64,000 nucleotides of DNA from Gammaproteobacteria bacterium (GCA_011682695.1 JAACED010000005.1:2488-66487); one strand, 5' to 3'. Positions 1-64,000 are shown, counted from the first letter of the stretch. The notes: generated by a model from the letters alone, not told the origin. Program-made: numbers and translations.

Positions 1-101
1 CCGGTGCAGCCGCCAACGATGACAGCGTTTGCGGCGGCCGGGAACAGCACTACGGCTGTGATCAGGAACCCGGCAAGAAGCAGACTCCACAGGCGTCTCA
101 A
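1..101 (-). CDS. Partial CDS (N-terminus only; gene continues past the window start) with a signal-peptide-like N-terminus (LRRLWSLLLAGFLITAVVLFPAAANA...)
   Basis: Reverse-strand reading from a TTG ~7 nt after a GAGGAGGG RBS gives a hydrophobic signal-like peptide. Only ~33 codons are visible. Confidence 0.25.
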   Translation of the reverse strand, partial: MRRLWSLLLAGFLITAVVLFPAAANAVIVGGCT

Positions 102-172
102 AGTGGCCCTCCTCTCGTTGTCCTGAACCTATCAGATCGAGAGGAACGATCAATGGAAAAGGTCGTGCCGGC

Positions 173-832
173 TCATCTCTCGGGGAGCACAACGAGCAGG
201 TTTCCGTCGGCGACGCCGATTTCCACCTGTTCGCCGAGGAACCGGTTTGACATCCCTCGAGTGCCGCCGGGTTGGAGGTCCTCGTCGTGCAGCGGCCATT
301 GCAGACCGGAGGTTCGAACACGGTGCACCGGTCCACCGAATGCCAGCAGGCTGATGGTCTCTCCCGGTGCGCCGTGCAGGTGCAACGTTCCGTTGACTCG
401 GTACGCCGTGCCCGTCCCGGTCCGCCACTCCACGTCGAGTCCCGTCTGCGCGGCCAGGAGCGAGGCATTGGCCAGGAAGTGGTCCATGCGGCCGCCGTGC
501 CCACCGATCACGATGACCGAGGAGACGCCTTCCTCGCGCGCATGCGCCAACGCGAGTTCGAGATCCGTGGCATCCTTGTCCACCGGATGGTGCTGGATTC
601 GAGTGCCCAGGCGCTTTGTGTTTTCGAGCGCCGTCGCCGACACGGAATCGAGATCACCGATCACGATGTCGACGCGAATGCCGAGCGTCGCGGCCAGATC
701 CACCCCGGAGTCCGCGGCGATCACGTATGCGTCTCCAGGAAGCCCGTCCAGGACCGCCACAGGGACCTGGTCGCCTCCGGAGATGATGATTGCCATGTCG
801 GTCATTTCTTCAGGATAGAGGAGGAGCCTCAC
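173..832 (-). CDS. Thiamine pyrophosphokinase
   Basis: 219-aa ORF; IIISGGD...GGHGGRMDH motifs and overall layout typical of bacterial thiamine diphosphokinase (TPK catalytic plus B1-binding domain). Confidence 0.75.
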   Translation of the reverse strand: MRLLLYPEEMTDMAIIISGGDQVPVAVLDGLPGDAYVIAADSGVDLAATLGIRVDIVIGDLDSVSATALENTKRLGTRIQHHPVDKDATDLELALAHAREEGVSSVIVIGGHGGRMDHFLANASLLAAQTGLDVEWRTGTGTAYRVNGTLHLHGAPGETISLLAFGGPVHRVRTSGLQWPLHDEDLQPGGTRGMSNRFLGEQVEIGVADGNLLVVLPER

Positions 833-856
833 CGTGAACGGATGGTTGAGGCGAAT

Positions 857-890
857 GACAAAATCGTCTTACGCGCATTCTGCGCGTAAG
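857..890 (-). terminator. Intrinsic terminator candidate downstream of the S9 peptidase gene
   Basis: Perfect 10-bp inverted repeat CTTACGCGCA-TTC-TGCGCGTAAG (868..890). On the minus strand it is followed by ACGAUUUUGUC (U-run). It lies between two co-directional genes. Confidence 0.55.
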
Positions 891-941
891 AATCCGCTGA
901 CCTGGGGATTCAGCGAGACCTCAGGGGAGTTCGACAATGTC

Positions 942-2909
942 TCAACTACTGGTTGAGGCCCTGTCGAGATGGCGAGCAAGCCACGTCTGGACCTCTTGAT
1001 ACCAGTGCAGAGAGTTCTGCGGCTTGAGGATCCAGTGGTTCTCGTCGGGGTAGTAGACAAGGCGCGCCTCCACTCCCTTGGCTTTCAGGATCCCGTAGAA
1101 CTCCAGGCCCTGTGTCGATGGAACGCGAAAGTCGCGCTCCCCGGCGATGACGAGTGTGGGAGTCCGGCAGCCTGCGGTGTGCCGTGCGGGGTTCCAGCGG
1201 TCCACCGTGTCGGGGTCTTCCCAGTAGTCGGCACCGTAGGAGCGGATCCTGCCCATCGTCACGTCCGACGCATACATGCCCGGCAGGTCGGTGACCGCCG
1301 CGTGGGCGACTGCACACGCGAATCGGTCGGTCTGTGTCGTGAGCCAGGTCGTCAGATAGCCGCCGTAGGAACCTCCGGCGATGGCCATGCGGTCCTCGTC
1401 GAGAAACCCTCGTTCGAGGAGGTGGTCGGTCGCCGACAGGATGTCCTGCGTGGGCAGATCGCCCCAGGCGCCTTGAATCGATGTCGCGAAGTCCTGGCCC
1501 CAGGAAGTCGATCCGTGGAAGTTGACCAATGCAACGACATAGCCGGGTGCCGCGAACGTATGTGCGTTCCATCGGAAGTGAAACGTGTCTCCGAAGATGC
1601 CATGGGGGCCCCCGTGGATCATATGCACGAGTGGCCAGCGGCGAGCTGGATCAAAGTCGGGCGGGTAGACGACGAACGCCTGGATCGGGTCGCCGTCAGC
1701 TCCTTCGAAGGTGATTTCTTCGACATTGCCCAGCCGGAGGTCCGCCATCGACTCTTCGGTGAAGTGGGTCAGTCGTTGGCTTCCGGATATGTCGACACTC
1801 ACGACTTCCGGGGGATGGCTGAGGTCCTGGAGGGTGGCGAACAGTGTGTCCGTGCCGGGCACCGGATGGCCAAAGGTCCCTCCTCGAGCAATCTGTCGTG
1901 GTTCCACGTCCTTCGGCGGCATCTGGTACAGATTTACCCGTGCGCGGTCCTCCGCGGTGAACACGAGGTCTCCTTGCGCGGTGAACTCCCATGAGGATGC
2001 GGAACGGTCCCAAGCTTCCGTGAGGACATGGTGTTCGTCCGGCTGCCGGTCATACCTCACCAGCCGAACGCGGTCCGCGTAGTAGTCGATTTCGCGTTGC
2101 ATTCCGTAGACGATGAGGGTTCCGTCCGGGCTGTAGCGGGGCCGAAGCTCATGCCCGGTGCCGTCAGGAGTGAGACAGCGGGTCGCTCCGCCGGCGACCG
2201 GGGTTGTGAAAACGGCGGTGCGAGGCCGGTCATGCGGCGGTGCACTCGTGTCGGCCGAGAAGGCGACTTCCCTTCCGTCCGGCGAAACATCGTAGGAGTC
2301 GGCTTCCTGATCCCAGCTCCACCACCGTTGCGAGTCGGGGATGAGGTCTCGGATCTCTCGCGAGGCGAAGTCGAACAAGAAGATGTGCGGAACGCTTCCA
2401 TCGGTCAGCCAGCGGTCCCAGTAGCGGTAGAGGCGGTCTTCGGTCACGTGGGCCTTGACCTTCGCATCCTCGCGCCGATCCCGCAGCTTCCGGGTGTCTT
2501 CGATGGTCGGTGCCTCGGTGAACAACGGCGAGAGGAAGAGCAGGCCGTCACCGTCGGGCATCCACTTGGGTCCGAGCACACCGAGCGGCATGTCGGTCAG
2601 GCACTCGGCCTCGCCTCCGTCGAGTGGCATCACATAGAGTTGCGCCGGCTCGTCGGGGCTCTCTGAGCGAACGAAGGCGATGCGGGCGCCGTCGAGCGCA
2701 ATGGCGGGGGACTTCGCATCGTGTTTCGGATTGGTGAGCAGCTTCGGCTCTCCGGGAGTGAGCAAGTACAGGCTGGTCGTCGCCTTGTTGTCGTCGAGAT
2801 CGAATCGCGTGACGGGAACCACGACAATCCCGCCGTTTGCGACCGGGTCGCCGACGCGGGGAAGTGTCCAGAGGTCGTTTGCAGTGATGGAACGTGTCAT
2901 ATCGAGCAA
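942..2909 (-). CDS. S9 family serine peptidase (prolyl oligopeptidase / acylaminoacyl-peptidase-like, beta-propeller plus alpha/beta-hydrolase)
   Basis: 655 aa; N-terminal WD/propeller-like repeats, C-terminal GGSYGG nucleophile elbow and Asp/His region typical of S9 peptidases. Confidence 0.85.
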   Translation of the reverse strand: MLDMTRSITANDLWTLPRVGDPVANGGIVVVPVTRFDLDDNKATTSLYLLTPGEPKLLTNPKHDAKSPAIALDGARIAFVRSESPDEPAQLYVMPLDGGEAECLTDMPLGVLGPKWMPDGDGLLFLSPLFTEAPTIEDTRKLRDRREDAKVKAHVTEDRLYRYWDRWLTDGSVPHIFLFDFASREIRDLIPDSQRWWSWDQEADSYDVSPDGREVAFSADTSAPPHDRPRTAVFTTPVAGGATRCLTPDGTGHELRPRYSPDGTLIVYGMQREIDYYADRVRLVRYDRQPDEHHVLTEAWDRSASSWEFTAQGDLVFTAEDRARVNLYQMPPKDVEPRQIARGGTFGHPVPGTDTLFATLQDLSHPPEVVSVDISGSQRLTHFTEESMADLRLGNVEEITFEGADGDPIQAFVVYPPDFDPARRWPLVHMIHGGPHGIFGDTFHFRWNAHTFAAPGYVVALVNFHGSTSWGQDFATSIQGAWGDLPTQDILSATDHLLERGFLDEDRMAIAGGSYGGYLTTWLTTQTDRFACAVAHAAVTDLPGMYASDVTMGRIRSYGADYWEDPDTVDRWNPARHTAGCRTPTLVIAGERDFRVPSTQGLEFYGILKAKGVEARLVYYPDENHWILKPQNSLHWYQEVQTWLARHLDRASTSS

Positions 2910-2946
2910 TGTAGTGGTGTGCGCGGCGGTGACGACCCGGCCGGGT

Positions 2947-4449
2947 CTACTCGCCGCTCCTCCTCCGCTTTCCCGGCTTGCGTCGGGTGGCGCGGTTCAA
3001 CGCCTGCATGCGCTGCTGCACCTCGGCAGTGACCGCGCCGGGAATCGCGCGCCACTGCCAATTGCCAGACGTGGTCCCGGGGCGGTTCATTCTGGCTTCT
3101 GTCGGGAGGTCGAGCAGATCCTGAAGCGGGGCCAGGGCGAGAACCGATCTCGACTTCCAAACAGCCCACATGCTGTCCCATGCGATTTGGCTGTCGTCGG
3201 TCCCCAGATACTCCAGCACGAATGAACGGCGGGCTTCATCGAGGCTGTCGAACCAGCCTCTGGTCGTGTCGTTGTCATGTGTTCCCGTGTATGCGACGCT
3301 ATTGCGCGGGTAGTTGTGGGGGAGGAACTCGCTGGTCCGGTCCGTGTCGAATCCGAACTGGAAGACTTTCATCCCGGGGAATCCCAAGAGATCGCGCAGG
3401 GCGGGCACTCGGGGATCCAGTTCGCCGAGATCCTCGGCGATGACCGGGAGCCTTCCGAGTTCTCGCTGGATGGTCTCGAAGAAGGTCTCTCCGGGTCCGT
3501 CGACCCACCTTCCCTTGGTCGCATCGCGTGCTCCACCGGGCACCTCCCAGTAGTTCACGAATCCACGGAAATGATCGATGCGGACGATGTCGACAAACCG
3601 AAGCACCGCGCGGAAACGCTCGGTCCACCACGCGAATCCGGTCCTTTGGTGCTCGTCCCAGCGATAGAGAGGATTGCCCCACAATTGGCCGGTCTCGGAG
3701 AAATAGTCGGGTGGCACTCCTGCCTGGAAGGCGGGCTCTCCAGTTTCGGTCAGCTGGAAGAGTTGACGGTTCGCCCACACGTCGGCGGAATCACCGGCGG
3801 CGAAGATCGGGATGTCTCCGATGATGCTGATGCCAAGCGAACGTGCACGGCGACGAAGCGCACTCCACTGACGAAAGAAGAGGAACTGGGCGAACTCGTG
3901 ACGGCGAATCTCAGTCGTGTAGGCCAGGGACGCCTTTTCCATCTGCGCCGGATCGCGATCTCTCAACAAGGGAGGCCACAACGTCCAGGAGTGACCGCCG
4001 TAGAGATCCTTCAGTGTCATGAAGAGGCCGTAATCGCCGACCCAATCCCGATGCGCATGGCGGAAGCGTTCGAAGTCGTCTTGTAGCGCACCGATGTTGT
4101 CGAAGGCGTGATTCACCAAGTCGCGTTTCCACGTGATGACAGCTCCGTAGTCGACACGATCGACGGGAAACGCAGGGGCGTTCTGGATCTCTGCTTCGTC
4201 GATCAGGCCTTCGGCAATGAGACTCTCGGGGCTGATCAGGTTGGGATTCCCGGCGAAGCTCGAGAAGCTTTGATATGGGGAGTCGGCGTAACCGGTCGGA
4301 CCGAGCGGGAGAACCTGCCACAGAGCACAGCCCATCTGCGTCAGCTGGTCGAGCCACGCATGTGCAGAAGGCCCGATGTCACCGATGCCGGGCGGGCCGG
4401 GAAGGCTCGTGGGGTGGACGAGCACGCCTGATGATCGGGTGAAGTGCAT
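2947..4449 (-). CDS. malQ: 4-alpha-glucanotransferase (amylomaltase, GH77)
   Basis: 500 aa; N-terminus SGVLVHPTSLPG and overall similarity to MalQ/disproportionating enzyme. Confidence 0.85.
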   Translation of the reverse strand: MHFTRSSGVLVHPTSLPGPPGIGDIGPSAHAWLDQLTQMGCALWQVLPLGPTGYADSPYQSFSSFAGNPNLISPESLIAEGLIDEAEIQNAPAFPVDRVDYGAVITWKRDLVNHAFDNIGALQDDFERFRHAHRDWVGDYGLFMTLKDLYGGHSWTLWPPLLRDRDPAQMEKASLAYTTEIRRHEFAQFLFFRQWSALRRRARSLGISIIGDIPIFAAGDSADVWANRQLFQLTETGEPAFQAGVPPDYFSETGQLWGNPLYRWDEHQRTGFAWWTERFRAVLRFVDIVRIDHFRGFVNYWEVPGGARDATKGRWVDGPGETFFETIQRELGRLPVIAEDLGELDPRVPALRDLLGFPGMKVFQFGFDTDRTSEFLPHNYPRNSVAYTGTHDNDTTRGWFDSLDEARRSFVLEYLGTDDSQIAWDSMWAVWKSRSVLALAPLQDLLDLPTEARMNRPGTTSGNWQWRAIPGAVTAEVQQRMQALNRATRRKPGKRRRSGE

Positions 4450-4497
4450 CCGAGCATTATTGCGCGGTCGCGCCGGGAATCGAACAATGATCGGTAG

Positions 4498-5721
4498 TCA
4501 ATCCGCGATGATCACGATCTCGAGTTCGTTTCTGGCCGCCGCCAGCGACGTCTCGACCTCGAGAGGAGTGCCGGCTCTGGCGAAGAGAAAGCCGAGATGG
4601 CGTGCCCCGTCGGGGAGCGGGATCACGTACGTACCCGGTGGGATCGTGACGGCAACCTCGGTGATGCCGGGCACAGCCCTGGCTGCGTCGAGACCGTTGA
4701 CCGTCCGCAACGTTCCCGCGCTCGGCACAGGGACCGCCAGCACTCCGGAAGCGATGTCTTCACGGTGGGTGTTCACGCGCATCCCCAGGGCATGCCTGAG
4801 CAGCAGATCCTCCAAGGTCGTTCCGAGGAGTCCGAAGTGCAAAGAACGGCCGCGCAATCCTCCGATCGAGCGAGCTGCGACTTCGATGATCGCCACCCGA
4901 CTCCCGTGGATGCGAAGCTTGGCGTGGATGGGACCTTCCCGTAGTCCCAGCGCCCGGACGGCGCGCGTCGCCACCGTCTCGACCTCCTCGAGGATCTCGG
5001 GGTGGAGTCTCGACGGTGTCACGAGCATGGTCTCTGCGAAGTACGGGCCGTCCATCGGCTCCGGCTTGTCGAAGAGAGCCAGGACACGTAAGGCTCCTTC
5101 GACGAGGAGGCCTTCCAGGACGATCTCCCTGCCCGGGATGTAGCGTTCGATGAGCACCAGTTCATTCGGATTCTGACCGGCAACGGCGAGTATACGACGG
5201 ATTCGTTCGACGACAGGCGGCACCTGAAGCGGGTGGTCGACTCTGATGACGCCTCTGCTTCCAGAGAGCGAGAGGGGCTTGAGTACGACCGGAGTTCCCA
5301 CGACTTCCGCAAGTGCGACGGTGTCGCTCGATGGCGCCGCGAGTTCGAAGGTGGGCTGTGGAACTTCGTGTTCGTTCAGCACGTTTCGCAGGATCGCCTT
5401 GTTGCGCGTGGCGGCAACCGATGCAGGGTGATTGTGCGCCAGTCCGAGCCCCTGGGAAGCAATCGCCGCGATCATGGCTCCGGCATCGTCCACCGGGATC
5501 ACGGCGTTGATCGGGCGACGGTCGCCCGCCTGGACGATGGCCTCCGCCGAACGGTGCAGGTCCCGAGAGTCGATGTGGATGAATCCCTCGCTGCTCATCG
5601 AGGCGTGACGCTTCTCGGAGGCGATGACCAGATCGACTCCCAGTGATCTGCCGGCCTCGATGAAGTCGTCGGCCCGGTAGGTTCCGGTGGGGAGAATGAG
5701 GACCGCTGTGCTCACGGGCAC
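4498..5721 (-). CDS. ATP-grasp domain protein (unknown ligase)
   Basis: 407 aa with ATP-grasp-type central region (VVLKPLSLSGSRGVIRV..., ERYIPGREI). The substrate cannot be inferred. Confidence 0.6.
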   Translation of the reverse strand: MPVSTAVLILPTGTYRADDFIEAGRSLGVDLVIASEKRHASMSSEGFIHIDSRDLHRSAEAIVQAGDRRPINAVIPVDDAGAMIAAIASQGLGLAHNHPASVAATRNKAILRNVLNEHEVPQPTFELAAPSSDTVALAEVVGTPVVLKPLSLSGSRGVIRVDHPLQVPPVVERIRRILAVAGQNPNELVLIERYIPGREIVLEGLLVEGALRVLALFDKPEPMDGPYFAETMLVTPSRLHPEILEEVETVATRAVRALGLREGPIHAKLRIHGSRVAIIEVAARSIGGLRGRSLHFGLLGTTLEDLLLRHALGMRVNTHREDIASGVLAVPVPSAGTLRTVNGLDAARAVPGITEVAVTIPPGTYVIPLPDGARHLGFLFARAGTPLEVETSLAAARNELEIVIIAD

Positions 5722-5784
5722 ATGATCGTCGTTTCTCGCCGTTAGAGGCCCTCAATCCGTGGGCGACCCTGTGCGTACGACGGG

Positions 5785-6432
5785 ATGTTGCATGGGGCTT
5801 CCGGTACGATGTCACCCGCCATGGCACAGACACTGACGATCACCGACCTCGCTCGCGCCAAGATCATAGAGATCCGGGACCAGGAGGACGGGGAAGTCGA
5901 AGCGGTGCTCTTGCTCGAAGTGAGCGGAATGCAGGGTGATGATTTCGCGTATGAGCTGAGCTTCGTACCGCTCCCACACGTGGAGCGGACGCATCGTATC
6001 GAGCGCCATGGTGAGCTTGCGCTCGCTCTGCGTAATGAAGACCTCGACAAGCTCGATGGCGCTCTTCTGGATGTGAGGGCCGGTGGATTGGCGATGCAGA
6101 ACCCGAACCGTCCTGCGAGCCCGACCTTTGATTCAGGATCGTCTGGGACGTTGGAGGGATCGTTGGCCGAGCAGGTCGCTCAAGTCATCACGCAACAGGT
6201 GAATCCGGCGATCGCTTCACATGGCGGCGCAGCGGAGCTCGCCGGTGTGGAAGGCCGGGACGTGTATCTGCGGCTGCTCGGCGGATGCCAAGGATGCGGA
6301 CTCGTCTCGGTCACATTGCGGCAGGGAATCGAGCAGATCCTTCGTCGTGTGATTCCGGACCTCGGAGAGATCATCGACGTTACCGACCATCAGGCCGGAA
6401 CGAATCCCCACTATGAATCCGAGAAGAAGTAG
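5785..6432 (+). CDS. nfuA: Fe-S cluster assembly protein, NfuA-like (A-type carrier-like N-domain plus Nfu/NifU C-domain)
   Basis: C-terminal CQGCGL (CxxC) Nfu motif preceded by HesB/IscA-like region. The true start may be an internal Met/Val a few codons downstream. Confidence 0.7.
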   Translation: MLHGASGTMSPAMAQTLTITDLARAKIIEIRDQEDGEVEAVLLLEVSGMQGDDFAYELSFVPLPHVERTHRIERHGELALALRNEDLDKLDGALLDVRAGGLAMQNPNRPASPTFDSGSSGTLEGSLAEQVAQVITQQVNPAIASHGGAAELAGVEGRDVYLRLLGGCQGCGLVSVTLRQGIEQILRRVIPDLGEIIDVTDHQAGTNPHYESEKK

Positions 6433-6465
6433 TTGACACTCCCGGGGTCCCGATACTCTTGACGC

Positions 6466-7143
6466 ATGGACTGGCCGCGCACGGTCGAGGATCTTCGCGA
6501 TGTGCAGACTCGGCTTGGTTCGACACGGCCGTGTGTCTTCCCCGTGCCGGAGACCCCGTCCGTCGGCGGCGTGTTCGTCTGCTTTCCGAGAGGTGGGATG
6601 GGAGCAGGCGCTGCCGGTGACCCGGGATGGGCGGCGGCCGTGGTGATGCAGGGCAGGCGACGTGCTCAGGCTGCAACGGTGAGGGGCTCTGCGGGTGCCG
6701 CCTACCGGCCGGGATTCCTCGCCTTGCGTGAAGGGCCTCTCCTCGCAGCAGCCGTGGATGCTCTCGAGCGAAAGCCCGACGTGCTCATCGTCAACGCGAC
6801 CGGTCGTGACAATCCTCGCCGTTGTGGACTCGCCGTGCATCTCGGGGCCGTGCTCGACATTCCCACCGTCGGAGTTACGCACCGACCGCTCGTGGCGTCC
6901 GGGGCGTGGCCGCAGGAGGGGCGTTGGTCCAGATCCCCACTGATGTTGGGAGGAGAGGTCGTCGGGTACTGGTTTCGGACCAGTGTCGGGACACGTCCCG
7001 TATGTGTGCATGCCGGATGGCGAACCGGCCCGGACCTTGCCGTGGAGATCGTGAGGCTCGTGACGGGTCGGTTTCGTACTCCGGAACCCTTGCGTCGGGC
7101 GAGAACGGCTGCTCGTCGTTTTCGCACCGCACAACGTTTCTGA
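6466..7143 (+). CDS. nfi: Endonuclease V (deoxyinosine 3' endonuclease)
   Basis: PGFLALREGP and NPRRCGLAVHLGAVLDIPTVGVTH match the conserved EndoV motifs (PYIPGLLAFRE / ...HLG...DIPTIGVAK). Confidence 0.8.
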   Translation: MDWPRTVEDLRDVQTRLGSTRPCVFPVPETPSVGGVFVCFPRGGMGAGAAGDPGWAAAVVMQGRRRAQAATVRGSAGAAYRPGFLALREGPLLAAAVDALERKPDVLIVNATGRDNPRRCGLAVHLGAVLDIPTVGVTHRPLVASGAWPQEGRWSRSPLMLGGEVVGYWFRTSVGTRPVCVHAGWRTGPDLAVEIVRLVTGRFRTPEPLRRARTAARRFRTAQRF

Positions 7144-7157
7144 TTCTGCTCGGTGAC

Positions 7158-7619
7158 CTATCCCTGTGGTGTCGGTATCAGCGCCTCTGCAATGCAGTTC
7201 ACGAAGTTCTCGATCGTGCCCTCTGCAACTCGATGGAGGAGCGCATCGTCGAAGATCTGTCCGATGGACCCCAGAGGGACCGTGTACGAGCCGCTGAGTC
7301 TGATCTGGGTCGTGTCCTTCGAGACCCGCAGCAAGTGCAGATCTGCCCGCATCATGGGGAAGAGCATCGGCGCACCCGTCGCTCTCCAGGAGATGGGAAT
7401 GATCAGGCTGTCCGGTCCCCGCTCAGGCGTAGCCGTCTCCAACACGACGGTCTTCGCAATCACCGGTGCAGTCTTTCCCACGCCGATTCTCGCTCGCAGT
7501 TCCTCGCCATTGCGGTACGCCTCATGAGCCCATCCGCCGAGTTCGCCGAGCACCGGCTCGAGTCGTTCGACGGCTACGTCGAAGGGCACAGGGACTTGCG
7601 AGAAATAGGAGACGAACAT
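7158..7619 (-). CDS. Hypothetical protein, SRPBCC/polyketide-cyclase-like (approx. 153 aa)
   Basis: Internal ATG of the long minus-strand ORF 7158..8453. Only this C-terminal part lies outside the well-supported + strand hydrolase gene and it has a balanced amino-acid composition. The fold assignment is weak. Confidence 0.4.
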   Translation of the reverse strand: MFVSYFSQVPVPFDVAVERLEPVLGELGGWAHEAYRNGEELRARIGVGKTAPVIAKTVVLETATPERGPDSLIIPISWRATGAPMLFPMMRADLHLLRVSKDTTQIRLSGSYTVPLGSIGQIFDDALLHRVAEGTIENFVNCIAEALIPTPQG

Positions 7620-7727
7620 GGACCACCTTTCGGTGCGCCAGAGTCTTGCAGGCCCGTGGGAGTACGACCAGGGTCGAACGGCCCTTCTCGCCACAGGTAG
7701 TGTTCGACGTGGACGAGGAGGATTCCC

Positions 7728-8522
7728 ATGCGAGAGGTCACGTTTGATGGCGCCGAGTGCCCTGTGTACTGCCGGGTGTGGGAGCCTGCGGACCGCGTCG
7801 ACCGGATCGTCCTGATCGTTCACGGCTACGCCGAACACGGCGGGCGCTACGAGCACGTAGCGGACGCTCTCGTTGGCGAAGGTGCGGCCGTATATGCGCC
7901 CGATCACATCGGACACGGTCTGTCGGGCGGAGAGCGTGCTCTGATCAGCGATTTCGAGCATGTTGTGGATGACCTGCATCACGTTGCCGCAATGGCTCGA
8001 AGCGAACATCCCGGCGTTCCGCTCATCGTTGTCGGGCATTCCATGGGGGGGTTGATCGGTGCGCGGCTCGCAGAGCGCTATCCAGACGAGGTGGCGGGCG
8101 TTGTGTTCATGGGCGCGGTGATTGGAGATTGGGATTGGGCGAGACAGGCCCTCGAGGATCCGTCGATGATGGCGACACCGTCGGATGTCGCCGGCATGTC
8201 CGGTGATCCGGCGGCCCAACGCTCCTATGCGGCGGACCCGTTGGTGTATCACGGTCTGTACAAGCGGCCGCTGCTCGTCGCGGAGGTGCAGGCACTCGAC
8301 CGGTTCAACGCCGAGCTGGATCGTCTCACGATGCCGATCTTGTTCATGCACGGGACCGATGATCCGTTCGTGCCGTATCAGACCTCCTTGGACGCGGTGC
8401 TCCGCATGCCGTCCACGGATGTGACGATCCGGCTGTTCAAGGGTGATCGGCACGAACTCGTGAACGAACGTGACCGTGCCGAGGTCATCGCCGAACTCTG
8501 CAGGTTCGTTGCCCGGTTCTGA
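7728..8522 (+). CDS. Alpha/beta hydrolase (lysophospholipase / monoacylglycerol-lipase-like)
   Basis: 264 aa; HGYAEHGGRY, GHSMGG nucleophile elbow, C-terminal Asp/His region. Confidence 0.8.
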   Translation: MREVTFDGAECPVYCRVWEPADRVDRIVLIVHGYAEHGGRYEHVADALVGEGAAVYAPDHIGHGLSGGERALISDFEHVVDDLHHVAAMARSEHPGVPLIVVGHSMGGLIGARLAERYPDEVAGVVFMGAVIGDWDWARQALEDPSMMATPSDVAGMSGDPAAQRSYAADPLVYHGLYKRPLLVAEVQALDRFNAELDRLTMPILFMHGTDDPFVPYQTSLDAVLRMPSTDVTIRLFKGDRHELVNERDRAEVIAELCRFVARF

Positions 8523-8528
8523 GCCGTC

Positions 8529-9305
8529 CTACGTCCAGCCTTGCAGGTTGAAGAGCGCCGTGAGCCTGTCCGACATGTTCGGAGCAACTGTCCCCAGCCA
8601 CGCATAGACGCGTCCGCTGAAGGCGGGGACGTAGACCTCCGAGCGAGGCCGTCGGATCGCCGAGAGCACGGCGGTCGCCACCTTCTCGGGTGGCATCTTC
8701 TTTTGAATCTTCGGGACACGCAGTCCTTCGAAGGGAGCGGTGTCCACTCTTCCGGGGTAGATGCTCGTCACGGCGATGCCGCGGGCGGCGAGTTCCTGGC
8801 GGGCAACGCCGGCGAAACCCGAGAGAGCGTGCTTCGCCGCCGAATATGCCGCTTCCAGAGGGACGCCCTTCTTTCCGTCGAGGGAGTTGACGAATACCAA
8901 CTGACCGCCCTGCTCCAGGAACGGGAGCGCTTCGAGGGCAGTGTTGAGAGCCCCGAAGTAGTTCACCGCCATGACGGCGTGCCAATCCGCAGCGGTGGTT
9001 GCTTCGACAGGAGCTTTGAGCCAGATTCCGGCGTTCGCCACCACGACGTCGATTCGTCCCCATCGTTGCACGGTACGTTCGATCAGGCCGCGGACCTGGT
9101 CGCGATCGGTGACGTCGATGGGGACGGCGAGCGCCTGACCTCCGCTTGCGGCGATCTCGGCCGCCAGGTCTGTGAGGAGTGCCTCTCTGCGGGCCGCAAC
9201 GGCCACGTTGGCGCCGTGGGCACCGAGGGCGAGTGCGGTCGCCCTGCCGATCCCCGAAGAAGCGCCGGTGACGACCACGACGCTGTCTCGAATAGCCCGC
9301 CTCAT
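8529..9305 (-). CDS. SDR family NAD(P)-dependent oxidoreductase
   Basis: TGASSGIG Rossmann motif, NAG, YxxxK catalytic motif (YSAAKHAL). Confidence 0.85.
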   Translation of the reverse strand: MRRAIRDSVVVVTGASSGIGRATALALGAHGANVAVAARREALLTDLAAEIAASGGQALAVPIDVTDRDQVRGLIERTVQRWGRIDVVVANAGIWLKAPVEATTAADWHAVMAVNYFGALNTALEALPFLEQGGQLVFVNSLDGKKGVPLEAAYSAAKHALSGFAGVARQELAARGIAVTSIYPGRVDTAPFEGLRVPKIQKKMPPEKVATAVLSAIRRPRSEVYVPAFSGRVYAWLGTVAPNMSDRLTALFNLQGWT

Positions 9306-9358
9306 TCTCCTTCACTCTAGGAGGCTGCGACGTAGTCTGGACTGGCGAAGGAGGTGCG

Positions 9359-10570
9359 ATGGGTTTTCGACAGTATCCGACGAGCGATGCGAACTACGAC
9401 GCATACGGCACGTACATCTCTCCCGGGAAAGTGGCGCTGTATCGTCAACTGGAACTCGGTCTGGTGATGGGATCCAGGGATGGGGCCGTCTTCACGGACG
9501 CCTACGAGGGAACCCGACTCTACAACTGCCACTGCAACGGCGGTGTCTTCAATCTCGGCCACAGGAATCCGCGCGTCCTCAGCGCCGTTCGCACTGCGTT
9601 GGACTCGTTCGATATTGGGAATCATCACCTCATCTCCGGGATGAGAGCCAGGCTCGCGGAGCGGCTCGCTGCAACGACCGGCGGTGCGTTGTCCGGTGTG
9701 ATCTTTGGCGTGGGAGGAGGAGAAGGGATCGATCTTGCCCTGAAAGCGGTTCGAGGAGTGACCGGTCGACAGAAGATCGTTTCTGCGAAAGGCGGCTACC
9801 ACGGGCATACGGGGCTTTCCGTGGCAGCCGGTGATCCCGAATACCGTACCCCGTTCGGCCCGAACCTTCCCGGCTTCGTACAGGTCCCATTCGACGATAT
9901 CGATGCGCTTGTCACCGAGGTCGATTCCGACACTGCCGCGGTGCTGCTCGAGCCGGTGCCGGCGACCCTCGGCATGCCGATTGCAGCCGATGGCTACTTC
10001 GCATCCGTTGCAGAGCTCGTGAACTCCAGAGGCGCTCTCCTGGTGCTCGATGAAGTGCAGACGGGGCTTGGTCGGACGGGAACCATGTGGTGCTATCAGC
10101 AACTCGACGTCGTCCCGGACATCCTCGTCACGGGAAAAGGGTTGAGCGGAGGGATCTATCCGATCAGCGCCACCTTGATGAGCCCCGCGGTGTTCTCTTT
10201 CTTCGACGAGCTGCCGTTTGTGCACCTCTCCACCTTCGGCGGGGCGGAACCGGGATGTGCAGCCGCTCTCGAGGTCTTGGATATCGTCGAGACACCCGGC
10301 TTTCTCGACCGTGTACTGGAGCTTGCCGAACGCTTCCGAGCCGGACTCTCCGGTCTGCCTTTCGAACTCCGACAGCGAGGGATGATGATGGGGCTGGTCT
10401 TCCCCGCGTCCAATGCGGCCGTGATGGCCGCCAAGATGTTCTTCGACGCCGGCGTCTTCGTCGTGTGGGCCGAGAACGATCGTTCGGTACTGCAGTTCCT
10501 TCCGCCACTGATCCTCGGCGATGAGGAAGCCGACGACATCATCGCTCGCGTGCGGGGAATCTTCACATGA
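9359..10570 (+). CDS. Class III PLP-dependent aminotransferase
   Basis: 403 aa; DEVQTGLGRTG and surrounding fold-type I class III signature. The substrate is unknown. Confidence 0.85.
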   Translation: MGFRQYPTSDANYDAYGTYISPGKVALYRQLELGLVMGSRDGAVFTDAYEGTRLYNCHCNGGVFNLGHRNPRVLSAVRTALDSFDIGNHHLISGMRARLAERLAATTGGALSGVIFGVGGGEGIDLALKAVRGVTGRQKIVSAKGGYHGHTGLSVAAGDPEYRTPFGPNLPGFVQVPFDDIDALVTEVDSDTAAVLLEPVPATLGMPIAADGYFASVAELVNSRGALLVLDEVQTGLGRTGTMWCYQQLDVVPDILVTGKGLSGGIYPISATLMSPAVFSFFDELPFVHLSTFGGAEPGCAAALEVLDIVETPGFLDRVLELAERFRAGLSGLPFELRQRGMMMGLVFPASNAAVMAAKMFFDAGVFVVWAENDRSVLQFLPPLILGDEEADDIIARVRGIFT

Positions 10571-11460
10571 GCCTCGAACCTGTCCGGGTCGACGACCTGG
10601 AAGTATTGGAAGAACGATTCCAGAAAGCCTTCGCCACGGGCCACGCCGAAGGACTCGATGTCATCGGGTATGGAGAGATCACCAGTGTCGTGGCCTGGGC
10701 CGGATCCGATGGCATGGTTGCAGCAAAACGGTTGCCGACCTTTCGGGCCGGTGAAGGAGTGGAAGCGTATCTCGCCCTTCTCGAGGACTATCTGACAGGG
10801 TTGCGGGCCGCCGATGTCTCAGTCGTGCCAACGTCGTTTCAGACGCTCAGGCTCGACGGTCGAGATGTCGCCGTGTACCTGGTACAACCGTTGCTCTCGC
10901 CCGAGAACGTCGGACACGCTTATCTCAGAGGTGCTACGGAGCAACAGGCCGTCCGTCTCTTCGACCGTGTCTTCGAAAGGACCGAGGCGGCCATCGGCGC
11001 CCGGATCGGGATCGATGCGCAGATCTCGAACTGGGCGGTAGACGGGGATGACTTGGTCTATTTCGACGTTACGACGCCGCTTCTGAAAGATGACCATGGG
11101 GTCGACCGGATCGATGTGGATATCTTCCTGGCGTCACTGCCCTGGGCTCTTCGGGGGATCGTGAAGCGGTTTCTCGTGGTGGGGATCATCGAAGACTACT
11201 TCGATGTCCGTACGACCATCCTCAATCTGGTCGCGCAGTTCCACAAGGAACGGCTCATCTCACTCATTCCACTGGCTCTCGAGCGGGCAAACCGCAGGCT
11301 GTCGGATCCCATCGGTGCGGATGAGGTCAAGCGGTACTACGGGAGCGATGCTCGAATGTGGGAGCTCCTGCAGCGTCTTCGTAGGATCGACCGGTGGTGG
11401 CATCACAAAGTCCGCCGGCGTCCGTATCCGTTCCTGTTGCCCGGCAAGATCGATCGTTGA
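10567..11460 (+). CDS. Hypothetical protein with possible protein-kinase-like fold (Gly-rich loop IGYGEITSV, VAAKRL, DGDDLVYFD)
   Basis: 297-aa ORF whose ATG overlaps the aminotransferase stop (ATGA). No confident family assignment. Confidence 0.55.
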   Translation: MSLEPVRVDDLEVLEERFQKAFATGHAEGLDVIGYGEITSVVAWAGSDGMVAAKRLPTFRAGEGVEAYLALLEDYLTGLRAADVSVVPTSFQTLRLDGRDVAVYLVQPLLSPENVGHAYLRGATEQQAVRLFDRVFERTEAAIGARIGIDAQISNWAVDGDDLVYFDVTTPLLKDDHGVDRIDVDIFLASLPWALRGIVKRFLVVGIIEDYFDVRTTILNLVAQFHKERLISLIPLALERANRRLSDPIGADEVKRYYGSDARMWELLQRLRRIDRWWHHKVRRRPYPFLLPGKIDR

Positions 11461-13064
11461 TGAGAACCACGACCGGGGTCGTGTTCCCTCTGGGCATCGC
11501 CGCCGCCGTGTTGCTCGTCGGTGCATGTGCACCGGAGGCATCCGAACCTGTCCGGTCGTCGCCCGAGACCCGGGCTCCGACGGCTTCGACCACCACAACC
11601 TCCACGCCTCCAGCCATGACGGCCGTCACAGTGACCTCGACGACCTCGACGACGATCACTACGCCGGAGACGACACGGCGTCCCACCATCCGCATCGCGA
11701 TGGTTGGTGACGTCATGCTCGGCCGTGGTCTCTCGCGCATCGTTCGGAACGACCCGCAGAGCATCTTCGAAGATGTGCGATTCGTCCTGTCGGACGTGGA
11801 TATCGCCGGGGCGAACATGGAGTCGCCGTTGACGAATCGGCCTCACATCGCACTCAACCCGTACGCGCTCGAGGCGAGGCCGGAGACGGCCGGGCTGCTC
11901 GCCGCGGCGGGTTTCGATGTCCTGTCGGTCGCGAACAACCATGCGGGTGACGCAGGGCGGGCATCGGTGATCGATAGCGTCGAAGCGATCAATGACGCCG
12001 GGATGCAGGCGGTCGGTGGCGGGGTGAACCTGAGCGAAGCCGTGCGGCCGGTCATCGTGGAGGTGCGAGGGCTTCGTGTGGGGTTCCTCGCATTCGATGC
12101 GACGAGGGCGGGTACTCCGGCGAGTGAGAATCGGGCGGGCATCGCACCGTGGGACGACGAGACGGTTCGTGCCGCAGTGACAGGACTGCGTCCCTGGGTC
12201 GATCTGCTCGTAGTGGCCGTGCACGGCGGGGTCGAGTATCGCACGTGGACCGACCCGCACATGGCAGCGCTTGCAGAGGAACTCAGCGGCTGGGGCGTCG
12301 ACGTGGTGTGGGGGAGTGGGCCACATGTCGTCCAACCCGTCTTCCTGATCGATGGTGCACGACCGACCGTGGTGGCGACGAGTCTCGGCAACTTCCTCTT
12401 CGACCAGGGTGATTCCGCGACAAAGGTGGGGGCGATCCTCGAGGTCCTTGCCGACGCCGACGGTGTCGTCGCGTACCGGGTAGCGACGGTCCAGCACCGT
12501 GACCGGCGGGTGCATTTCGACCAGTGGGACGACCCAGACGGTGACGCGGCGATGCTCGGCACCGAATGGTGGAGCCTCGGCCGCGGTTTCGAACCCCTCG
12601 AGCCCGACGAGCCCGGGGATCTCGAGCGGTTCCGGTGGGGTGATGTGGTCGACGCGACTCGAGGCGACGTGGACGGTGACGGGAGGGATGAGATCGTCGT
12701 GGCGTTCCGCCGGCCTTATCAGGAGAACCCGGTGAACGCACTGTTCCCCGATAGGCCGTGGGCCGACGTGTTGGGACGCAGCGCCCACATCGGTGTGTTT
12801 CGAGCCTCGGATCTCGAGCCCGAATGGATCGCGGGAACCCTGTTCCGACCCGTCAGACGGGTCGTGGCATGCGACGGAAGCCTTGCCGTCGGATACGGCT
12901 CGGACGAGACGGACGGTGTCGTGGCGTCTGGAGCGTGGCGGTGGCGTGGGTTCAGTTTTCTCATCGCTCCGACCTTGGATCGCGATGCCGCGCTCGGGTG
13001 CGCGGATATCGATGGTGATGGTCGAACGGACCCGATCCTGTTCAGTAGACCGGGAACTCCATGA
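11460..13064 (+). CDS. CapA/PGA_cap family metallophosphatase-like lipoprotein with Thr/Ser-rich linker and C-terminal FG-GAP/VCBS-like Asp-rich repeats
   Basis: Start ATG overlaps the previous stop (TGATG). Lipobox LLVGACAP. CapA core (IAMVGDVMLGR...ANNHAGD...VAVHGGVEY). C-terminal DVDGDGRDE / DIDGDGRTD repeats. Confidence 0.75.
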   Translation: MRTTTGVVFPLGIAAAVLLVGACAPEASEPVRSSPETRAPTASTTTTSTPPAMTAVTVTSTTSTTITTPETTRRPTIRIAMVGDVMLGRGLSRIVRNDPQSIFEDVRFVLSDVDIAGANMESPLTNRPHIALNPYALEARPETAGLLAAAGFDVLSVANNHAGDAGRASVIDSVEAINDAGMQAVGGGVNLSEAVRPVIVEVRGLRVGFLAFDATRAGTPASENRAGIAPWDDETVRAAVTGLRPWVDLLVVAVHGGVEYRTWTDPHMAALAEELSGWGVDVVWGSGPHVVQPVFLIDGARPTVVATSLGNFLFDQGDSATKVGAILEVLADADGVVAYRVATVQHRDRRVHFDQWDDPDGDAAMLGTEWWSLGRGFEPLEPDEPGDLERFRWGDVVDATRGDVDGDGRDEIVVAFRRPYQENPVNALFPDRPWADVLGRSAHIGVFRASDLEPEWIAGTLFRPVRRVVACDGSLAVGYGSDETDGVVASGAWRWRGFSFLIAPTLDRDAALGCADIDGDGRTDPILFSRPGTP

Positions 13065-15287
13065 CCGGTCGTGTCGTTCTACAATCCCGAGGGGGGAAGA
13101 TCGTGCGAACGTTCGCGGCAATCGTCGTCATTGCTCTTTTCGTGGTGGCGTGTACGAGTGGCTCTGAGGCTCCGACGACCTCTGCGGCCGTGTCGACATC
13201 GACATCGACATCGACGTCCGCGCATCCGAGCACGACCACGTCCGCGCATCCGAGCACCACCCCGTCCACGGCCCCCGTCGCCGACGCGACCCTCACCGTT
13301 CAGCAGCAGCCTCGGTCGCTGAGCCCGTTCGCCGGGTACACGCTGGTTCCGATGGACGAGGCAGGCACCTATCCGGGCCCTGCCTGGCCGACATCGCTCG
13401 ATGGTGTCGTGATCTCGCCGGAAGCCGAGTACCTCGTCGGGCGGCCCGAGGCTGCACGGGCACTCACCGATCACGGTTTCGTCGTCGTACCGGGCTACGC
13501 GGCGCTCTTCCAGGATGTCTACGCGCAGGCGCCCTACGACAACCACGCGATTTTCGTGACCACCGACGCCGGCTACCACGTTCTTCATCTTGCCTTCAGC
13601 AAGGTGCTGCGTGACACCGAGCAGAACTCCCTCCTCCCAGTGCTCGAAGATCTCGTCACCCGCTCGGTCGCCGCCGCCCGAGGCCAGGCGGCAGCACTCG
13701 CAGGCACGGGCCAGGCGGACCAGGCGTCGCGAGTCGCGCAGCTCTTCGAAGCGGCAGCGGTGCTGCTCGGTCTCGACGTCGGGCCGGTCGGCCCGCTTGC
13801 AGACCAGGAGGTCGGCCTTGCCACCGAAGCGGCGCAGATGACCACGTCGCCGATCACCGGCTTCGCCGCATGCAATCGAACGCAGTCGCCACGCGGGTGT
13901 GTCGACTACAGCCTGTTCAAACCCAGAGGTCATTACACGCGCAACGAGGATCTCGAGCGGTATTTCCGGGCGATGTCGCTTGTCGGGCAGGAAGGCGCAT
14001 CATTCGTCGCCGGGATGGACGGCGACACTCCGGTCGTCGACGAACCGTCGATGCAGTTCGCCCTCCTTGTCGTCCGGGCGATGCAGGCGGACCCGGTTAT
14101 CGAGCAGGACTGGCGGCTCCTCTACGAACCTACTGCGTTCATGGTCGGCATGGCCGACGACTACACGCCGTTCGAGCTCGCAGCAGTCGCCGTAGCGGTC
14201 GCCGGAGACCGGTGGTCGACCGACGATTTCGCCGACACCGGCCTCCTGCAGACCGTCGGGGGGAAACTGCTCGCGACCCGTGCGGTTGGAATCAATCCGG
14301 AGGCGGCGTCGGTCCGCATCATGGGAGCACGGTTCGTCATCGATTCGTAGATTCTCGACCAGCTCGCCTGGCCGAACGTCGGAAAGGAGCCGCCGGTGAA
14401 ACGACGTGTGTACGTGTCGCCGCTCGACGTCGCCGCGACATTCGATTCCAATCTGGCGCTCGGCATCCAACGACAGGCGGGCGAGGACCGGTACCTGCAC
14501 TATGAGGACCAGATGGCCGCCATGCGCGAACTCGTCTCTGTACGTGCGGAAGACGACTGGGCCGCGACCGTATATGACGCGTGGTTGTCTGCCCTCCAGC
14601 CGGTGTGGCGTGAGCACGGTGACGCATTCCCGCCGTTCATGCGCAACGACGCCTGGACCGCGAAGGACCTCCAGACGGGCCTCGGGTCGTACACGGAGCT
14701 GAAGCACGACACGATCCTCTACGCGAAACAGGAATTCGCCGCGGAGGGCGGCGGGGACTGGACCGAGCTACATCCGCGACACTGGGTCGAGCCGGATCCG
14801 GTCGCATTCGAGAGGATGTCGCAGGTCGCGGCGCTGCTCCAGAGCGGCCTGGCCGAGCGGGGCCATCAGCACCGAGGACAACGACTGGCTCGGTGGGGTC
14901 GGGTCCGCCATGGAAGGCCTCTGGTATGCCTCGTCGGACGCCGACCCCAAGACCGGGGCGGTCGCGTCGGGGGATTCTCGCGACGCCCTCATTGCGGACA
15001 TCGGACGGGCGTCTTTCGCGTATCTGGAGATCGGCACCGGGGTGATCGACCAGATCCTCGTCCTCGTCCCCGACGACGCCGGACGGTTCCAGGTGGCAAT
15101 CGGCGGCGTCTACTCGTACTACGAGTTCTGGCGCCCCGAAGAGCAGGGCCGCCTCACCGACGAGGAGTGGTGGAAGCTCCTCGACGACGGTCGTGCACCG
15201 GACCGGTCGGCGCCGATGATCTTGCCCGATCCGGATGACGGTGAGCGTCACCGTCCCGCCTGGCAGGCCGCATTCCTGGTGCCCTGA
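13061..15287 (+). pseudogene. Large secreted lipoprotein gene (about 740 codons) interrupted by an in-frame TAG (14348..14350) and a +/-1 frameshift near 14855..14865
   Basis: Three track ORFs (13061..14350, 14396..15238, 14910..15287) read as one continuous protein if the TAG is read through and one base is adjusted in a CGGGGCC run. Lipobox VVACTSG with a Ser/Thr linker. Family is uncertain (possibly DUF3160-like). Confidence 0.5.
13192..13262 (+). repeat. Coding tandem repeats in the lipoprotein linker: (ACATCG)n followed by a 24-nt direct duplication (GTCCGCGCATCCGAGCACNACC x2)
   Basis: Read directly. Encodes STSTSTS and SAHPSTTT/SAHPSTTP. Confidence 0.6.
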
Positions 15288-15616
15288 CCGGTATCCGCTC
15301 GAGAATGCCGGACGCGCAACGGCGTCGTGTGCCGTATGGGGCCGATCCATAGGAATGGTTTCACAAGCTCGCGAGAACCGGGTACCGTGATGGTCGCGGC
15401 CGGCCGTCCGGTTGGCTACCCTCCATCCGTGCCCGCTATACCCGTTGCCCCAGCGGGGGGTACGGTGAGCCTCCCAGCCCCGGACGGCTGCCGCATGAGC
15501 CGTTCTGGAGGAGTTCTGGCGAGCTACGCGACGCTGCTCACCGCCGACGATCAGATCGAGACGGCGCTACGGTTCTTGTGTCGAGGCAAGGATCTATTGC
15601 ATCGGAAGAGAGTCTG

Positions 15617-16279
15617 ATGACGCCCGATTTCACCCTGATCGATCAAGGGGGCAACCCGTGGACACTCTCGGAGCATCTCGACAGCGCCGTCGTGCTGCTC
15701 TTCCTGCGCGGTGACTGGTGACCGTACTGCAACGGCCAGCTGGTCAGTCTGGCATCACGATACGACGACCTACTCGCCGCCGGGGGTCGGATTGCCGTGA
15801 TCAGCGTCGACACCCCACAACAGCATGCTGCACTGATCGAGAAACTCGGGCTGCGCTTCCCGATGTTGTCCGATCCCGACCGCAGTCGAGCCATCAGGCC
15901 GTACGGGGTTGCCGACCACAAGGATGCCCGCAATATCGCCCGGCCCGCCTTCGTCATCGTCACTCCGCAAGGAGATGAGGTCGAGAGGCGGTTGTCGGGC
16001 GACTTCGCCGATCGTCCTACCGAGGACGAACTGATCGCCGCTGTCGGCAAGCTTGGGATGGCCCCGGTCGAAGCGGAGCCGATCGCACTCGGTCCGGCGT
16101 CTCCCGGCCCGAATGCGATGCCGGTCGCTGCCATGGAGCCGTACTATCGGGGAGCGAAGTTCGCCGTCACCGCAATGCGGTTGCGACATCCCGAATTGGA
16201 GGAGGAGGCGAAGCGCTACATCGACGAACTCGACCGTTACATCGAAGCCGTGCGCGACCTCAAGAGGTCCAACGGCTGA
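15617..16279 (+). CDS. Candidate selenoprotein: peroxiredoxin/redoxin (AhpC-TSA, thioredoxin-fold) family with in-frame TGA (15719..15721) at the first position of a W-U-P-Y-C redox motif
   Basis: Contiguous reading from ATG 15617 gives MTPDFTLIDQGGNPWTLSEHLDSAVVLLFLRGDW-TGA-PYCNGQLVSL...FPMLSDPDRSRAIRPYGV... This runs in frame into the track ORF 15797..16279. The Prx-like motifs (FTLxD, VVLxF, FPxLSD...YGV) flank the TGA. An RBS-like GGAAGAGAG lies upstream. Confidence 0.6.
15735..15753 (+). promoter_or_regulatory. Candidate bacterial SECIS-like hairpin (GCCAG-CUGGUCAGU-CUGGC) 13 nt downstream of the UGA
   Basis: 5-bp GC-rich stem with a 9-nt loop containing GGU. Position is compatible with bSECIS spacing. 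Not folded computationally. Confidence 0.3.
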
Positions 16280-16287
16280 CAGGGGGG

Positions 16288-18237
16288 ATGATGGACAAGA
16301 CAGCCTGGAGGAAGCTCGACATCGGTGACCTGGCCGTGGGCCGGGTTACAACGGTGATCGTCGAAGGCCGTGCTCTGGCCGTGAGCCGCACCGAGTCCGG
16401 TTGGGGAGTACTCGACAACCGTTGTCCGCATCAAGGGGGTCCACTCGGCGACGGAGAGATCGAAGGTCCGTACCTGCTCTGTCCCTGGCACGGCTACGAG
16501 TACGACCCTGTCACCGGCGAGCCGCCGGCAGGGTTCAGCGATGTCGCCACCTGCTATCGCCTCGAGGAACGCGACGGCGGCCTGTACGTCGAGCTTCCCG
16601 TCCCTTCCGCGCAGCCGACCCTGATGGACCAGATGGTCGATGTCATGACCGGGTGGGGCGTGGACACGGTGTTCGGAATGGTCGGTCATTCCAATCTCGG
16701 GCTTGCCGACGCTCTGCGAAGGGCCGAACAAGACGAGCGCCTGCGGTACATTGGGATCCGGCATGAGGGCGCGGCTGCCTTCGCGGCTTCTGCCTACGGC
16801 AAACTGACCGGCCGCCCCGCAGCCTGCTTTTCGATCGCCGGGCCGGGAGCAACGAACCTGTTGACGGGCCTATGGGACGCAAAGGTCGACCGTGCACCGA
16901 TTCTGGCACTCACCGGACAGGTGCAGACCCAGGTGCTGGGCCCGGGAGCCTTCCAGGAGGTCCCGCTCACCGAAGCGTTCGCGGCCGTCGCCAACTTCAG
17001 TCAGACGGTGCTCGTACCCGACAACGCGACGGAGTTGATGGCGCTCGCCCTCAAACATGCGCTGGTCGAGCGCGGTGTCGCCCATCTCGTGTTCCCAGAT
17101 GAAGTGCAAAGCCTGCCGGGCCTGAGCGAACCGCCGGAGCGACTGCGAACCGGACGGGTCGCGTTCGACGGGATCGCGCCGCCGAAAGAGGAACTGTCGA
17201 GGGCGGTCGACCTCCTCGAAGGCGCTCAGCGGCCGGTGATCATCGCCGGAAACGGGGCACGCCAGGCTCGCCGGCTGGTGATCGAGCTTGCGGAACACAT
17301 CGATGTACCCGTGATCACGACGTTTCGTGCCAAGGGTCTCATTGGTGATGACCACCCATTGGGGGGCGGTGTGGTGGGGCGCTCGGGCACACCCATCGCT
17401 TCTGCGCTGATGGCGCGAGCGGATGCCCTGCTGGTCCTCGGTGCATCGTTCTCGAACCATTCGGGTATCGCGACATGGGTGCCGACCATCCAAGTCGATT
17501 TCGATCGCATGACCCTGGGCAAGTTCCATCCCGTCGACGTCCCGATCTGGGGTGAGATCGGGCGGACGCTCGAGCTCCTGAAGGGGGCGCTGTCACCGGT
17601 TGATCGTCCCGAGCAACGCGCCACGGTCGAACTCAAGCGGACCAGGTGGCGCGAGGAGACCGTGCGAAGAGCCGCCATGACTGACGAGTCCGGCCGTATG
17701 CATCCGGCCCGCGTATTCACCACCCTGTCCGGGCTGGTGCCTACGGACGCGGTGATCTCTGTCGACGTCGGCAACAACACCTACGCGTTCGGTCACTACT
17801 TCGAGGCGAAAGGAGGCCAGGATGTTCTCATGTCCGGCTACCTGGGGTCGATCGGCTTCGGTTTCCCGGGTGCAATGGGGGCGTGGGCCGCAACACGTGG
17901 CACCAACCGCAAAGTGATCTCGGTCTCTGGAGACGGAGGCTTCGGCCAGTACCTCGCCGAGTTCACCACCGCCGTGAGGTACGGGATGCCGATTACCCAC
18001 GTGCTGCTGAACAACGACGAGCTGGGCAAGATCAGCAGGGAGCAGATCGGTGCGGTGCGGCCGGTGTGGCAGACGTCGCTGGTCAATCCCGATTTCGCCG
18101 AGTACGCGCGCCTATGTGGTGGGCGGGGATTCAGGGCCGACGATCCTGCCGACCTGGAAGCCGTGTTCTCGGAGGCACTCGCCGTCTCCAATGGACCATC
18201 ACTGGTCGAGGTCACCGTCTCTGCGCTCGACGTCTGA
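16288..18237 (+). CDS. Rieske [2Fe-2S] domain fused to a thiamine-diphosphate-dependent enzyme (acetolactate-synthase/pyruvate-oxidase-like)
   Basis: N-terminus CPHQGGPL...CPWHGYEYD (Rieske CxH...CxxH). The remainder has ThDP-enzyme Pyr, central and PP domains (GDGGF...NN). Confidence 0.8.
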   Translation: MMDKTAWRKLDIGDLAVGRVTTVIVEGRALAVSRTESGWGVLDNRCPHQGGPLGDGEIEGPYLLCPWHGYEYDPVTGEPPAGFSDVATCYRLEERDGGLYVELPVPSAQPTLMDQMVDVMTGWGVDTVFGMVGHSNLGLADALRRAEQDERLRYIGIRHEGAAAFAASAYGKLTGRPAACFSIAGPGATNLLTGLWDAKVDRAPILALTGQVQTQVLGPGAFQEVPLTEAFAAVANFSQTVLVPDNATELMALALKHALVERGVAHLVFPDEVQSLPGLSEPPERLRTGRVAFDGIAPPKEELSRAVDLLEGAQRPVIIAGNGARQARRLVIELAEHIDVPVITTFRAKGLIGDDHPLGGGVVGRSGTPIASALMARADALLVLGASFSNHSGIATWVPTIQVDFDRMTLGKFHPVDVPIWGEIGRTLELLKGALSPVDRPEQRATVELKRTRWREETVRRAAMTDESGRMHPARVFTTLSGLVPTDAVISVDVGNNTYAFGHYFEAKGGQDVLMSGYLGSIGFGFPGAMGAWAATRGTNRKVISVSGDGGFGQYLAEFTTAVRYGMPITHVLLNNDELGKISREQIGAVRPVWQTSLVNPDFAEYARLCGGRGFRADDPADLEAVFSEALAVSNGPSLVEVTVSALDV

Positions 18238-18259
18238 GTTCGGGCCTATCCTTTCGACG

Positions 18260-18826
18260 ATGCCGACGTTCACATGCCAGAACTGCGGGAACGCGTTCAC
18301 GCTTCCTCGACAAGTACTCGACCGATATCCAGGCTGGACACCGCCGCTGTGCCTCGACTGCCGTGACGCACGGAGCACATCGGAACCGGTTGCGAACGAC
18401 GTTGGTCCCCACACGGGTGTGTTCACCGATGGAAGCGCCTCACCGAACCCGGGACCTGGCGGCTGGGGCGCCGTCTACGTCGTCGACGACGAGATCATCG
18501 CCGAGGCATATGGGCACGCGGAGCACACCACGAACAATCGTATGGAACTCACCGCGGTGATCGCGGCACTCGATCTCGTTCCCGAAGGCACCCCCATGAC
18601 CATCTACTCGGATTCGAATCTGGTGGTGCGCACCATCAACGAGTGGGCAGCAGGGTGGGAGAAGCGTGGATGGAGGCGGAAGACGGGACCGGTCGAGAAT
18701 GTGGATCTGGTAAAGAAGGCGTACTACGGGTGGCGGCCCGAATTGACGTTGAAGTGGATCAAAGGGCACGCCGGGTACCGATGGAACGAGTACGCGGATG
18801 AACTCGCCAACCGGTGGCGGGACTGA
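18260..18826 (+). CDS. rnhA: Ribonuclease HI with N-terminal 4-Cys zinc-ribbon-like extension
   Basis: TDGSASPNPGPGGWG, NNRMELTAVI, IYSDSNLVV, KWIKGHAGYRWNEYADELA RNase H motifs. N-terminal CQNCG...CLDC. Confidence 0.8.
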   Translation: MPTFTCQNCGNAFTLPRQVLDRYPGWTPPLCLDCRDARSTSEPVANDVGPHTGVFTDGSASPNPGPGGWGAVYVVDDEIIAEAYGHAEHTTNNRMELTAVIAALDLVPEGTPMTIYSDSNLVVRTINEWAAGWEKRGWRRKTGPVENVDLVKKAYYGWRPELTLKWIKGHAGYRWNEYADELANRWRD

Positions 18827-18832
18827 AGAGCC

Positions 18833-19813
18833 CTACTCTCCCGGAAACGTCAGCCCGATCTGATCTCTGATCCGATCCAGGATGTGCATCACCGCCAGTG
18901 TGTCGTCGAGGCTCATCCGCGGGCTCTCCGTTGCTCCTTCCAGAAGGCAGCGGTGTACTTCTTCGACTTCGAATCGGTAACCCGATCCTTCGTGACTCGT
19001 GTCGATCGTCTCGACGACGCTTCCTCGACGTTCGATGGAGAGCATGGGGGAGTGGTGGAACGGAGCATGGACCCGGACATGTCCGTCGGGTCCGGAAACG
19101 AATGCTTCCATGCTCGAATCTGCCACGAAAGAGGTGCTCAGCGTGGACAAGCCTCCATTGCGATGATGGAGGACGATTCCGGCCTGTTCATCGATTCCTG
19201 CATCGGACATTTCGGCGGTCGCGGTGATGCGATCGGGGGCACCGAGCAGCATCATGGCGAAGGTCACCACGTAGACGCCGAGATCCATGATCGTTCCGCC
19301 GCCGAGTGAGCGGTCGAACAGACGGCCGCTGGGGTGAGGTCCTGCGAGGAATCCGAAGTTGGCCTGGACCGAGCGGACTTCCCCGAGGCGTCGTGAACGT
19401 ACGATGGCCTCGAGGCGGCTGATCGCCGGCTGAAACCGCATCCACATTGCCTCCATCAGAAACACATCTCGCTTTCGGGCGGCGGCGACCATCTCCTCGG
19501 CCTGCCGGTGGTTGAGGGCGAACGGCTTCTCGCAGAGAACCGGCTTTCCGTGTTCGAGGGCCGTCAGTGTGTTCGCGTGATGCAGTTCGTTGGTCGTGGC
19601 GACGTACACGACGTCGACATTCGGATCGCGAGCGACCTCCTCGTATGTGCCGTACCAACCGGGAATGTCGTGGAGATCGGCGAATGCTTTCGCTCGTTCT
19701 CTCGACGAGGAACCGATTGCGACGACTTCTCCGCCCGGTACTTGACGTATGGCCTCGACGAGCGAGGACGCGATGCGCCCTGCTCCCATGATGCCCCATC
19801 TCACATTCTTCAT
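18833..19813 (-). CDS. Gfo/Idh/MocA family oxidoreductase
   Basis: Start MKNVRWGIMGAGRIASS (Rossmann), EKP motif. The longer upstream extension in the track is antisense to the next gene. Confidence 0.8.
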   Translation of the reverse strand: MKNVRWGIMGAGRIASSLVEAIRQVPGGEVVAIGSSSRERAKAFADLHDIPGWYGTYEEVARDPNVDVVYVATTNELHHANTLTALEHGKPVLCEKPFALNHRQAEEMVAAARKRDVFLMEAMWMRFQPAISRLEAIVRSRRLGEVRSVQANFGFLAGPHPSGRLFDRSLGGGTIMDLGVYVVTFAMMLLGAPDRITATAEMSDAGIDEQAGIVLHHRNGGLSTLSTSFVADSSMEAFVSGPDGHVRVHAPFHHSPMLSIERRGSVVETIDTSHEGSGYRFEVEEVHRCLLEGATESPRMSLDDTLAVMHILDRIRDQIGLTFPGE

Positions 19814-19844
19814 GGCCCCGACATTACCTCGGTACAGTGGGCCC

Positions 19845-20279
19845 ATGAACGACCGGCCTGTCGTCGCGATCTCCGTTCCGCTCTTCGGCGACGAGCGCCG
19901 CAAGAACTGGGCGAAGGTGGTCGAGAGGGTGGATGAGGCCAAGAGTTCCGGCTGGGCGTTCGAGGGCGAGTTCATCGCAACCGGGGGAGTGCAAGACGTC
20001 CCTGTGGGTTCTGTGATCCTCGTGTACGGAGAGCGCGGATCCAGGGCACACCCGCAAGTCGAGGTGGGGGTGTTCACCGTCAACGCGGACGGAACGCTGT
20101 CGCGCCATGCCGGTGCAAAGGGACGGGCATGGGCTCGGACACTGAGAGATGACGTCATCGGGTTGCTCGAAGAGGCCGAAGGAAAACCGATCACACTTCT
20201 TCAGTGGTCGCCCGACCTGATTCGATATGAGGACGACGCTCTGCTCTCGGAGTTGCGCCGACGCGGCAGGGATGTCTGA
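19845..20279 (+). CDS. Hypothetical protein (144 aa)
   Basis: ORF with balanced composition starting at MNDRPVVAISVPLFG. No recognisable family. Confidence 0.45.
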   Translation: MNDRPVVAISVPLFGDERRKNWAKVVERVDEAKSSGWAFEGEFIATGGVQDVPVGSVILVYGERGSRAHPQVEVGVFTVNADGTLSRHAGAKGRAWARTLRDDVIGLLEEAEGKPITLLQWSPDLIRYEDDALLSELRRRGRDV

Positions 20280-20322
20280 GCGCCGGTGATGTGAGACTCC
20301 GGGGCCCGTCGGTAGACTCTCG

Positions 20323-20934
20323 GTGATGAGCGAACTGGCCCAGGCAATTGCCGCATTGCTCGCGATCACGAATCCGGTGGGTGCGCTGCCGGTGTTCATG
20401 AGTATCACCGAGGATTCCGACCGTCAGACACGTCGGCGGTACGCGGCCCTGGCTTCCGGTGTGGTGTTCGCAATCCTGGCTCTTTCGGCGATCGGAGGAC
20501 GATGGATGCTCGAGGCATTCGGGATTTCGATGCCCGCCTTTCAAGCGGCCGGCGGTCTCGTCATCGTCCTCATGGGCCTCGAGATGCTGCAAGGAAGTCC
20601 CACGCGCGTGCAGCATTCGGATCGTCCCATCAGCGAGGAGGACTCGATCCTGGTGCCGTTTGCGATGCCGATGGTTGCCGGTCCCGGGGCGATCACGACT
20701 GTTATCACGTTGACGGCCAAATCGGGGAGTCTCGCAGGTGACCTTACGGTGGTGCTTGCCGTCGCGATCACCGCGTTGATCCTGCTCCTGGTACTTGCTC
20801 TTTCGGCGTCGGCAGGACGATTCATTCGCGGCCGCGGCGGTGTCCTCGTTGTTCGGTTCATGGGCCTGATCCTCGTGGCGATTGGAGCTCAGTACCTCTT
20901 CGACGGTGTCAAGGGGTTCTTCTTCGCCACATGA
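20323..20934 (+). CDS. MarC family (UPF0056) integral membrane protein
   Basis: 203 aa, multi-TM, NPVGALPVF motif typical of MarC. Confidence 0.8.
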   Translation: MMSELAQAIAALLAITNPVGALPVFMSITEDSDRQTRRRYAALASGVVFAILALSAIGGRWMLEAFGISMPAFQAAGGLVIVLMGLEMLQGSPTRVQHSDRPISEEDSILVPFAMPMVAGPGAITTVITLTAKSGSLAGDLTVVLAVAITALILLLVLALSASAGRFIRGRGGVLVVRFMGLILVAIGAQYLFDGVKGFFFAT

Positions 20935-21014
20935 GAGTCGGCCCGTTCGACGCGCGCCATCTCCGGCCGGCGGTAGGGTTGGGACTGTCGACCCCGTAGG
21001 CTCGGGGCGGGGAG

Positions 21015-21503
21015 GTGCCGATGAAGAAGCTGTTCAAGATCCTGCTCTGGATGATCACAGTGAGTGCCGCCATAAAAGCGATGGCGGTCGCGCTTACGAA
21101 GATCATCGGTGAGAACACCGACAAGGAAGCCGACGAGTTCAAACTCGTGGCGCTCATGGGCGGCCGCAACTACGAGAGCGTCTCCTCACACCTTCGCTCT
21201 GGTCGGGTGATCGCCGCCATGGGAGGTGTCGACATCGACCTTCGCCAAGCTCATCTCGATCCGGAAGGGGCAAGGCTCAACCTGCGAGTTCTCGCCGGTG
21301 GAGCACGTGTCTTGGTCTGCGAGAGTTGGCGGGTCGAAGTCGACCATCGGGTGATCGGCGGCGCGGCCCAGATCGAGATCCCCGACCCGGAGACACTGCC
21401 CGACGGCGCGCCGATCCTGCACATCGACGCGTTGACGGTCGGTGGAGGACTCGTGATCGCCAACGCCGAGTCGGAATCCCACGTCGTCCGGTCGTCGACG
21501 TAA
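21015..21503 (+). CDS. Hypothetical membrane-anchored protein, possibly LiaF/toastrack-like C-terminal domain
   Basis: N-terminal TM (KILLWMITVSAAI). C-terminal repetitive G-x-V beta-pattern. Weak assignment. Confidence 0.45.
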   Translation: MPMKKLFKILLWMITVSAAIKAMAVALTKIIGENTDKEADEFKLVALMGGRNYESVSSHLRSGRVIAAMGGVDIDLRQAHLDPEGARLNLRVLAGGARVLVCESWRVEVDHRVIGGAAQIEIPDPETLPDGAPILHIDALTVGGGLVIANAESESHVVRSST

Positions 21504-21575
21504 TCGGATTGGCCGGCCGTGTCCGGGCCCCACGCTCTCTGACTACGGTGATGCCGGCGAACGAGGAGGAAGCCA

Positions 21576-22538
21576 GTGCATGCCATTCGTCTTGCGATGC
21601 ATGGAGGTCCTGAGGTCTTGTGCTGGGAGGAGGTTCCCGACCTCCAACCCGGTGACGGTCAGGTTCGCGTTCGGGTCGCAGCTGCGGGCGTGAACTACAT
21701 CGACACGTACCACCGGCGCGGCCTGTATCCGGTGGATCTGCCGTTTGTTCCCGGTCTCGAAGGAGCGGGCGTGGTCGACGCCGTCGGCGGCGGGGTTCGG
21801 CGCTGGAAGGTCGGCGATCGTGTTGCCTGGACTTCGGCCCAGGGGTCCTATGCGGAGCAGACACTCGTTGCAGCCGATCAGGCCGTGGCCGTACCCGAAG
21901 GCATCAATCTGGAGATCGCTGCGGCGGCCATGCTTCAAGGCATGACGGCGCACTACCTCGTTCATGACACCTACCCGCTCCGGCAAGGCGAGTTGTGTCT
22001 CGTTCACGCCGGTGCAGGCGGCGTGGGGAGGCTGCTCATCCAGATGGCTGTGCAGGCAGGGGCACGAGTGTTCGCCACGGCCGGAACCCCGGAGAAGCGA
22101 CAAATCGCCGAGTCCCTCGGTTCCGAGGTCGCCTGCGACTACTCGGAGTTCGTCGATGTCATCGAGGAGGCGGCCGGTCAGAGGCCGCTCCACGTCATCT
22201 ACGACGGTGTCGGCAAGACCACGTTCTTCGATGGCCTCGCCCTGACGCGTATCCGAGGCATGGTCGTTCTCTATGGGCAGTCGTCGGGTCCCGTCGAACC
22301 GCTCGATCTGCAGGAGCTGAACCGCAACGGGTCTCTGTACGTGACACGGCCAAGCTTGTTCCACTACATCGCAACGCCCGGCGAGCTGGAACACAGATCA
22401 GGCGAGGTCTTTCGTGGAATCTTGGACGGATGGCTGGATGTCACCGTCAGCCAACGGTTTGCCATGTCCGATGCGTCGGCGGCACATCTCGCCCTCGAGG
22501 GTCGGCGTACGACGGGAAAGGTCCTGCTGATTCCCTGA
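21576..22538 (+). CDS. qor: NADPH:quinone oxidoreductase (zinc-independent MDR family)
   Basis: 320 aa; GVNYIDTYHRRGLYP, AGAGGVG Rossmann; classic Qor. Confidence 0.85.
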   Translation: MHAIRLAMHGGPEVLCWEEVPDLQPGDGQVRVRVAAAGVNYIDTYHRRGLYPVDLPFVPGLEGAGVVDAVGGGVRRWKVGDRVAWTSAQGSYAEQTLVAADQAVAVPEGINLEIAAAAMLQGMTAHYLVHDTYPLRQGELCLVHAGAGGVGRLLIQMAVQAGARVFATAGTPEKRQIAESLGSEVACDYSEFVDVIEEAAGQRPLHVIYDGVGKTTFFDGLALTRIRGMVVLYGQSSGPVEPLDLQELNRNGSLYVTRPSLFHYIATPGELEHRSGEVFRGILDGWLDVTVSQRFAMSDASAAHLALEGRRTTGKVLLIP

Positions 22539-22568
22539 GAGCATCAGATAGGGCGTAATCTTTCGGGT

Positions 22569-23648
22569 ATGGATCTCGGGCCCGCATGGTCGATCGCTCC
22601 GACCAAGTTCTGGCATGCGATCGACGACGGTCGCATCCAGTGCGATCTGTGTCCTCGCGAGTGCAAGCTGCGGGAGGGACAGCGCGGCCTGTGTTTCACG
22701 CGGGCGAGGCGCGATGACGAAATCGTGCTCACGTCCTATGGTCGATCGACCGGTTTCTGGGTGGATCCGATCGAGAAGAAGCCTCTGAATCACTTTCTGC
22801 CGGGAACCTCGGTGCTGTCGTTTGGGACGGCAGGCTGCAACTTGGCCTGCCGATACTGTCAGAACTGGGACATCTCCAAAGCGCGCGGCGATGACGTCTT
22901 GGCACAGCGCTCGTCGCCGCGAAGGATCGCCGACGAGGCGAAACGGCTCGGCTGCGCCGGCGTTGCGTTCACCTACAACGACCCGGTCATCTTTCACGAG
23001 TACGCGATCGACACGGCAGACGCGGCCCATGGCGCAGGTCTCGAGACCGTCGCCGTGACGGCCGGATACGTCAATCCGGAACCGCGTGCGGAGTTCTTCG
23101 AGGTGATGGACGCCGCCAACGTGGACCTGAAAGCATTCACCGATGAGTTCTATCACCGGTACTGCGCGGGCAGCCTTCAGCCGGTCCTGGACACGCTGCT
23201 GTACGTCCGTCATGAGACCGATGTGTGGTTGGAGATCACCACGCTGTTGATCCCGGGCCTGAACGACTCCGACGCAGAGATCGACGAGATGACGCGCTGG
23301 ATCGCCGACAATCTCGGCCTGGACGTTCCCCATCACTTCACCGCGTTCCATCCGGCATTCAAGATGTTGGATGTGCCGCAAACCCGGTTCGCGGCACTCA
23401 AACGCGCCAGAGAGATCGCCATGGGCAACGGGCTGCAGTACGTCTACACGGGGAACATCCCCGATGAGGAGACCCAGAGCACGTGGTGCCCCACCTGCGG
23501 CACGAAACTGATCGGTCGATCCGGCTACTCGATCACCGCATGGAACATCGATCAAGGGCGCTGTGGATCCTGTGGCTCGGCGGTCCCCGGAGTGTTCGAG
23601 GACCGGCCGGGTTCCTGGGGCCCGAGACGACATCCGGTGGCGTGGTAG
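22569..23648 (+). CDS. AmmeMemoRadiSam-system-type radical SAM enzyme
   Basis: N-terminal IQCDLCPRECKL extra Cys cluster, canonical CNLACRYC (Cx3Cx2C), C-terminal CPTCG...CGSCG ribbon. Matches the AmrS-like family. Confidence 0.7.
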   Translation: MDLGPAWSIAPTKFWHAIDDGRIQCDLCPRECKLREGQRGLCFTRARRDDEIVLTSYGRSTGFWVDPIEKKPLNHFLPGTSVLSFGTAGCNLACRYCQNWDISKARGDDVLAQRSSPRRIADEAKRLGCAGVAFTYNDPVIFHEYAIDTADAAHGAGLETVAVTAGYVNPEPRAEFFEVMDAANVDLKAFTDEFYHRYCAGSLQPVLDTLLYVRHETDVWLEITTLLIPGLNDSDAEIDEMTRWIADNLGLDVPHHFTAFHPAFKMLDVPQTRFAALKRAREIAMGNGLQYVYTGNIPDEETQSTWCPTCGTKLIGRSGYSITAWNIDQGRCGSCGSAVPGVFEDRPGSWGPRRHPVAW

Positions 23649-23691
23649 GTTCGGTCAGGTTCCGAGGGTCCGACACGGTACGCTGCGGCCC

Positions 23692-24297
23692 ATGATCGAG
23701 ATTCTCGGCTATATCGCTTCATGCCTCGTCGTACTCTCCTTGGCGATGACGTCCGTCGTGCGACTGCGCGTCATCAGCCTGATCGGCGCGGTGCTGTTCG
23801 GCATCTACGCCGTTCTGATCGGTGCCGTTCCCATCGTCCTGGTGAACGCGGCCGTCATCGTCATCAACGTCTATTACCTCTGGAAGGCCTTCACCGACGA
23901 GGAGTACTTCACGATCCTGGAGGTCCGACCGGAGTCGTTGTACGTCGCCGGTCTGGTCGACTTCTACCGTGACGACATCGCACGGTTCCAGCCGTCGTTC
24001 CGGCTCGCGCCGAATTCCGACCAGTTCGCCGTGTTGATTCTGCGGGACATGGTTCCCGCAGGCATCTTCATCGGAGAACCTGAGAGTCCAGGCGTCATGC
24101 GGGTCCTGCTCGACTACGTGACGCCGGCGCACCGGGATCTGAAAGCGGGACGATTCCTCTTCGATCGGAACCCGGACCTCTTCCGAGACCGTGGATACAC
24201 GACGCTGGTGAGTGACGGTGGCAGCGCGTCGCACAACCGGTATCTCGAGCGCATGGGGTTTCGGCTGGAGCGTGGCCGGTACGTACGTGAGTTCTGA
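23692..24297 (+). CDS. Hypothetical protein: YgjV-like small membrane domain plus C-terminal GNAT-like region
   Basis: Three predicted TM segments at the N-terminus. The C-terminus ends NRYLERMGFRLE (GNAT-like motif). Weak. Confidence 0.45.
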   Translation: MIEILGYIASCLVVLSLAMTSVVRLRVISLIGAVLFGIYAVLIGAVPIVLVNAAVIVINVYYLWKAFTDEEYFTILEVRPESLYVAGLVDFYRDDIARFQPSFRLAPNSDQFAVLILRDMVPAGIFIGEPESPGVMRVLLDYVTPAHRDLKAGRFLFDRNPDLFRDRGYTTLVSDGGSASHNRYLERMGFRLERGRYVREF

Positions 24298-24789
24298 TCA
24301 AAGGTCGATGATCGTCGGCTGATGCCCGGTCGCTTCGAGGAACTTGAGGAGGTCCGCTGAGGCAATGCTCGTGGTCATCGTGTTGTCCAATGGATGGAAG
24401 TTGAGCGGGTCCAGCGCCATGAGACCGCGGTCGAGGACCACCTGCACGGCGCCCTCGGCATCGTTGAGGACCGCAAATGGCGTGACTGCACCCGGTATGA
24501 CCCCGAGGGTTCGCATGAGTCGGTCGGGGCTTCCGAAGGAGAACCGTCCTGCCCCCAGTCGCCCGGCGAGGTCCTTCAGATCGATCGGACGATCCTCCTT
24601 GGCGACGACGAGCCACATCTTGCCTTTCTTGTTGCGCAGGAAAAGGCTCTTCGAATGGCCTCCTGGCAGGTTGCCGCGTTCGGAGCGAGCCTCCTCGACG
24701 GTGAACACGGCCCCGTGATTGGCGGTTTCGGTCGGGATGCCGAGGTTCTCGAGGAACTGGAAGAGATCATCTGGTGTGGCGGGATGCAT
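24298..24789 (-). CDS. YbaK/ProX-type aminoacyl-tRNA deacylase
   Basis: 163 aa with HSKSLFL and GAVTPF motifs typical of YbaK/ProX editing domains. Confidence 0.7.
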   Translation of the reverse strand: MHPATPDDLFQFLENLGIPTETANHGAVFTVEEARSERGNLPGGHSKSLFLRNKKGKMWLVVAKEDRPIDLKDLAGRLGAGRFSFGSPDRLMRTLGVIPGAVTPFAVLNDAEGAVQVVLDRGLMALDPLNFHPLDNTMTTSIASADLLKFLEATGHQPTIIDL

Positions 24790-24841
24790 GTCGGCATCCT
24801 AGGAGGGACACCGCCGGCGGCGTTCCGATAGGCTGGCACAT

Positions 24842-25438
24842 ATGAAGTATCCCGAACGTCTTCTCAGCAGCGGCGAACGTGTGGAACTCGCGTTCCGTCC
24901 CCATTGGAAACAGCTCATCTGGCCGGTCTTCGTGTCGGTGATCGCCCTCGTCGGCGTCGTCGTCATCGCCGCACTTGCCGAGGGCATGTGGATGTGGGTC
25001 AGTCTTGCCGCCGTGGTCGTAATCTGGCTCGTGCTGTTCACACCCTCGTTTACGCGGTGGTTCTTTACCCACTACATCATCACGAACGAACGCCTGATCG
25101 TTCGCCGCGGCATGCTTGCCCGGCGCGGCAAAGAGATACCGCTCGAGGTGATGAACGACGCGGCCTTCAGCCAGACGGCCTGGGAACGGCTGTTGCGATC
25201 CGGTGACCTCATCATCGAATCGGCGGGAGAGCAAGGCCAGAGTCATTTCAGCGATATTCCCGACCCGGAAGGGATTCAGTCTGAGATCTACCGACTGCGG
25301 GAAGATCGGATGATCGCACTTCAGGGTGGATCCGGACCGGTCGAACATCTCGAGATGCTGGCCAGATTGCACAGGGACGGAGTCCTCAGTGACGAGGAGT
25401 TCGCCGAGAAGAGAAACAAGCTCCTCGGTCAGATCTAG
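24842..25438 (+). CDS. Membrane protein with bacterial PH (YdbS/bPH_2) domain and C-terminal SHOCT motif
   Basis: Two TM helices flanking a PH-like region. C-terminus LEMLARLHRDGVLSDEEFAEKRNKLL equals SHOCT. Confidence 0.65.
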   Translation: MKYPERLLSSGERVELAFRPHWKQLIWPVFVSVIALVGVVVIAALAEGMWMWVSLAAVVVIWLVLFTPSFTRWFFTHYIITNERLIVRRGMLARRGKEIPLEVMNDAAFSQTAWERLLRSGDLIIESAGEQGQSHFSDIPDPEGIQSEIYRLREDRMIALQGGSGPVEHLEMLARLHRDGVLSDEEFAEKRNKLLGQI

Positions 25439-25458
25439 TGCCTCGACCGGCAACCTTT

Positions 25459-25500
25459 GCGGCGTTCTACCGGCCAGGAACGCCGCTTGCTGCGTTCTCC
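25459..25500 (+). terminator. Intrinsic-terminator-like hairpin after the PH-SHOCT gene
   Basis: GCGGCGTTC-N10-GAACGCCGC (9-bp stem) followed by TTGCTGCGTTCT. Confidence 0.4.
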
Positions 25501-25666
25501 GCCTCGACGCACCTGCCGGTGCGCCTTCGTTGTGCGGCCTTGCCATCGACGTTCCTGCCTCGGCATCGACCCCCCGAACGTTACCGGCCAAGGCACTAGC
25601 GGTTCCGTATCCGACTTTACGTCGGCGTTTCGCGCTCGTAGCGTGTTAGAGGTCATAAGAGGTGAG

Positions 25667-25777
25667 ATGGATCCACGAGAGCCGCAGAGTCAAGTCGTTC
25701 CGATCATTCTCATCGTCCTTACCATCGCAGCAGTCTCCCTCGTCGGGATTGTGCTGTATGTGATCATCACGTCGTAG
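25667..25777 (+). CDS. Small single-TM peptide (36 aa)
   Basis: Strong SD AAGAGGTGA 5 nt upstream of ATG. Encodes MDPREPQSQVVPIILIVLTIAAVSLVGIVLYVIITS. Ends 12 nt before the next membrane-protein gene. Confidence 0.35.
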   Translation: MDPREPQSQVVPIILIVLTIAAVSLVGIVLYVIITS

Positions 25778-25789
25778 GAGTCTCCCCCC

Positions 25790-26494
25790 ATGCAGGAACT
25801 GTTGAGCGCGTATCTACCGGCCGCAGCATCGGTCATCTCGTTCGTCTTCGCCTCAATGGTGCTTCGTAGGTGGCTGGATCGAAGGCAGCCCTACATGTTG
25901 TTGTGGGGCATCGGATTCCTCATGTACGGCATGGGTGGAGCGATGGAGGCGATCTTCGGCTTCGTCGGCTGGAGTCCGCTCGTGTTTCGATTGTGGTACC
26001 TCTTCGGTGCGATCCTCGTCGCCGCATGGCTCGGTCAGGGTACGGTCTACCTGCTGGTGCATCGGCGCTTTGGGAGAGTGAAACTGGCCGACATTCTGAT
26101 GGTGATCCTGGCGCTGGGTTCGTTGTACGCGCTGGTCAAGGTTGCCGGGGCGCAACTCGACCCGAGCCAGATGCTCGAAGGGGAACTGAGCGGACACGCC
26201 ATCGTCAGCCCCGGTGTCCGTGTACTGACACCGTTCTTCAATCTCTACGGTGTGATCATGCTTGTCGGGGGAGCGATCTACTCGGCGTATTACTTCTGGA
26301 GAACGAGAGCTGCGGCGAACCGGATGGTTGGGAACATCTTCATCGCGATCGGGGCCATGATGCCGGCATTCGGTGGTGCAGCACAGCGCTTTGGCATACC
26401 GGTGGCTTTGTATGTCGGTGAGTTCCTGGGGGCGATCCTGATGTTCATCGGCTACCTGTACTCCTCGCGGTCCCAAACGTCCCGGGTGATGTAG
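25790..26494 (+). CDS. Integral membrane protein (6-7 TM), unknown function
   Basis: 234 aa, highly hydrophobic with regular TM spacing. Confidence 0.6.
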   Translation: MQELLSAYLPAAASVISFVFASMVLRRWLDRRQPYMLLWGIGFLMYGMGGAMEAIFGFVGWSPLVFRLWYLFGAILVAAWLGQGTVYLLVHRRFGRVKLADILMVILALGSLYALVKVAGAQLDPSQMLEGELSGHAIVSPGVRVLTPFFNLYGVIMLVGGAIYSAYYFWRTRAAANRMVGNIFIAIGAMMPAFGGAAQRFGIPVALYVGEFLGAILMFIGYLYSSRSQTSRVM

Positions 26495-26542
26495 CGGCCA
26501 AGGGCCCCGTTTCGAACTGATGGTTCCCGTGCCCGGGCCGGT

Positions 26543-27073
26543 TCAGGAAGTGCTTTTGACGAAGCGCCGGGCGGCAGAGGACAGATCGGCAATTCCTTCG
26601 AAGAAGCCCGGAATCGAATCGTGGATGAACCGATGCCAGTTCAGCGTGGCGATGATCAGGATGACGACTGGTGGGAGCCACCAACCGTTGATCGACTGCG
26701 AGTACGCCAGCCACATGAACAGGCCGTAGGCGGTCGCCTGGAGCACGGACGAGAGTGAATTGTTCCCCAGTGCGATCCAGCCTCCACCGAGCACAACGAC
26801 GACGAGTAACCCGACTCCCCAGCTCACATAGCCTCCGAGGGCCAGACCGATCATCAGGCCGGCACCGACAAACGTGTCGACTTGGAGATCCCATTGACCG
26901 AGATGTGTGGGCCGCGAAGCGGCACGGGCACTCTTGCCGTCGAAGAAATCGGTCAGCCAGGCCGTGGCGAGAAGTGCGGCGGCAGTCTCGAGCCGACCCT
27001 GTCCAACCATCGCCACCAAGAGCAAGGCGATGAGCGCTCGCAATCCGGTCAGCACATCTGCCAACACCGCCAT
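26543..27073 (-). CDS. CDP-alcohol phosphatidyltransferase family protein
   Basis: DFFDGKSAR (D-x2-DG-x2-AR) signature, multi-TM. Confidence 0.75.
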   Translation of the reverse strand: MAVLADVLTGLRALIALLLVAMVGQGRLETAAALLATAWLTDFFDGKSARAASRPTHLGQWDLQVDTFVGAGLMIGLALGGYVSWGVGLLVVVVLGGGWIALGNNSLSSVLQATAYGLFMWLAYSQSINGWWLPPVVILIIATLNWHRFIHDSIPGFFEGIADLSSAARRFVKSTS

Positions 27074-27109
27074 ACTTCATTCTGGCAGATCGCCCTGTTC
27101 GCGGTTGGC

Positions 27110-27967
27110 CTAGCTCTCCTGATCTCCGAAGGGGTTCTCCGTGTTCTCTCGTAGGAAACGTTCCACTTCCGAAGCAATCTCTTCACCACTCGGAATCGTT
27201 TGCTGCTCCGCCACCAACTCTTCGAGGCGTTGGAGGTAGGCAACCGCCTCCGGCTTGTCGGCGACGGTCGCGTCGAGTTCCCGGCGCTGTTCCGTCGCAT
27301 CGTCGACGAGGTCACCCAACGGCAGCTCGATGCCGAGGTGCCGGGCGGCACGCTCGATGACGGCGATCGTTCCGGCATGGTACGGTGCCGCCACGTAGTG
27401 CGGAATCTGTGCCCAGAAGCCGACGGCCGGGATTCCTCTGCCAGTGACGGCTTGCTCCACGATGTTCACGGCGGCGCCAGGGACTTTGAGGATGCCTTGC
27501 GGCAGTTGCTCGTCATCGGGAATGAGATTCTTCCGAGAGGCCGTCGTGAGGATCCGCACGGGGCGGGTGTGGGGGACCGCTGCCGGTACGCCTCCGAGAG
27601 AGACCATTTCGACAACGCCAAGTGACTCTGCGATCTCGGCGATCGACGTACTCAGTGCTTTCCATCGAAAATCCGGCTCATTGCCACTCAGGACGAGCAG
27701 GTCGCGTTCGTGTCGGACGTGTGTCAGTGTGATCTCGGGCCAGCGAACCGATTGCATCACTCCTTCGACGAACTCGATGTCGGGACGCGATGAGCGATAG
27801 TCGAACAAGGCGTCGCCGTCGAAGGTCGCCAGCCGCCTGCCGTCGTGTGCGATCGACATCGCCGCCCGGGTACCGACGGAACCTGCGTTCACCCAGCCGT
27901 CGAAGGCAGCGATGAGTGCCGGAGCAACCAGGTCGGGGATGTCGTCGACCAGTTTGTACAGTGCCAT
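27110..27967 (-). CDS. PAC2 (proteasome assembly chaperone 2-like) family protein
   Basis: 285 aa, similarity to actinobacterial PAC2-family proteins (NAGSVGT..., LSGNEPDFRW). Confidence 0.65.
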   Translation of the reverse strand: MALYKLVDDIPDLVAPALIAAFDGWVNAGSVGTRAAMSIAHDGRRLATFDGDALFDYRSSRPDIEFVEGVMQSVRWPEITLTHVRHERDLLVLSGNEPDFRWKALSTSIAEIAESLGVVEMVSLGGVPAAVPHTRPVRILTTASRKNLIPDDEQLPQGILKVPGAAVNIVEQAVTGRGIPAVGFWAQIPHYVAAPYHAGTIAVIERAARHLGIELPLGDLVDDATEQRRELDATVADKPEAVAYLQRLEELVAEQQTIPSGEEIASEVERFLRENTENPFGDQES

Positions 27968-28126
27968 ACGATCCTCAGCGTACTTCAGCGTCCGGCATGT
28001 GCCGCGAATCGGAGAATGGTGGCCGCCCGTACGGCCTTTGCCAGGGTTCGAGGAACCTTGCGTTCCTCGTGGGACGTCTTACTGTGGTACACCGGGCCAG
28101 TTCCGGATGACGATCAGGAGTGGGAC

Positions 28127-29029
28127 ATGAAGCGTGGAATTGCAGTTGCAGGTCTGGTGCTTTTGCTGGCAGGGTGCGCGTCGGGCACCAGCAGCGAGAT
28201 GCTGGACAAGAGCACACCTTTGCGGGAGCTTGCAGCAAGCGGTGCAGCGGAGCCGGGAGCCGAGCAGGTAACGAACGACCAGGTCACGAACGATCGCAAG
28301 ATCATCAAGAACGCCTCCATCGATCTCGAGGTGGCAGATCCGGAACAGGCAGCGCGCTCCGTGGCACGGCTGGCCGACCAGTTTGGCGGCTTTGTTTCGA
28401 ACGAGAGTCTGTACCGAGATGGCGACGGCGTGGACGAGATCACGTTCGCGCGACTCCAGGTTCGTGTTCCCGCCGATCGGCTGACAGAGTTCCTGGATGC
28501 GTTGAAGGCCGAGGCTGTCGACGTGCGATCCTTGAACATGACAGCGCAGGACATCTCGGAGCAATACAGCGACATCGAGGCACAGCTGCGCAACCTGCGC
28601 GCCTACGAAGACGAGCTGCGCCTGCTGCTCGCCGAAGTTCGGGATCGGCCGGAAGCGACGCCGGACGATCTGCTCAGCGTGTTCGAGAATATTCGCCAGG
28701 TCCGTGGTGAAATCGAGCAACTCGAAGGCAGGCAGCGACTGCTCGACTCGCAGGTGTCGTTGGCGACCGTCGATGTGACCTTGACGCCCTCTGAGGCCGT
28801 CGCACCACTGGCCAGGGAGGGATGGAGCGCCGGCTCGATCCTGCGCCAGGCAATCCGGGGACTCATCGTTGCGCTGCAATGGATCGCTTCGGCGGCGATC
28901 TGGCTGGTGGCCTTCTTCCTCCCGGTGCTCATCGTCATTCTCGTGCCGATTGCTCTGGTGTTCTGGCTGGTGATGTGGATCGTCCGCCGGCGCAGACTGC
29001 CGGACACGGATGGCAGTGACGGGACCTGA
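28127..29029 (+). CDS. DUF4349-like lipoprotein with C-terminal TM anchor
   Basis: Lipobox LLLAGCAS. Central coiled region. C-terminal hydrophobic helix followed by RRRR. Confidence 0.65.
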   Translation: MKRGIAVAGLVLLLAGCASGTSSEMLDKSTPLRELAASGAAEPGAEQVTNDQVTNDRKIIKNASIDLEVADPEQAARSVARLADQFGGFVSNESLYRDGDGVDEITFARLQVRVPADRLTEFLDALKAEAVDVRSLNMTAQDISEQYSDIEAQLRNLRAYEDELRLLLAEVRDRPEATPDDLLSVFENIRQVRGEIEQLEGRQRLLDSQVSLATVDVTLTPSEAVAPLAREGWSAGSILRQAIRGLIVALQWIASAAIWLVAFFLPVLIVILVPIALVFWLVMWIVRRRRLPDTDGSDGT

Positions 29030-29088
29030 AAACCGAGGGAGGGCCATCCCGTCGGGATGAAGTCCCCGGCACCGACTAGCGTGCGGCC

Positions 29089-30546
29089 GTGGTCTGGTTC
29101 GGTGCGCTCGCGTCTGCGGTCCTGTTGTGGCTCGCGTTTCCTCCTGTGGGTTGGGGAGCGATGGTGTTCATCGCTCCCACTCCACTGCTGTGGGGTCTGC
29201 GCCGGGCGAAGAGCCGCCGGGCGGCAGTCGGCGCCGTATACGTGTTCGGGATCGTCTTCTTCACTTCATTGCTGTGGTGGGTGGCGATCAGCACGCGCGT
29301 AGGCGCGGCGGTGCTGTTTCCGATCATGCCGCTGTATTTCATACCGCTCGGATGGGTCGTGTGGCGGACCCGCTCGTGGGCGCCCGGTCTCTGGTGGATG
29401 GTGGCCGTAGGCGGATGGGCGGCGACGGAGTGGGTGCGTGGCCACTGGCCGTTTGGGGGTTTCCCGTGGGGTTCGCTCGGCACCGCGGTCGGTGACGTTC
29501 CGGCCTTGCGGGCAACGGCGCAGTGGATAGGGGAGACCGGACTCTCGGTACTGGCGATCGGGATCGCTGCAGGACTCGTCCTCATGCTGGAACACAGAAG
29601 CGCCCGTTGGCTGGTCGGTGCCGTCGGGACCGGTCTGGTGCTCGTGCTCGCCGGATCTCTCTGGCCACCGCAGACCGATGGAAACGTCCTGCGCGTCGCG
29701 GTGATCCAGGGGTCGAGTCCATGCCCCGGCCGGTACTGCCTGGGTGAGAATCAGGAGATCTTCGACTCGCACCTCGCGTTGACACGCACCCTCGATGCGG
29801 GAAGTGTGGATCTCGTCATCTGGCCCGAGAGCTCTGCCCAATATGAGGCCGAAACGCTGACCAATCCGCAAAACGGCGAAGCAGTGGCCGCACAGGCGGT
29901 GCGATTGGATGCCTCGATTCTCGTTGGGTCGACCCGAGCCGTGGGAGACAGCGGATTCGTCAACGCGAACCTTCTCTACGGGCCGGACGGTGACGTCGTC
30001 GGCGAGTACACCAAGCGTCAGGGGGTGCCGTTCGGCGAGTACGTGCCGTTCAGGCGGTATCTGGGGTGGGTCAAGGAGATCGATCGTGTGTCCCGGGACT
30101 TGGTTCCCGGTGAGGGCTCTGTCGTGTGGGAACTCCCGGAGGGTCCGTTCGCGTCAGTGATCTGCTTCGAGGCCGCATTTCCCCGTCACGTACGCGAAGC
30201 GGTCCAAGCGGGGGCGAGATTTGTGGTGGTGACGACCAATGAGTCCGGCTATGGACGCACGGCAGCGACGCTGCAGTTCAGTGAGATGACCCGCATGCGG
30301 GCAGCCGAGAACGGTATCGACATGGTGCATGCCTCGATTACGGGCTCGAGCGCTCTGATCACCGCCGACGGGACGATCACCGATCGCACGCCGATCATGG
30401 AACCCGCCATTCTCAGAGGTGAGGTCGGATTCCGGACGCTGGGGCCAACTCTGTACACCCGCATAGGGGATTGGGTGCAACTGCTCGCGATCGCAGGACT
30501 TCTCATTGCCGTCGGTCTTGGCGTACGGCGAGAACGGGTGGAATAA
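29089..30546 (+). CDS. lnt: Apolipoprotein N-acyltransferase
   Basis: Multi-TM N-domain plus CN-hydrolase domain (VIWPES...CFEAAFP...TNESGYG). Confidence 0.85.
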   Translation: MVWFGALASAVLLWLAFPPVGWGAMVFIAPTPLLWGLRRAKSRRAAVGAVYVFGIVFFTSLLWWVAISTRVGAAVLFPIMPLYFIPLGWVVWRTRSWAPGLWWMVAVGGWAATEWVRGHWPFGGFPWGSLGTAVGDVPALRATAQWIGETGLSVLAIGIAAGLVLMLEHRSARWLVGAVGTGLVLVLAGSLWPPQTDGNVLRVAVIQGSSPCPGRYCLGENQEIFDSHLALTRTLDAGSVDLVIWPESSAQYEAETLTNPQNGEAVAAQAVRLDASILVGSTRAVGDSGFVNANLLYGPDGDVVGEYTKRQGVPFGEYVPFRRYLGWVKEIDRVSRDLVPGEGSVVWELPEGPFASVICFEAAFPRHVREAVQAGARFVVVTTNESGYGRTAATLQFSEMTRMRAAENGIDMVHASITGSSALITADGTITDRTPIMEPAILRGEVGFRTLGPTLYTRIGDWVQLLAIAGLLIAVGLGVRRERVE

Positions 30547-30564
30547 CGCTGTTGGCGCTCGCGC

Positions 30565-31434
30565 TCATGGCCTTTCGGACGGTGCACCGAGGAGCTTCTC
30601 GATGATGGCAGGAACCGTTGAACCGGCCGGCCCGTCCACCCGAACGGCAGCGAGCTCGTCTCGGTCGGTCGGCCCGAGGTTGGCGATGACGAGCGGAGCG
30701 CCGCGAAACACGGGTTCGAGGACGAAGTCGACCGCGGGATATACCGAAAGCGTGCTTCCGATCGACAAGACGGCATCAGCCTCCTGGGACATCTGTTGTG
30801 CGCGGGCAACGGCGGCACCCGGCAGCAACTCGCCGAACAACACGGTGGTCGATTTGAGAATGCCGCCGCAGTGGAGGCAGTGCGGGTCGTCGTCGCCTCC
30901 GACGATCCGGTCGAGGATTTCCTCTGCAGACCAAACCGTCGCACAGGAGACGCAACGAACATGCCTCAAGTTTCCGTGGAGTTCGGCGATCTCGGTTTCC
31001 GGCAGGCCTGCCTTTTGGTGGAGTCCGTCGATGTTCTGGGTGATGCAACCGACCATTCGGCCGCTCTTCCACAGATCTACGGCTGCGTAGTGGGCCGGAT
31101 TCGGATGTAGGTCGCTGATGTTGAGATCCCCGGCGAGGTGGATTCGCCAAACTTCACGCCGGGCCTCGACGTCGGACAGGTAGCGGCCGATCTCGAACAG
31201 TGAAGGGTCGACTCGGGACCAGAGGCCGTCCGGGCCGCGGAAATCGGGGATGCCGGACTCGACGGAGATCCCGGCGCCCGTGAACACGAGGATGTGCTCG
31301 GCTCGACCGAGGATGGCGGCGGCTCGCTGGACGGACTCGTGCACGCCCAGCAAGATAGCGCATGGCCGGCATGTTTTCGCCCGATGGGCGGGTGTGGAGG
31401 CTTGACGGCCTGTAGCCTCGGCACTCATGAGCAC
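30565..31434 (-). CDS. cobB: NAD-dependent protein deacylase (sirtuin, Sir2 family)
   Basis: GAGISVESGIPDFRG, QNIDGLH, Zn ribbon CVSC...CLHC. Confidence 0.85.
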   Translation of the reverse strand: MLMSAEATGRQASTPAHRAKTCRPCAILLGVHESVQRAAAILGRAEHILVFTGAGISVESGIPDFRGPDGLWSRVDPSLFEIGRYLSDVEARREVWRIHLAGDLNISDLHPNPAHYAAVDLWKSGRMVGCITQNIDGLHQKAGLPETEIAELHGNLRHVRCVSCATVWSAEEILDRIVGGDDDPHCLHCGGILKSTTVLFGELLPGAAVARAQQMSQEADAVLSIGSTLSVYPAVDFVLEPVFRGAPLVIANLGPTDRDELAAVRVDGPAGSTVPAIIEKLLGAPSERP

Positions 31435-32761
31435 ATGGGTTCACCGACAGCGACTCTCGACCCGGCACAAGGTGCTGTGGGCTTTTGGGACATTCGGCGT
31501 GTCGCTCTCGTACGAGGCGTTCATCGGCTGGGTGCAGTTCTTCTACCTCGACGTTCTTCGCCTCGCCCCTCTCGCGATGACGTGGGCCTGGGTGCTGTAC
31601 ACGCTGTGGAACATGGTCAACGATCCGATTGCCGGTCAACTCTCCGATCGTACGAGCACCCGCTGGGGCCGGCGTATCCCATGGATCATGGGGCTGGCGA
31701 TACCCTTGGGCATCAGCTTCGCGTTGATCTGGACACCGCCCGCCGGATTGGGGCTTGGCCTCGGAGGCGGCCTCTGGTGGTACTTCCTGATCGCCATTTG
31801 CGTCTTCGATGCGATGTTCTCTGCAATCACCATCAACTACGTAGCGCTGTTCCCGGCGATGTATCCGGAGCAGGGCCCGCGTGCCGCCGTGGCGGGGTGG
31901 CGGCAAGGGTTCGCGATCCTCGGTGTGATCGTCGGGGTGACGTTCGCCAAGAGTGTCGCGGATGCCGTCGGATGGGCGGCGATGGGGGTGCTGTTCGGAG
32001 CGTTGGCAAGCCTCGCGTTCTTCATCTCTCTCGGCGGGAGTTTCGAGCCTGCTCGTACGTCTGTCGCATCAGACGTTCCGTTCAAGACGGCGGTTCGGAT
32101 GACACTTCGCAGCGGTTCATTCCGATGGTTTCTCGTCATGTCGACCACTATCGAGTTCACGCTCATCGTCCTTCCCGCCGTTGTACCGCTGTTCGCCAAG
32201 TACGTGCTGGGGGAGAGCGATGGTCTTCGGCAGGGCCTGATCAGCGGTGTTGCATTCGTTGTCGCCATCCCTTCGTTCGCCTTGTGGACGTGGGCGGCCA
32301 AGCGGTGGGAGAGTCGTTCGGCCATCATCGTCGCGCTCGGTCTCTTCGGTATTCTGCTGATACCGCTCGGAGTGGTCCGGTCGTATGACCAGGCACTCAT
32401 TGCGGCGGCGGGACTCGGCGTCGGTCTGGCCGGACTGCTGATGCTGCGTGAAGTCATGCTGGCCGACGTGATCGATGAAGATGCCGCCCGTCACGGTGTG
32501 CGTCGCGAGGGGATGTTCTTCGGAATGCACGGGTTCGTCATCCGAGCGGCGTTCGCCTTCCAAGGCACGCTGATCGGCGGGATGCTGGCGATCACCGGTT
32601 ACGACCCTGCACTCGTCGCGCAGCCGCAGAATGTCGCGTTGGGACTCCGGATCCTCATCTCCGGCGCGCCGCTGATCGCAGTCCTCATCGCTGTCTACGC
32701 TGCGCGCCGGTACTCATTGCACGGGGAGCGTCTCGCAGCGGTGAAGGCGGCGACGCCCTGA
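31427..32761 (+). CDS. MFS transporter, glycoside-pentoside-hexuronide:cation symporter-like
   Basis: 12-TM profile and GPH-family N-terminal motifs (NDPIAGQLSDRT..WGRR). Confidence 0.8.
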   Translation: MSTWVHRQRLSTRHKVLWAFGTFGVSLSYEAFIGWVQFFYLDVLRLAPLAMTWAWVLYTLWNMVNDPIAGQLSDRTSTRWGRRIPWIMGLAIPLGISFALIWTPPAGLGLGLGGGLWWYFLIAICVFDAMFSAITINYVALFPAMYPEQGPRAAVAGWRQGFAILGVIVGVTFAKSVADAVGWAAMGVLFGALASLAFFISLGGSFEPARTSVASDVPFKTAVRMTLRSGSFRWFLVMSTTIEFTLIVLPAVVPLFAKYVLGESDGLRQGLISGVAFVVAIPSFALWTWAAKRWESRSAIIVALGLFGILLIPLGVVRSYDQALIAAAGLGVGLAGLLMLREVMLADVIDEDAARHGVRREGMFFGMHGFVIRAAFAFQGTLIGGMLAITGYDPALVAQPQNVALGLRILISGAPLIAVLIAVYAARRYSLHGERLAAVKAATP

Positions 32762-33519
32762 TGGATTGTGTCGTGCTCGCCGGCGGGGTGCCGATGCCGG
32801 GCGACAGCCTCTATCCGTTGACCCGGGGACTCCCGAAGGCGCAGGTCGAGGTCGCGGGCAGGACCGTCGGTCAGCGGGTCATCGACGCGCTGACGGACGC
32901 GGAGACGATCGATCATATCGTGATCGCGGGGATCGAGCCCGGGGTATTCATGTCTCCGAAGATCGTCGAGACGGTCCCGAATCGTGGCGGCCTCGTCGAC
33001 AACTTCATGGCGGGCGTCGACGTGTTGCTTGCCCGCGACCCCGACATGTCGATTGCCGCGGGCTGTACATCCGACGTCCCACTGCTGAGCGGGGCCATGG
33101 TCGACTGGTTCACCTCTGCAGCCGGAGCGCACGACGCGGTGGCCGGGGTGATCCGTCGCGAGGCCGTCGAGGCCGGTTACCCCGACTACCCGAACGAGTA
33201 CTGGCGTCTCACCGACGGTGAATTCACCGCGGCCGACTTCATCGTTTTCCGTCCGGCGTTGGCGGTTGACCTGAAGTCTCGCCTCGAACCGTTCGCCGGA
33301 GCGCGCAAGAACGCTCTGCAAACCGCGCGACTGATCGGATGGGGCCTCCTGTTCCGGTATCTGTTTCGGCGTCTCGGCCTCATGCAGGCGGAGAGAAGCA
33401 TCTCGAAGACTCTCGGACTCGGCCTCCGGATCCTCGACGTTCCTCATCCGGAGATGGGGCTCGATCTCGATCTCGTGGAACACGTTCCGGTATTGGAGCG
33501 TTGGGTGGCGAGGCGCTAA
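32761..33519 (+). CDS. Nucleotidyltransferase (MobA-like NTP-transferase fold)
   Basis: N-terminus VVLAGGVPMPGD...LTRGLPKAQVEVAGR typical of NTP_transf_3. The start overlaps the transporter stop. Confidence 0.6.
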   Translation: MDCVVLAGGVPMPGDSLYPLTRGLPKAQVEVAGRTVGQRVIDALTDAETIDHIVIAGIEPGVFMSPKIVETVPNRGGLVDNFMAGVDVLLARDPDMSIAAGCTSDVPLLSGAMVDWFTSAAGAHDAVAGVIRREAVEAGYPDYPNEYWRLTDGEFTAADFIVFRPALAVDLKSRLEPFAGARKNALQTARLIGWGLLFRYLFRRLGLMQAERSISKTLGLGLRILDVPHPEMGLDLDLVEHVPVLERWVARR

Positions 33520-33573
33520 GGAACGCCGCCCCCATTGCCGATGGAGATGTGTAGCCACTCGTGAGGAAATGAC

Positions 33574-34911
33574 GTGAAGCCCATGCAACTCGCCGGTCCG
33601 ATCGCTGCCGCCTCCACGTTTCCCGACGAAGTGGGGAGAATCGCAGCAACCCTCCAGTCTGTTGCCGACCATCTGGAGCTTCGGATCCGTGAGATGGAGA
33701 CACTCGACCGCATCACGACCTTGATCAACGATGGTCTTCTCCTCGAGGACGTTCTCGAAAAGGTCTATGAGAGCTTTCGAGGAGTCATCCCGTACAACAG
33801 GATCAGCTTCTCACTGATCGAGGGTGATCGCGTGTTCGCCAAGTGGGTGAAGTCCGACCTTCCGACGGTGAAGCTCCTCGTGGGCTACTCGGCGGATCTG
33901 GAGGGAAGCAGCCTCCAAGACATCATCGAAACCGGGAAGCCCAGAATCATCAACGACGTGGGCGCGTACTACCGGTACAAGCCGGACTCGAAATCCACCA
34001 GGCTCATCTTCGAAGAGGGCATCAGGTCGTCGCTCACCTGTCCATTGACGAACAACGGGACGGCGGTCGGGTTCATGTTCTTCTCAAGTGTGGCCCGTAA
34101 CGCGTACACTCCCGACCATGTCGCAACATTTCTGCGCATCGCCTCGCAACTCTCGACCATCGTCGATCGCGGGCGCATGATGTCGGAGATAGCGTCGCGT
34201 GGGGCTGCGATCGAGGAGCAGAACAGGGAACTGGCTCGGCTGAACGAGACCAAGGATCGTTTCCTTGGCATGGCCGCCCACGACCTGCGTAACCCGGTCT
34301 CCATCGTGCTCATGGCGGCCGAGTATCTGGCAGCCTGTGCCGTGGATGAGGAGCATCGTATCTTCGTCGAAGATATCGTCCAGCAAGCCCGGTACATGCT
34401 CGAACTCATCAACGATCTGCTTGACGTGTCCCAGATCGAGTCCGGGGCGCTCGAGCTGTATCGCCAGGAGGTGGACCTCTACGAGTTCCTCAGCCTCGAG
34501 GTGAAACGACATAGGCAGCTGGCGAAGGGCAAAGGCACGACGGTCGAGTTCACGCCGAGCGAGGGCGGGCTCGTACAGGCCGATCCGGCACGCCTTCGCC
34601 AAGTGGTGGATAACCTGATTTCGAACGCTGTCAAGTACTCGCCTCCCGGCAGCAACGTGCGTGTCTCCGTCCACGAACTGTCTCCCGGGTGGAAGATTCA
34701 GGTCCAGGACGAAGGTCCGGGTGTCAACAGCGCCGATCGGGAACGGCTGTTCAGCTACTTCGGGAAGCTGTCCAACCGGCCGACCGGTGGAGAGGCGAGC
34801 ACCGGACTCGGGATGGCGATCAGCCGGCGGATCGTCGAAGCACACGGCGGCGAGATCGGGCAGGATCCCGCGCCCGGTGGCGGAAGCATCTTCTGGTTCA
34901 CCTTGCCCTAG
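33574..34911 (+). CDS. Sensor histidine kinase with GAF domain (GAF-HisKA-HATPase_c)
   Basis: H-box AAHDLRNPVS, N/G1/G2 boxes. No adjacent response regulator. Confidence 0.8.
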   Translation: MKPMQLAGPIAAASTFPDEVGRIAATLQSVADHLELRIREMETLDRITTLINDGLLLEDVLEKVYESFRGVIPYNRISFSLIEGDRVFAKWVKSDLPTVKLLVGYSADLEGSSLQDIIETGKPRIINDVGAYYRYKPDSKSTRLIFEEGIRSSLTCPLTNNGTAVGFMFFSSVARNAYTPDHVATFLRIASQLSTIVDRGRMMSEIASRGAAIEEQNRELARLNETKDRFLGMAAHDLRNPVSIVLMAAEYLAACAVDEEHRIFVEDIVQQARYMLELINDLLDVSQIESGALELYRQEVDLYEFLSLEVKRHRQLAKGKGTTVEFTPSEGGLVQADPARLRQVVDNLISNAVKYSPPGSNVRVSVHELSPGWKIQVQDEGPGVNSADRERLFSYFGKLSNRPTGGEASTGLGMAISRRIVEAHGGEIGQDPAPGGGSIFWFTLP

Positions 34912-34965
34912 AGAGGCAGGCACCCCAAGCTCCACGTTCCGCCACCGGAGCGCCGACCGTGATGA

Positions 34966-36933
34966 TCAGAATCGCTCGAAAGCGACTCGTTCGAGCGTGT
35001 CGAAGTCGTGCACGGCAATTCCACCTTGGGTGATCGTGTAGATGTTCGGTCCGATCACCATCGTTCGAATGGGCGTCCAGCGCCACGGCTCGAGCCGTTC
35101 CAAGTCCTTCCCGGAGATGGGCCCGTCCTCGAAGGCACGCAACACCTTCTCGAAGGTGAGGTGCCTTCCGTCCACACGTACGGCGAGAACGCCGGTGTCG
35201 TACGAGGATCCATCACGTTCCCATCCTTCGTATGGGGTGAGTACGAGTCCGTTCCAGAACGTGAACGCGTGGTGGTCGTTTTCGGCCTGTGAGTAACCGC
35301 CGTCCATCGCCACCTGATCGATCTTGACGGGATGCGCAGGGTCGGAGACGTCGAACAGCGAGAGTTGCGTGCCCTTCGTCCTGCCGGTCTTGTCGGCGTC
35401 CTGGCCGAGTCCGAGGAGTAGACCTTCACCGACAGGGTGCAGGTACGCGGAGTACCCAAGGATCTTGAGCTCACCGACGACGCTCGGTCGTCTCGGATTC
35501 GACAGGTCGATCGTGTAGAGAGGGTCGGTCTGACGGAACGTCACGACGTACCCGATGTCGTCGATGAAACGCACCCCGAAGATGCGCTCGCCGCGTCCAA
35601 GACCGTCGATTCTGCCCACCTCGGCGAGCCGGTTGCCCTCGAGTTGCAGGATCGTCACCAGGCTCTCGGACTCATCGGACCACCACCAGCCTTGTGGGGC
35701 GGTCGTACTTGCCACGCGCAGTGATCCGTCGTACTCGTCCATCGAGAACTGATTCAGCAGAAACCCGGTGACTTCGCCACTGGCCACATAGCGAGGGCTG
35801 CCCGAGGTGTCGAACATGTGGATCTTGCTGCGATACCTCTCCGCTTCGTCCCTGATCTCGTTTTCCTCCAGCAGTCCCCAGTCCATCCACGGCTGGGTGG
35901 CCACGTAGACGTGCTCGGCCGTCGCATACAGCGTGCTTCCCGATGCAACGACACCCGCGTCGTCCCACGAGCCGATCCCGTCCTCGAGGTCGAAGGTCAG
36001 AATCGAGAGCGTGTTCAGACCAGAGAACTCATTGGGCGCCATCACCGACGAGCAGTCGAGCAGCCTGCCTTCGGTGGTGCGGCCGGCACTCTCGAGGACG
36101 TAGTAGGGCAGCCAGTTGTCGAGCTTCGAGTCTCGAACGATCTGCTGGTTCTTGGAGGTGGCGACCCGTTCGGATCGAAGCCCGGATCCCTCCGGATACG
36201 CCCAGTCGAAGCCAACCGGCGAAGAAGTGATCGCGACGGTTGCCCGAGAACCCACGAGGCGAGATGACACGTACCCGCCGTCCAGCCAGAGCGTCTGGAC
36301 GAGCTTGGGGCGGTACGGATCGGACACGTCCACTTGGGCCAGACGGGTCACGGCCGACTGTGGAGGCGCTATGCCCGTATCAAATGCCAGGGGTCGCGGG
36401 CCGCCCTGCCAGTCCTGGCCGATCAGTACGACGGTGTCGCCGAAGAGCAGCATCTGGCTTGGCCACCAGTCACGAAGCTCGAGGCTCCCCGCGATCTCGA
36501 CCCCATTGCTCTTCGGGAGCGCTATCTGCAAGGAACCGTTCACCAGAGCGAAGATGCGGTTGCCGTCGGTCTTGACGATATCTGCCTCGTCGACGCCTGC
36601 GACCTGCACATTGGTTCCGGAGTAGTCCTTTGTGCTGGATGCCTGGGTCGTCGAAGGCGACGTGATCGGGCCCGGTGCGCCGCGGACTGCGTCCTCTTCG
36701 AGGAAGGCGGGTCCGTACGGCCCATATCCCGGCAGACCGTATGGCCCCACGAGCGGTAGCGCCTGCTCGATGTAGTAATCGAGCAGATCGTCACACTGGC
36801 TGAAGCTGTGCAGCGCGGCACCGAATACACCGGGCGTGGTTGGTTGTGTCGTTGTGCTGCCCACGGTGCCGACCTCGGCACAGGCGGACATCAAGAGTGC
36901 AAGTACGGTGAGCAGGATCGTGAATCGGCGCAT
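34966..36933 (-). CDS. Secreted beta-propeller domain lipoprotein
   Basis: Lipobox LLMSACAEV. Long beta-rich repeats consistent with the Beta_propel family. The track's upstream extension is trimmed to the MRRFTILL start. Confidence 0.65.
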   Translation of the reverse strand: MRRFTILLTVLALLMSACAEVGTVGSTTTQPTTPGVFGAALHSFSQCDDLLDYYIEQALPLVGPYGLPGYGPYGPAFLEEDAVRGAPGPITSPSTTQASSTKDYSGTNVQVAGVDEADIVKTDGNRIFALVNGSLQIALPKSNGVEIAGSLELRDWWPSQMLLFGDTVVLIGQDWQGGPRPLAFDTGIAPPQSAVTRLAQVDVSDPYRPKLVQTLWLDGGYVSSRLVGSRATVAITSSPVGFDWAYPEGSGLRSERVATSKNQQIVRDSKLDNWLPYYVLESAGRTTEGRLLDCSSVMAPNEFSGLNTLSILTFDLEDGIGSWDDAGVVASGSTLYATAEHVYVATQPWMDWGLLEENEIRDEAERYRSKIHMFDTSGSPRYVASGEVTGFLLNQFSMDEYDGSLRVASTTAPQGWWWSDESESLVTILQLEGNRLAEVGRIDGLGRGERIFGVRFIDDIGYVVTFRQTDPLYTIDLSNPRRPSVVGELKILGYSAYLHPVGEGLLLGLGQDADKTGRTKGTQLSLFDVSDPAHPVKIDQVAMDGGYSQAENDHHAFTFWNGLVLTPYEGWERDGSSYDTGVLAVRVDGRHLTFEKVLRAFEDGPISGKDLERLEPWRWTPIRTMVIGPNIYTITQGGIAVHDFDTLERVAFERF

Positions 36934-37043
36934 GGTTCCTCCGTTCGTTCGCCGCTTGGACGGCTCGAGGGGCCTGCCGGGTTCCCGGAACCGGCGGTGG
37001 GCGGCGATTGCGTCCCTGTGATGCCTGTGTGAGACTGGCGGCC

Positions 37044-38243
37044 ATGGCAACCTCAACCGAGCTTGATGCAGTACTCGAAGTCGTGCGCAGTTTCATCGAT
37101 CAGGAGGTCATTCCGGTCGAATCCAAGTTTCTCGCAGACGGTTTTGCGGGGGTCTTTCTCAAGCTGCAGGCACTCCGCCACCTGGTCAAAGAGATGGGTC
37201 TGTGGGTTCCTCATCTGCCGGAGGAGATGGGCGGCCCAGGGCTTTCGCTCGTCGAATTCGCACAGGTAAGCGAGCAACTCGGCCGGACTCCGCTTGGACA
37301 TTTCGTATTCAACGCCCAGGCTCCCGATGTCGGAAATATGGAGCTGCTGCTGGGTCACGGAAGCCCGGCACAGAAGCAGAAATGGCTGCTCCCGCTGATC
37401 GACGGCGAGATCCGGTCGTGCTTCTCGATGACAGAACCGGGCCGTGCAGGGTCGAATCCCACATGGCTGGCGACGACTGCGACGAGAGACGGGGATCACT
37501 ACGTGGTCAACGGTGACAAGTGGTTCACGTCTGCCGCCGAAGGAGCCGCGTTCACCATCGTCATGGCCGTGACGAACCCACAAGCTTCGGAACGTCATCA
37601 GAGGGCGAGCATGATCATCGTTCCCACCGACACTCCTGGTTTCGAGCTGGTGCGAAACACGTCCGTGATGGGGGAGGCCGGTTCAGGATGGGCGAGCCAT
37701 GCAGAGGTTGCGTTCACCGATTGCAGGGTGCCCGTGGAGAACCGGATCGGAGCCGAAGGTGCGGGGTTTGTCCTGGCACAGGAACGCCTGGGTCCAGGGC
37801 GCATCCACCATTGCATGCGCTGGATCGGCATCTGTGAGCGAGCCATCGAGATCATGTGCCGTCACGCGGTCGATCGGGAACTTGCTCCGGGGAGGCCACT
37901 CGCATCACGCCAGGTCGTCCAGCACTGGATCGCGGACAGCAGGGCAGAGGTGAACGCATCCCGACTGATGGTGCTCGACGCGGCGGCGAAGATCGAACGG
38001 GAGGGGAGCCGTGGGGCTCGCACCGAGGTTTCGGCAATCAAGTTCTACGTTGCCAACACGCTCGGCAGAGTTCTCGACAGGGCCCTGCAGACACTCGGTG
38101 GGATGGGAATGACCGACTACACGCCGATCGCCTTCTGGTTTCGACATGAGCGGGCCGCTCGCATCTACGACGGTGCCGACGAGGTGCACCGCAATGTCGT
38201 CGCCCGCACGGAACTGGCGAAGTACGGATATCAGGGTCGATGA
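37044..38243 (+). CDS. Acyl-CoA dehydrogenase
   Basis: ACAD N/M/C domains (FSMTEPGRAGSNP, catalytic Glu region near the C-terminus). Confidence 0.85.
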   Translation: MATSTELDAVLEVVRSFIDQEVIPVESKFLADGFAGVFLKLQALRHLVKEMGLWVPHLPEEMGGPGLSLVEFAQVSEQLGRTPLGHFVFNAQAPDVGNMELLLGHGSPAQKQKWLLPLIDGEIRSCFSMTEPGRAGSNPTWLATTATRDGDHYVVNGDKWFTSAAEGAAFTIVMAVTNPQASERHQRASMIIVPTDTPGFELVRNTSVMGEAGSGWASHAEVAFTDCRVPVENRIGAEGAGFVLAQERLGPGRIHHCMRWIGICERAIEIMCRHAVDRELAPGRPLASRQVVQHWIADSRAEVNASRLMVLDAAAKIEREGSRGARTEVSAIKFYVANTLGRVLDRALQTLGGMGMTDYTPIAFWFRHERAARIYDGADEVHRNVVARTELAKYGYQGR

Positions 38244-39301
38244 AACCGGAGCAGGCGAGTTCCGTCCGTGTCGGAGAAGAGTTCGACGTCGATGCCCTGC
38301 AGCGGTGGCTGTCTTCTCGTTTTCCCGAGTTGAGCGGACCGATCGAGGTCTCCCAGTTCCCATCGGGTCACTCGAACCTCACGTACCTGCTCGGCATCGG
38401 AGATCACCAACTGGTCCTGCGCCGCCCCCCGTTCGGAGCACGTGTCAAGTCCGGTCATGACATGAGCCGTGAGTACCGCATCCTCAGCCATCTGCGACCG
38501 GTCTGGCCCAAAGTGCCGGAGCCGATCGCCTTCTGTGAGGACCCTTCGATTCTCGGAGCGCCCTTCTACCTGATGGAGCGAGTGGACGGCATCATCCTTC
38601 GCGGTGGGACTCCACCGCCGGATGCTCCGACGATGCGTCGCATCTGTGAAGCTTTCGTGGAGACGTTGGCGCAGGTCCACGGCATCGATGTCGTCGGCGC
38701 CGGGCTCGAGATGCTCGGCCGTCCCGGCGGCTATGTCGAACGTCAGGTCAACGGCTGGTCTCGCCGTTGGAACGATGCAATGATCGAACCCGTGGCGTCG
38801 ATCGACCAGACGATCACATGGCTCGCGGCGAACCGACCGTCCGAGACGGGTGCCGTACTCATTCACAATGATTTCAAACTCGACAACCTCGTTCTCGACC
38901 CCGACGATCCGAGTCGCGTGCGCGCAGTCCTCGATTGGGAGATGGCAACGCTTGGCGATCCACTCATGGATCTGGGATCCAGTCTCGCCTATTGGGCGGA
39001 GCCGGGCGATCCTCCTGCGTTGAGGAACATAGCGGGAGGACCGACAACGGCACCCGGGAGCAGCACCCGTGTCGAGATTGCAGAACGCTACGCAGGGATC
39101 AGGGGCATCGATATCGAGCAGCTGATGTTCTACTACGTGTTCGGGTTGTTCAAACTGGCCGTGATCGCTCAGCAGATCTACTACCGATACCACCACGGGT
39201 TCACGCACGACGAACGATTCGCCGCGTTCGGAGCGGGAGTGGCCATGCTTGGTGATGTTGCGCAGCAGGCCATTGTCAGCGGGGAGATCTCGCGGAGTTG
39301 A
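38240..39301 (+). CDS. Phosphotransferase family protein (APH/choline-kinase fold)
   Basis: HNDFKLDNLV catalytic loop and DWE motif. The start overlaps the ACAD stop. Confidence 0.8.
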   Translation: MKPEQASSVRVGEEFDVDALQRWLSSRFPELSGPIEVSQFPSGHSNLTYLLGIGDHQLVLRRPPFGARVKSGHDMSREYRILSHLRPVWPKVPEPIAFCEDPSILGAPFYLMERVDGIILRGGTPPPDAPTMRRICEAFVETLAQVHGIDVVGAGLEMLGRPGGYVERQVNGWSRRWNDAMIEPVASIDQTITWLAANRPSETGAVLIHNDFKLDNLVLDPDDPSRVRAVLDWEMATLGDPLMDLGSSLAYWAEPGDPPALRNIAGGPTTAPGSSTRVEIAERYAGIRGIDIEQLMFYYVFGLFKLAVIAQQIYYRYHHGFTHDERFAAFGAGVAMLGDVAQQAIVSGEISRS

Positions 39302-41000
39302 TCAGCGCAAACAGCGCCGGTCGGGGGTTGCATCGGCGGTCGATGAGGCCGTGACGGCGGTAGTAGCCGCGGTCGTGGTCCATGAAGCCGTCGAGGAACA
39401 TCGGAACGTCAGGATGTCGCAGCCTTACAGTCAACGCCTCGGTGGCCAGGCGTGCGATGTATCCGTCGTCGTCGAATACGCCGCTTTCGTCACCGCGGGG
39501 CATCTCGATGCTCATCGATGCTCCGACGCCGATCGTCCGAGCCGTCTGGATGGCCATGGACACGGCTTCCGCGACGGGGTGTCCGGGAGCGGCCCGGTAG
39601 ACGAAATCCTCGAATACATCTGCGGCCCCTGCATCCACGAAGTGGGAAAGGAGATCATCGGCGCGCGGATCGAATCCGTGTGTGACGAAGTGCTGGACAT
39701 CGCCTGATCCGATCGGGACGATGGGGGCGAGGGCCCTGGGAACCGGAGATGGGCCGAGGCTCGAGAGCACGGTTTCGATCTGGTCCGGTTGGACGATGAT
39801 CTCCCAGCGGACGACGGCAGGTGCGCTCTCGTCGATGGCACTTGCGATAGCGACATCGGGTACTCCCGCCGAGAAGACGGTAAAACGCATGCCCAGCCGG
39901 GCGAGATCGTTGATGCGCCGGCGTCGCTCGGCATGCATGATGTCTTCTGCCGGAATGCGAACGTCGGAGATTCTCGACTCCCTGAGGGCAAGCAGGGGGT
40001 AGTCGTTACGAACCATCTTTCGCACGAAGGGATCGAGCCCATCGGTCGGAAAACCGACCGTTGCCATCCAGTCGTGGCGCAGTGTGACTCCGATCGGGCA
40101 GGTCCAGTCCGACGCAGCCGACGTTTTGGCCGGCACAGGAAGGGAAGCGCTGCCGGTGTTTCCGTACGTGCGGACCGGCCGAACGGCATGCCCATCGGAG
40201 GTGACCTCGACGATGAAGAATCCCAGTTTCGCGCGGTCGTCGCGTCCCGCTTCTGCTTCAGGCGGGATCGCCGCCAGCTCCGAGTAGTCCGGTCTCACGA
40301 AACCCGTCGATGGGAGAGTGTAGAAGTCACAATGGTGACGGTTGTACAGGAAGTTGTGCACGTGGCCGGAGAACCAGGCTTCGACGGAGTGGCGTTCGAT
40401 CAGATCGATGAGCCAGGATCTGGCCGGCTCTGCAAGGTTGTCGTAGTTCTCGGCCTCGTTTGGGTCGCGGATGAACGGCGGATAGTGGCTGAACAGGAAG
40501 ATGCGCCGTCCCGCCGCTGCGGTGAGATCGTTCTCCAGCCATCGGCGTTGCCGATGTTCTCTCTCGAGTCCCGAGTTGAGGATCGGAGTGTCGATGAGCA
40601 CGAAGTGACAGCCACCGTGGTCGAACGACCCGTAGGCAGGCCCCCAGTACCGTTCGAAGACTTCGTAGGCGGTGTCGCGTACCTGGGGGACCGCGACGTG
40701 TGGATTCGGCTTGTCACCGACGTCGTGGTTCCCGGGCAGATGACGCACGGGAACCTCGATGCCTCGGTAGAGGTCGGCGGCGAGGCGTACGGCGGCTTCG
40801 TGTCCGGCTTCGACCGGAAGGGGATGGACGATGTCTCCCAGGTGAATGACGAACGAAGGTTTCAGCCGATTGATCAGATCGACTACGAACCGGTTGCGTT
40901 CCAGCATGGCACCGTCAGAGGGGTACCCGCCGGAGTCCTCTCGGCGGATGTGGGAGTCGGCGATGACGGCAAACCGAAATGTCGACGGGGGAGCGCTCAA
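39276..41000 (-). CDS. Calcineurin-like metallophosphoesterase with large C-terminal extension
   Basis: VIADSH...HLGDIVH...GNHD...SHYPP...GHVH motif series. Confidence 0.75.
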   Translation of the reverse strand: MSAPPSTFRFAVIADSHIRREDSGGYPSDGAMLERNRFVVDLINRLKPSFVIHLGDIVHPLPVEAGHEAAVRLAADLYRGIEVPVRHLPGNHDVGDKPNPHVAVPQVRDTAYEVFERYWGPAYGSFDHGGCHFVLIDTPILNSGLEREHRQRRWLENDLTAAAGRRIFLFSHYPPFIRDPNEAENYDNLAEPARSWLIDLIERHSVEAWFSGHVHNFLYNRHHCDFYTLPSTGFVRPDYSELAAIPPEAEAGRDDRAKLGFFIVEVTSDGHAVRPVRTYGNTGSASLPVPAKTSAASDWTCPIGVTLRHDWMATVGFPTDGLDPFVRKMVRNDYPLLALRESRISDVRIPAEDIMHAERRRRINDLARLGMRFTVFSAGVPDVAIASAIDESAPAVVRWEIIVQPDQIETVLSSLGPSPVPRALAPIVPIGSGDVQHFVTHGFDPRADDLLSHFVDAGAADVFEDFVYRAAPGHPVAEAVSMAIQTARTIGVGASMSIEMPRGDESGVFDDDGYIARLATEALTVRLRHPDVPMFLDGFMDHDRGYYRRHGLIDRRCNPRPALFALINSARSPR

Positions 41001-41530
41001 CGCGAGCTCTCATCCCTCACGTTCGGTCCCTCGTATCGCGCCACTCGACCTCCAGAGCGCGCCACGAGAAGCAACGGGCATGTCCATGGATGGGAGTCCA
41101 TGGAGTCCACAGCACGAACCAACGCCTCACGTGAGATGATCTCGGGTCCCTTCACTGCGATCAGGGTGGATCGGTCGACGCCGTGGAGGACCTGATTTCC
41201 GTGCACTCTCTTGATCGCCTCGGTGGCAGCCACGTAGCCTGCGAGTGCGTCGATATCCTGAGATGCGAACTGTTCGAGCATGTCATCGATTCTCTCGATC
41301 GTCGCATTGTCCGGGAACGGTCCATCCACGAACACCAGCGTGTCGATATCGGGCGACAGCTGGGCCAGGCGTTGTAGGAGGGTGGGCGCATGCACTTGAA
41401 GTGTGGGGCCTGCGAAGCGACCGCCCATGACAGCGAAGACCATGACGTGTCCTTCGTCCGCCCACAGTCCGAGTTGGCGGGAATCGAAGGGGCGTAACAT
41501 GTGTGGGCTTGTGACAGGTGGGAATCGCAT
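40997..41530 (-). CDS. Hypothetical protein (177 aa)
   Basis: Internal ATG of the track ORF 40997..42121. The upstream part is antisense to the IspD-like gene. Overlaps the phosphoesterase start by 4 nt. Confidence 0.4.
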   Translation of the reverse strand: MRFPPVTSPHMLRPFDSRQLGLWADEGHVMVFAVMGGRFAGPTLQVHAPTLLQRLAQLSPDIDTLVFVDGPFPDNATIERIDDMLEQFASQDIDALAGYVAATEAIKRVHGNQVLHGVDRSTLIAVKGPEIISREALVRAVDSMDSHPWTCPLLLVARSGGRVARYEGPNVRDESSR

Positions 41531-41593
41531 GGAGCCAACTAGTGTAGAGCGTGTTCCATCGGATGCCTCTTTGCTAGTGCCGGGTGAACGCGA

Positions 41594-42319
41594 ATGATGA
41601 CTGCCGCCATTCTCCTCGCCGGAGGGTCCGGTTCCAGGGCAAGGATCGACGTCAACAAGGTGTACCTCCCCATCCGAGGACGTCCAATGTTGGCCTATTC
41701 GCTCGACACGATGGGCAACTCCGAAGCAGTGGACATGATTGTGCTCGTGATCCGCGACGTAGATCGTGAGCAGGCAGAGCTGCTCGTGCAACAGAACGAG
41801 ACGGGAACGCCGACCAGGATTGTCGAAGGGGGTCGGACTCGCCAGGCGAGCGAATACGAGGGCCTGAAGGCTCTGACGGCTCGGATCGAATCCGGTGAGA
41901 TCGATTGCGTCGTCATTCATGACGGGGCGAGGCCCTTCATGTCCACCAAGCTCCTCGAACTCGTCATCGAACGCGCACGTAGCGATGGAGGAGCGATTCC
42001 CGGCTACGTTCCCGAGGAGCCTCTCTACGAGACGAAGGATGGGCTCATCGTGTCCCTCGCCGGCGAAGATCTTCGGAAGGTACAAACGCCCCAGGGTTTC
42101 CACGCGTTGCCGCTCCTTCACGCTTATCGACGTGCAGCGAGAGCTGGATTCGAGGGTGTTGACACCGCTGAGACCGTCGAGCGTTTCAGCGATCTCCCCA
42201 TTCGTTTCGTTCCGGGAGATCCCCGGAACATCAAGGTCACGTTCGTCGAGGACATCTTTGTCGCCGAGGATCTCGCGTACGACTGGCGTGACGGAAGCTG
42301 GGACGCCGACGGCGTGTGA
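41594..42319 (+). CDS. ispD: IspD-family cytidylyltransferase (2-C-methyl-D-erythritol 4-phosphate cytidylyltransferase-like)
   Basis: AAILLAGGSGSR...K and IHDGARPF motifs. Confidence 0.7.
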   Translation: MMTAAILLAGGSGSRARIDVNKVYLPIRGRPMLAYSLDTMGNSEAVDMIVLVIRDVDREQAELLVQQNETGTPTRIVEGGRTRQASEYEGLKALTARIESGEIDCVVIHDGARPFMSTKLLELVIERARSDGGAIPGYVPEEPLYETKDGLIVSLAGEDLRKVQTPQGFHALPLLHAYRRAARAGFEGVDTAETVERFSDLPIRFVPGDPRNIKVTFVEDIFVAEDLAYDWRDGSWDADGV

Positions 42320-42320
42320 G

Positions 42321-42348
42321 CAATTGTGATACTATGTCACAATTGTGA
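42321..42348. promoter_or_regulatory. AT-rich operator candidate: CAATTGTGA-N7-TCACAATTG(TGA) inverted repeat overlapping the GTG start of the SorC regulator
   Basis: 9-bp perfect inverted arms. Contains the 12-bp perfect palindrome TCACAATTGTGA. Stands out in a 68% GC background. Confidence 0.5.
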
Positions 42349-43289
42349 TTCCCGAGTCGGTAAACCGCCGTCGTCGTCTCGCAGAGGCTGCAGAGCGCTA
42401 CTACATCGATGGCTGGTCGCAGGATCGTATCGCCCACCACTTGGGTACCAGCCGATCCAACGTGTCTCGTCTGCTCGAAGCTGCACGTCGGGAGGGCGTG
42501 ATCCGGTTTGTGATCGATCATCCGCTGCGGCGCCATCGATCACTGGAGCAGGAGCTCGTTCAGCGTTTCGGGATACGCGAGGCAATAGTGCTGGTTGCGG
42601 GCGGTGACACGCTTGCTTCGGTTGGGCGTCTTGCTGCCGAGTGGCTCGTGGATCATGTTGCCGATGGCGATCGCATCGCCATCGGGTGGGGGCGCAGCGT
42701 CGAGGCAACCGTCGCCAACGTTGCGGTCGAGCAGCCGCGCGACGTCGAGGTCGTGCAAGTCGGAGGCGATCTGACCATGGCGCCGGCTTCGTCGGGCCAC
42801 GAACTCGTTCGGATGCTGGCCGAGGCGCTGGGCGGTCGCCACCGTTTCCTGCACGCGCCTGCCCTCGTCGAGGATGAGACGGTCGCCGACGAGCTCCTTT
42901 CCGACCCCAGGATACGAATAGAACTCCAGCTCGCTCGTTCGGCCGATATCGCGTTGGTCGGCATAGGCATACCTGGAGAGGGCTTCGCGGAACGAGCCAT
43001 CGCCGACAGCTATCAGGGATTGATGAAACCGGAAGCGGTGGTCTGTGCTCGCCTCATCGACCAGGACGGGGAAGAACTCCAGGGGCCGCTCAGCCGTCGG
43101 GTGATCGCATTGACTCTCGACCAACTACAAGCGATTCCCTGTGTCGTCGGTGTCGCTGCCGGGGTGGCAAAGGGCCAAGCGATAGCAGCGTCCCTGGCCG
43201 GTGGACTTCTCGACGTCCTGGTATGTGATCAACCGGCAGCGGCGGCGGCACTCCACGACGACGCGGCCCGCAGTCATGTGAGGGAATGA
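42345..43289 (+). CDS. SorC/DeoR-type sugar-binding transcriptional regulator
   Basis: N-terminal HTH (DRIAHHLGTSRSNVSRLL) plus SorC sugar-binding domain. Confidence 0.8.
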   Translation: MIPESVNRRRRLAEAAERYYIDGWSQDRIAHHLGTSRSNVSRLLEAARREGVIRFVIDHPLRRHRSLEQELVQRFGIREAIVLVAGGDTLASVGRLAAEWLVDHVADGDRIAIGWGRSVEATVANVAVEQPRDVEVVQVGGDLTMAPASSGHELVRMLAEALGGRHRFLHAPALVEDETVADELLSDPRIRIELQLARSADIALVGIGIPGEGFAERAIADSYQGLMKPEAVVCARLIDQDGEELQGPLSRRVIALTLDQLQAIPCVVGVAAGVAKGQAIAASLAGGLLDVLVCDQPAAAAALHDDAARSHVRE

Positions 43290-44266
43290 GTATGGCAAGA
43301 AAGGATCCAACCGATTCTGCGCAGGCGGCCGATGTTCTCAAGGGCATGTGGTCGATACGAGTCTTTGAAGAAGCCGTCGAAGAGCTGTTCTCGAGAGGGC
43401 TCCTGCACGGCACGATGCATCTCACGATCGGCCAAGAGGCCGTGGCGGAAGGGGTCTGTGACGCTCTCGACGAGGGAGACTTCATCACTTCGACACACCG
43501 AGGCCACGGCCACGCCCTCGCCCACGGAGCGGACCCCGAGCGAATGCTGGCCGAACTCCTGATGAAGGATACGGGATACTGTCGAGGCCGAGGCGGCTCG
43601 ATGCACATCGCGGATGTAGACAGCGGGAACCTCGGCGCCAACGGAATTGTCGCCGGATCGATGACCATTGCCACCGGTGCGGCTCTCTCGCAGCGATTAC
43701 AGGAGACCGGCAAGGTTGTCGTCTGTTTTTTCGGTGACGGTGCTGCAAACGAAGGTGCGTTCCACGAGGCGCTCAATCTCGCCTCGATCTGGTCCCTTCC
43801 ACTCGTTTTCGCCTGCGAGAACAACCAGTACGGAATGTCCATGGCCCAGGAGAAGTCAACGGCCGGAGGGTCGGTGGCGAATCGAGCGTCTGCATACGGC
43901 ATGCCTGGTGTCCAGGTGAATGGCAACGACGTGGTCGAGGTGTTCGAGAATGCAAGAGAAGCGGTGGAACACGCCCGTTCGGGCGAGGGCCCGAGCCTGC
44001 TGGAATTCGTCACCTACCGGTACAGGGGCCATTCGAAGTCGGATCGTAACCTCTACAGAACACAGCAGGAAATCGACCAATGGCGCAGTACGAAAGATCC
44101 GCTCATGCTCTACGAGCAGCGTCTGCGCTCACTTGGTTGGCTTGATGACGAGGAAATCGCAGCTGCGCAGCTGGCGGCTCGTGAGCGAATACGAGAGGCG
44201 GTAGTGGCTGCATACAAAGCACCTCCTGCGCTCGTAGACGACTTGGAGGGAGCCGCGTATGCCTGA
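43286..44266 (+). CDS. acoA: ThDP-dependent 2-oxoacid (acetoin/pyruvate) dehydrogenase E1 alpha subunit
   Basis: GQEA...THRGHGH, GDGAANEG ThDP motif. Confidence 0.85.
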   Translation: MSMARKDPTDSAQAADVLKGMWSIRVFEEAVEELFSRGLLHGTMHLTIGQEAVAEGVCDALDEGDFITSTHRGHGHALAHGADPERMLAELLMKDTGYCRGRGGSMHIADVDSGNLGANGIVAGSMTIATGAALSQRLQETGKVVVCFFGDGAANEGAFHEALNLASIWSLPLVFACENNQYGMSMAQEKSTAGGSVANRASAYGMPGVQVNGNDVVEVFENAREAVEHARSGEGPSLLEFVTYRYRGHSKSDRNLYRTQQEIDQWRSTKDPLMLYEQRLRSLGWLDDEEIAAAQLAARERIREAVVAAYKAPPALVDDLEGAAYA

Positions 44267-45254
44267 GACGAGCTCATACGCGAGAGCTGTCGGAGCCGCA
44301 CTCCGATTGCTGCTGACCGAGGACCCCCGTGTGTTCCTCGCCGGGGAAGACATCGGCGTGTACGGCGGGGCCTTTGGCATCACCGACGGACTTGTCCAGG
44401 AGTTTGGAGAGGACAGAGTCCGGGATACGCCGATATCTGAGGAGGCCATCATCGGGCTCGCGGTGGGCGCCGCCATTACGGGACTGAGACCGGTCGTGGA
44501 GATTCAGTTCTTCGATTTCATCGTGAACGCGATGGACCCCCTTGTGAATCAGGCGGCGAAGCTCCACTTCATGTATGGGGGACATGTCGACGTCCCGATG
44601 GTCGTGCGAACAGCCGGAGGTGGGGGTACCGGGGCCGCGGCTCAACACAGCCAAAGCCTCGAGGCTTGGTTTGCGCATGTCCCGGGACTGAAGGTCGTGC
44701 TGCCCGCCACTCCTCAAGACGCGTATGACCTGCTGTTGGCGTCGGTGTTGGATCCCAATCCGGTGGTGTTCGTCGAACACAAGCTGCTGTACAAGACCGA
44801 AGGTCCTTTCGAGTCGAGAGCCCACATTGCCGAGACGCCCGCGCGAATCGGTGAAGCCAAGGTCATCCGTCCCGGCACCGATCTGACGATCGCCGCATAC
44901 TCGATCATGACGGTCAAGGCGTTGGAGGCAGCGGAGAGACTTGCCGACGCCGGCATCGACGCGGAAGTCGTCGACCTGCGAACGGTGCGGCCACTCGACA
45001 TCAAAACCGTCCGTGGGTCGGTGAAGAAGACGGGGAGACTCCTCGTCAGTCACGAGGCGCCGACCGCCGTGGGTGTCGGCGCAGAAGTCGTTGCAGGGGT
45101 GGTCGAATCCGACGCGCTCGACTACCTCCTTGCTCCGGTACGGCGTGTGTGTGGGAAAGACAACCCGATGCCGTATGCCAAGGAACTGGAACGAGCGACG
45201 ATTCCTCAGGTCGATGACATCGAGAAGGCGGCCAAGGAGCTGATGAACGCATGA
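44259..45254 (+). CDS. acoB: 2-oxoacid dehydrogenase E1 beta subunit (transketolase-like)
   Basis: Typical E1beta pyrimidine and C-terminal domains. Confidence 0.85.
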   Translation: MPETSSYARAVGAALRLLLTEDPRVFLAGEDIGVYGGAFGITDGLVQEFGEDRVRDTPISEEAIIGLAVGAAITGLRPVVEIQFFDFIVNAMDPLVNQAAKLHFMYGGHVDVPMVVRTAGGGGTGAAAQHSQSLEAWFAHVPGLKVVLPATPQDAYDLLLASVLDPNPVVFVEHKLLYKTEGPFESRAHIAETPARIGEAKVIRPGTDLTIAAYSIMTVKALEAAERLADAGIDAEVVDLRTVRPLDIKTVRGSVKKTGRLLVSHEAPTAVGVGAEVVAGVVESDALDYLLAPVRRVCGKDNPMPYAKELERATIPQVDDIEKAAKELMNA

Positions 45255-46423
45255 GCGGCGAGAACATCCTCGAGATTCGCCTGCCTGCCATGACCGCAAC
45301 CATGGAACAGGCAACCATCCTTCAGTGGTTGGTCGCCCCCGGTGATCACGTGTCGGAAGGTCGACCGATTGCCGACGTATCGACGGACAAGGTGGATATG
45401 GAGCTGGTGTCTCCGTATGAAGGGACGGTGGTCGAGTTGCTGGTGGAACCCGGCACGGTCGTTCCGCTGGGCGCAACCATTGCCACCATTGCATCCGCGA
45501 CCGGTGATCTGCTCGCCGGATTGGATCTGACCGAGTACGAGCCGTCACCGCCTGCGTCCCCAGAGACTTCTTACGGCATCGTGCCGGCATCGCCACCGGC
45601 GCGACTGCTCGCCCGGCAACTCGGTGTCGATTTGTCCGAGGTCGAGCCCACGGGGGCACGTGGCCAAGTGACCTCGGTCGACGTGAAGGCGTTCGCTCGG
45701 CGAGGTGAGGCCCATCCTGGCGAACGTGCCGACCGTGTCCCTGAGCAAACATCTGCACCATCCCAGAGCTCGCCGATGCCGGTCGATACCGCGAGGGAGC
45801 TCTCGGTGCGCCGGGCCACTGCCGAGATCATGAGCAGGTCCGCGGCAATCCCTCAATTCACGCTGTATCGCACGATCGTTCTCGATCGCACTGCAGCGCG
45901 CAAAGGAGATCACAGTTGGACGACCGAACTCGTGAGGGCACTCGCTGCCGCATTGCGAGAGCATCCCGAGGTGAACAGCCGATGGGATGATCAGCAGCGC
46001 CAACCTGTGCCGTGTGAGGCGGTGCGAGTGGGAGTGGCGATCGACCGGCCGCACGTGGGACTGATCGTTGCTGCGATATCTGATCCTGACACTGTCGATC
46101 CGGACGAGGCCGATCGCATCGTGCGTTCGACCCTCGATCGCGTCCGGGGCGGTTCGCCCAGCCGAGAAGACATGGCGCAGCCTTCGATCACCCTCTCGAA
46201 CCTCGGTGGTCTCGGGATCGACTCGTTCGCCGCTCTGGTCTTCCCACCCCAATCTGCGATCCTGTCGGTGGGGAGCATTCGGATGCGGCCGGTGGCAACG
46301 ACGGACGGTGCGGTGAAAGCAGCGCTCACGTGCGAAGTCGGACTCACGATCGACCATAGGGTCGCCGATGGAGCCGATGGCGCAAGGTTCCTCGCAACGT
46401 TCGCTCGGTATCTCGAGGGTTGA
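45251..46423 (+). CDS. acoC: Dihydrolipoamide acyltransferase E2 (lipoyl domain plus catalytic domain)
   Basis: N-terminal lipoyl domain (DVSTDKVDME) and C-terminal DHRVADGA catalytic motif. Confidence 0.8.
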   Translation: MSGENILEIRLPAMTATMEQATILQWLVAPGDHVSEGRPIADVSTDKVDMELVSPYEGTVVELLVEPGTVVPLGATIATIASATGDLLAGLDLTEYEPSPPASPETSYGIVPASPPARLLARQLGVDLSEVEPTGARGQVTSVDVKAFARRGEAHPGERADRVPEQTSAPSQSSPMPVDTARELSVRRATAEIMSRSAAIPQFTLYRTIVLDRTAARKGDHSWTTELVRALAAALREHPEVNSRWDDQQRQPVPCEAVRVGVAIDRPHVGLIVAAISDPDTVDPDEADRIVRSTLDRVRGGSPSREDMAQPSITLSNLGGLGIDSFAALVFPPQSAILSVGSIRMRPVATTDGAVKAALTCEVGLTIDHRVADGADGARFLATFARYLEG

Positions 46424-46464
46424 TCCTGCCCGCAAACGTGCAGGCCTTCGTGCCGGTCATCCGG

Positions 46465-48177
46465 TCAGGATGGAACGGCTCTCATCAGGATGTCTCTCAC
46501 TTCAGCGGTCGAGGACGCCTGCAGGCAGCGGTCGGCAACTGTCCTGGCGGCATCCGTGGACCATGACCGGATACGGTCTTTCACCACACTGATCGACGGT
46601 GGGTTCATGGACCATTCGTCGAGGCCAAGCCCCAGCAGTATGGGAACCGCCACGGGATCTCCGGCCATTTCTCCACACAGTCCAACCCATTTCCCGTGCG
46701 CGTGGGCAGCTTCGATGACCATCTGGATCAGGCGCAGAACTGCTGGATGGAGGGGGTCGGCGATTGTCGCGACCGCTGCATTGGTTCGATCGACCGCCAA
46801 CGTGTATTGCGTGAGATCATTGGTGCCGATCGAGAAGAAATCGAGCCGGGAGGCAAGTGCACCAGCGATCAGTGCCGCCGAGGGCACTTCGATCATGATC
46901 CCGATTTCGAAGGAAGCAGCCCGTTCTATGCCGCGGCTGTCGAGCGCGGCCGCTGCTGCGCCGACTGCCGCTCGTGCGGCCTCGACTTCGGCCAAGGTGG
47001 CCACCATCGGGAACATGATCTTCAGATTGCCATGGACCCCGGCACGCAGCAGGGCTCGGAGTTGCTTCTGGAAGAGATCGCGTTCCGCCAAGGTCAGGCG
47101 GATTCCCCGCTTGCCGAGAAACGGGTTCAGCTCGTTCTCGAGATTGATGCCGGGCACCTGCTTGTCGCCGCCCACGTCGAGAGTTCTCACTACCACCGGG
47201 CGGTCGCCGAACAGTTCAAGAATCGACCGATAGGCCTCGTACTGCTCATCTTCCGTGGGGAGAGTTCCCCGATCGATGAACAGGAACTCGGTCCGAAGCA
47301 ATCCCACACCCTCGGCTCCCGACCGATCGGCGCGCTCGGCATCTGCGACGCTGCCGATGTTCGCCACCACTTCCTGGCGATGTCCGTCCACGGTGACCGC
47401 CGGCTCTGAGGCGCGTGCGGCAGCAACCGTGAGGAGTCGGGCCTGTCGTTCATACTGCTCACGCAGAGCGGCGAGCTGTTCTGTGTCGGGGTCGATGTAG
47501 AGAAGACCGGCATCACCATCCACCGCGACTGTTGTCCCGGTGGCAACGTCGAGGTTCGTGATTCCGACGATCGCCGGGATTCCCATCGACCGAGCCAGGA
47601 TCGCCGCATGGGAGGTGGCGCTGCCTTCTTTGGTGCAGAAAGCCAACGCCATTCCCTCAGGAAGTGACATCGTATCCGACGGTGTCAGATCGTCGGCGAT
47701 GACGACCGACGGCACGGTGATTTCCGACAATCCTTCGGAACCCAGTCCCATCAGTTCGCGCACGAGTTGTTGTCCGATGTCTCGCACGTCGATTGCTCGC
47801 TCGGCGAAGTAGTCGTCTCCGATGGATGCGAATTCATCAGCAAGTGCGGACGTGACCGCGACCACGGCAGCCTCGGCCGTGGTCGCCTCGGCGGCGATCA
47901 GGTCGGCGGCTTTCGCGGAGAGTGCCGGGTCGGCCAAGAACATTCGATGCACCTCGAATATCTCGGCGGCAGCATCTCCGGCGTGGTCGGCGGCGATCGC
48001 AACGAGCTCACTGAGGCGACGATCGACGGCTGCGATTGCGGCCAGCAGGCGCTCCTGCTCTCCAGGGATGTCATCGACGGGACCCTTGGGAATCTCGGGC
48101 GTCTCGGGTCGATAGACGAACGCTGGTCCGATGGCGATACCGCCGGCCGCCGGGATGCCGTGCATGATGCGGTTCAT
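46465..48177 (-). CDS. ptsI: Phosphoenolpyruvate-protein phosphotransferase (PTS Enzyme I)
   Basis: 570 aa; GGRTSHAAILARSMGIPAIVG-like and PEP-utilising TIM-barrel motifs. Confidence 0.9.
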   Translation of the reverse strand: MNRIMHGIPAAGGIAIGPAFVYRPETPEIPKGPVDDIPGEQERLLAAIAAVDRRLSELVAIAADHAGDAAAEIFEVHRMFLADPALSAKAADLIAAEATTAEAAVVAVTSALADEFASIGDDYFAERAIDVRDIGQQLVRELMGLGSEGLSEITVPSVVIADDLTPSDTMSLPEGMALAFCTKEGSATSHAAILARSMGIPAIVGITNLDVATGTTVAVDGDAGLLYIDPDTEQLAALREQYERQARLLTVAAARASEPAVTVDGHRQEVVANIGSVADAERADRSGAEGVGLLRTEFLFIDRGTLPTEDEQYEAYRSILELFGDRPVVVRTLDVGGDKQVPGINLENELNPFLGKRGIRLTLAERDLFQKQLRALLRAGVHGNLKIMFPMVATLAEVEAARAAVGAAAAALDSRGIERAASFEIGIMIEVPSAALIAGALASRLDFFSIGTNDLTQYTLAVDRTNAAVATIADPLHPAVLRLIQMVIEAAHAHGKWVGLCGEMAGDPVAVPILLGLGLDEWSMNPPSISVVKDRIRSWSTDAARTVADRCLQASSTAEVRDILMRAVPS

Positions 48178-48446
48178 TCTTCGAAGTTACTCTCGACGAG
48201 TCGCTTGAGCGTTGAGATAGCTGCCTCCTCGTCGGGGCCGTCGGCTTGGATACGAACCTCATGGTTCTTCGCTACCGCGATCCTGAATACGGAGATGATG
48301 CTCTTCGCATCAACGGGATCACTCCCACGAGTGAGATTGGTGAGGGTGATCGAGCTGTCGAACCCTTGGGCGGCCTTGACGAATATCGCGGCCGGGCGCG
48401 CGTGTAGCCCAACTTCATGCCTGACGACGACTGTGGTCTCAACCAT
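48174..48446 (-). CDS. ptsH: Phosphocarrier protein HPr
   Basis: 90 aa; GLHARPA (His15 region). Confidence 0.85.
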   Translation of the reverse strand: MVETTVVVRHEVGLHARPAAIFVKAAQGFDSSITLTNLTRGSDPVDAKSIISVFRIAVAKNHEVRIQADGPDEEAAISTLKRLVESNFEE

Positions 48447-49041
48447 CTGTCCAACTCCTGTCGCTCATATGTACGGTGATGGTGGCAAGGAACTCGGCAG
48501 CTTCGAGCCGAGTGACCGCAGTGCCCACATCGTCTCCGACAGCCAGTACACCCATCCCTCGAATCACGGTCACGCCTTCTGGAAGAGGTTCTGTCGCCAC
48601 ACCCAGCCGGATGGAACCTGCAGCTTCACTCATGGATGCCACAACAGGCTCCGGCACACGATGTTGCTCGGCGAGAGCCAGCAGCATGGGCGGCAATCCC
48701 CATGCTGCCGCCTCATGGAAAGCAAGGGCGGCGACGAGCGGATCGGAGTCATCGATGGGAACCGTATCCAACGCTCGATTGTCGATGCAGCCCAGGTCGG
48801 CGCCTACAGCGGTTCGCGTCGCGGACTTGTCGGACCGACGGACGGCGACCGCTCCCAGTGTTGCGGGAGCCAATCCGGCCGCCAGGAGACGTTCGGCGGC
48901 GCGACGAATCTCCGCGACCAGATCACGCTCCGATGGAGCGGCGTAGAGCAAGTCATTGCGGATACGATCGACACGCCGGGGCTGCATTTGAACGGCGCGA
49001 TCGACCGAGCGACGCATGATTCGCCGGAGCAGTCCTTTCAT
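48439..49041 (-). CDS. Hypothetical protein, class II aldolase/adducin-like (degenerate?)
   Basis: Overall resemblance to FucA-fold proteins but metal-binding His residues are not evident. Weak. Confidence 0.35.
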   Translation of the reverse strand: MKGLLRRIMRRSVDRAVQMQPRRVDRIRNDLLYAAPSERDLVAEIRRAAERLLAAGLAPATLGAVAVRRSDKSATRTAVGADLGCIDNRALDTVPIDDSDPLVAALAFHEAAAWGLPPMLLALAEQHRVPEPVVASMSEAAGSIRLGVATEPLPEGVTVIRGMGVLAVGDDVGTAVTRLEAAEFLATITVHMSDRSWTDG

Positions 49042-49046
49042 GGGCT

Positions 49047-50336
49047 TCAGTGCTCGGCCGTTTCGAGATCCTGGAGCCGTCTCAGGTTGACGACGGTGAG
49101 CGACTCGTCGAGTGCGACGTCGTCATAGGCCAGGGTTTGGCCCATCTCCACATCTCGCAAGATCTTCGCTCCGGGTGCCAAACCCAAGGGGAGAAGGCAC
49201 TGTTGGCGTGCAATGTCGGCACGTTCAATCAGTCCGTAGACAGTGAAGCCACCGAGACCGTCGATGATTTCGCCGGCCTTCAGCGGTCTCTTGGCCACGG
49301 TGATGGCTTCCGCCGTTGGATGAGCATCGGTTGCGAGTGTCGTTTCGCCCATGAGTGCGGCTCGGGCGATCCATACAGGTGTCTCCAGGCTCGTCAGATG
49401 ATACGGACGGTAGAGCGCCCAGTAGGGTCCCGGGCCCATCGACAGATACTGAAGATCGCGTATCAGTTTTGGGTGGTCCGTCGTGAACGTCACGAACACA
49501 CCAGGGGCGATTCCTAGACCGAAGTCGACCACCCCTTCATGTGACTCGATTCCTCCGGCATCACGAGGAACGTACGTTTGAGCCAGTGCCTCTTGCGTCA
49601 CATTGGGTCCGTGCATTCCCCGTATGTCAGGTATGAATTGTATGCCGTTTGCCAGCGATGTCATCTCCACCATCGTCTTGGTGCCGTCAACGAAAGAGGC
49701 GAGCATCTTTGGATTCATCTTGCGGGCTCGCGCCATCTCGGCCATGGAATCGGGGTTCGCCGAGCGGTCGAGTGGATTGTTCTTTCCTTTGCCGGCGGCG
49801 ACGACTTTGAATCCAAGACTGGTGGCAAAGTCGTAGAGCTCCATCGTGGCACCTGGCTCATCGCCTCCGGTCAGCGTGTAGACCACGCCGGCGGCCTTGG
49901 CCATCTTGCGAAGGATGTAGCCAACGGTGGCATCCGTCTCGACATTCATCTGCATCACGTGCTTGCGGGCCAGGATCGCGTGATAGGCGACACGGGCTCC
50001 AACATCGGGGATTCCTGTCGCCTCCACGACCACATCCAGTGGCTCGATCGTTGCTGCAAGATGGGCCCTTGTGGTGGCGACACGTTTGCCTGCATACACG
50101 GCATCTGCAGCCTTGTCCGGATCCTCGGTGTCGACGATGTCCGATGCGTCTACACCGGCGGAGAGGAGGACTTCTGTGGCACGCCCCGGCACGACGTCGG
50201 CCACGACCACTACGCGCATTCCGTAGACGGTCTCCATCTGGCTTACCAAGCCCTCACCCATCTGGCCGGCGCCTGCGAGACCAATGCGCACGATCTCCCC
50301 GCGTTCCTCGCGCGATTTCAGTAGCGGTAACAGCAT
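49047..50336 (-). CDS. NAD(P)-binding oxidoreductase with C-terminal SAF domain (COG4091-like)
   Basis: Start ATG overlaps the srlB stop (TGATG). Rossmann GLAGAGQMG. Occupies the position where srlD would be expected. Confidence 0.6.
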   Translation of the reverse strand: MLLPLLKSREERGEIVRIGLAGAGQMGEGLVSQMETVYGMRVVVVADVVPGRATEVLLSAGVDASDIVDTEDPDKAADAVYAGKRVATTRAHLAATIEPLDVVVEATGIPDVGARVAYHAILARKHVMQMNVETDATVGYILRKMAKAAGVVYTLTGGDEPGATMELYDFATSLGFKVVAAGKGKNNPLDRSANPDSMAEMARARKMNPKMLASFVDGTKTMVEMTSLANGIQFIPDIRGMHGPNVTQEALAQTYVPRDAGGIESHEGVVDFGLGIAPGVFVTFTTDHPKLIRDLQYLSMGPGPYWALYRPYHLTSLETPVWIARAALMGETTLATDAHPTAEAITVAKRPLKAGEIIDGLGGFTVYGLIERADIARQQCLLPLGLAPGAKILRDVEMGQTLAYDDVALDESLTVVNLRRLQDLETAEH

Positions 50337-50710
50337 CAATGCTCTCCTTTGAGAATCCGCACGACAGTGCCAGGCGTGACGTTCGGTGCCGGAACTTCGG
50401 GGACGCTCACGTCTCCGGGAAGTTCGGGTTCGGTGCACCCGTTGAACTTTACGATGAGGTGTCCGAGATTGGCCAGGTTCTCGTTTGCGACGTCTCCCAC
50501 ACAGAGCACCGGGTACGGTTCTGTGCCTATCTCGAGGATGTCGCCGGCCTCGACTGGGGAATGCAATTTGTCATGATCAATGAGAATGGCGAACTCGTGG
50601 AGTTCCTCGGGGGCTTCTTCGCCGAAGAACACGAGGATGCCTTCTGCAGCGAACGCCTCGGCCATTTCCCCTACGCTGATCACGGTTGTTTCATACTTGA
50701 CGGTGGTCAT
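50336..50710 (-). CDS. srlB: PTS glucitol/sorbitol-specific EIIA component
   Basis: ~124 aa starting MTTVKYETTVISVGE. Size and composition fit the SrlB/GutB family. Confidence 0.7.
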   Translation of the reverse strand: MTTVKYETTVISVGEMAEAFAAEGILVFFGEEAPEELHEFAILIDHDKLHSPVEAGDILEIGTEPYPVLCVGDVANENLANLGHLIVKFNGCTEPELPGDVSVPEVPAPNVTPGTVVRILKGEH

Positions 50711-50802
50711 GGCATTAGTCACCCCACCCGGCCGCCGGCCGGGCCCATCGAGCGTGGGATGGGATCCGGCGGTCAACCGGATCCCATCGCGTCGGACCTT
50801 GC

Positions 50803-51351
50803 TCAGTCCTCGATCAAGGAGATGTTGTCGACATCAACCCCGGAGACGAAGTTCTCCTCGGTGATGAATCGCGCCAACGGACCCGAGGGACTCGCCCCGT
50901 GCACGTCGACGGTCAGCACACCCTTCATGGGGTACACACCGATGCGAGCCGTGCCACCACAATCGATGACGGCGACTGCAATCTCGCTGAAGCCGGCTTT
51001 CGACTTGAAACCGTCGAATGGCCTCCCACCGGTGAGGTCTGCGATGCGCTGAGCGACCGGGTGGATGCCTCCTCCGGTCACGGAGTAGATCAGGTCCCTT
51101 CCTGGTTCCGGCTGGATGACCAGTCCTGTGCCCCACCCTTTCATGCCGCGTCCGACGCGCACCTTCCGATACCCTCCCTCAGGAGGCGAAGGCTGCGCAG
51201 GCTCGGCAGGGACCTCGACGGTCTCGGCGGCAGCCTCGTCTGGAGCGGACTCTGCGGTCGTGGCCGTCTTTTCGGCCTCCGGCCGAGTCGCATCCTCCGT
51301 TGCTTCAGCAGCTTCTTTGGGGGACTTCTTGTGCCGTTTCAGAAAACCCAT
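50803..51351 (-). CDS. srlE: PTS glucitol/sorbitol EIIB domain protein (SrlE N-terminal-domain-like) with Ala/Glu/Pro-rich N-terminal extension
   Basis: IAVAVIDCGGTARIGVYP...GASPSGPLARFITEENFVSGV matches the E. coli SrlE EIIB region (IGVAVIDCGGTLRCGIYP...GKSGPLAQYIVEDIYVSGV). Confidence 0.7.
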   Translation of the reverse strand: MGFLKRHKKSPKEAAEATEDATRPEAEKTATTAESAPDEAAAETVEVPAEPAQPSPPEGGYRKVRVGRGMKGWGTGLVIQPEPGRDLIYSVTGGGIHPVAQRIADLTGGRPFDGFKSKAGFSEIAVAVIDCGGTARIGVYPMKGVLTVDVHGASPSGPLARFITEENFVSGVDVDNISLIED

Positions 51352-51375
51352 TCGAACAACGCCTCCTCTTGTCGA

Positions 51376-51912
51376 TCAGGCGTACATACCGATGCTGGCT
51401 GCCCACCCGATCACCACGGCTATTGGACCCGTGATCATCCGGGAGAACAGCACTGCTGGTACCCCGATCTCTACAGTCTCTGGTTCTGCTTCTCCAAGCG
51501 CGAGACCTACTGGAATGAAGTCGCACCCAACCTGGGGGTTGATGGCCCACAAGGCCGTCAATGCCATGGCCGGCGAGATATTCCCTCGGCCGATCTCAAC
51601 ACCGATAAGTGTACCGATGATCTGCGCGATGACTGCTCCGGGACCCAACAGTGGTGAGAGCAACGGAAACCCGATGATCACCGAAAGGATGAGGAGTCCA
51701 ATGACATTGCTGGCCAAGCCTTTCAGACCGTTGGCCAACCAGTCGCCGACGCCTGTTGCAAGGATGATGCCGATGACAAAAGCGATGAATGCCATGAACG
51801 GAATCACGGTCTTCAACACAATGTCTACAGCGTCGCGGCCTGCCTGAAACAGGGCTCCGACCACCAGGCCGGTTCCCTTACCGAGTCGAGTCAAGAAATC
51901 TTGCATGTTCAA
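51376..51912 (-). CDS. PTS glucitol/sorbitol EIIC2 membrane domain protein (SrlE C-terminal-domain-like)
   Basis: 178-aa multi-TM protein between srlA and the EIIB gene. Confidence 0.6.
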
Positions 51913-51922
51913 TCCTCCTCGA

Positions 51923-52468
51923 TCAGGCGGCTGGGATCAGACCGCTGCGCTTCCACAGGAATGCAGTGATCCGCTCGGTAACGATTCCCCGGATTTGGAT
52001 GACCACGAGTCCGGTGAGCAAGTAGCGGACGGCCAAGTCCGTGACGCTCAATCCGAGAGCTTCGATGCCGGTCGCAATGCCGAGCCAAACGAAGAGCTCA
52101 CCCGGGTTGATGTGCGGGAAAATCCCCAGTGGGGGATGCACATACGACACCGCAGCGTCATAGAACGCCGGCTTGTACTTCTCCGGGAGGAACTGGCCAT
52201 TGGTGTACGCCATCGGATTCGTCAGGAAGAACACCGAAAGCACGGGCCAGACTACGTACCTGATGGGGTAGTAGATAATCCCTTCGCGAGCTGCCCATTC
52301 ACCAAACTTGTTCACGCGTTCCGGCCCAATCAGCGCGATCAGCGCGTTTACGCCGGTAAGCAGCACGATGAGCAGCGGAACGATTCCGACCAGCAGACCG
52401 GAGAAGACATCGGCACCTTGCTTGAAGACACCGATGAAAGCTTCAGCCCAACTTGCTAGTAATTCCAT
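51923..52468 (-). CDS. srlA: PTS glucitol/sorbitol EIIC component
   Basis: [16 protein letters not shown] and YKPAFYDAA match SrlA ([25 protein letters not shown]). Confidence 0.8.
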
Positions 52469-52547
52469 TGTCTCTCCTCTCAGACTGACAGCGTCTGTTT
52501 ACTTTCGGTCCGCTGTAGTAACCGGTCTCACTTGCGCGTTATGTCAT

Positions 52548-52988
52548 TCAGTCATCCTCCTCAGATCCGTCCACCCTCGATTCAATTGACGAGGAACGTT
52601 TGTCTCTCGCGTTCTTGAGAAAGCCTGCCGCCTGTTCGAATGCCGCCCAGGTCTTGTCGCTTACTCCGGCCGGGGGTGTCCCGAGGCCAAGATTGTCGAG
52701 CTGCCAGCCGACGACGCTAGGAACAGGCTGAAGGCCGGCGAAGATGGTGAACCCGGATAGGCGCTCTGCAGCGACGACTACGTCGGATTGGTCGATGACC
52801 GCGACGACATAGGTCTTGCGCTTCCAGTTCGAACCGGCCATGCCGATGGACATTGTGCTTCCCAGGCGGCGAAGATCCTGGGCACGTCCATGGAATCGAT
52901 GCATTTGCCATGTGGAGAGACCGAGTTGGATGAGCCAGGCAACCACGAGAAGGATGAGCAGCATGATCGTTTTGGACTCGAACATCAC
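52548..52988 (-). CDS. gutM: Glucitol operon activator GutM-like
   Basis: N-terminal TM (VVAWLIQLGLSTWQ), KRKTYVVAVIDQ...FAGLQPVP resembles GutM. Confidence 0.65.
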   Translation of the reverse strand: MMFESKTIMLLILLVVAWLIQLGLSTWQMHRFHGRAQDLRRLGSTMSIGMAGSNWKRKTYVVAVIDQSDVVVAAERLSGFTIFAGLQPVPSVVGWQLDNLGLGTPPAGVSDKTWAAFEQAAGFLKNARDKRSSSIESRVDGSEEDD

Positions 52989-53962
52989 GCCACCTCACTG
53001 ATAGATGTATTTGTATCGATATGGAGGATCGCCTCGGCGGCGGTGGAATCGGTGACGAGGGCATCCAGATACCCGCCTCTGAGCACGGAGAGGATCGCAG
53101 TGGCCTTGCCCTTTCCCGCTGCGACCGCCATGACGAAAGGTATCGAGGTGAGGTCTTCCAGCGGCATGGCCACGATTCTTCGGTTCTGGGGCAGATCTGC
53201 AGGGCGTCCCCGGTCGTCGAACAAGAAACCCAAAAGATCTCCCACGACGCCACGTTCTTGGAGCTCGGTAATTGTTGCCCGGTCGAAGTATCCGGCGCGG
53301 ACGATGCCCGGAATCTGGCCGACAGATCCGATACCTGTGATGGCCACGTCACTCTCTCGGGCAAGGTCCAACGTGTGCCTGATTGCCTGCTGGGATAGGA
53401 GCGATTGGGCAGTCTCCTCCCGGTCCACGAGAAGAGGAGTCGCCAGGAAGTGATAGTCGCCATTCAGTTTCTCGGCAAGCAGCCTGACGATGCCGGAACC
53501 GTCGATGGAAGGGTCTCCTTCGCCGATGGAGCCCATCATCTGCACGGCCGAGACTCCCCGAAGCTGTATCTCTGGCATCGCTCTCACGACATGGAAAAGG
53601 GAAGCTCCCCATCCGACGGAAATACGCATGTCGGAGTGGAGATGACTTTGGAGAGACCGTGCAGCGAGGCGACCTACCCGAGCTAGAAGTGTTTCATACG
53701 CAAGGCCACGATTGTCGAGCACTCGAGCTTCCGTCAACCCGTAACGTTCCACGAGCTGCTGTTCCAAGTCTGGACGTGAGCGCAGCGGGAACTTGACCCG
53801 GATTTGCACCAATCCGGCTTCGCGAGCCTCACGCAGCAGACGCGAGACCATCGACCGTGATTTTCCGATGCGGAGTGCTATCTCGCGCTGGTCGAGATTC
53901 TCCTCGTAATACCAGACGACGATCTGGCCCAACAACTCGAGCCGTTCCTCGCTCGCAGGCAT
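52985..53962 (-). CDS. SorC-family transcriptional regulator of the glucitol PTS cluster
   Basis: HTH (QREIALRIGKSRSMVSRLL) plus SorC sugar-binding domain. Confidence 0.8.
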   Translation of the reverse strand: MPASEERLELLGQIVVWYYEENLDQREIALRIGKSRSMVSRLLREAREAGLVQIRVKFPLRSRPDLEQQLVERYGLTEARVLDNRGLAYETLLARVGRLAARSLQSHLHSDMRISVGWGASLFHVVRAMPEIQLRGVSAVQMMGSIGEGDPSIDGSGIVRLLAEKLNGDYHFLATPLLVDREETAQSLLSQQAIRHTLDLARESDVAITGIGSVGQIPGIVRAGYFDRATITELQERGVVGDLLGFLFDDRGRPADLPQNRRIVAMPLEDLTSIPFVMAVAAGKGKATAILSVLRGGYLDALVTDSTAAEAILHIDTNTSISEVA

Positions 53963-54050
53963 GAATACCCTCCCAGATACCCGCAGTCAACGTGAGTATT
54001 TTCAGTTGCAGGGACTGTATGCCGGTACTCACGGACGCGTCAATGAGTGT

Positions 54051-54084
54051 GTGCACATATGTGCATCCTCGGTGCACTTATGTT
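54051..54084. promoter_or_regulatory. Operator candidate in the divergent gut promoter region: 14-bp perfect palindrome TGCACATATGTGCA plus downstream half-site repeat GTGCACTTATG
   Basis: Read directly. AT-rich. Lies in the 271-nt intergenic region between the SorC regulator (-) and the serine hydrolase (+). Confidence 0.5.
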
Positions 54085-54232
54085 CTCTGTCACTGTCAGC
54101 AGCACAGTATCGATTTCGGTGGCGGGCCTCCAAGTTCGAAAGAGGCAAGGTGGTGTTGTTCCAAGGGCGGTTGGCATGGTGGAGGCGCCGGGTGATCCTG
54201 CCCCGTCGGATTCCACTCCTCACTAGGCTCGG

Positions 54233-55432
54233 ATGAATCGACACGGGAGAATCCTGATGGTCCACGGCCACTGTGACCGAGCGTTCGATACGGTTCGTGA
54301 GGCATTCGCCGCCAATTTCGCGGAGCGCGCGGAGACCGGAGCGGCGCTCAGCGTCTACGCAGACGGACGCAAGGTCGTGGATCTGTGGGGTGGGGATGCC
54401 GGCCCCGGACGACCGTGGGAGCAGGACACCATCACCCCGGTGTGGTCGGCGACCAAAGGGATCACGGCGCTGGTCGTGCAGCGTCTCGTCGATACCGGGC
54501 GACTCGGACTCGACACACCCGTGGCGCACTGGTGGCCGGAGTTCGCCCAAGGCGGCAAGGAGAAGATCACGGTCGCCGATGTGCTCACCCACGGCGCCCG
54601 TCTGCCCTATCCGCCGGGCTACGCCGAGATCGTCACGGCTGACGGGCCCGAGGGGTGGGACCGTGTCGAGGACCTCACTCGGCTACTCGAGCAGGCCGAG
54701 CCCATCTGGCCGGAGGGTACCCATGGCTACCACTCCGTGACCTTCGGGCTCCTTCTCAACGGTGTCGTGCGCCGGGCGACCGGCAGCAGCATCGGAGCGT
54801 TGCTCCGCGACGAGATCGCCGGGCCGCTCGGGATCGAGGCCGCCTGGATCGGACAGCCCGCAGAGGTCGAGGACAGGGTGGCACATCTCGAACTCACCAT
54901 CCCTCCGCCGCCCACCGATGATCCCGAGATCCTGGCGTTCATGGCCCACGCCATGAGCTCGGAGGGATCCATCGGCCGTTCGCTCTTCGTCGGACCGTCG
55001 GGGGCGATGAACTTCACCGCGGTAGGGAACGATCCCCGGTTCCGGGCCGTGGAGCACCCTGCGGCCAACGGTGTCGTCGATGCACGATCCCTGGCCCGGG
55101 TGTACGCCGCACTCGCGGGCGGCGGGGAACTCGACGGTGTTCGCGTAGTGTCCGAGGAGTCCATCGCCCGGCACAGTGCCGAGCAATGGCACGGCAACGA
55201 TGCCACGCTGATGGCCGAGAAGCGATACGCCCTCGGCTACATGCTGCCAGGTACCCCCACCGAGCGATACGGCCCTGCCGACAAGGCATTCGGGCACCCG
55301 GGGATGGGGGGTTCGCTCGGTTTCGCCGACCCCGGGATCGGATTCGGATATGTCACCCGGCACATGGTGTTCGAGATCACAGTGGACCCGCGTGTCGACG
55401 CGGTGGCCGACGCCGTGTATGCGAGCCTCTGA
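54233..55432 (+). CDS. Serine hydrolase, beta-lactamase/esterase family (class C-like)
   Basis: SATKG (S-x-x-K) nucleophile motif. 399 aa. Confidence 0.8.
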   Translation: MNRHGRILMVHGHCDRAFDTVREAFAANFAERAETGAALSVYADGRKVVDLWGGDAGPGRPWEQDTITPVWSATKGITALVVQRLVDTGRLGLDTPVAHWWPEFAQGGKEKITVADVLTHGARLPYPPGYAEIVTADGPEGWDRVEDLTRLLEQAEPIWPEGTHGYHSVTFGLLLNGVVRRATGSSIGALLRDEIAGPLGIEAAWIGQPAEVEDRVAHLELTIPPPPTDDPEILAFMAHAMSSEGSIGRSLFVGPSGAMNFTAVGNDPRFRAVEHPAANGVVDARSLARVYAALAGGGELDGVRVVSEESIARHSAEQWHGNDATLMAEKRYALGYMLPGTPTERYGPADKAFGHPGMGGSLGFADPGIGFGYVTRHMVFEITVDPRVDAVADAVYASL

Positions 55433-55536
55433 GGTGTGACCTTCGGCCTGGCGCCGCCTCGCGCCGTTGGCCGACGGAGGGCTTCGTTCGGGATCCGGGT
55501 GTTGGGACGGTGTGCCGCCGGGGCGAGTGACGGCGC

Positions 55537-56808
55537 TCAGGGCGGTGTGCCGCTGGTCGTGTAGGTGTGGCCGAGCTTGGTGGTCCATCGGTGGTCGCCG
55601 CCGGGGAGGGGCTGGTGGGTCCATCCGGCGTCGTGTCGGATGCGGTGGTCGTGGCGGCAGAGGGGTGCGAGGTTCGTGACGGTGGTGGGACCGCCGTCGC
55701 CATACGGTGTGCCATGGTCGAGGTCGCAGCTTGCCGCGGGCATGCGGCATCCGGGGAAGACACAGGTCGGGTTGCGGGTCTCGACGTGTCTGCGCTGGCC
55801 TGTGGTGGGTCGCCGCCGCGTGGTGCCGTGGTAGGCCGGTTGTCCGGTATCGGGGTCGGTGACGGTGAAGCGCCATTGGCCGGTTTGGTTTTGTTCGGTG
55901 ACCTGTCGGGCGATGTCGGCGATGACGGGTCCGTAGCCGGCCAACTCGCCGGGATGATCGCTGAGAGTCGCCAGAGTTTCGAGGTCGACGCGGATCTCGA
56001 CGACACCTCTGGTCTTGGTGGCGTGGGTGGGCGTGCCGTCGAGCAGGTCCAGGAAGACGTCGGCGCGTAGTTGATCCATGGTGCGGGATTCGTCGGCCGT
56101 CTTGAGGCTGCGGGCGAGGTGGTCGATCTTCGCGGCCGCGGCGGTGACCCGATCCGGGGCGAGATCGAGGCCGAGGAGGTGGGCGGTTCCCGACTCGGTC
56201 GGTTCTGCGATGAGGCGCCGTTCACCGACCGCCCGTTGATACCGTTGTCGGGCATCGTCGGGGTCGACATCGATGCAGAGCCTACGGATCCGTGCTGCGA
56301 GCTGTCCGGATGTAAGGCGAGGCGCATCCCCCAACACGCGGTCGGTGACATCACGGGCAAGAGCGATCGGCAGATGTTCCGTCCCGTAGCTGATGGTCTT
56401 GGCGCGGCGCAGGTCGATGTCTCCGGCGGCCAACTCATCCCAGACTCGGGGGAGACGCCGTCTCAGGACGAAAGCGAAGGCAAGTTCCGAGTCGGCAGCC
56501 CGTCGGGTCAGCCGCAGCGCGACCCGAATCTCGGCCGCCGCGGACTCCACCGCCAATGCGTCGTCGGACTCGCCTGTCGCGTCGGCGACAGCAGCCATAT
56601 CCTCATAGATTCGGGCCTGGTAATGCGACGCCATGCGTTGATGAGCCCGCAGTACCACGATGCGGTCATACCCGGACAGCTCCCCGACATCGATCGTCGT
56701 CAGGAACGCAGCCAACACGGGACCCGGCTCCAACTCATCGAGCCGGTCGGGGATCACTGCAGCCTCGCTATCGAACATATGTTCGATCATACAGGGTCCC
56801 ACCGACAA
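55537..56808 (-). CDS. DUF222 plus HNH endonuclease domain protein (REP13E12-like)
   Basis: C-terminal CDLDHGTPYGDGGPTTVTNLAPLCRHDHRIRH HNH motif preceded by a DUF222-type region. Such genes are common in Actinobacteria. Confidence 0.8.
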   Translation of the reverse strand: MSVGPCMIEHMFDSEAAVIPDRLDELEPGPVLAAFLTTIDVGELSGYDRIVVLRAHQRMASHYQARIYEDMAAVADATGESDDALAVESAAAEIRVALRLTRRAADSELAFAFVLRRRLPRVWDELAAGDIDLRRAKTISYGTEHLPIALARDVTDRVLGDAPRLTSGQLAARIRRLCIDVDPDDARQRYQRAVGERRLIAEPTESGTAHLLGLDLAPDRVTAAAAKIDHLARSLKTADESRTMDQLRADVFLDLLDGTPTHATKTRGVVEIRVDLETLATLSDHPGELAGYGPVIADIARQVTEQNQTGQWRFTVTDPDTGQPAYHGTTRRRPTTGQRRHVETRNPTCVFPGCRMPAASCDLDHGTPYGDGGPTTVTNLAPLCRHDHRIRHDAGWTHQPLPGGDHRWTTKLGHTYTTSGTPP

Positions 56809-57160
56809 GAACCACCCTCCAAGAACGACATATGTGCCGATCCGTTTTCGTGTGACGATTCGGCGTGTTCTGGCTCCTGGACTCGTGATCGAATGTGGGG
56901 AGTTGTAGAGCTTCTGAGGCTCTCAGGCCACAGATCGCCACGTCGATCGATCCGTCGTCCAGGAAATCGAGAGGCTCGGTGAAGTCATGCACCCGCAGCT
57001 CCACACGATCGGCATAGCTATCTCGTGCCAGCCGGATCATCTCCGTACTGGCATCGAAGCCGATGATCCGTTCGGCATCCTGCTCCAAGAGTCAATCGAA
57101 GTAGGCACCGGGACTGCAGCCGATGTCGAGCACGACCTTCCCCTTCACCGGAGGGAGCAG
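56768..57160 (-). pseudogene. Degraded class I SAM-dependent methyltransferase
   Basis: Motif I VVLDIGCSPGAYFD is followed by an in-frame TGA and then ...IIGFDAS...DVAICGL. No intact start upstream. Coordinates are approximate. Confidence 0.4.
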
Positions 57161-57303
57161 GGCTCAGCACAACGGACGCCAGGCTGTAGCGGAGGACTGC
57201 AAACGTGATCGACTGCAACGCTTCTTCGTCCAGGCCCCGACGGATCAGCACCCACGAGCTCCACAGGAACGTAACGGCAAGGGCGATTCCGATAGCGCCG
57301 AGA

Positions 57304-57739
57304 TGTGACGGCCAAACCCGGGACGCCGTTGCGACACTCCAACTTCGCCAAGCGAATCTGGCGGCCGGCCGTCGAAGCGGCGGGCGTCCCACCAGGGCTG
57401 CGCATCCACGACTTGAGACATACCGCTGTCGCGTTGATGATCGCAGCAGGCGCTCATCCTGAGCACATCAAACGTCACCTCGGGCACAGCTCGATCACCG
57501 TCACCATGGACCTGTACGGTCACCTGTTCCCGTCAGAGGCGGACACCATCGCGGAGCGTCTCGATCAGATGCTGCGCGAGTCTCAGACGGACAAACGACG
57601 GACAAAACCGCTCGAACTGACGTCGTGGAGCGGCCATGAACCCCCTGGTCAGGCCCCTGACCAGGACGTATTCGGGTGGGCCCGGCAGGACTCGAACCTG
57701 CGACTAACGGATTATGAGTCCGCTGCTCTGACCAACTGA
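57304..57739 (+). pseudogene. Tyrosine recombinase (phage integrase) C-terminal fragment whose 3' end overlaps the tRNA
   Basis: HDLRHT...HSSITVTMDLYGHL (catalytic His/Arg/Tyr box) only. The N-terminal two-thirds are absent. Confidence 0.6.
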
Positions 57740-57750
57740 GCTACGGGCCC
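57677..57750 (-). tRNA. tRNA with CAT anticodon (Met elongator or Ile2-lysidine type)
   Basis: Reverse complement gives GGGCCCGTAGCTCAGTTGGTCAGAGCAGCGGACTCATAATCCGTTAGTCGCAGGTTCGAGTCCTGCCGGGCCCA: a 7-bp acceptor stem, D-arm, CTCATAA anticodon loop and TTCGAGT T-loop. Confidence 0.8.
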
Positions 57751-57860
57751 CTGTTTGATTGTATGGTGCACTCGAGCAACCTGAGCTCAGGAAAGGTTCA
57801 ACTGCACCAGACACATTGTCGATAGCACGGTAACTGCATGTCGCCAGGGAAGGAACGAAT

Positions 57861-59507
57861 GTGCAGGAGGTGGAACCCACACAGTCACCGGAGGCGCCCT
57901 CGGGGGAGGGACAGCTCACCTCGCGCCTCGAGGAGGCGGAGCGGGCCGACCGGGCCAAATCGCGATTCCTCGCGGATGTCAGTCATGAGATTCGCACGCA
58001 ACTAGCCGGAATCATCGGGATGACTCAGCTCACGCTCGAGACAAAACTGACCCCGGAACAGCGTGAGTACCTCGGATTGTCGGCGTCATCCGCCAACGCC
58101 CTGCTGACTATCGTGAACGATCTGCTGGATCTGTCGAAGATCGAGGCGGGAAAACTCGAAATCGAGACGGAGCCATTCAGTCTGTCCGATCTTCTCAACG
58201 ACATCACGGCCCTCTCCGCGGCGCAAGCCGAAGACCAAGGTATCGGTTTCCAACTCGGGGTGGGTGCGGACGTTCCGGATGTGATCAAGGGAGATCCCGG
58301 ACGTATCCGCCAGATCCTGCTCAACCTGATCGGCAACGCGCTGAAGTTCACCCAGGATGGGGCCGTGTCGGTGTCGGTGGCAGCGGACGCCATCGCCGGC
58401 GCAGACCATGCTCTCCACGTGCAGGTAAGGGACAGCGGCCCCGGGATTCCTGCGGAACAGCTGAGTTCGATCTTCGAAGCGTATACGCAGGCCGACGGTG
58501 AGACGGCGATGCACGGCAACGGTACGGGCCTCGGGCTGGCGATCTGCCGCCAGCTCGTGGAACTCATGGGAGGCCGTATCTGGGCGGAAAGCAGCCTAGG
58601 ACAGGGCTCGTCGTTCCATGTGATCGTGCCGATCGGCGTGTATGAAGGTGCGGCGCGCATCAGCGAGGAGGGACACTCCGAGCTGGAGGATCTGCCGGTG
58701 CTGGTGATCGCCAAGAACAGATTCGTGCGTGAAGGGTACGTCGATGCGATCGGTGCCATCGGGCTCACACCGGTCGGTGTGGAGAATGCAACAGAGGCCG
58801 TCGGGGCACTCGGGACGGCGGCTGCGACGGATCATCCCTTCGCTCTGGCCGTCGTGGCCTTGAACGGTGACTCGCTCGAGTTCGCAGCCCAACTGCGACA
58901 GCGAGCGGATCTGGAACAGATGCACATCGTCGTCGTCACCTCGGTCGGCCAGCGCGGCGATGCCGTACGGTGTCGCGACTTGAACATCGCGGGCTACTTG
59001 ACGAGACCGTTGACCGACGACGTGGTGCAGGGAGCGATTCAGGCCGTATTGACCGGGCCATCCCCGGTCGACCTCTCGACGTTGGTCACCAAACACTGGC
59101 TTCGTGAGCGACGTCGTCATCTCAGCTTGTTGGTGGTCGACGACAGCCCGACACATCGCATGGTGGCCAAACGCATCCTCGAGCGTCGTGGTCATCATGT
59201 GGATGTCGTCGACTGCGGACTCGATGCACTCAAAGCCGTGGGTGAGCATCGCTTCGATGTGATCCTTCTGGATCTGTGGCTTCCCGACATCGGGGGTATG
59301 GAAGTTGCGGCCGAGATTCGCCGTGGCGAGTCCGCTCGAACGAGGGTCCCGATCATCGGCACGGCAGCCGAAGGTGTCGTGGACATGTCGAGCCGGGTAC
59401 TGCGGGCAGGGATGGATGCGTTCGTGGCCAAGCCGTTCCAGGTCGTTGAGCTGTTGCGGACGATCGAGTCTGCGGTGGAGGATGAGGCTCAGACTACGGC
59501 AAGCTGA
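57861..59507 (+). CDS. Soluble hybrid sensor histidine kinase (HisKA-HATPase_c, degenerate receiver-like middle region, C-terminal receiver)
   Basis: H-box SHEIRTQL, G-boxes. C-terminal LLVVDDSP...DVILLDLWLPDIGG receiver. No TM or sensor domain. Confidence 0.8.
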   Translation: MQEVEPTQSPEAPSGEGQLTSRLEEAERADRAKSRFLADVSHEIRTQLAGIIGMTQLTLETKLTPEQREYLGLSASSANALLTIVNDLLDLSKIEAGKLEIETEPFSLSDLLNDITALSAAQAEDQGIGFQLGVGADVPDVIKGDPGRIRQILLNLIGNALKFTQDGAVSVSVAADAIAGADHALHVQVRDSGPGIPAEQLSSIFEAYTQADGETAMHGNGTGLGLAICRQLVELMGGRIWAESSLGQGSSFHVIVPIGVYEGAARISEEGHSELEDLPVLVIAKNRFVREGYVDAIGAIGLTPVGVENATEAVGALGTAAATDHPFALAVVALNGDSLEFAAQLRQRADLEQMHIVVVTSVGQRGDAVRCRDLNIAGYLTRPLTDDVVQGAIQAVLTGPSPVDLSTLVTKHWLRERRRHLSLLVVDDSPTHRMVAKRILERRGHHVDVVDCGLDALKAVGEHRFDVILLDLWLPDIGGMEVAAEIRRGESARTRVPIIGTAAEGVVDMSSRVLRAGMDAFVAKPFQVVELLRTIESAVEDEAQTTAS

Positions 59508-59704
59508 CCACGATGAGTGCGATCAACTCGGCGGCGGGGCGCTCCTGCCTCCGCGGTGGCCGGCGGACTCGATAGGGCCGAATGGCCCTGGTCGCAACGG
59601 CCGGCATCTGATATTCAGTACCCACAGTTTGGCACCCCGAGAGGCAGCGGCGCGGAGACCGGATGCGCAATCCGATGCTTGGTCGGTCGGGGTGCCGCCT
59701 TGCG

Positions 59705-60355
59705 TCAGAAGCCGCGTTCGGCCGCACGGTCGAGGCACTCGACTACCTGCGCATCGGTCGTCTGACGAAAGTCCTCATACCACTGGCCGACCGCTCTGAA
59801 CCATCGTGGGATTTCGAGGCACACGACCTCGTCGACTTCTCCCCTGACGTCATGGACCGTTTCAAGTGCACCGACCGGTACCGCGAGCACGATTCGCCCT
59901 GCGTCGCGGGCCCGCAGCACCCTCGCCGCGGCCTTGGCGGTGATACCGGTTGCGAGGCCGTCGTCGATCAGTAGGACCGTCTTTCCCGCAACCGGGAGCG
60001 GCGGGTTGCCACGGCGGTACCGTGCTTCTCGCCGTTGGAGTTCCGCCCGTTCCGACGTTCTGACCTTGTCGAGCTCGGCTTCGGTGATGCCGAGCATGCC
60101 GATGAGATCCCGGTTGAGGACCTCGATGCCATCTTCGCCGATCGCACCGACGCCCAGCTCGGGCTGACCCGGCGCACCGAGTTTGCGGACAACGATGACA
60201 TCGAGCGGAGCTTCGAGTGCCGCCGACACTTCGGAGGCGACCACGACACCTCCTCTGGGGAGGCCGACGACCACCGTCTGGGGGCCGGCGAGGTTCATCA
60301 ATTGCTCTGCGAGGCGGCGGCCTGCGTCATTGCGATCTCGAAAGATCATGCTCAT
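59705..60355 (-). CDS. Phosphoribosyltransferase family protein (type I PRTase fold)
   Basis: VLLIDDGLATGIT PRPP-binding motif. Start chosen at MSMIFRDRNDAGRRL. Confidence 0.7.
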   Translation of the reverse strand: MSMIFRDRNDAGRRLAEQLMNLAGPQTVVVGLPRGGVVVASEVSAALEAPLDVIVVRKLGAPGQPELGVGAIGEDGIEVLNRDLIGMLGITEAELDKVRTSERAELQRREARYRRGNPPLPVAGKTVLLIDDGLATGITAKAAARVLRARDAGRIVLAVPVGALETVHDVRGEVDEVVCLEIPRWFRAVGQWYEDFRQTTDAQVVECLDRAAERGF

Positions 60356-60440
60356 AGCTTTCCCGCGTTCGAGGTGATGTGCAAGAACCATTTTGGCTCG
60401 TGAACCGTCTGTTAGCTTCCTCCCGAGAAGAAAGGGAACC

Positions 60441-61376
60441 ATGTGCGTGCTGGTCTGTGAGGGACTCCGTAAGTGCTTCGATGGCCTCACTGCCGTCGAC
60501 GGCGTGAGCTTTCAGGTCCCGCAGGGCGAAACCTACGGGCTGCTCGGTCCGAACGGTGCAGGAAAGACGACCACGATCTCGATGATTGCCGGGCTGCTCA
60601 CGGCCGATGCCGGGTCGGTGACCGTTGCCGGGCAACCGGTGACGACACGAAGCGTCAACGCAAGGGCCGCCATCGGACTGGTTCCGCAAGACGTCGCGGT
60701 CTATCCGGATCTCACCGCCAGGGAGAACATCCGTTTCTTTGGGAGGCTGTACGGGCTGGGGTCGTCGCGGCTCGCGGCCAGAACTGATGAAGTACTGGAG
60801 ATCATCGGCCTGGCGGACCGGGCCGACGACCGCGTCGAGCAGTACTCGGGAGGCATGAAACGGCGCCTGAACATCGGCATCGGCCTATTGCACGAGCCGC
60901 GACTCCTCATCCTCGATGAGCCCACCGTTGGCGTCGATCCACAGAGCCGCAATGCGATTCTCGAAAACGTCGAGCTTCTCGGCCGTGAGGGTATGGCGGT
61001 GATCTATACGACCCACTACATGGAGGAGGCGGAGCGCCTGTGCGATCGTGTGGGGATCATCGATGCAGGCAAGCTGGTCGCTGAAGGAACTCGACGTGAG
61101 CTGGTCGGCCTGATCGGTAGCAGCGATCGGGTTCGTTTGCGGGCCTCAGGGGATCTCGACGCCGCCATCGAACGGGTTCGTGGTATCGAAACGGTCCGGG
61201 GGGTGGGGCGTGTCGATGACGGCATCGAGATCATCGTCGAAGACGCGGGTGAGATCATCACCGAGGTCCTGTCGGTGGTGACCGGCGCGGGCGTGGCCGT
61301 GGCGACCGTCGAGTTCGACGAGCCGAACCTGGAAGACGTGTTCCTGCACCTCACCGGCAAGGCCTTGCGGGACTGA
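60441..61376 (+). CDS. ABC transporter ATP-binding protein (ABC-2 type exporter)
   Basis: Walker A GPNGAGKTT, signature YSGGMKRRL, Walker B LLILDEPT. Confidence 0.85.
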   Translation: MCVLVCEGLRKCFDGLTAVDGVSFQVPQGETYGLLGPNGAGKTTTISMIAGLLTADAGSVTVAGQPVTTRSVNARAAIGLVPQDVAVYPDLTARENIRFFGRLYGLGSSRLAARTDEVLEIIGLADRADDRVEQYSGGMKRRLNIGIGLLHEPRLLILDEPTVGVDPQSRNAILENVELLGREGMAVIYTTHYMEEAERLCDRVGIIDAGKLVAEGTRRELVGLIGSSDRVRLRASGDLDAAIERVRGIETVRGVGRVDDGIEIIVEDAGEIITEVLSVVTGAGVAVATVEFDEPNLEDVFLHLTGKALRD

Positions 61377-62572
61377 TGCGCGACGCATTGCTCATCGCGG
61401 GCAAGGACCTTCGGAGGCGCCTGCGCGACCGTTCCGCGTACATCGTCGGGATCATCGCTCCACTAGGACTCGCAGCCATTTTCAGCTTCGTATTCAACCC
61501 GATTGCATCGACGCACTTCACCGCGACATTCGGTGTCGTGGACCAGGACGGAGGGGAGATTGCCGCCGCATTCACCGACCGGATGCTCGCCGGCTTTGCT
61601 GCTGAGCAGGAGGGAATCACGATCGTGCCGGTCGAGTCCGTCGACGAAGCGCGCCGGCGCGTGGAAGCCGGCAGCGGCTCCCTCTCCGACTCTGAAAATG
61701 GCATCAGCGCCGCCTTCGTGATTCCTGCCGGATTCTCCGCTGCGGTGCAGCGTGGCGAAGCCGCAACGCTCGAGGTCATCGGCAGCCCGGCCTCATCGAC
61801 CAGCGCGGCGATCGCCGAGGCACTCGCGAGTCGTTTTGCAGACGAGGTGACCGCGGTCAACCTCGAAATGCGAACCTATCTGGCGTCCGGTGGATCGATC
61901 GGTCCGGATACGGTGGCCGAGGCGGTGGCATTCCCGGCTCCGGTCGTGGTCGGCAGCGTGTCGGTCCCCACCCGCCGGCTCGACAGCGCGACTTCGATGA
62001 CCGTGGGGATGGCGGCGATGTTTCTGTTCTACGTCACACAGTTGGGTGTCTTGGGGTTGTTGGAGGAGCGCCGTGATGGAACACTCGACCGTCTGCTGGT
62101 CGCTCCGATCCGGAAAGGCTCCATTCTCGGCGGCAAGGCGATCGCGTCGTACGTTCTCGGGTTATTGAGTATGACCGTCCTCGTTGTCGCCTCGACCTAC
62201 CTGCTTGGAGCGGACTGGGGGAACCCCGTCGGGGTGGCAATCCTCGTTCTCGCCGTGACCTTCTCGGCGGTCGGGATCATGGCCGTCGTGTCTGGCATCG
62301 CCAAGACCGACGAGCAGGCCAACACCTACACGGCGGTCGTCGCCATTGCTCTGGCCCTGCTCGGCGGGTCCTTCTTCCCGGTATCCCAGGTCGGAGGTTT
62401 CTTGACCGTCGCGAGTCGATTTACGCCACACGCGTGGTTCATCCAAGGGCTGGGTGACCTGGCCGCAGGGCACGTCACCGACGTGTTGCCGGCAGCGGGC
62501 ATCTTGGTGGGGTTCGGCGTGGTGTCGGGTGCACTCGCATGGGCAGTGTTGCGCAAGGTCGTGGATCGATGA
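61376..62572 (+). CDS. ABC-2 family transporter permease
   Basis: 6-TM ABC-2 permease with large extracytoplasmic loop. Start overlaps the upstream stop. Confidence 0.8.
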   Translation: MRDALLIAGKDLRRRLRDRSAYIVGIIAPLGLAAIFSFVFNPIASTHFTATFGVVDQDGGEIAAAFTDRMLAGFAAEQEGITIVPVESVDEARRRVEAGSGSLSDSENGISAAFVIPAGFSAAVQRGEAATLEVIGSPASSTSAAIAEALASRFADEVTAVNLEMRTYLASGGSIGPDTVAEAVAFPAPVVVGSVSVPTRRLDSATSMTVGMAAMFLFYVTQLGVLGLLEERRDGTLDRLLVAPIRKGSILGGKAIASYVLGLLSMTVLVVASTYLLGADWGNPVGVAILVLAVTFSAVGIMAVVSGIAKTDEQANTYTAVVAIALALLGGSFFPVSQVGGFLTVASRFTPHAWFIQGLGDLAAGHVTDVLPAAGILVGFGVVSGALAWAVLRKVVDR

Positions 62573-63735
62573 AAGCGTTGGTCATTGCCAGAATGAACGT
62601 GCTCCGCATGGTGCGGGACCGCAGCTCATTCTTCTTCGTCTTCGTTCTCCCGCTCCTGCTGATCCTGGTGCTCGGTGCCATGTTCGGTGGCAGCTTCTTG
62701 CCTCGTCTCGGAGTCGTCGGCGGCGATGACGGTCCACTGGCACGGTCGCTGGTCGCCGGCTTGGAGAGCCGGTCCACCATCCGGGTGCTGTCCTATCCGG
62801 ATCTCGATCGGCTCCTCCTGGCTGTGGAGCGGGGAGAGGTGGAAGCCGGCTTCGAGATACCGAAGGGCTACGACGAGCGGGCCAAGGACGGCGTTGAACT
62901 CGGTTTCGTGGCACGATCCCTTCAAGACGAGGCGGCACTGCGAACCGTGGTCGAGAGCGTCGTTGCCGATGAGAACAGGGTGTTGCGTGCCGCCGGGTTC
63001 GTCGAATCTCATGGCCTGGCGGACTTCGACGATGCGCTTCCCGTCGCGAAAGCGCTGCAGACGAGCCTGGGAGGCATCTCCGTCGTCACGTCGTCGGTGG
63101 GAGAGTCGGTTTCGTTCACTCAGGGTGGACGCTTCGACCTCGGTGCGCAGTCCCAGTTGATCCTGTTCATGTTCCTCACATCCCTGGCCGGCTCCGCCGC
63201 ACTGATTCAGTCGCGAACATGGGGTGTCAGTCGCCGAATGGTGGCGACCCCAACACCGATACGAACGATTGTGGCCGGGGAAGCCATGGGGAGGTTCGGG
63301 GTCGCCATGGTGCAGGGCCTGTTCATCGTTCTCGGCACGTGGGTGGTGTTCGGCGTCGATTGGGGAGACCCGCTGGGGACCGGCGCGGTGCTCGTCATGT
63401 TCTCACTCGTGGGCGCCGGTGCGGCGATGCTGGTGGGGTCGCTGTTTCGCAACGATGCGCAGGCCGGTGGAATCGGCGTGTTACTCGGGCTCGGGCTTGG
63501 GGCGCTGGGAGGATGCATGGTTCCCTTGCAGGTGTTCCAGATGTTCTCGCCGGGTCTATTCACGGTGGCCCACATCACCCCGCACGCGTGGGCCCTGGAG
63601 GCATTCATCGAGATGGTGCTGCGGGGCGGAGGGCTCGTCGATATCCTCCCTGAGCTGGCGATTCTCGGCGGATACGCCGTGGTGCTTCTCGCTCTGGCCT
63701 CTTGGGCACTGCACCGGTCGTTGACGCGACCGTGA
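62569..63735 (+). CDS. ABC-2 family transporter permease (second subunit)
   Basis: Paralog of the preceding permease. ATG overlaps the previous TGA (ATGA). Confidence 0.8.
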   Translation: MKALVIARMNVLRMVRDRSSFFFVFVLPLLLILVLGAMFGGSFLPRLGVVGGDDGPLARSLVAGLESRSTIRVLSYPDLDRLLLAVERGEVEAGFEIPKGYDERAKDGVELGFVARSLQDEAALRTVVESVVADENRVLRAAGFVESHGLADFDDALPVAKALQTSLGGISVVTSSVGESVSFTQGGRFDLGAQSQLILFMFLTSLAGSAALIQSRTWGVSRRMVATPTPIRTIVAGEAMGRFGVAMVQGLFIVLGTWVVFGVDWGDPLGTGAVLVMFSLVGAGAAMLVGSLFRNDAQAGGIGVLLGLGLGALGGCMVPLQVFQMFSPGLFTVAHITPHAWALEAFIEMVLRGGGLVDILPELAILGGYAVVLLALASWALHRSLTRP

Positions 63736-63766
63736 GCCGGAAGTGGCGCTGAAGTCCGCCGCTCGC

Positions 63767-64000
63767 TCAGCCGTCGACTACGTCCTCGTCGAGGACGATG
63801 TGCGCCAGGTTGGCCAACGACAGCGATCCGGTTCGGTAGTACGACGAGTGGGCGCTCCACACCGGCCTGGTACCGGTAGCGAATGTCCTGGCGCCGAACA
63901 TCGGGCTGTGCGGGTCGGCACCGAACACCAGATCCGTTGAACACGGAGGCAAAGGATCCATGCAGTCCGGGCGAGCCAGTCGGATCGGATCGAGCGGTGC
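63767..64000 (-). CDS. Partial CDS (C-terminal end; gene starts beyond the window end), product unknown
   Basis: The reading frame is open from the window edge to the stop at 63767 (...DLVFGADPHSPMFGARTF...VLDEDVVDG*). Confidence 0.3.
   Translation of the reverse strand, partial: APLDPIRLARPDCMDPLPPCSTDLVFGADPHSPMFGARTFATGTRPVWSAHSSYYRTGSLSLANLAHIVLDEDVVDG

Follow-up and report, generated by a model that had tools for sequence, protein, structure and literature searches.

A glucitol/sorbitol-type uptake system is tied, in the 64,000-nt stretch of DNA analysed here (the window), to a DXR-II-type oxidoreductase (DRL) and to a complex resembling pyruvate or acetoin dehydrogenase, a combination that suggests a so far undescribed catabolism of 2-C-methyl-D-erythritol (ME), a plant and bacterial polyol. 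In our reading the cluster is an inducible module, complete in itself, for the breakdown of a small branched polyol, most probably ME. The chances are about even, in our judgement, that ME is taken up as ME 4-phosphate (MEP), that DRL works in reverse to give DXP, and that E1/E2 converts DXP to acetyl-CoA and glyceraldehyde 3-phosphate (GAP). We found no published account of such a route from ME through MEP and DXP to acetyl-CoA and GAP in the literature.

Ten genes were confirmed on the minus strand between positions 46465 and 53962, and profile matches bear out the order that an earlier note on this DNA had given them. A SorC/DeoR-type sugar-phosphate-binding regulator opens the operon (52985-53962; PF04198, 8.2e-68), followed by a GutM-like activator (52548-52988; PF06923, 6.6e-18), the Gut-family EIIC1 protein SrlA (51923-52468; PF03608, 1.1e-70), the membrane C-terminal half of SrlE (EIIC2, 176-178 aa; 51376-51906; PF07663, 4.9e-46; NF049924 positions 156-330), its N-terminal EIIB half (182 aa; 50803-51351; PF03612, 1.3e-46; NF049924 positions 1-121) and the Gut-family EIIA protein SrlB (50336-50710, the start being read from the sequence; PF03829, 3e-31). 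Next come the NAD(P)-dependent DXR-II/DRL-type oxidoreductase with its SAF domain (429 aa; 49047-50336; DRL_cat, PF21135, 2.5e-63), an accessory protein of class II aldolase fold (200 aa; 48439-49041; a weak match to Aldolase_II, PF00596, over the C-terminal 55 residues only), HPr (48174-48446; PF00381, 4.9e-28; TIGR01003) and Enzyme I (EI; 46465-48177; TIGR01417, 568 bits). The SorC stop and GutM start overlap by 4 nt, and from srlB to EI most junctions overlap or almost abut: the DRL ATG and the srlB TGA have one base in common, HPr overlaps the stop of the aldolase-like gene by 8 nt, and EI that of HPr by 4 nt. As had been noticed before, the operon contains no SDR-type SrlD; the DRL gene holds the place of SrlD in canonical gut operons. 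The presence of PTS genes, which had seemed surprising in a high-GC, Actinobacteria-like genome, is accounted for by the cluster's own HPr and EI.

The genes of the span first assigned to this cluster (48174-53962) stand, but its limits were too narrow, since the conserved unit that holds the PTS-DRL genes also takes in EI and a plus-strand block at 41594-46423. The partners overlooked in that block are an IspD-family cytidylyltransferase, a cluster-associated paralogue (41594-42319; PF01128, 1.9e-42; TIGR00453 164.6 bits, under the cut-off of 181.3); a second SorC-type regulator, encoded by the first gene of the E1/E2 operon (42345-43289; PF04198, 2.8e-50), syntenic in loci L001-L004, L099 and L100; the E1 alpha subunit of pyruvate/acetoin dehydrogenase type (43286-44266; PF00676, 4e-86; TIGR03182 352.7 bits, under the cut-off of 393.85), many homologues of which JGI names acetoin:DCPIP oxidoreductase alpha; the ThDP-dependent E1 beta subunit (44259-45254; PF02779, PF02780; NF006667 357.9 bits, above the cut-off of 321); and an E2 dihydrolipoyl acyltransferase with lipoyl, E3-binding and catalytic domains (45251-46423; PF00364, PF02817, PF00198). 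The E2 gene is convergent with that of EI and conserved with the cluster. Divergent from the IspD gene lies a degenerate IspD-like gene for a possible accessory protein (167 aa; minus strand, 41000-41500), 87% identical to a gene of L001 and conserved in L003 and L007; its L004 counterpart matches PF01128 weakly. HAD phosphatases accompany the IspD paralogue in some lineages.

The association of these genes was counted over 85 non-duplicate DRL loci, 49 with a Gut PTS and 36 without. E1 is present in 34 and E2 in 31 of the former, against one (E1) and two (E2) of the latter, all on truncated contigs; reciprocally, each of the four E1 alpha homologues looked up has DRL and a split Gut PTS as neighbours. 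Across phyla E1 alpha and beta share 52-58% identity, DRL merely 40-51%, and E1 beta is 55-58% identical to the cluster-linked E1 beta of Chloroflexus, S. meliloti, Terrarubrum and Priestia. The uptake step undergoes non-orthologous replacement around a constant DRL-E1-E2 core: Terrarubrum has a Gut PTS, a Priestia plasmid an MFS transporter, FGGY kinase and E3, and S. meliloti pRM41A, whose DRL is 72% identical to that of Brucella, an ABC transporter, sugar kinase, E3 and LipA.

The reading of SrlE as split, with its halves reversed, is confirmed. The C-half gene precedes the EIIB-half gene, and each encodes a separate protein with its own AGGAGG-type ribosome-binding site (GAGGAGG upstream of the C-half ATG). 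The EIIB half carries VIDCGGTARIGVYP, and VIDCGGTAR is invariant in it. Of 46 related loci that could be scored, 20 show this order too, and they come from Acidimicrobiia, Chloroflexota, Spirochaetes and Dormibacterota; a frameshift or assembly artefact was rejected because the same order was called independently in many assemblies. An intact fused srlE, named earlier as evidence against the split reading, does occur, but in other taxa (Bacillota, Rubrobacter, Pseudonocardiaceae, Alphaproteobacteria), where it serves the same DRL-linked cluster, so that the split is a lineage variant and no defect. The EIIB half begins with an extension of about 60 aa, made up of an MGFLKRHKK motif and, after it, a linker rich in Ala, Glu, Pro and Thr; extensions built in this way are present in Acidimicrobiia and in Spirochaete/marine loci but missing from Chloroflexota.

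By its sequence, the 429-aa oxidoreductase belongs with the DXR-II/DRL enzymes, a clade of alternative DXP reductoisomerases, and is no generic COG4091 protein. It matches the Brucella DRL (PDB 3UPL/3UPY) with an E value of 4e-96 and about 39% identity, and a neighbour-joining tree, the phylogenetic check proposed earlier, places it within the DXR-II signature clade alongside that enzyme. Every named substrate-binding and dimer residue is kept, G113, E166, F170, K183, K185, T221, H242, R310 and Y312 corresponding to Brucella G121, E174, F178, K191, K193, T229, H250, R320 and Y322. K191, K193 and T229 are fosmidomycin/substrate anchors and E174, F178, R320 and Y322 dimer residues, and together with G121 and H250 they tell DXR-II from the inactive DLO1 and DLO2 clades (PMC3847144). 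Clade membership and kept residues suggest MEP/DXP chemistry and not a replacement sorbitol-6-phosphate dehydrogenase, one of the two readings offered earlier. The Rossmann and SAF domains and the translational coupling to srlB were rightly recognized; the COG4091-like label was not, and we agree with the suggestion that the PTS substrate may be other than glucitol.

We propose the following scheme. Phosphate would pass from PEP through EI, HPr and SrlB to the cysteine of VIDCGG in the free-standing EIIB, and the membrane pair of SrlA and the SrlE C-half would import ME and release it as MEP. The DXR-II enzyme would run in reverse, from MEP to DXP; as the DXR equilibrium favours MEP, this reaction would have to be pulled by the E1/E2 step. 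Reversibility of DXR has been described (PMC13001223). E1 alpha/beta, with ThDP, would cut DXP between C2 and C3, so that GAP leaves and the hydroxyethyl group passes by the E2 lipoyl arm to CoA, yielding acetyl-CoA, with E3 provided in trans. Control of the two convergent operons would lie with GutM and the two SorC-type regulators. Like acetoin, DXP is a methyl ketone with an alpha-hydroxy group. The sorbitol PTS of Salmonella delivers ME as MEP. Transport of ME by that system has been reported (Testa 2004). Single point mutations allow pyruvate dehydrogenase E1 to make DXP (PMC3424233), and the E1 fold can therefore handle hydroxyethyl-ThDP/GAP chemistry. ME, ME-glucosides and exported MEcDP occur in nature (PMC11192765).

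The IspD paralogue, the HAD phosphatases and the aldolase-fold protein are not needed in a purely catabolic scheme. The last had been called aldolase-like, and the fold is indeed that of class II aldolases: in Foldseek its AF2 model matches T. thermophilus FucA with a TM score of 0.62, and a C-terminal helix-strand motif matches PF00596. A search for the three Zn-binding histidines, however, found neither an HxH nor a third His in this protein, and nothing in it aligns with FucA Glu73. The protein carries a conserved basic N-terminal segment (RLMRRSVDRAxKMQPRR), and its gene directly follows DRL in Acidimicrobiia/Caldilineae/Anaerolineae-type loci only. With its metal ligands missing and its distribution lineage-restricted, it is probably no aldolase; like the adducin head domain, it probably has no catalytic activity.

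The same logic, a ketose phosphate made by DRL and cleaved by a ThDP enzyme, might serve another substrate, which we consider rather unlikely: another 1-deoxy or 6-deoxy alditol, 1-deoxy-D-xylulose, or apiitol, a hydroxymethyl analogue that, once phosphorylated, would give xylulose 5-phosphate by a DXR-type rearrangement. DXR-II-signature enzymes lie beside a split transketolase, PfkB kinase and ABC transporter (L074, L075, L080, L081), beside SIS, Zn-ADH, FGGY kinase and RpiR genes (L040, L043, L048, L083, L086), and beside fsa and tkt (L096) or phosphoketolase (L097), so that the family evidently serves several sugar pathways. Some DRL-PTS loci have other C-C cleaving enzymes in place of E1/E2, namely fsa with tkt in L. 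salivarius and an adjoining phosphoketolase in E. raffinosus; as these enzymes normally use 1-hydroxy ketoses such as xylulose 5-phosphate, at least some family members may use a different polyol phosphate. Listeria and marine/Spirochaete loci, which likewise count against the ME reading, have PTS and DRL with no E1/E2 nearby. Signature proteins also occur in unrelated settings, for instance beside ileS in Tissierellia, and a more distant DRL homologue (41% identity) lies in a Deinococcus polysaccharide cluster. Against another substrate here, an acetyl-transferring E1/E2 of pyruvate/acetoin type suits the methyl ketone DXP and no 1-hydroxy ketose, the Brucella substrate-binding residues are all unchanged, and clade members from several phyla turn DXP into MEP in complementation tests (PMC3847144). 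With 1-deoxy-xylulose, no DRL step would be needed between PTS and E1/E2, whereas no other gene is as tightly linked to srlB as that of DRL.

That the cluster instead serves isoprenoid biosynthesis or salvage, with the PTS recovering ME as MEP, DRL as housekeeping DXR, IspD acting onward and E1 being DXS-like, seems to us improbable. Brucella and other bacteria do depend on DXR-II for MEP synthesis (PMC3847144), the E1 mutants mentioned above make DXP, an IspD paralogue is present in 15 of the 49 PTS-DRL loci, and in L007, L101 and L102 the housekeeping ispD-ispF pair and cysS adjoin the inserted cluster, the pair coexisting with the paralogue in L101 and L102. However, the constant presence of E2, together with E3 and lipoyl synthase (S. 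meliloti) or E3 (Priestia), indicates an oxidative, acyl-CoA-forming complex and no synthase, and SorC/GutM regulators and dedicated uptake with interchangeable transporter and kinase are catabolic hallmarks. PTS-DRL loci are also found in Enterococcus and Ligilactobacillus, which use the mevalonate pathway. Chloroflexus aurantiacus, reported to have the mevalonate and not the MEP pathway, nevertheless possesses a DXR-II able to complement E. coli dxr (PMC3847144); its DRL ABY34555.1, presumably the tested protein YP_001634944.1, lies within the same operon (SorC-E1a-E1b-E2-GutM-SrlA-SrlEc-SrlEn-SrlB-DRL-EI).

An ordinary glucitol/sorbitol or pentitol PTS, with DRL as a non-orthologous SrlD and E1/E2 as an unrelated pyruvate dehydrogenase, is very improbable: every PTS component is best matched by Gut-family models, SrlA clears its NCBIfam equivalog cut-off (NF049923, 224.6 against 150 bits) and DRL occupies the SrlD position, but the SrlE halves and SrlB score far under theirs, E1/E2 follow PTS-linked DRL (34/49 against 1-2/36 loci; reciprocally 4/4) and stay when other uptake systems replace the PTS, and in its signature residues DRL agrees with the DXP/MEP enzyme.

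Among known systems, class II aldolases (FucA, AraD, MtnB) resemble the 200-aa protein in predicted fold (TM about 0.6 to T. thermophilus and E. coli FucA) but differ in having the three Zn-binding histidines and Glu73. The Lsr system (LsrK, LsrR, LsrG, LsrF) likewise has a SorC-family regulator, LsrR being the second-best NCBIfam match, and takes a phosphorylated 1-deoxy C5 compound to acetyl-CoA and triose phosphate; its proteins for uptake, its isomerase and its thiolase are wholly unlike those considered here, with no LsrK, LsrG or LsrF homologue in the cluster, and the likeness is one of outcome only. The E. coli/Salmonella srlAEBD-gutM-srlR operon (Gut family, TC 4.A.4) has the same SrlA, SrlE-domain and SrlB families, GutM, and a dehydrogenase gene directly after srlB; here, in contrast, SrlE is two proteins in reversed order, a DXR-II enzyme replaces the SDR SrlD, the regulator is SorC-type and not SrlR, HPr and EI lie within the operon, and E1/E2 and an IspD paralogue are linked to it. 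AcoA/AcoB/AcoC/AcoL and heterotetrameric pyruvate dehydrogenases share E1 alpha, E1 beta and the three-domain E2, and acetoin dehydrogenase converts a methyl alpha-hydroxy-ketone to acetyl-CoA and an aldehyde, as proposed here; unlike them, the present system would act on a phosphorylated C5 ketose, has no E3 gene within the window and an E1 alpha under the pyruvate dehydrogenase equivalog cut-off, and is linked to PTS and DRL, with no acetoin genes. Finally, the Brucella abortus DRL (3UPL, 3UPY; Sangari 2010; Carretero-Paulet 2013) has the same fold (Rossmann, PF21135, SAF) and belongs to the same clade, with Val in place of the Thr found here at position 351, but was described as a biosynthetic DXR replacement, whereas the gene of the present enzyme forms part of a PTS/catabolic operon, and the reaction proposed for it is the reverse one. 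If true, the ME pathway could explain why bacteria without the isoprenoid pathway that DXR-II is supposed to serve nonetheless possess this enzyme.

The operon of the glucitol/sorbitol-type (Gut) phosphotransferase system (PTS) is made of ten genes on the minus strand, at 46465-53962 of the window. It starts with a SorC-type regulator (52985-53962) and GutM (52548-52988), followed by SrlA (EIIC1; 51923-52468), which matches PF03608 (1.1e-70) and NF049923 (224.6 bits, above the 150-bit cut-off). Then come the two halves of SrlE, first SrlEc, a 176-aa membrane protein (51376-51906) covering positions 156-330 of the NCBIfam SrlE model (Pfam EIIBC-GUT_C, PF07663), and then SrlEn, a 182-aa protein (50803-51351) covering positions 1-121 (EIIBC-GUT_N, PF03612). 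SrlB (EIIA-Gut; 50336-50710; PF03829, 3e-31) scores 107, below the NCBIfam SrlB cut-off of 189.55. The remaining genes code for a 429-aa oxidoreductase, DRL (49047-50336; PF21135 plus SAF), for AldL, a 200-aa protein of class II aldolase fold (48439-49041), for HPr (48174-48446), and for Enzyme I (EI; 46465-48177). Overlaps of 4 nt are found at the SorC/GutM and HPr/EI junctions, the srlB stop and the DRL start have one base in common (TGATG), the gap between DRL and the AldL gene is 5 nt, the latter overlaps HPr by 8 nt, and an AGGAGG-type ribosome-binding site lies in front of each SrlE half. No SDR-type SrlD is present in the operon, DRL occupying its position. Gene calls and domain matches thus show that the gene observation of the earlier note, a split SrlE in permuted order with an oxidoreductase and an aldolase-like protein and no SrlD, was right in every particular. 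No promoter or terminator exceeding shuffled expectation was found in a scan of 41-54.5 kb, and no riboswitch in an Rfam scan of 38-58.5 kb, where the sole match was a tRNA-Met.

The oxidoreductase matches PF21135 ("Oxidoreductase DRL, catalytic domain") with 213.4 bits against a 27-bit cut-off, and the SAF domain with 23.5 bits against a cut-off of 21; its sole strong PDB matches are 3UPL/3UPY, the DXR-like enzyme of Brucella abortus, over the full length (E 4e-96). [quoted passage not shown] 2013, PMC3847144). In the numbering of Brucella DRL, K191, K193 and T229 anchor fosmidomycin/substrate, E174, F178, R320 and Y322 form the dimer interface, and G121, H250 and V351 are clade signatures (PMC3847144). 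Nine of these ten positions are the same in the window protein (G113, E166, F170, K183, K185, T221, H242, R310 and Y312), and V351 is replaced by Thr. When 100 near-full-length representatives from an exhaustive HMMER search were compared, the K-K-T-H-R signature persisted down to about 40% identity with the window DRL, and DLO-like and more distant groups carried N-K-(L/M/I) or K/R-T-(S/A), as described for DLO1/DLO2. A phylogeny of the oxidoreductase had been proposed earlier as a check; in a neighbor-joining tree of 108 sequences it groups with Brucella DRL within the signature clade. By sequence, then, the window oxidoreductase is assigned to the DXR-II (DRL) enzymes, and a fosmidomycin-sensitive DXP-to-MEP reductoisomerase activity is predicted for it. 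The characterised reaction, DXP + NADPH -> MEP, is reversible, and a 2026 review still finds no defining pattern in the distribution of Dxr-II (PMC13001223).

The conserved cluster extends beyond the PTS operon to which the earlier note had confined it. A plus-strand block converges on EI, with an IspD-family protein (41594-42319; PF01128, 1.9e-42), a second SorC (42345-43289), the dehydrogenase-complex subunits E1alpha (43286-44266; PF00676) and E1beta (44259-45254; PF02779 and PF02780, above the NF006667 cut-off), and an E2 with lipoyl, E3-binding and catalytic domains (45251-46423). The equivalog cut-offs for pyruvate dehydrogenase (PDH) are not reached by E1alpha (352.7, cut-off 393.85) or by E2 (188.8, cut-off 445), and no E3 gene was found within the 64-kb window, although the S. 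meliloti and Priestia versions of the cluster encode one. All 15 genes of the block keep their order in relatives with 92%, 70% and 69% identical DRL, where the outer flanks differ, and nucleotide similarity to the closest relative (locus L001) is confined to 38993-54184.

DRL-bearing loci of other genomes were gathered from the neighbourhoods of close DRL homologues, from a search of GTDB, with each species represented by one genome and an alignment of 38 DRL family members as query, and from annotated records, and fifteen window proteins were mapped to all six-frame ORFs of these loci by phmmer. A Gut-type PTS adjoins DRL in 49 of 85 non-duplicate loci. Within 10 kb of DRL, these 49 PTS-linked loci carry E1 in 34 cases, E2 in 31 and IspD in 15; the corresponding numbers for the 36 loci without PTS are 1, 2 and 0, the E1/E2 exceptions being contigs that end next to DRL. 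Many of the PTS loci without E1/E2 are short contigs. In the reciprocal test, four E1alpha homologues (68-72% identity) were chosen solely by the length of their contigs, and all four adjoin DRL and a split Gut PTS. E1alpha and E1beta of the window are 52-58% identical to those of the Chloroflexus, S. meliloti, Terrarubrum and Priestia clusters, where DRL is merely 40-51% identical; since the E1 subunits are more alike across clusters than DRL, E1 represents an orthologous set that travels with DRL.

In these clusters, the uptake functions change around a constant core. A Priestia aryabhattai plasmid combines an MFS transporter and an FGGY kinase with pdhA-E1beta-E2-lpdA, two SorC and DRL; S. 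meliloti Rm41 pRM41A, whose DRL shares 72% identity with the Brucella enzyme of known crystal structure, carries an ABC transporter and a sugar kinase with SorC-DRL-E1alpha-E1beta-E2-lpdA-lipA; and Terrarubrum has a Gut PTS with EI next to DRL-E1alpha-E1beta-E2. A TARA contig, which starts just upstream of DRL with a short srlB-like ORF fragment, encodes DRL, an AldL-like protein, E2 and an E1alpha-beta fusion, all in the same orientation. Uptake modules can replace one another and the DRL-E1-E2 core stays, a classical pattern of non-orthologous displacement within one pathway. In an Anaerosalibacter locus (L058), two DRL copies (4014-5330 and 9968-11272) flank one Gut PTS, followed by SorC-E1alpha-E1beta-E2. 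Among cultured bacteria, carriers include Chloroflexus aurantiacus J-10-fl, Ktedonosporobacter rubrisoli, Planomicrobium/Planococcus, Salibacterium, Marinococcus, S. meliloti Rm41, Priestia aryabhattai XT37 and Listeria monocytogenes (lmo0542-0547).

We consider it probable that the module is catabolic, with a DXR-II-type enzyme supplying a dedicated complex of the PDH/acetoin type. The best-supported mechanism, to which we give an even chance, is a PTS-dependent pathway leading from 2-C-methyl-D-erythritol (ME) through MEP and DXP to acetyl-CoA and GAP. An external unphosphorylated compound would be taken up and phosphorylated, and DRL would then act on it in reverse, converting MEP to DXP (CH3-CO-CHOH-CHOH-CH2OP). 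The acetoin/PDH-type E1 would attack DXP at C2, freeing glyceraldehyde 3-phosphate, and the hydroxyethyl group would be handed via lipoyl-E2 to CoA. Uptake, DRL and E1/E2 would thus make up the whole pathway in three steps; no other catabolic enzymes are encoded in the clusters. The sorbitol PTS of Salmonella is reportedly a known entry route for ME, which it is said to deliver as MEP. Many E1alpha homologues are annotated by JGI as acetoin:DCPIP oxidoreductase alpha, and one point mutation suffices for a PDH E1 to make DXP (PMC3424233). In nature, ME, ME-glucosides and exported MEcDP come from plants and stressed bacteria (PMC11192765). Literature searches on ME catabolism, on DXR-II with PTS, and on deoxyxylulose with acetoin dehydrogenase yielded nothing relevant, and the downstream chemistry that we predict seems not to have been described so far. 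The earlier interpretation, a non-orthologous dehydrogenase or a substrate other than glucitol, is partly supported and substantially sharpened, in that the non-glucitol reading is kept and the dehydrogenase is now placed in DXR-II.

Some PTS-DRL loci are devoid of E1/E2, as in Listeria and in marine/Spirochaete loci; the PTS-DRL locus of L. salivarius carries fsa and tkt, and that of E. raffinosus has a neighbouring phosphoketolase. Elsewhere, DRLs of the signature clade adjoin a split transketolase with PfkB and ABC genes, or SIS, Zn-ADH, FGGY and RpiR genes. The variety of DRL partners means that the family serves more than one pathway, and some members may act on a 1-hydroxy analogue, such as an apiitol-type phosphate yielding xylulose 5-P. 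These loci lend some weight to another branched or deoxy polyol as the substrate, which we nevertheless hold to be rather unlikely. A more distant DRL homologue is found in a Deinococcus polysaccharide cluster.

Three further DRL contexts were observed. A Zn-alcohol-dehydrogenase-like gene precedes DRL in loci of Clostridia and of a Pirellulales MAG (L040, L043, L048, L083 and L086), with Pfam confirmation for L048 only; an FGGY-like kinase follows DRL directly, or in L083 after one ORF, and the four Clostridia/Bacillota loci, but not L086, also show a SIS-like ORF on the upstream side and an RpiR-like regulator on the downstream side. This context points to a pathway in which a kinase phosphorylates a related sugar or polyol. 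In Anaerolineae and Aerophobetes (L074, L075, L080 and L081), DRL is preceded by an ORF of about 340-380 aa, weakly E1beta-like, which in L080 is by Pfam a transketolase pyrimidine-binding plus C-terminal subunit; other ORFs of L080 encode a PfkB kinase, a TIM barrel resembling xylose isomerase and, probably, an ABC transporter. These loci may represent a variant that uses a transketolase on a hydroxymethyl analogue. In seven loci of Tissierellia/Clostridia type (L049, L061, L064, L065, L071, L078 and L084), with gene identities taken from N-terminal sequence only, DRL comes after an HI0933-like flavoprotein gene and before an ileS-like large ORF, one ORF intervening in L049 and L064; six of the seven have an NCS2-like permease upstream, and none has visible sugar genes. 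The "orphan" DXR-II of Finegoldia type may belong here, and the catabolic model does not explain this context.

The presence of DXR-II in mevalonate users bears on a second alternative, an isoprenoid salvage or biosynthesis module. Chloroflexus aurantiacus J-10-fl was reported as mevalonate-only, with a DXR-II able to complement a dxr mutant of E. coli, and Finegoldia magna has a functional DXR-II without other MEP or MVA genes (PMC3847144). The C. aurantiacus protein ABY34555.1 shares a 90% cluster with the DRL of a Chloroflexus sp. locus (L036), and the identical sequence lies in an eleven-gene, same-strand operon with the order SorC-E1alpha-E1beta-E2-GutM-SrlA-SrlEc-SrlEn-SrlB-DRL-EI. ABY34555.1 bears the signature residues except for H250, replaced by Tyr, and four DXR-II members have been described without H250 (PMC3847144). 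It is very likely the tested protein, YP_001634944.1. PTS-DRL loci are also present in Enterococcus raffinosus and Ligilactobacillus salivarius, both from mevalonate-pathway genera. A catabolic role can explain the Chloroflexus, Enterococcus and Ligilactobacillus carriers and a biosynthetic role cannot; furthermore, the E3 and lipoyl synthase genes found in clusters exclude a merely DXS-like synthase role of E1, so that we regard an isoprenoid module as improbable. An ordinary sorbitol PTS with a non-orthologous dehydrogenase is very improbable, a stand-in for sorbitol-6-P dehydrogenase being eliminated as the main reading by the DXR-II clade signature and the E1/E2 linkage. AI-2 (phospho-DPD) processing was rejected as the identity of the system, no Lsr enzymes being present, and is kept as an analogy. 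Extending ME catabolism to the whole family is more tentative: DXR-II could be primarily catabolic, an MEP dehydrogenase/isomerase feeding a "DXP dehydrogenase" that yields acetyl-CoA and GAP, with Brucella-type biosynthesis as a secondary recruitment, a view that we hold to be somewhat doubtful.

The two SrlE halves of the window, encoded in the order C-half then N-half, score 275.5 and 148.5 bits, both below the 400-bit equivalog cut-off. Of the 49 PTS-linked loci, 46 allowed the state of SrlE to be scored. It is split, with the C-half first, in 20 (Acidimicrobiia, Spirochaetes, Dormibacterota and, within Chloroflexota, Ktedonobacteria, Anaerolineae, Caldilineae and Chloroflexus), and fused in the canonical order in 26 (Bacillota, Rubrobacter and Pseudonocardiaceae); annotated records add fused forms from Listeria, Terrarubrum, Ligilactobacillus and Enterococcus. 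The split arrangement of SrlE is a variant that has been conserved. Conservation of the EIIB domain is very high, and the Cys of VIDCGGTAR is invariant in 21 split EIIB proteins. The Ala/Glu/Pro-rich N-terminal extension of EIIB pointed out earlier keeps its architecture, the motif M-(A/G)-(L/F)-(F/L/W)-(D/K)-(R/N/K)-(F/V/H/M)-K-K followed by 40-60 low-complexity residues, in Acidimicrobiia and the Spirochaete/marine group, and is missing from the Chloroflexota proteins (123-128 aa). The extension resembles an inter-domain linker of the PTS that has been kept, with a putative docking or membrane-associating peptide at its end.

AldL lies directly after DRL only in loci of Acidimicrobiia, Caldilineae and Anaerolineae type. 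In its AF2 model, pLDDT averages 66 and reaches 83-91 over the C-terminal half, and the top Foldseek matches are T. thermophilus FucA 2FLF/2FK5 (TM 0.62, probability 1.00); profile comparison with FucA by hhalign was not significant, so that the family is supported by fold search only. The aldolase-like description holds for the class II aldolase/adducin (PF00596) fold and not for the Zn-binding His triad: in an alignment of nine AldL family members to E. coli FucA, approximate in register, none has the Zn-ligand His residues (H92, H94 and H155), and catalytic E73 falls in a gap. The N-terminus is conserved and basic. A catalytic role on DXP, as a class II aldolase, an epimerase or an MtnB-like dehydratase, was rejected because metal ligands are absent and the protein is lineage-restricted, and AldL is regarded as a putative non-catalytic accessory protein.

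The IspD of the window has the nucleotide-binding motif LAGGSGSR...NKVYL (GxGxR...K type) and scores 164.6 with TIGR00453, below the equivalog cut-off of 181.3. Two loci, L101 and L102, have the cluster as an insert with carD on one side and the housekeeping ispD-ispF-cysS on the other, and the IspD of the cluster is a second copy; there, HAD phosphatase-IspD paralogue-HAD (S6PP-like) phosphatase-EI (13536-17405 and 13651-17520, respectively) converge on a PTS-DRL-E1-E2-HPr operon. HAD phosphatases recur in L003 and L099. IspD is encoded by the first gene of the PTS operon in Ktedonobacteria and by the last, after E2, in Pseudonocardiaceae. A branch from imported MEP to isoprenoids, or relief of MEP overload, would be a plausible role. 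Divergent from IspD, at 41000-41500 on the minus strand, a 167-aa gene product resembles the central part of IspD (VAATEAIKRV...VDRS..L..V.GPE) without its N-terminal nucleotide-binding loop; the gene is kept beside the cluster IspD in L001, L003, L004 (weak PF01128 match) and L007. It is followed at 39276-41000 (minus strand), as in L001/L002, by a gene for a 574-aa calcineurin-like phosphoesterase, a putative member of the module that could hydrolyse phosphorylated ME derivatives.

GC content is 0.58-0.61 at 48000-54000 and 0.62-0.67 elsewhere in the window, and GC3 is 0.66-0.72 in the PTS genes and 0.75-0.80 in neighbouring genes, which is consistent with horizontal acquisition of the cluster. 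Beyond 54184, where synteny with L001 ends, lie genes for a protein of the beta-lactamase family (54233-55432), for a DUF222/HNH endonuclease (55537-56808) and for a C-terminal tyrosine recombinase fragment (57305-57739), the last overlapping tRNA-Met (57675-57750). The region 54184-57750 looks like an insertion hot spot or island edge. Proteins identical to those of the window are deposited under the MAG "Gammaproteobacteria bacterium", relatives with 86-93% identity are labelled Actinobacteria, and the related GTDB loci are Acidimicrobiia; the label Gammaproteobacteria seems to result from an error in binning or taxonomy.

If true, catabolism of ME as proposed would be the first pathway of its kind, would add a new substrate class for PDH/acetoin-type complexes, and would account for functional DXR-II in bacteria without the MEP pathway. 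A catabolic role in a conserved transporter-DRL-E1/E2 module would be a concrete, testable explanation for the patchy distribution of DXR-II. For enzymology, the model predicts a PDH/acetoin-type complex working on a sugar phosphate and a DXR running backwards; for carbon turnover, it concerns ME, its glucosides and exported MEcDP, which are made in large amounts and for which we found no published degradation route. Fosmidomycin acts on both DXR types, and a catabolic DXR-II could alter the bacterial response to this drug. For PTS evolution, the cluster is a clean natural case of EIIBC domain fission with gene-order permutation, where, in some lineages, the freed EIIB has kept a tail that resembles a linker and bears a conserved motif at its N-terminus.

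Compared with known systems, SrlE of the Gut family (TC 4.A.4) is one polypeptide of about 320-330 aa, PF03612 then PF07663, whereas the window encodes two proteins. DXP and acetoin are alike in being methyl alpha-hydroxy-ketones. A polyol PTS operon is a known kind of system, and the downstream chemistry appears to be the new part. The sorbitol operon follows the logic of a polyol PTS and then a polyol-phosphate dehydrogenase, and in the window DRL takes exactly the place of SrlD.
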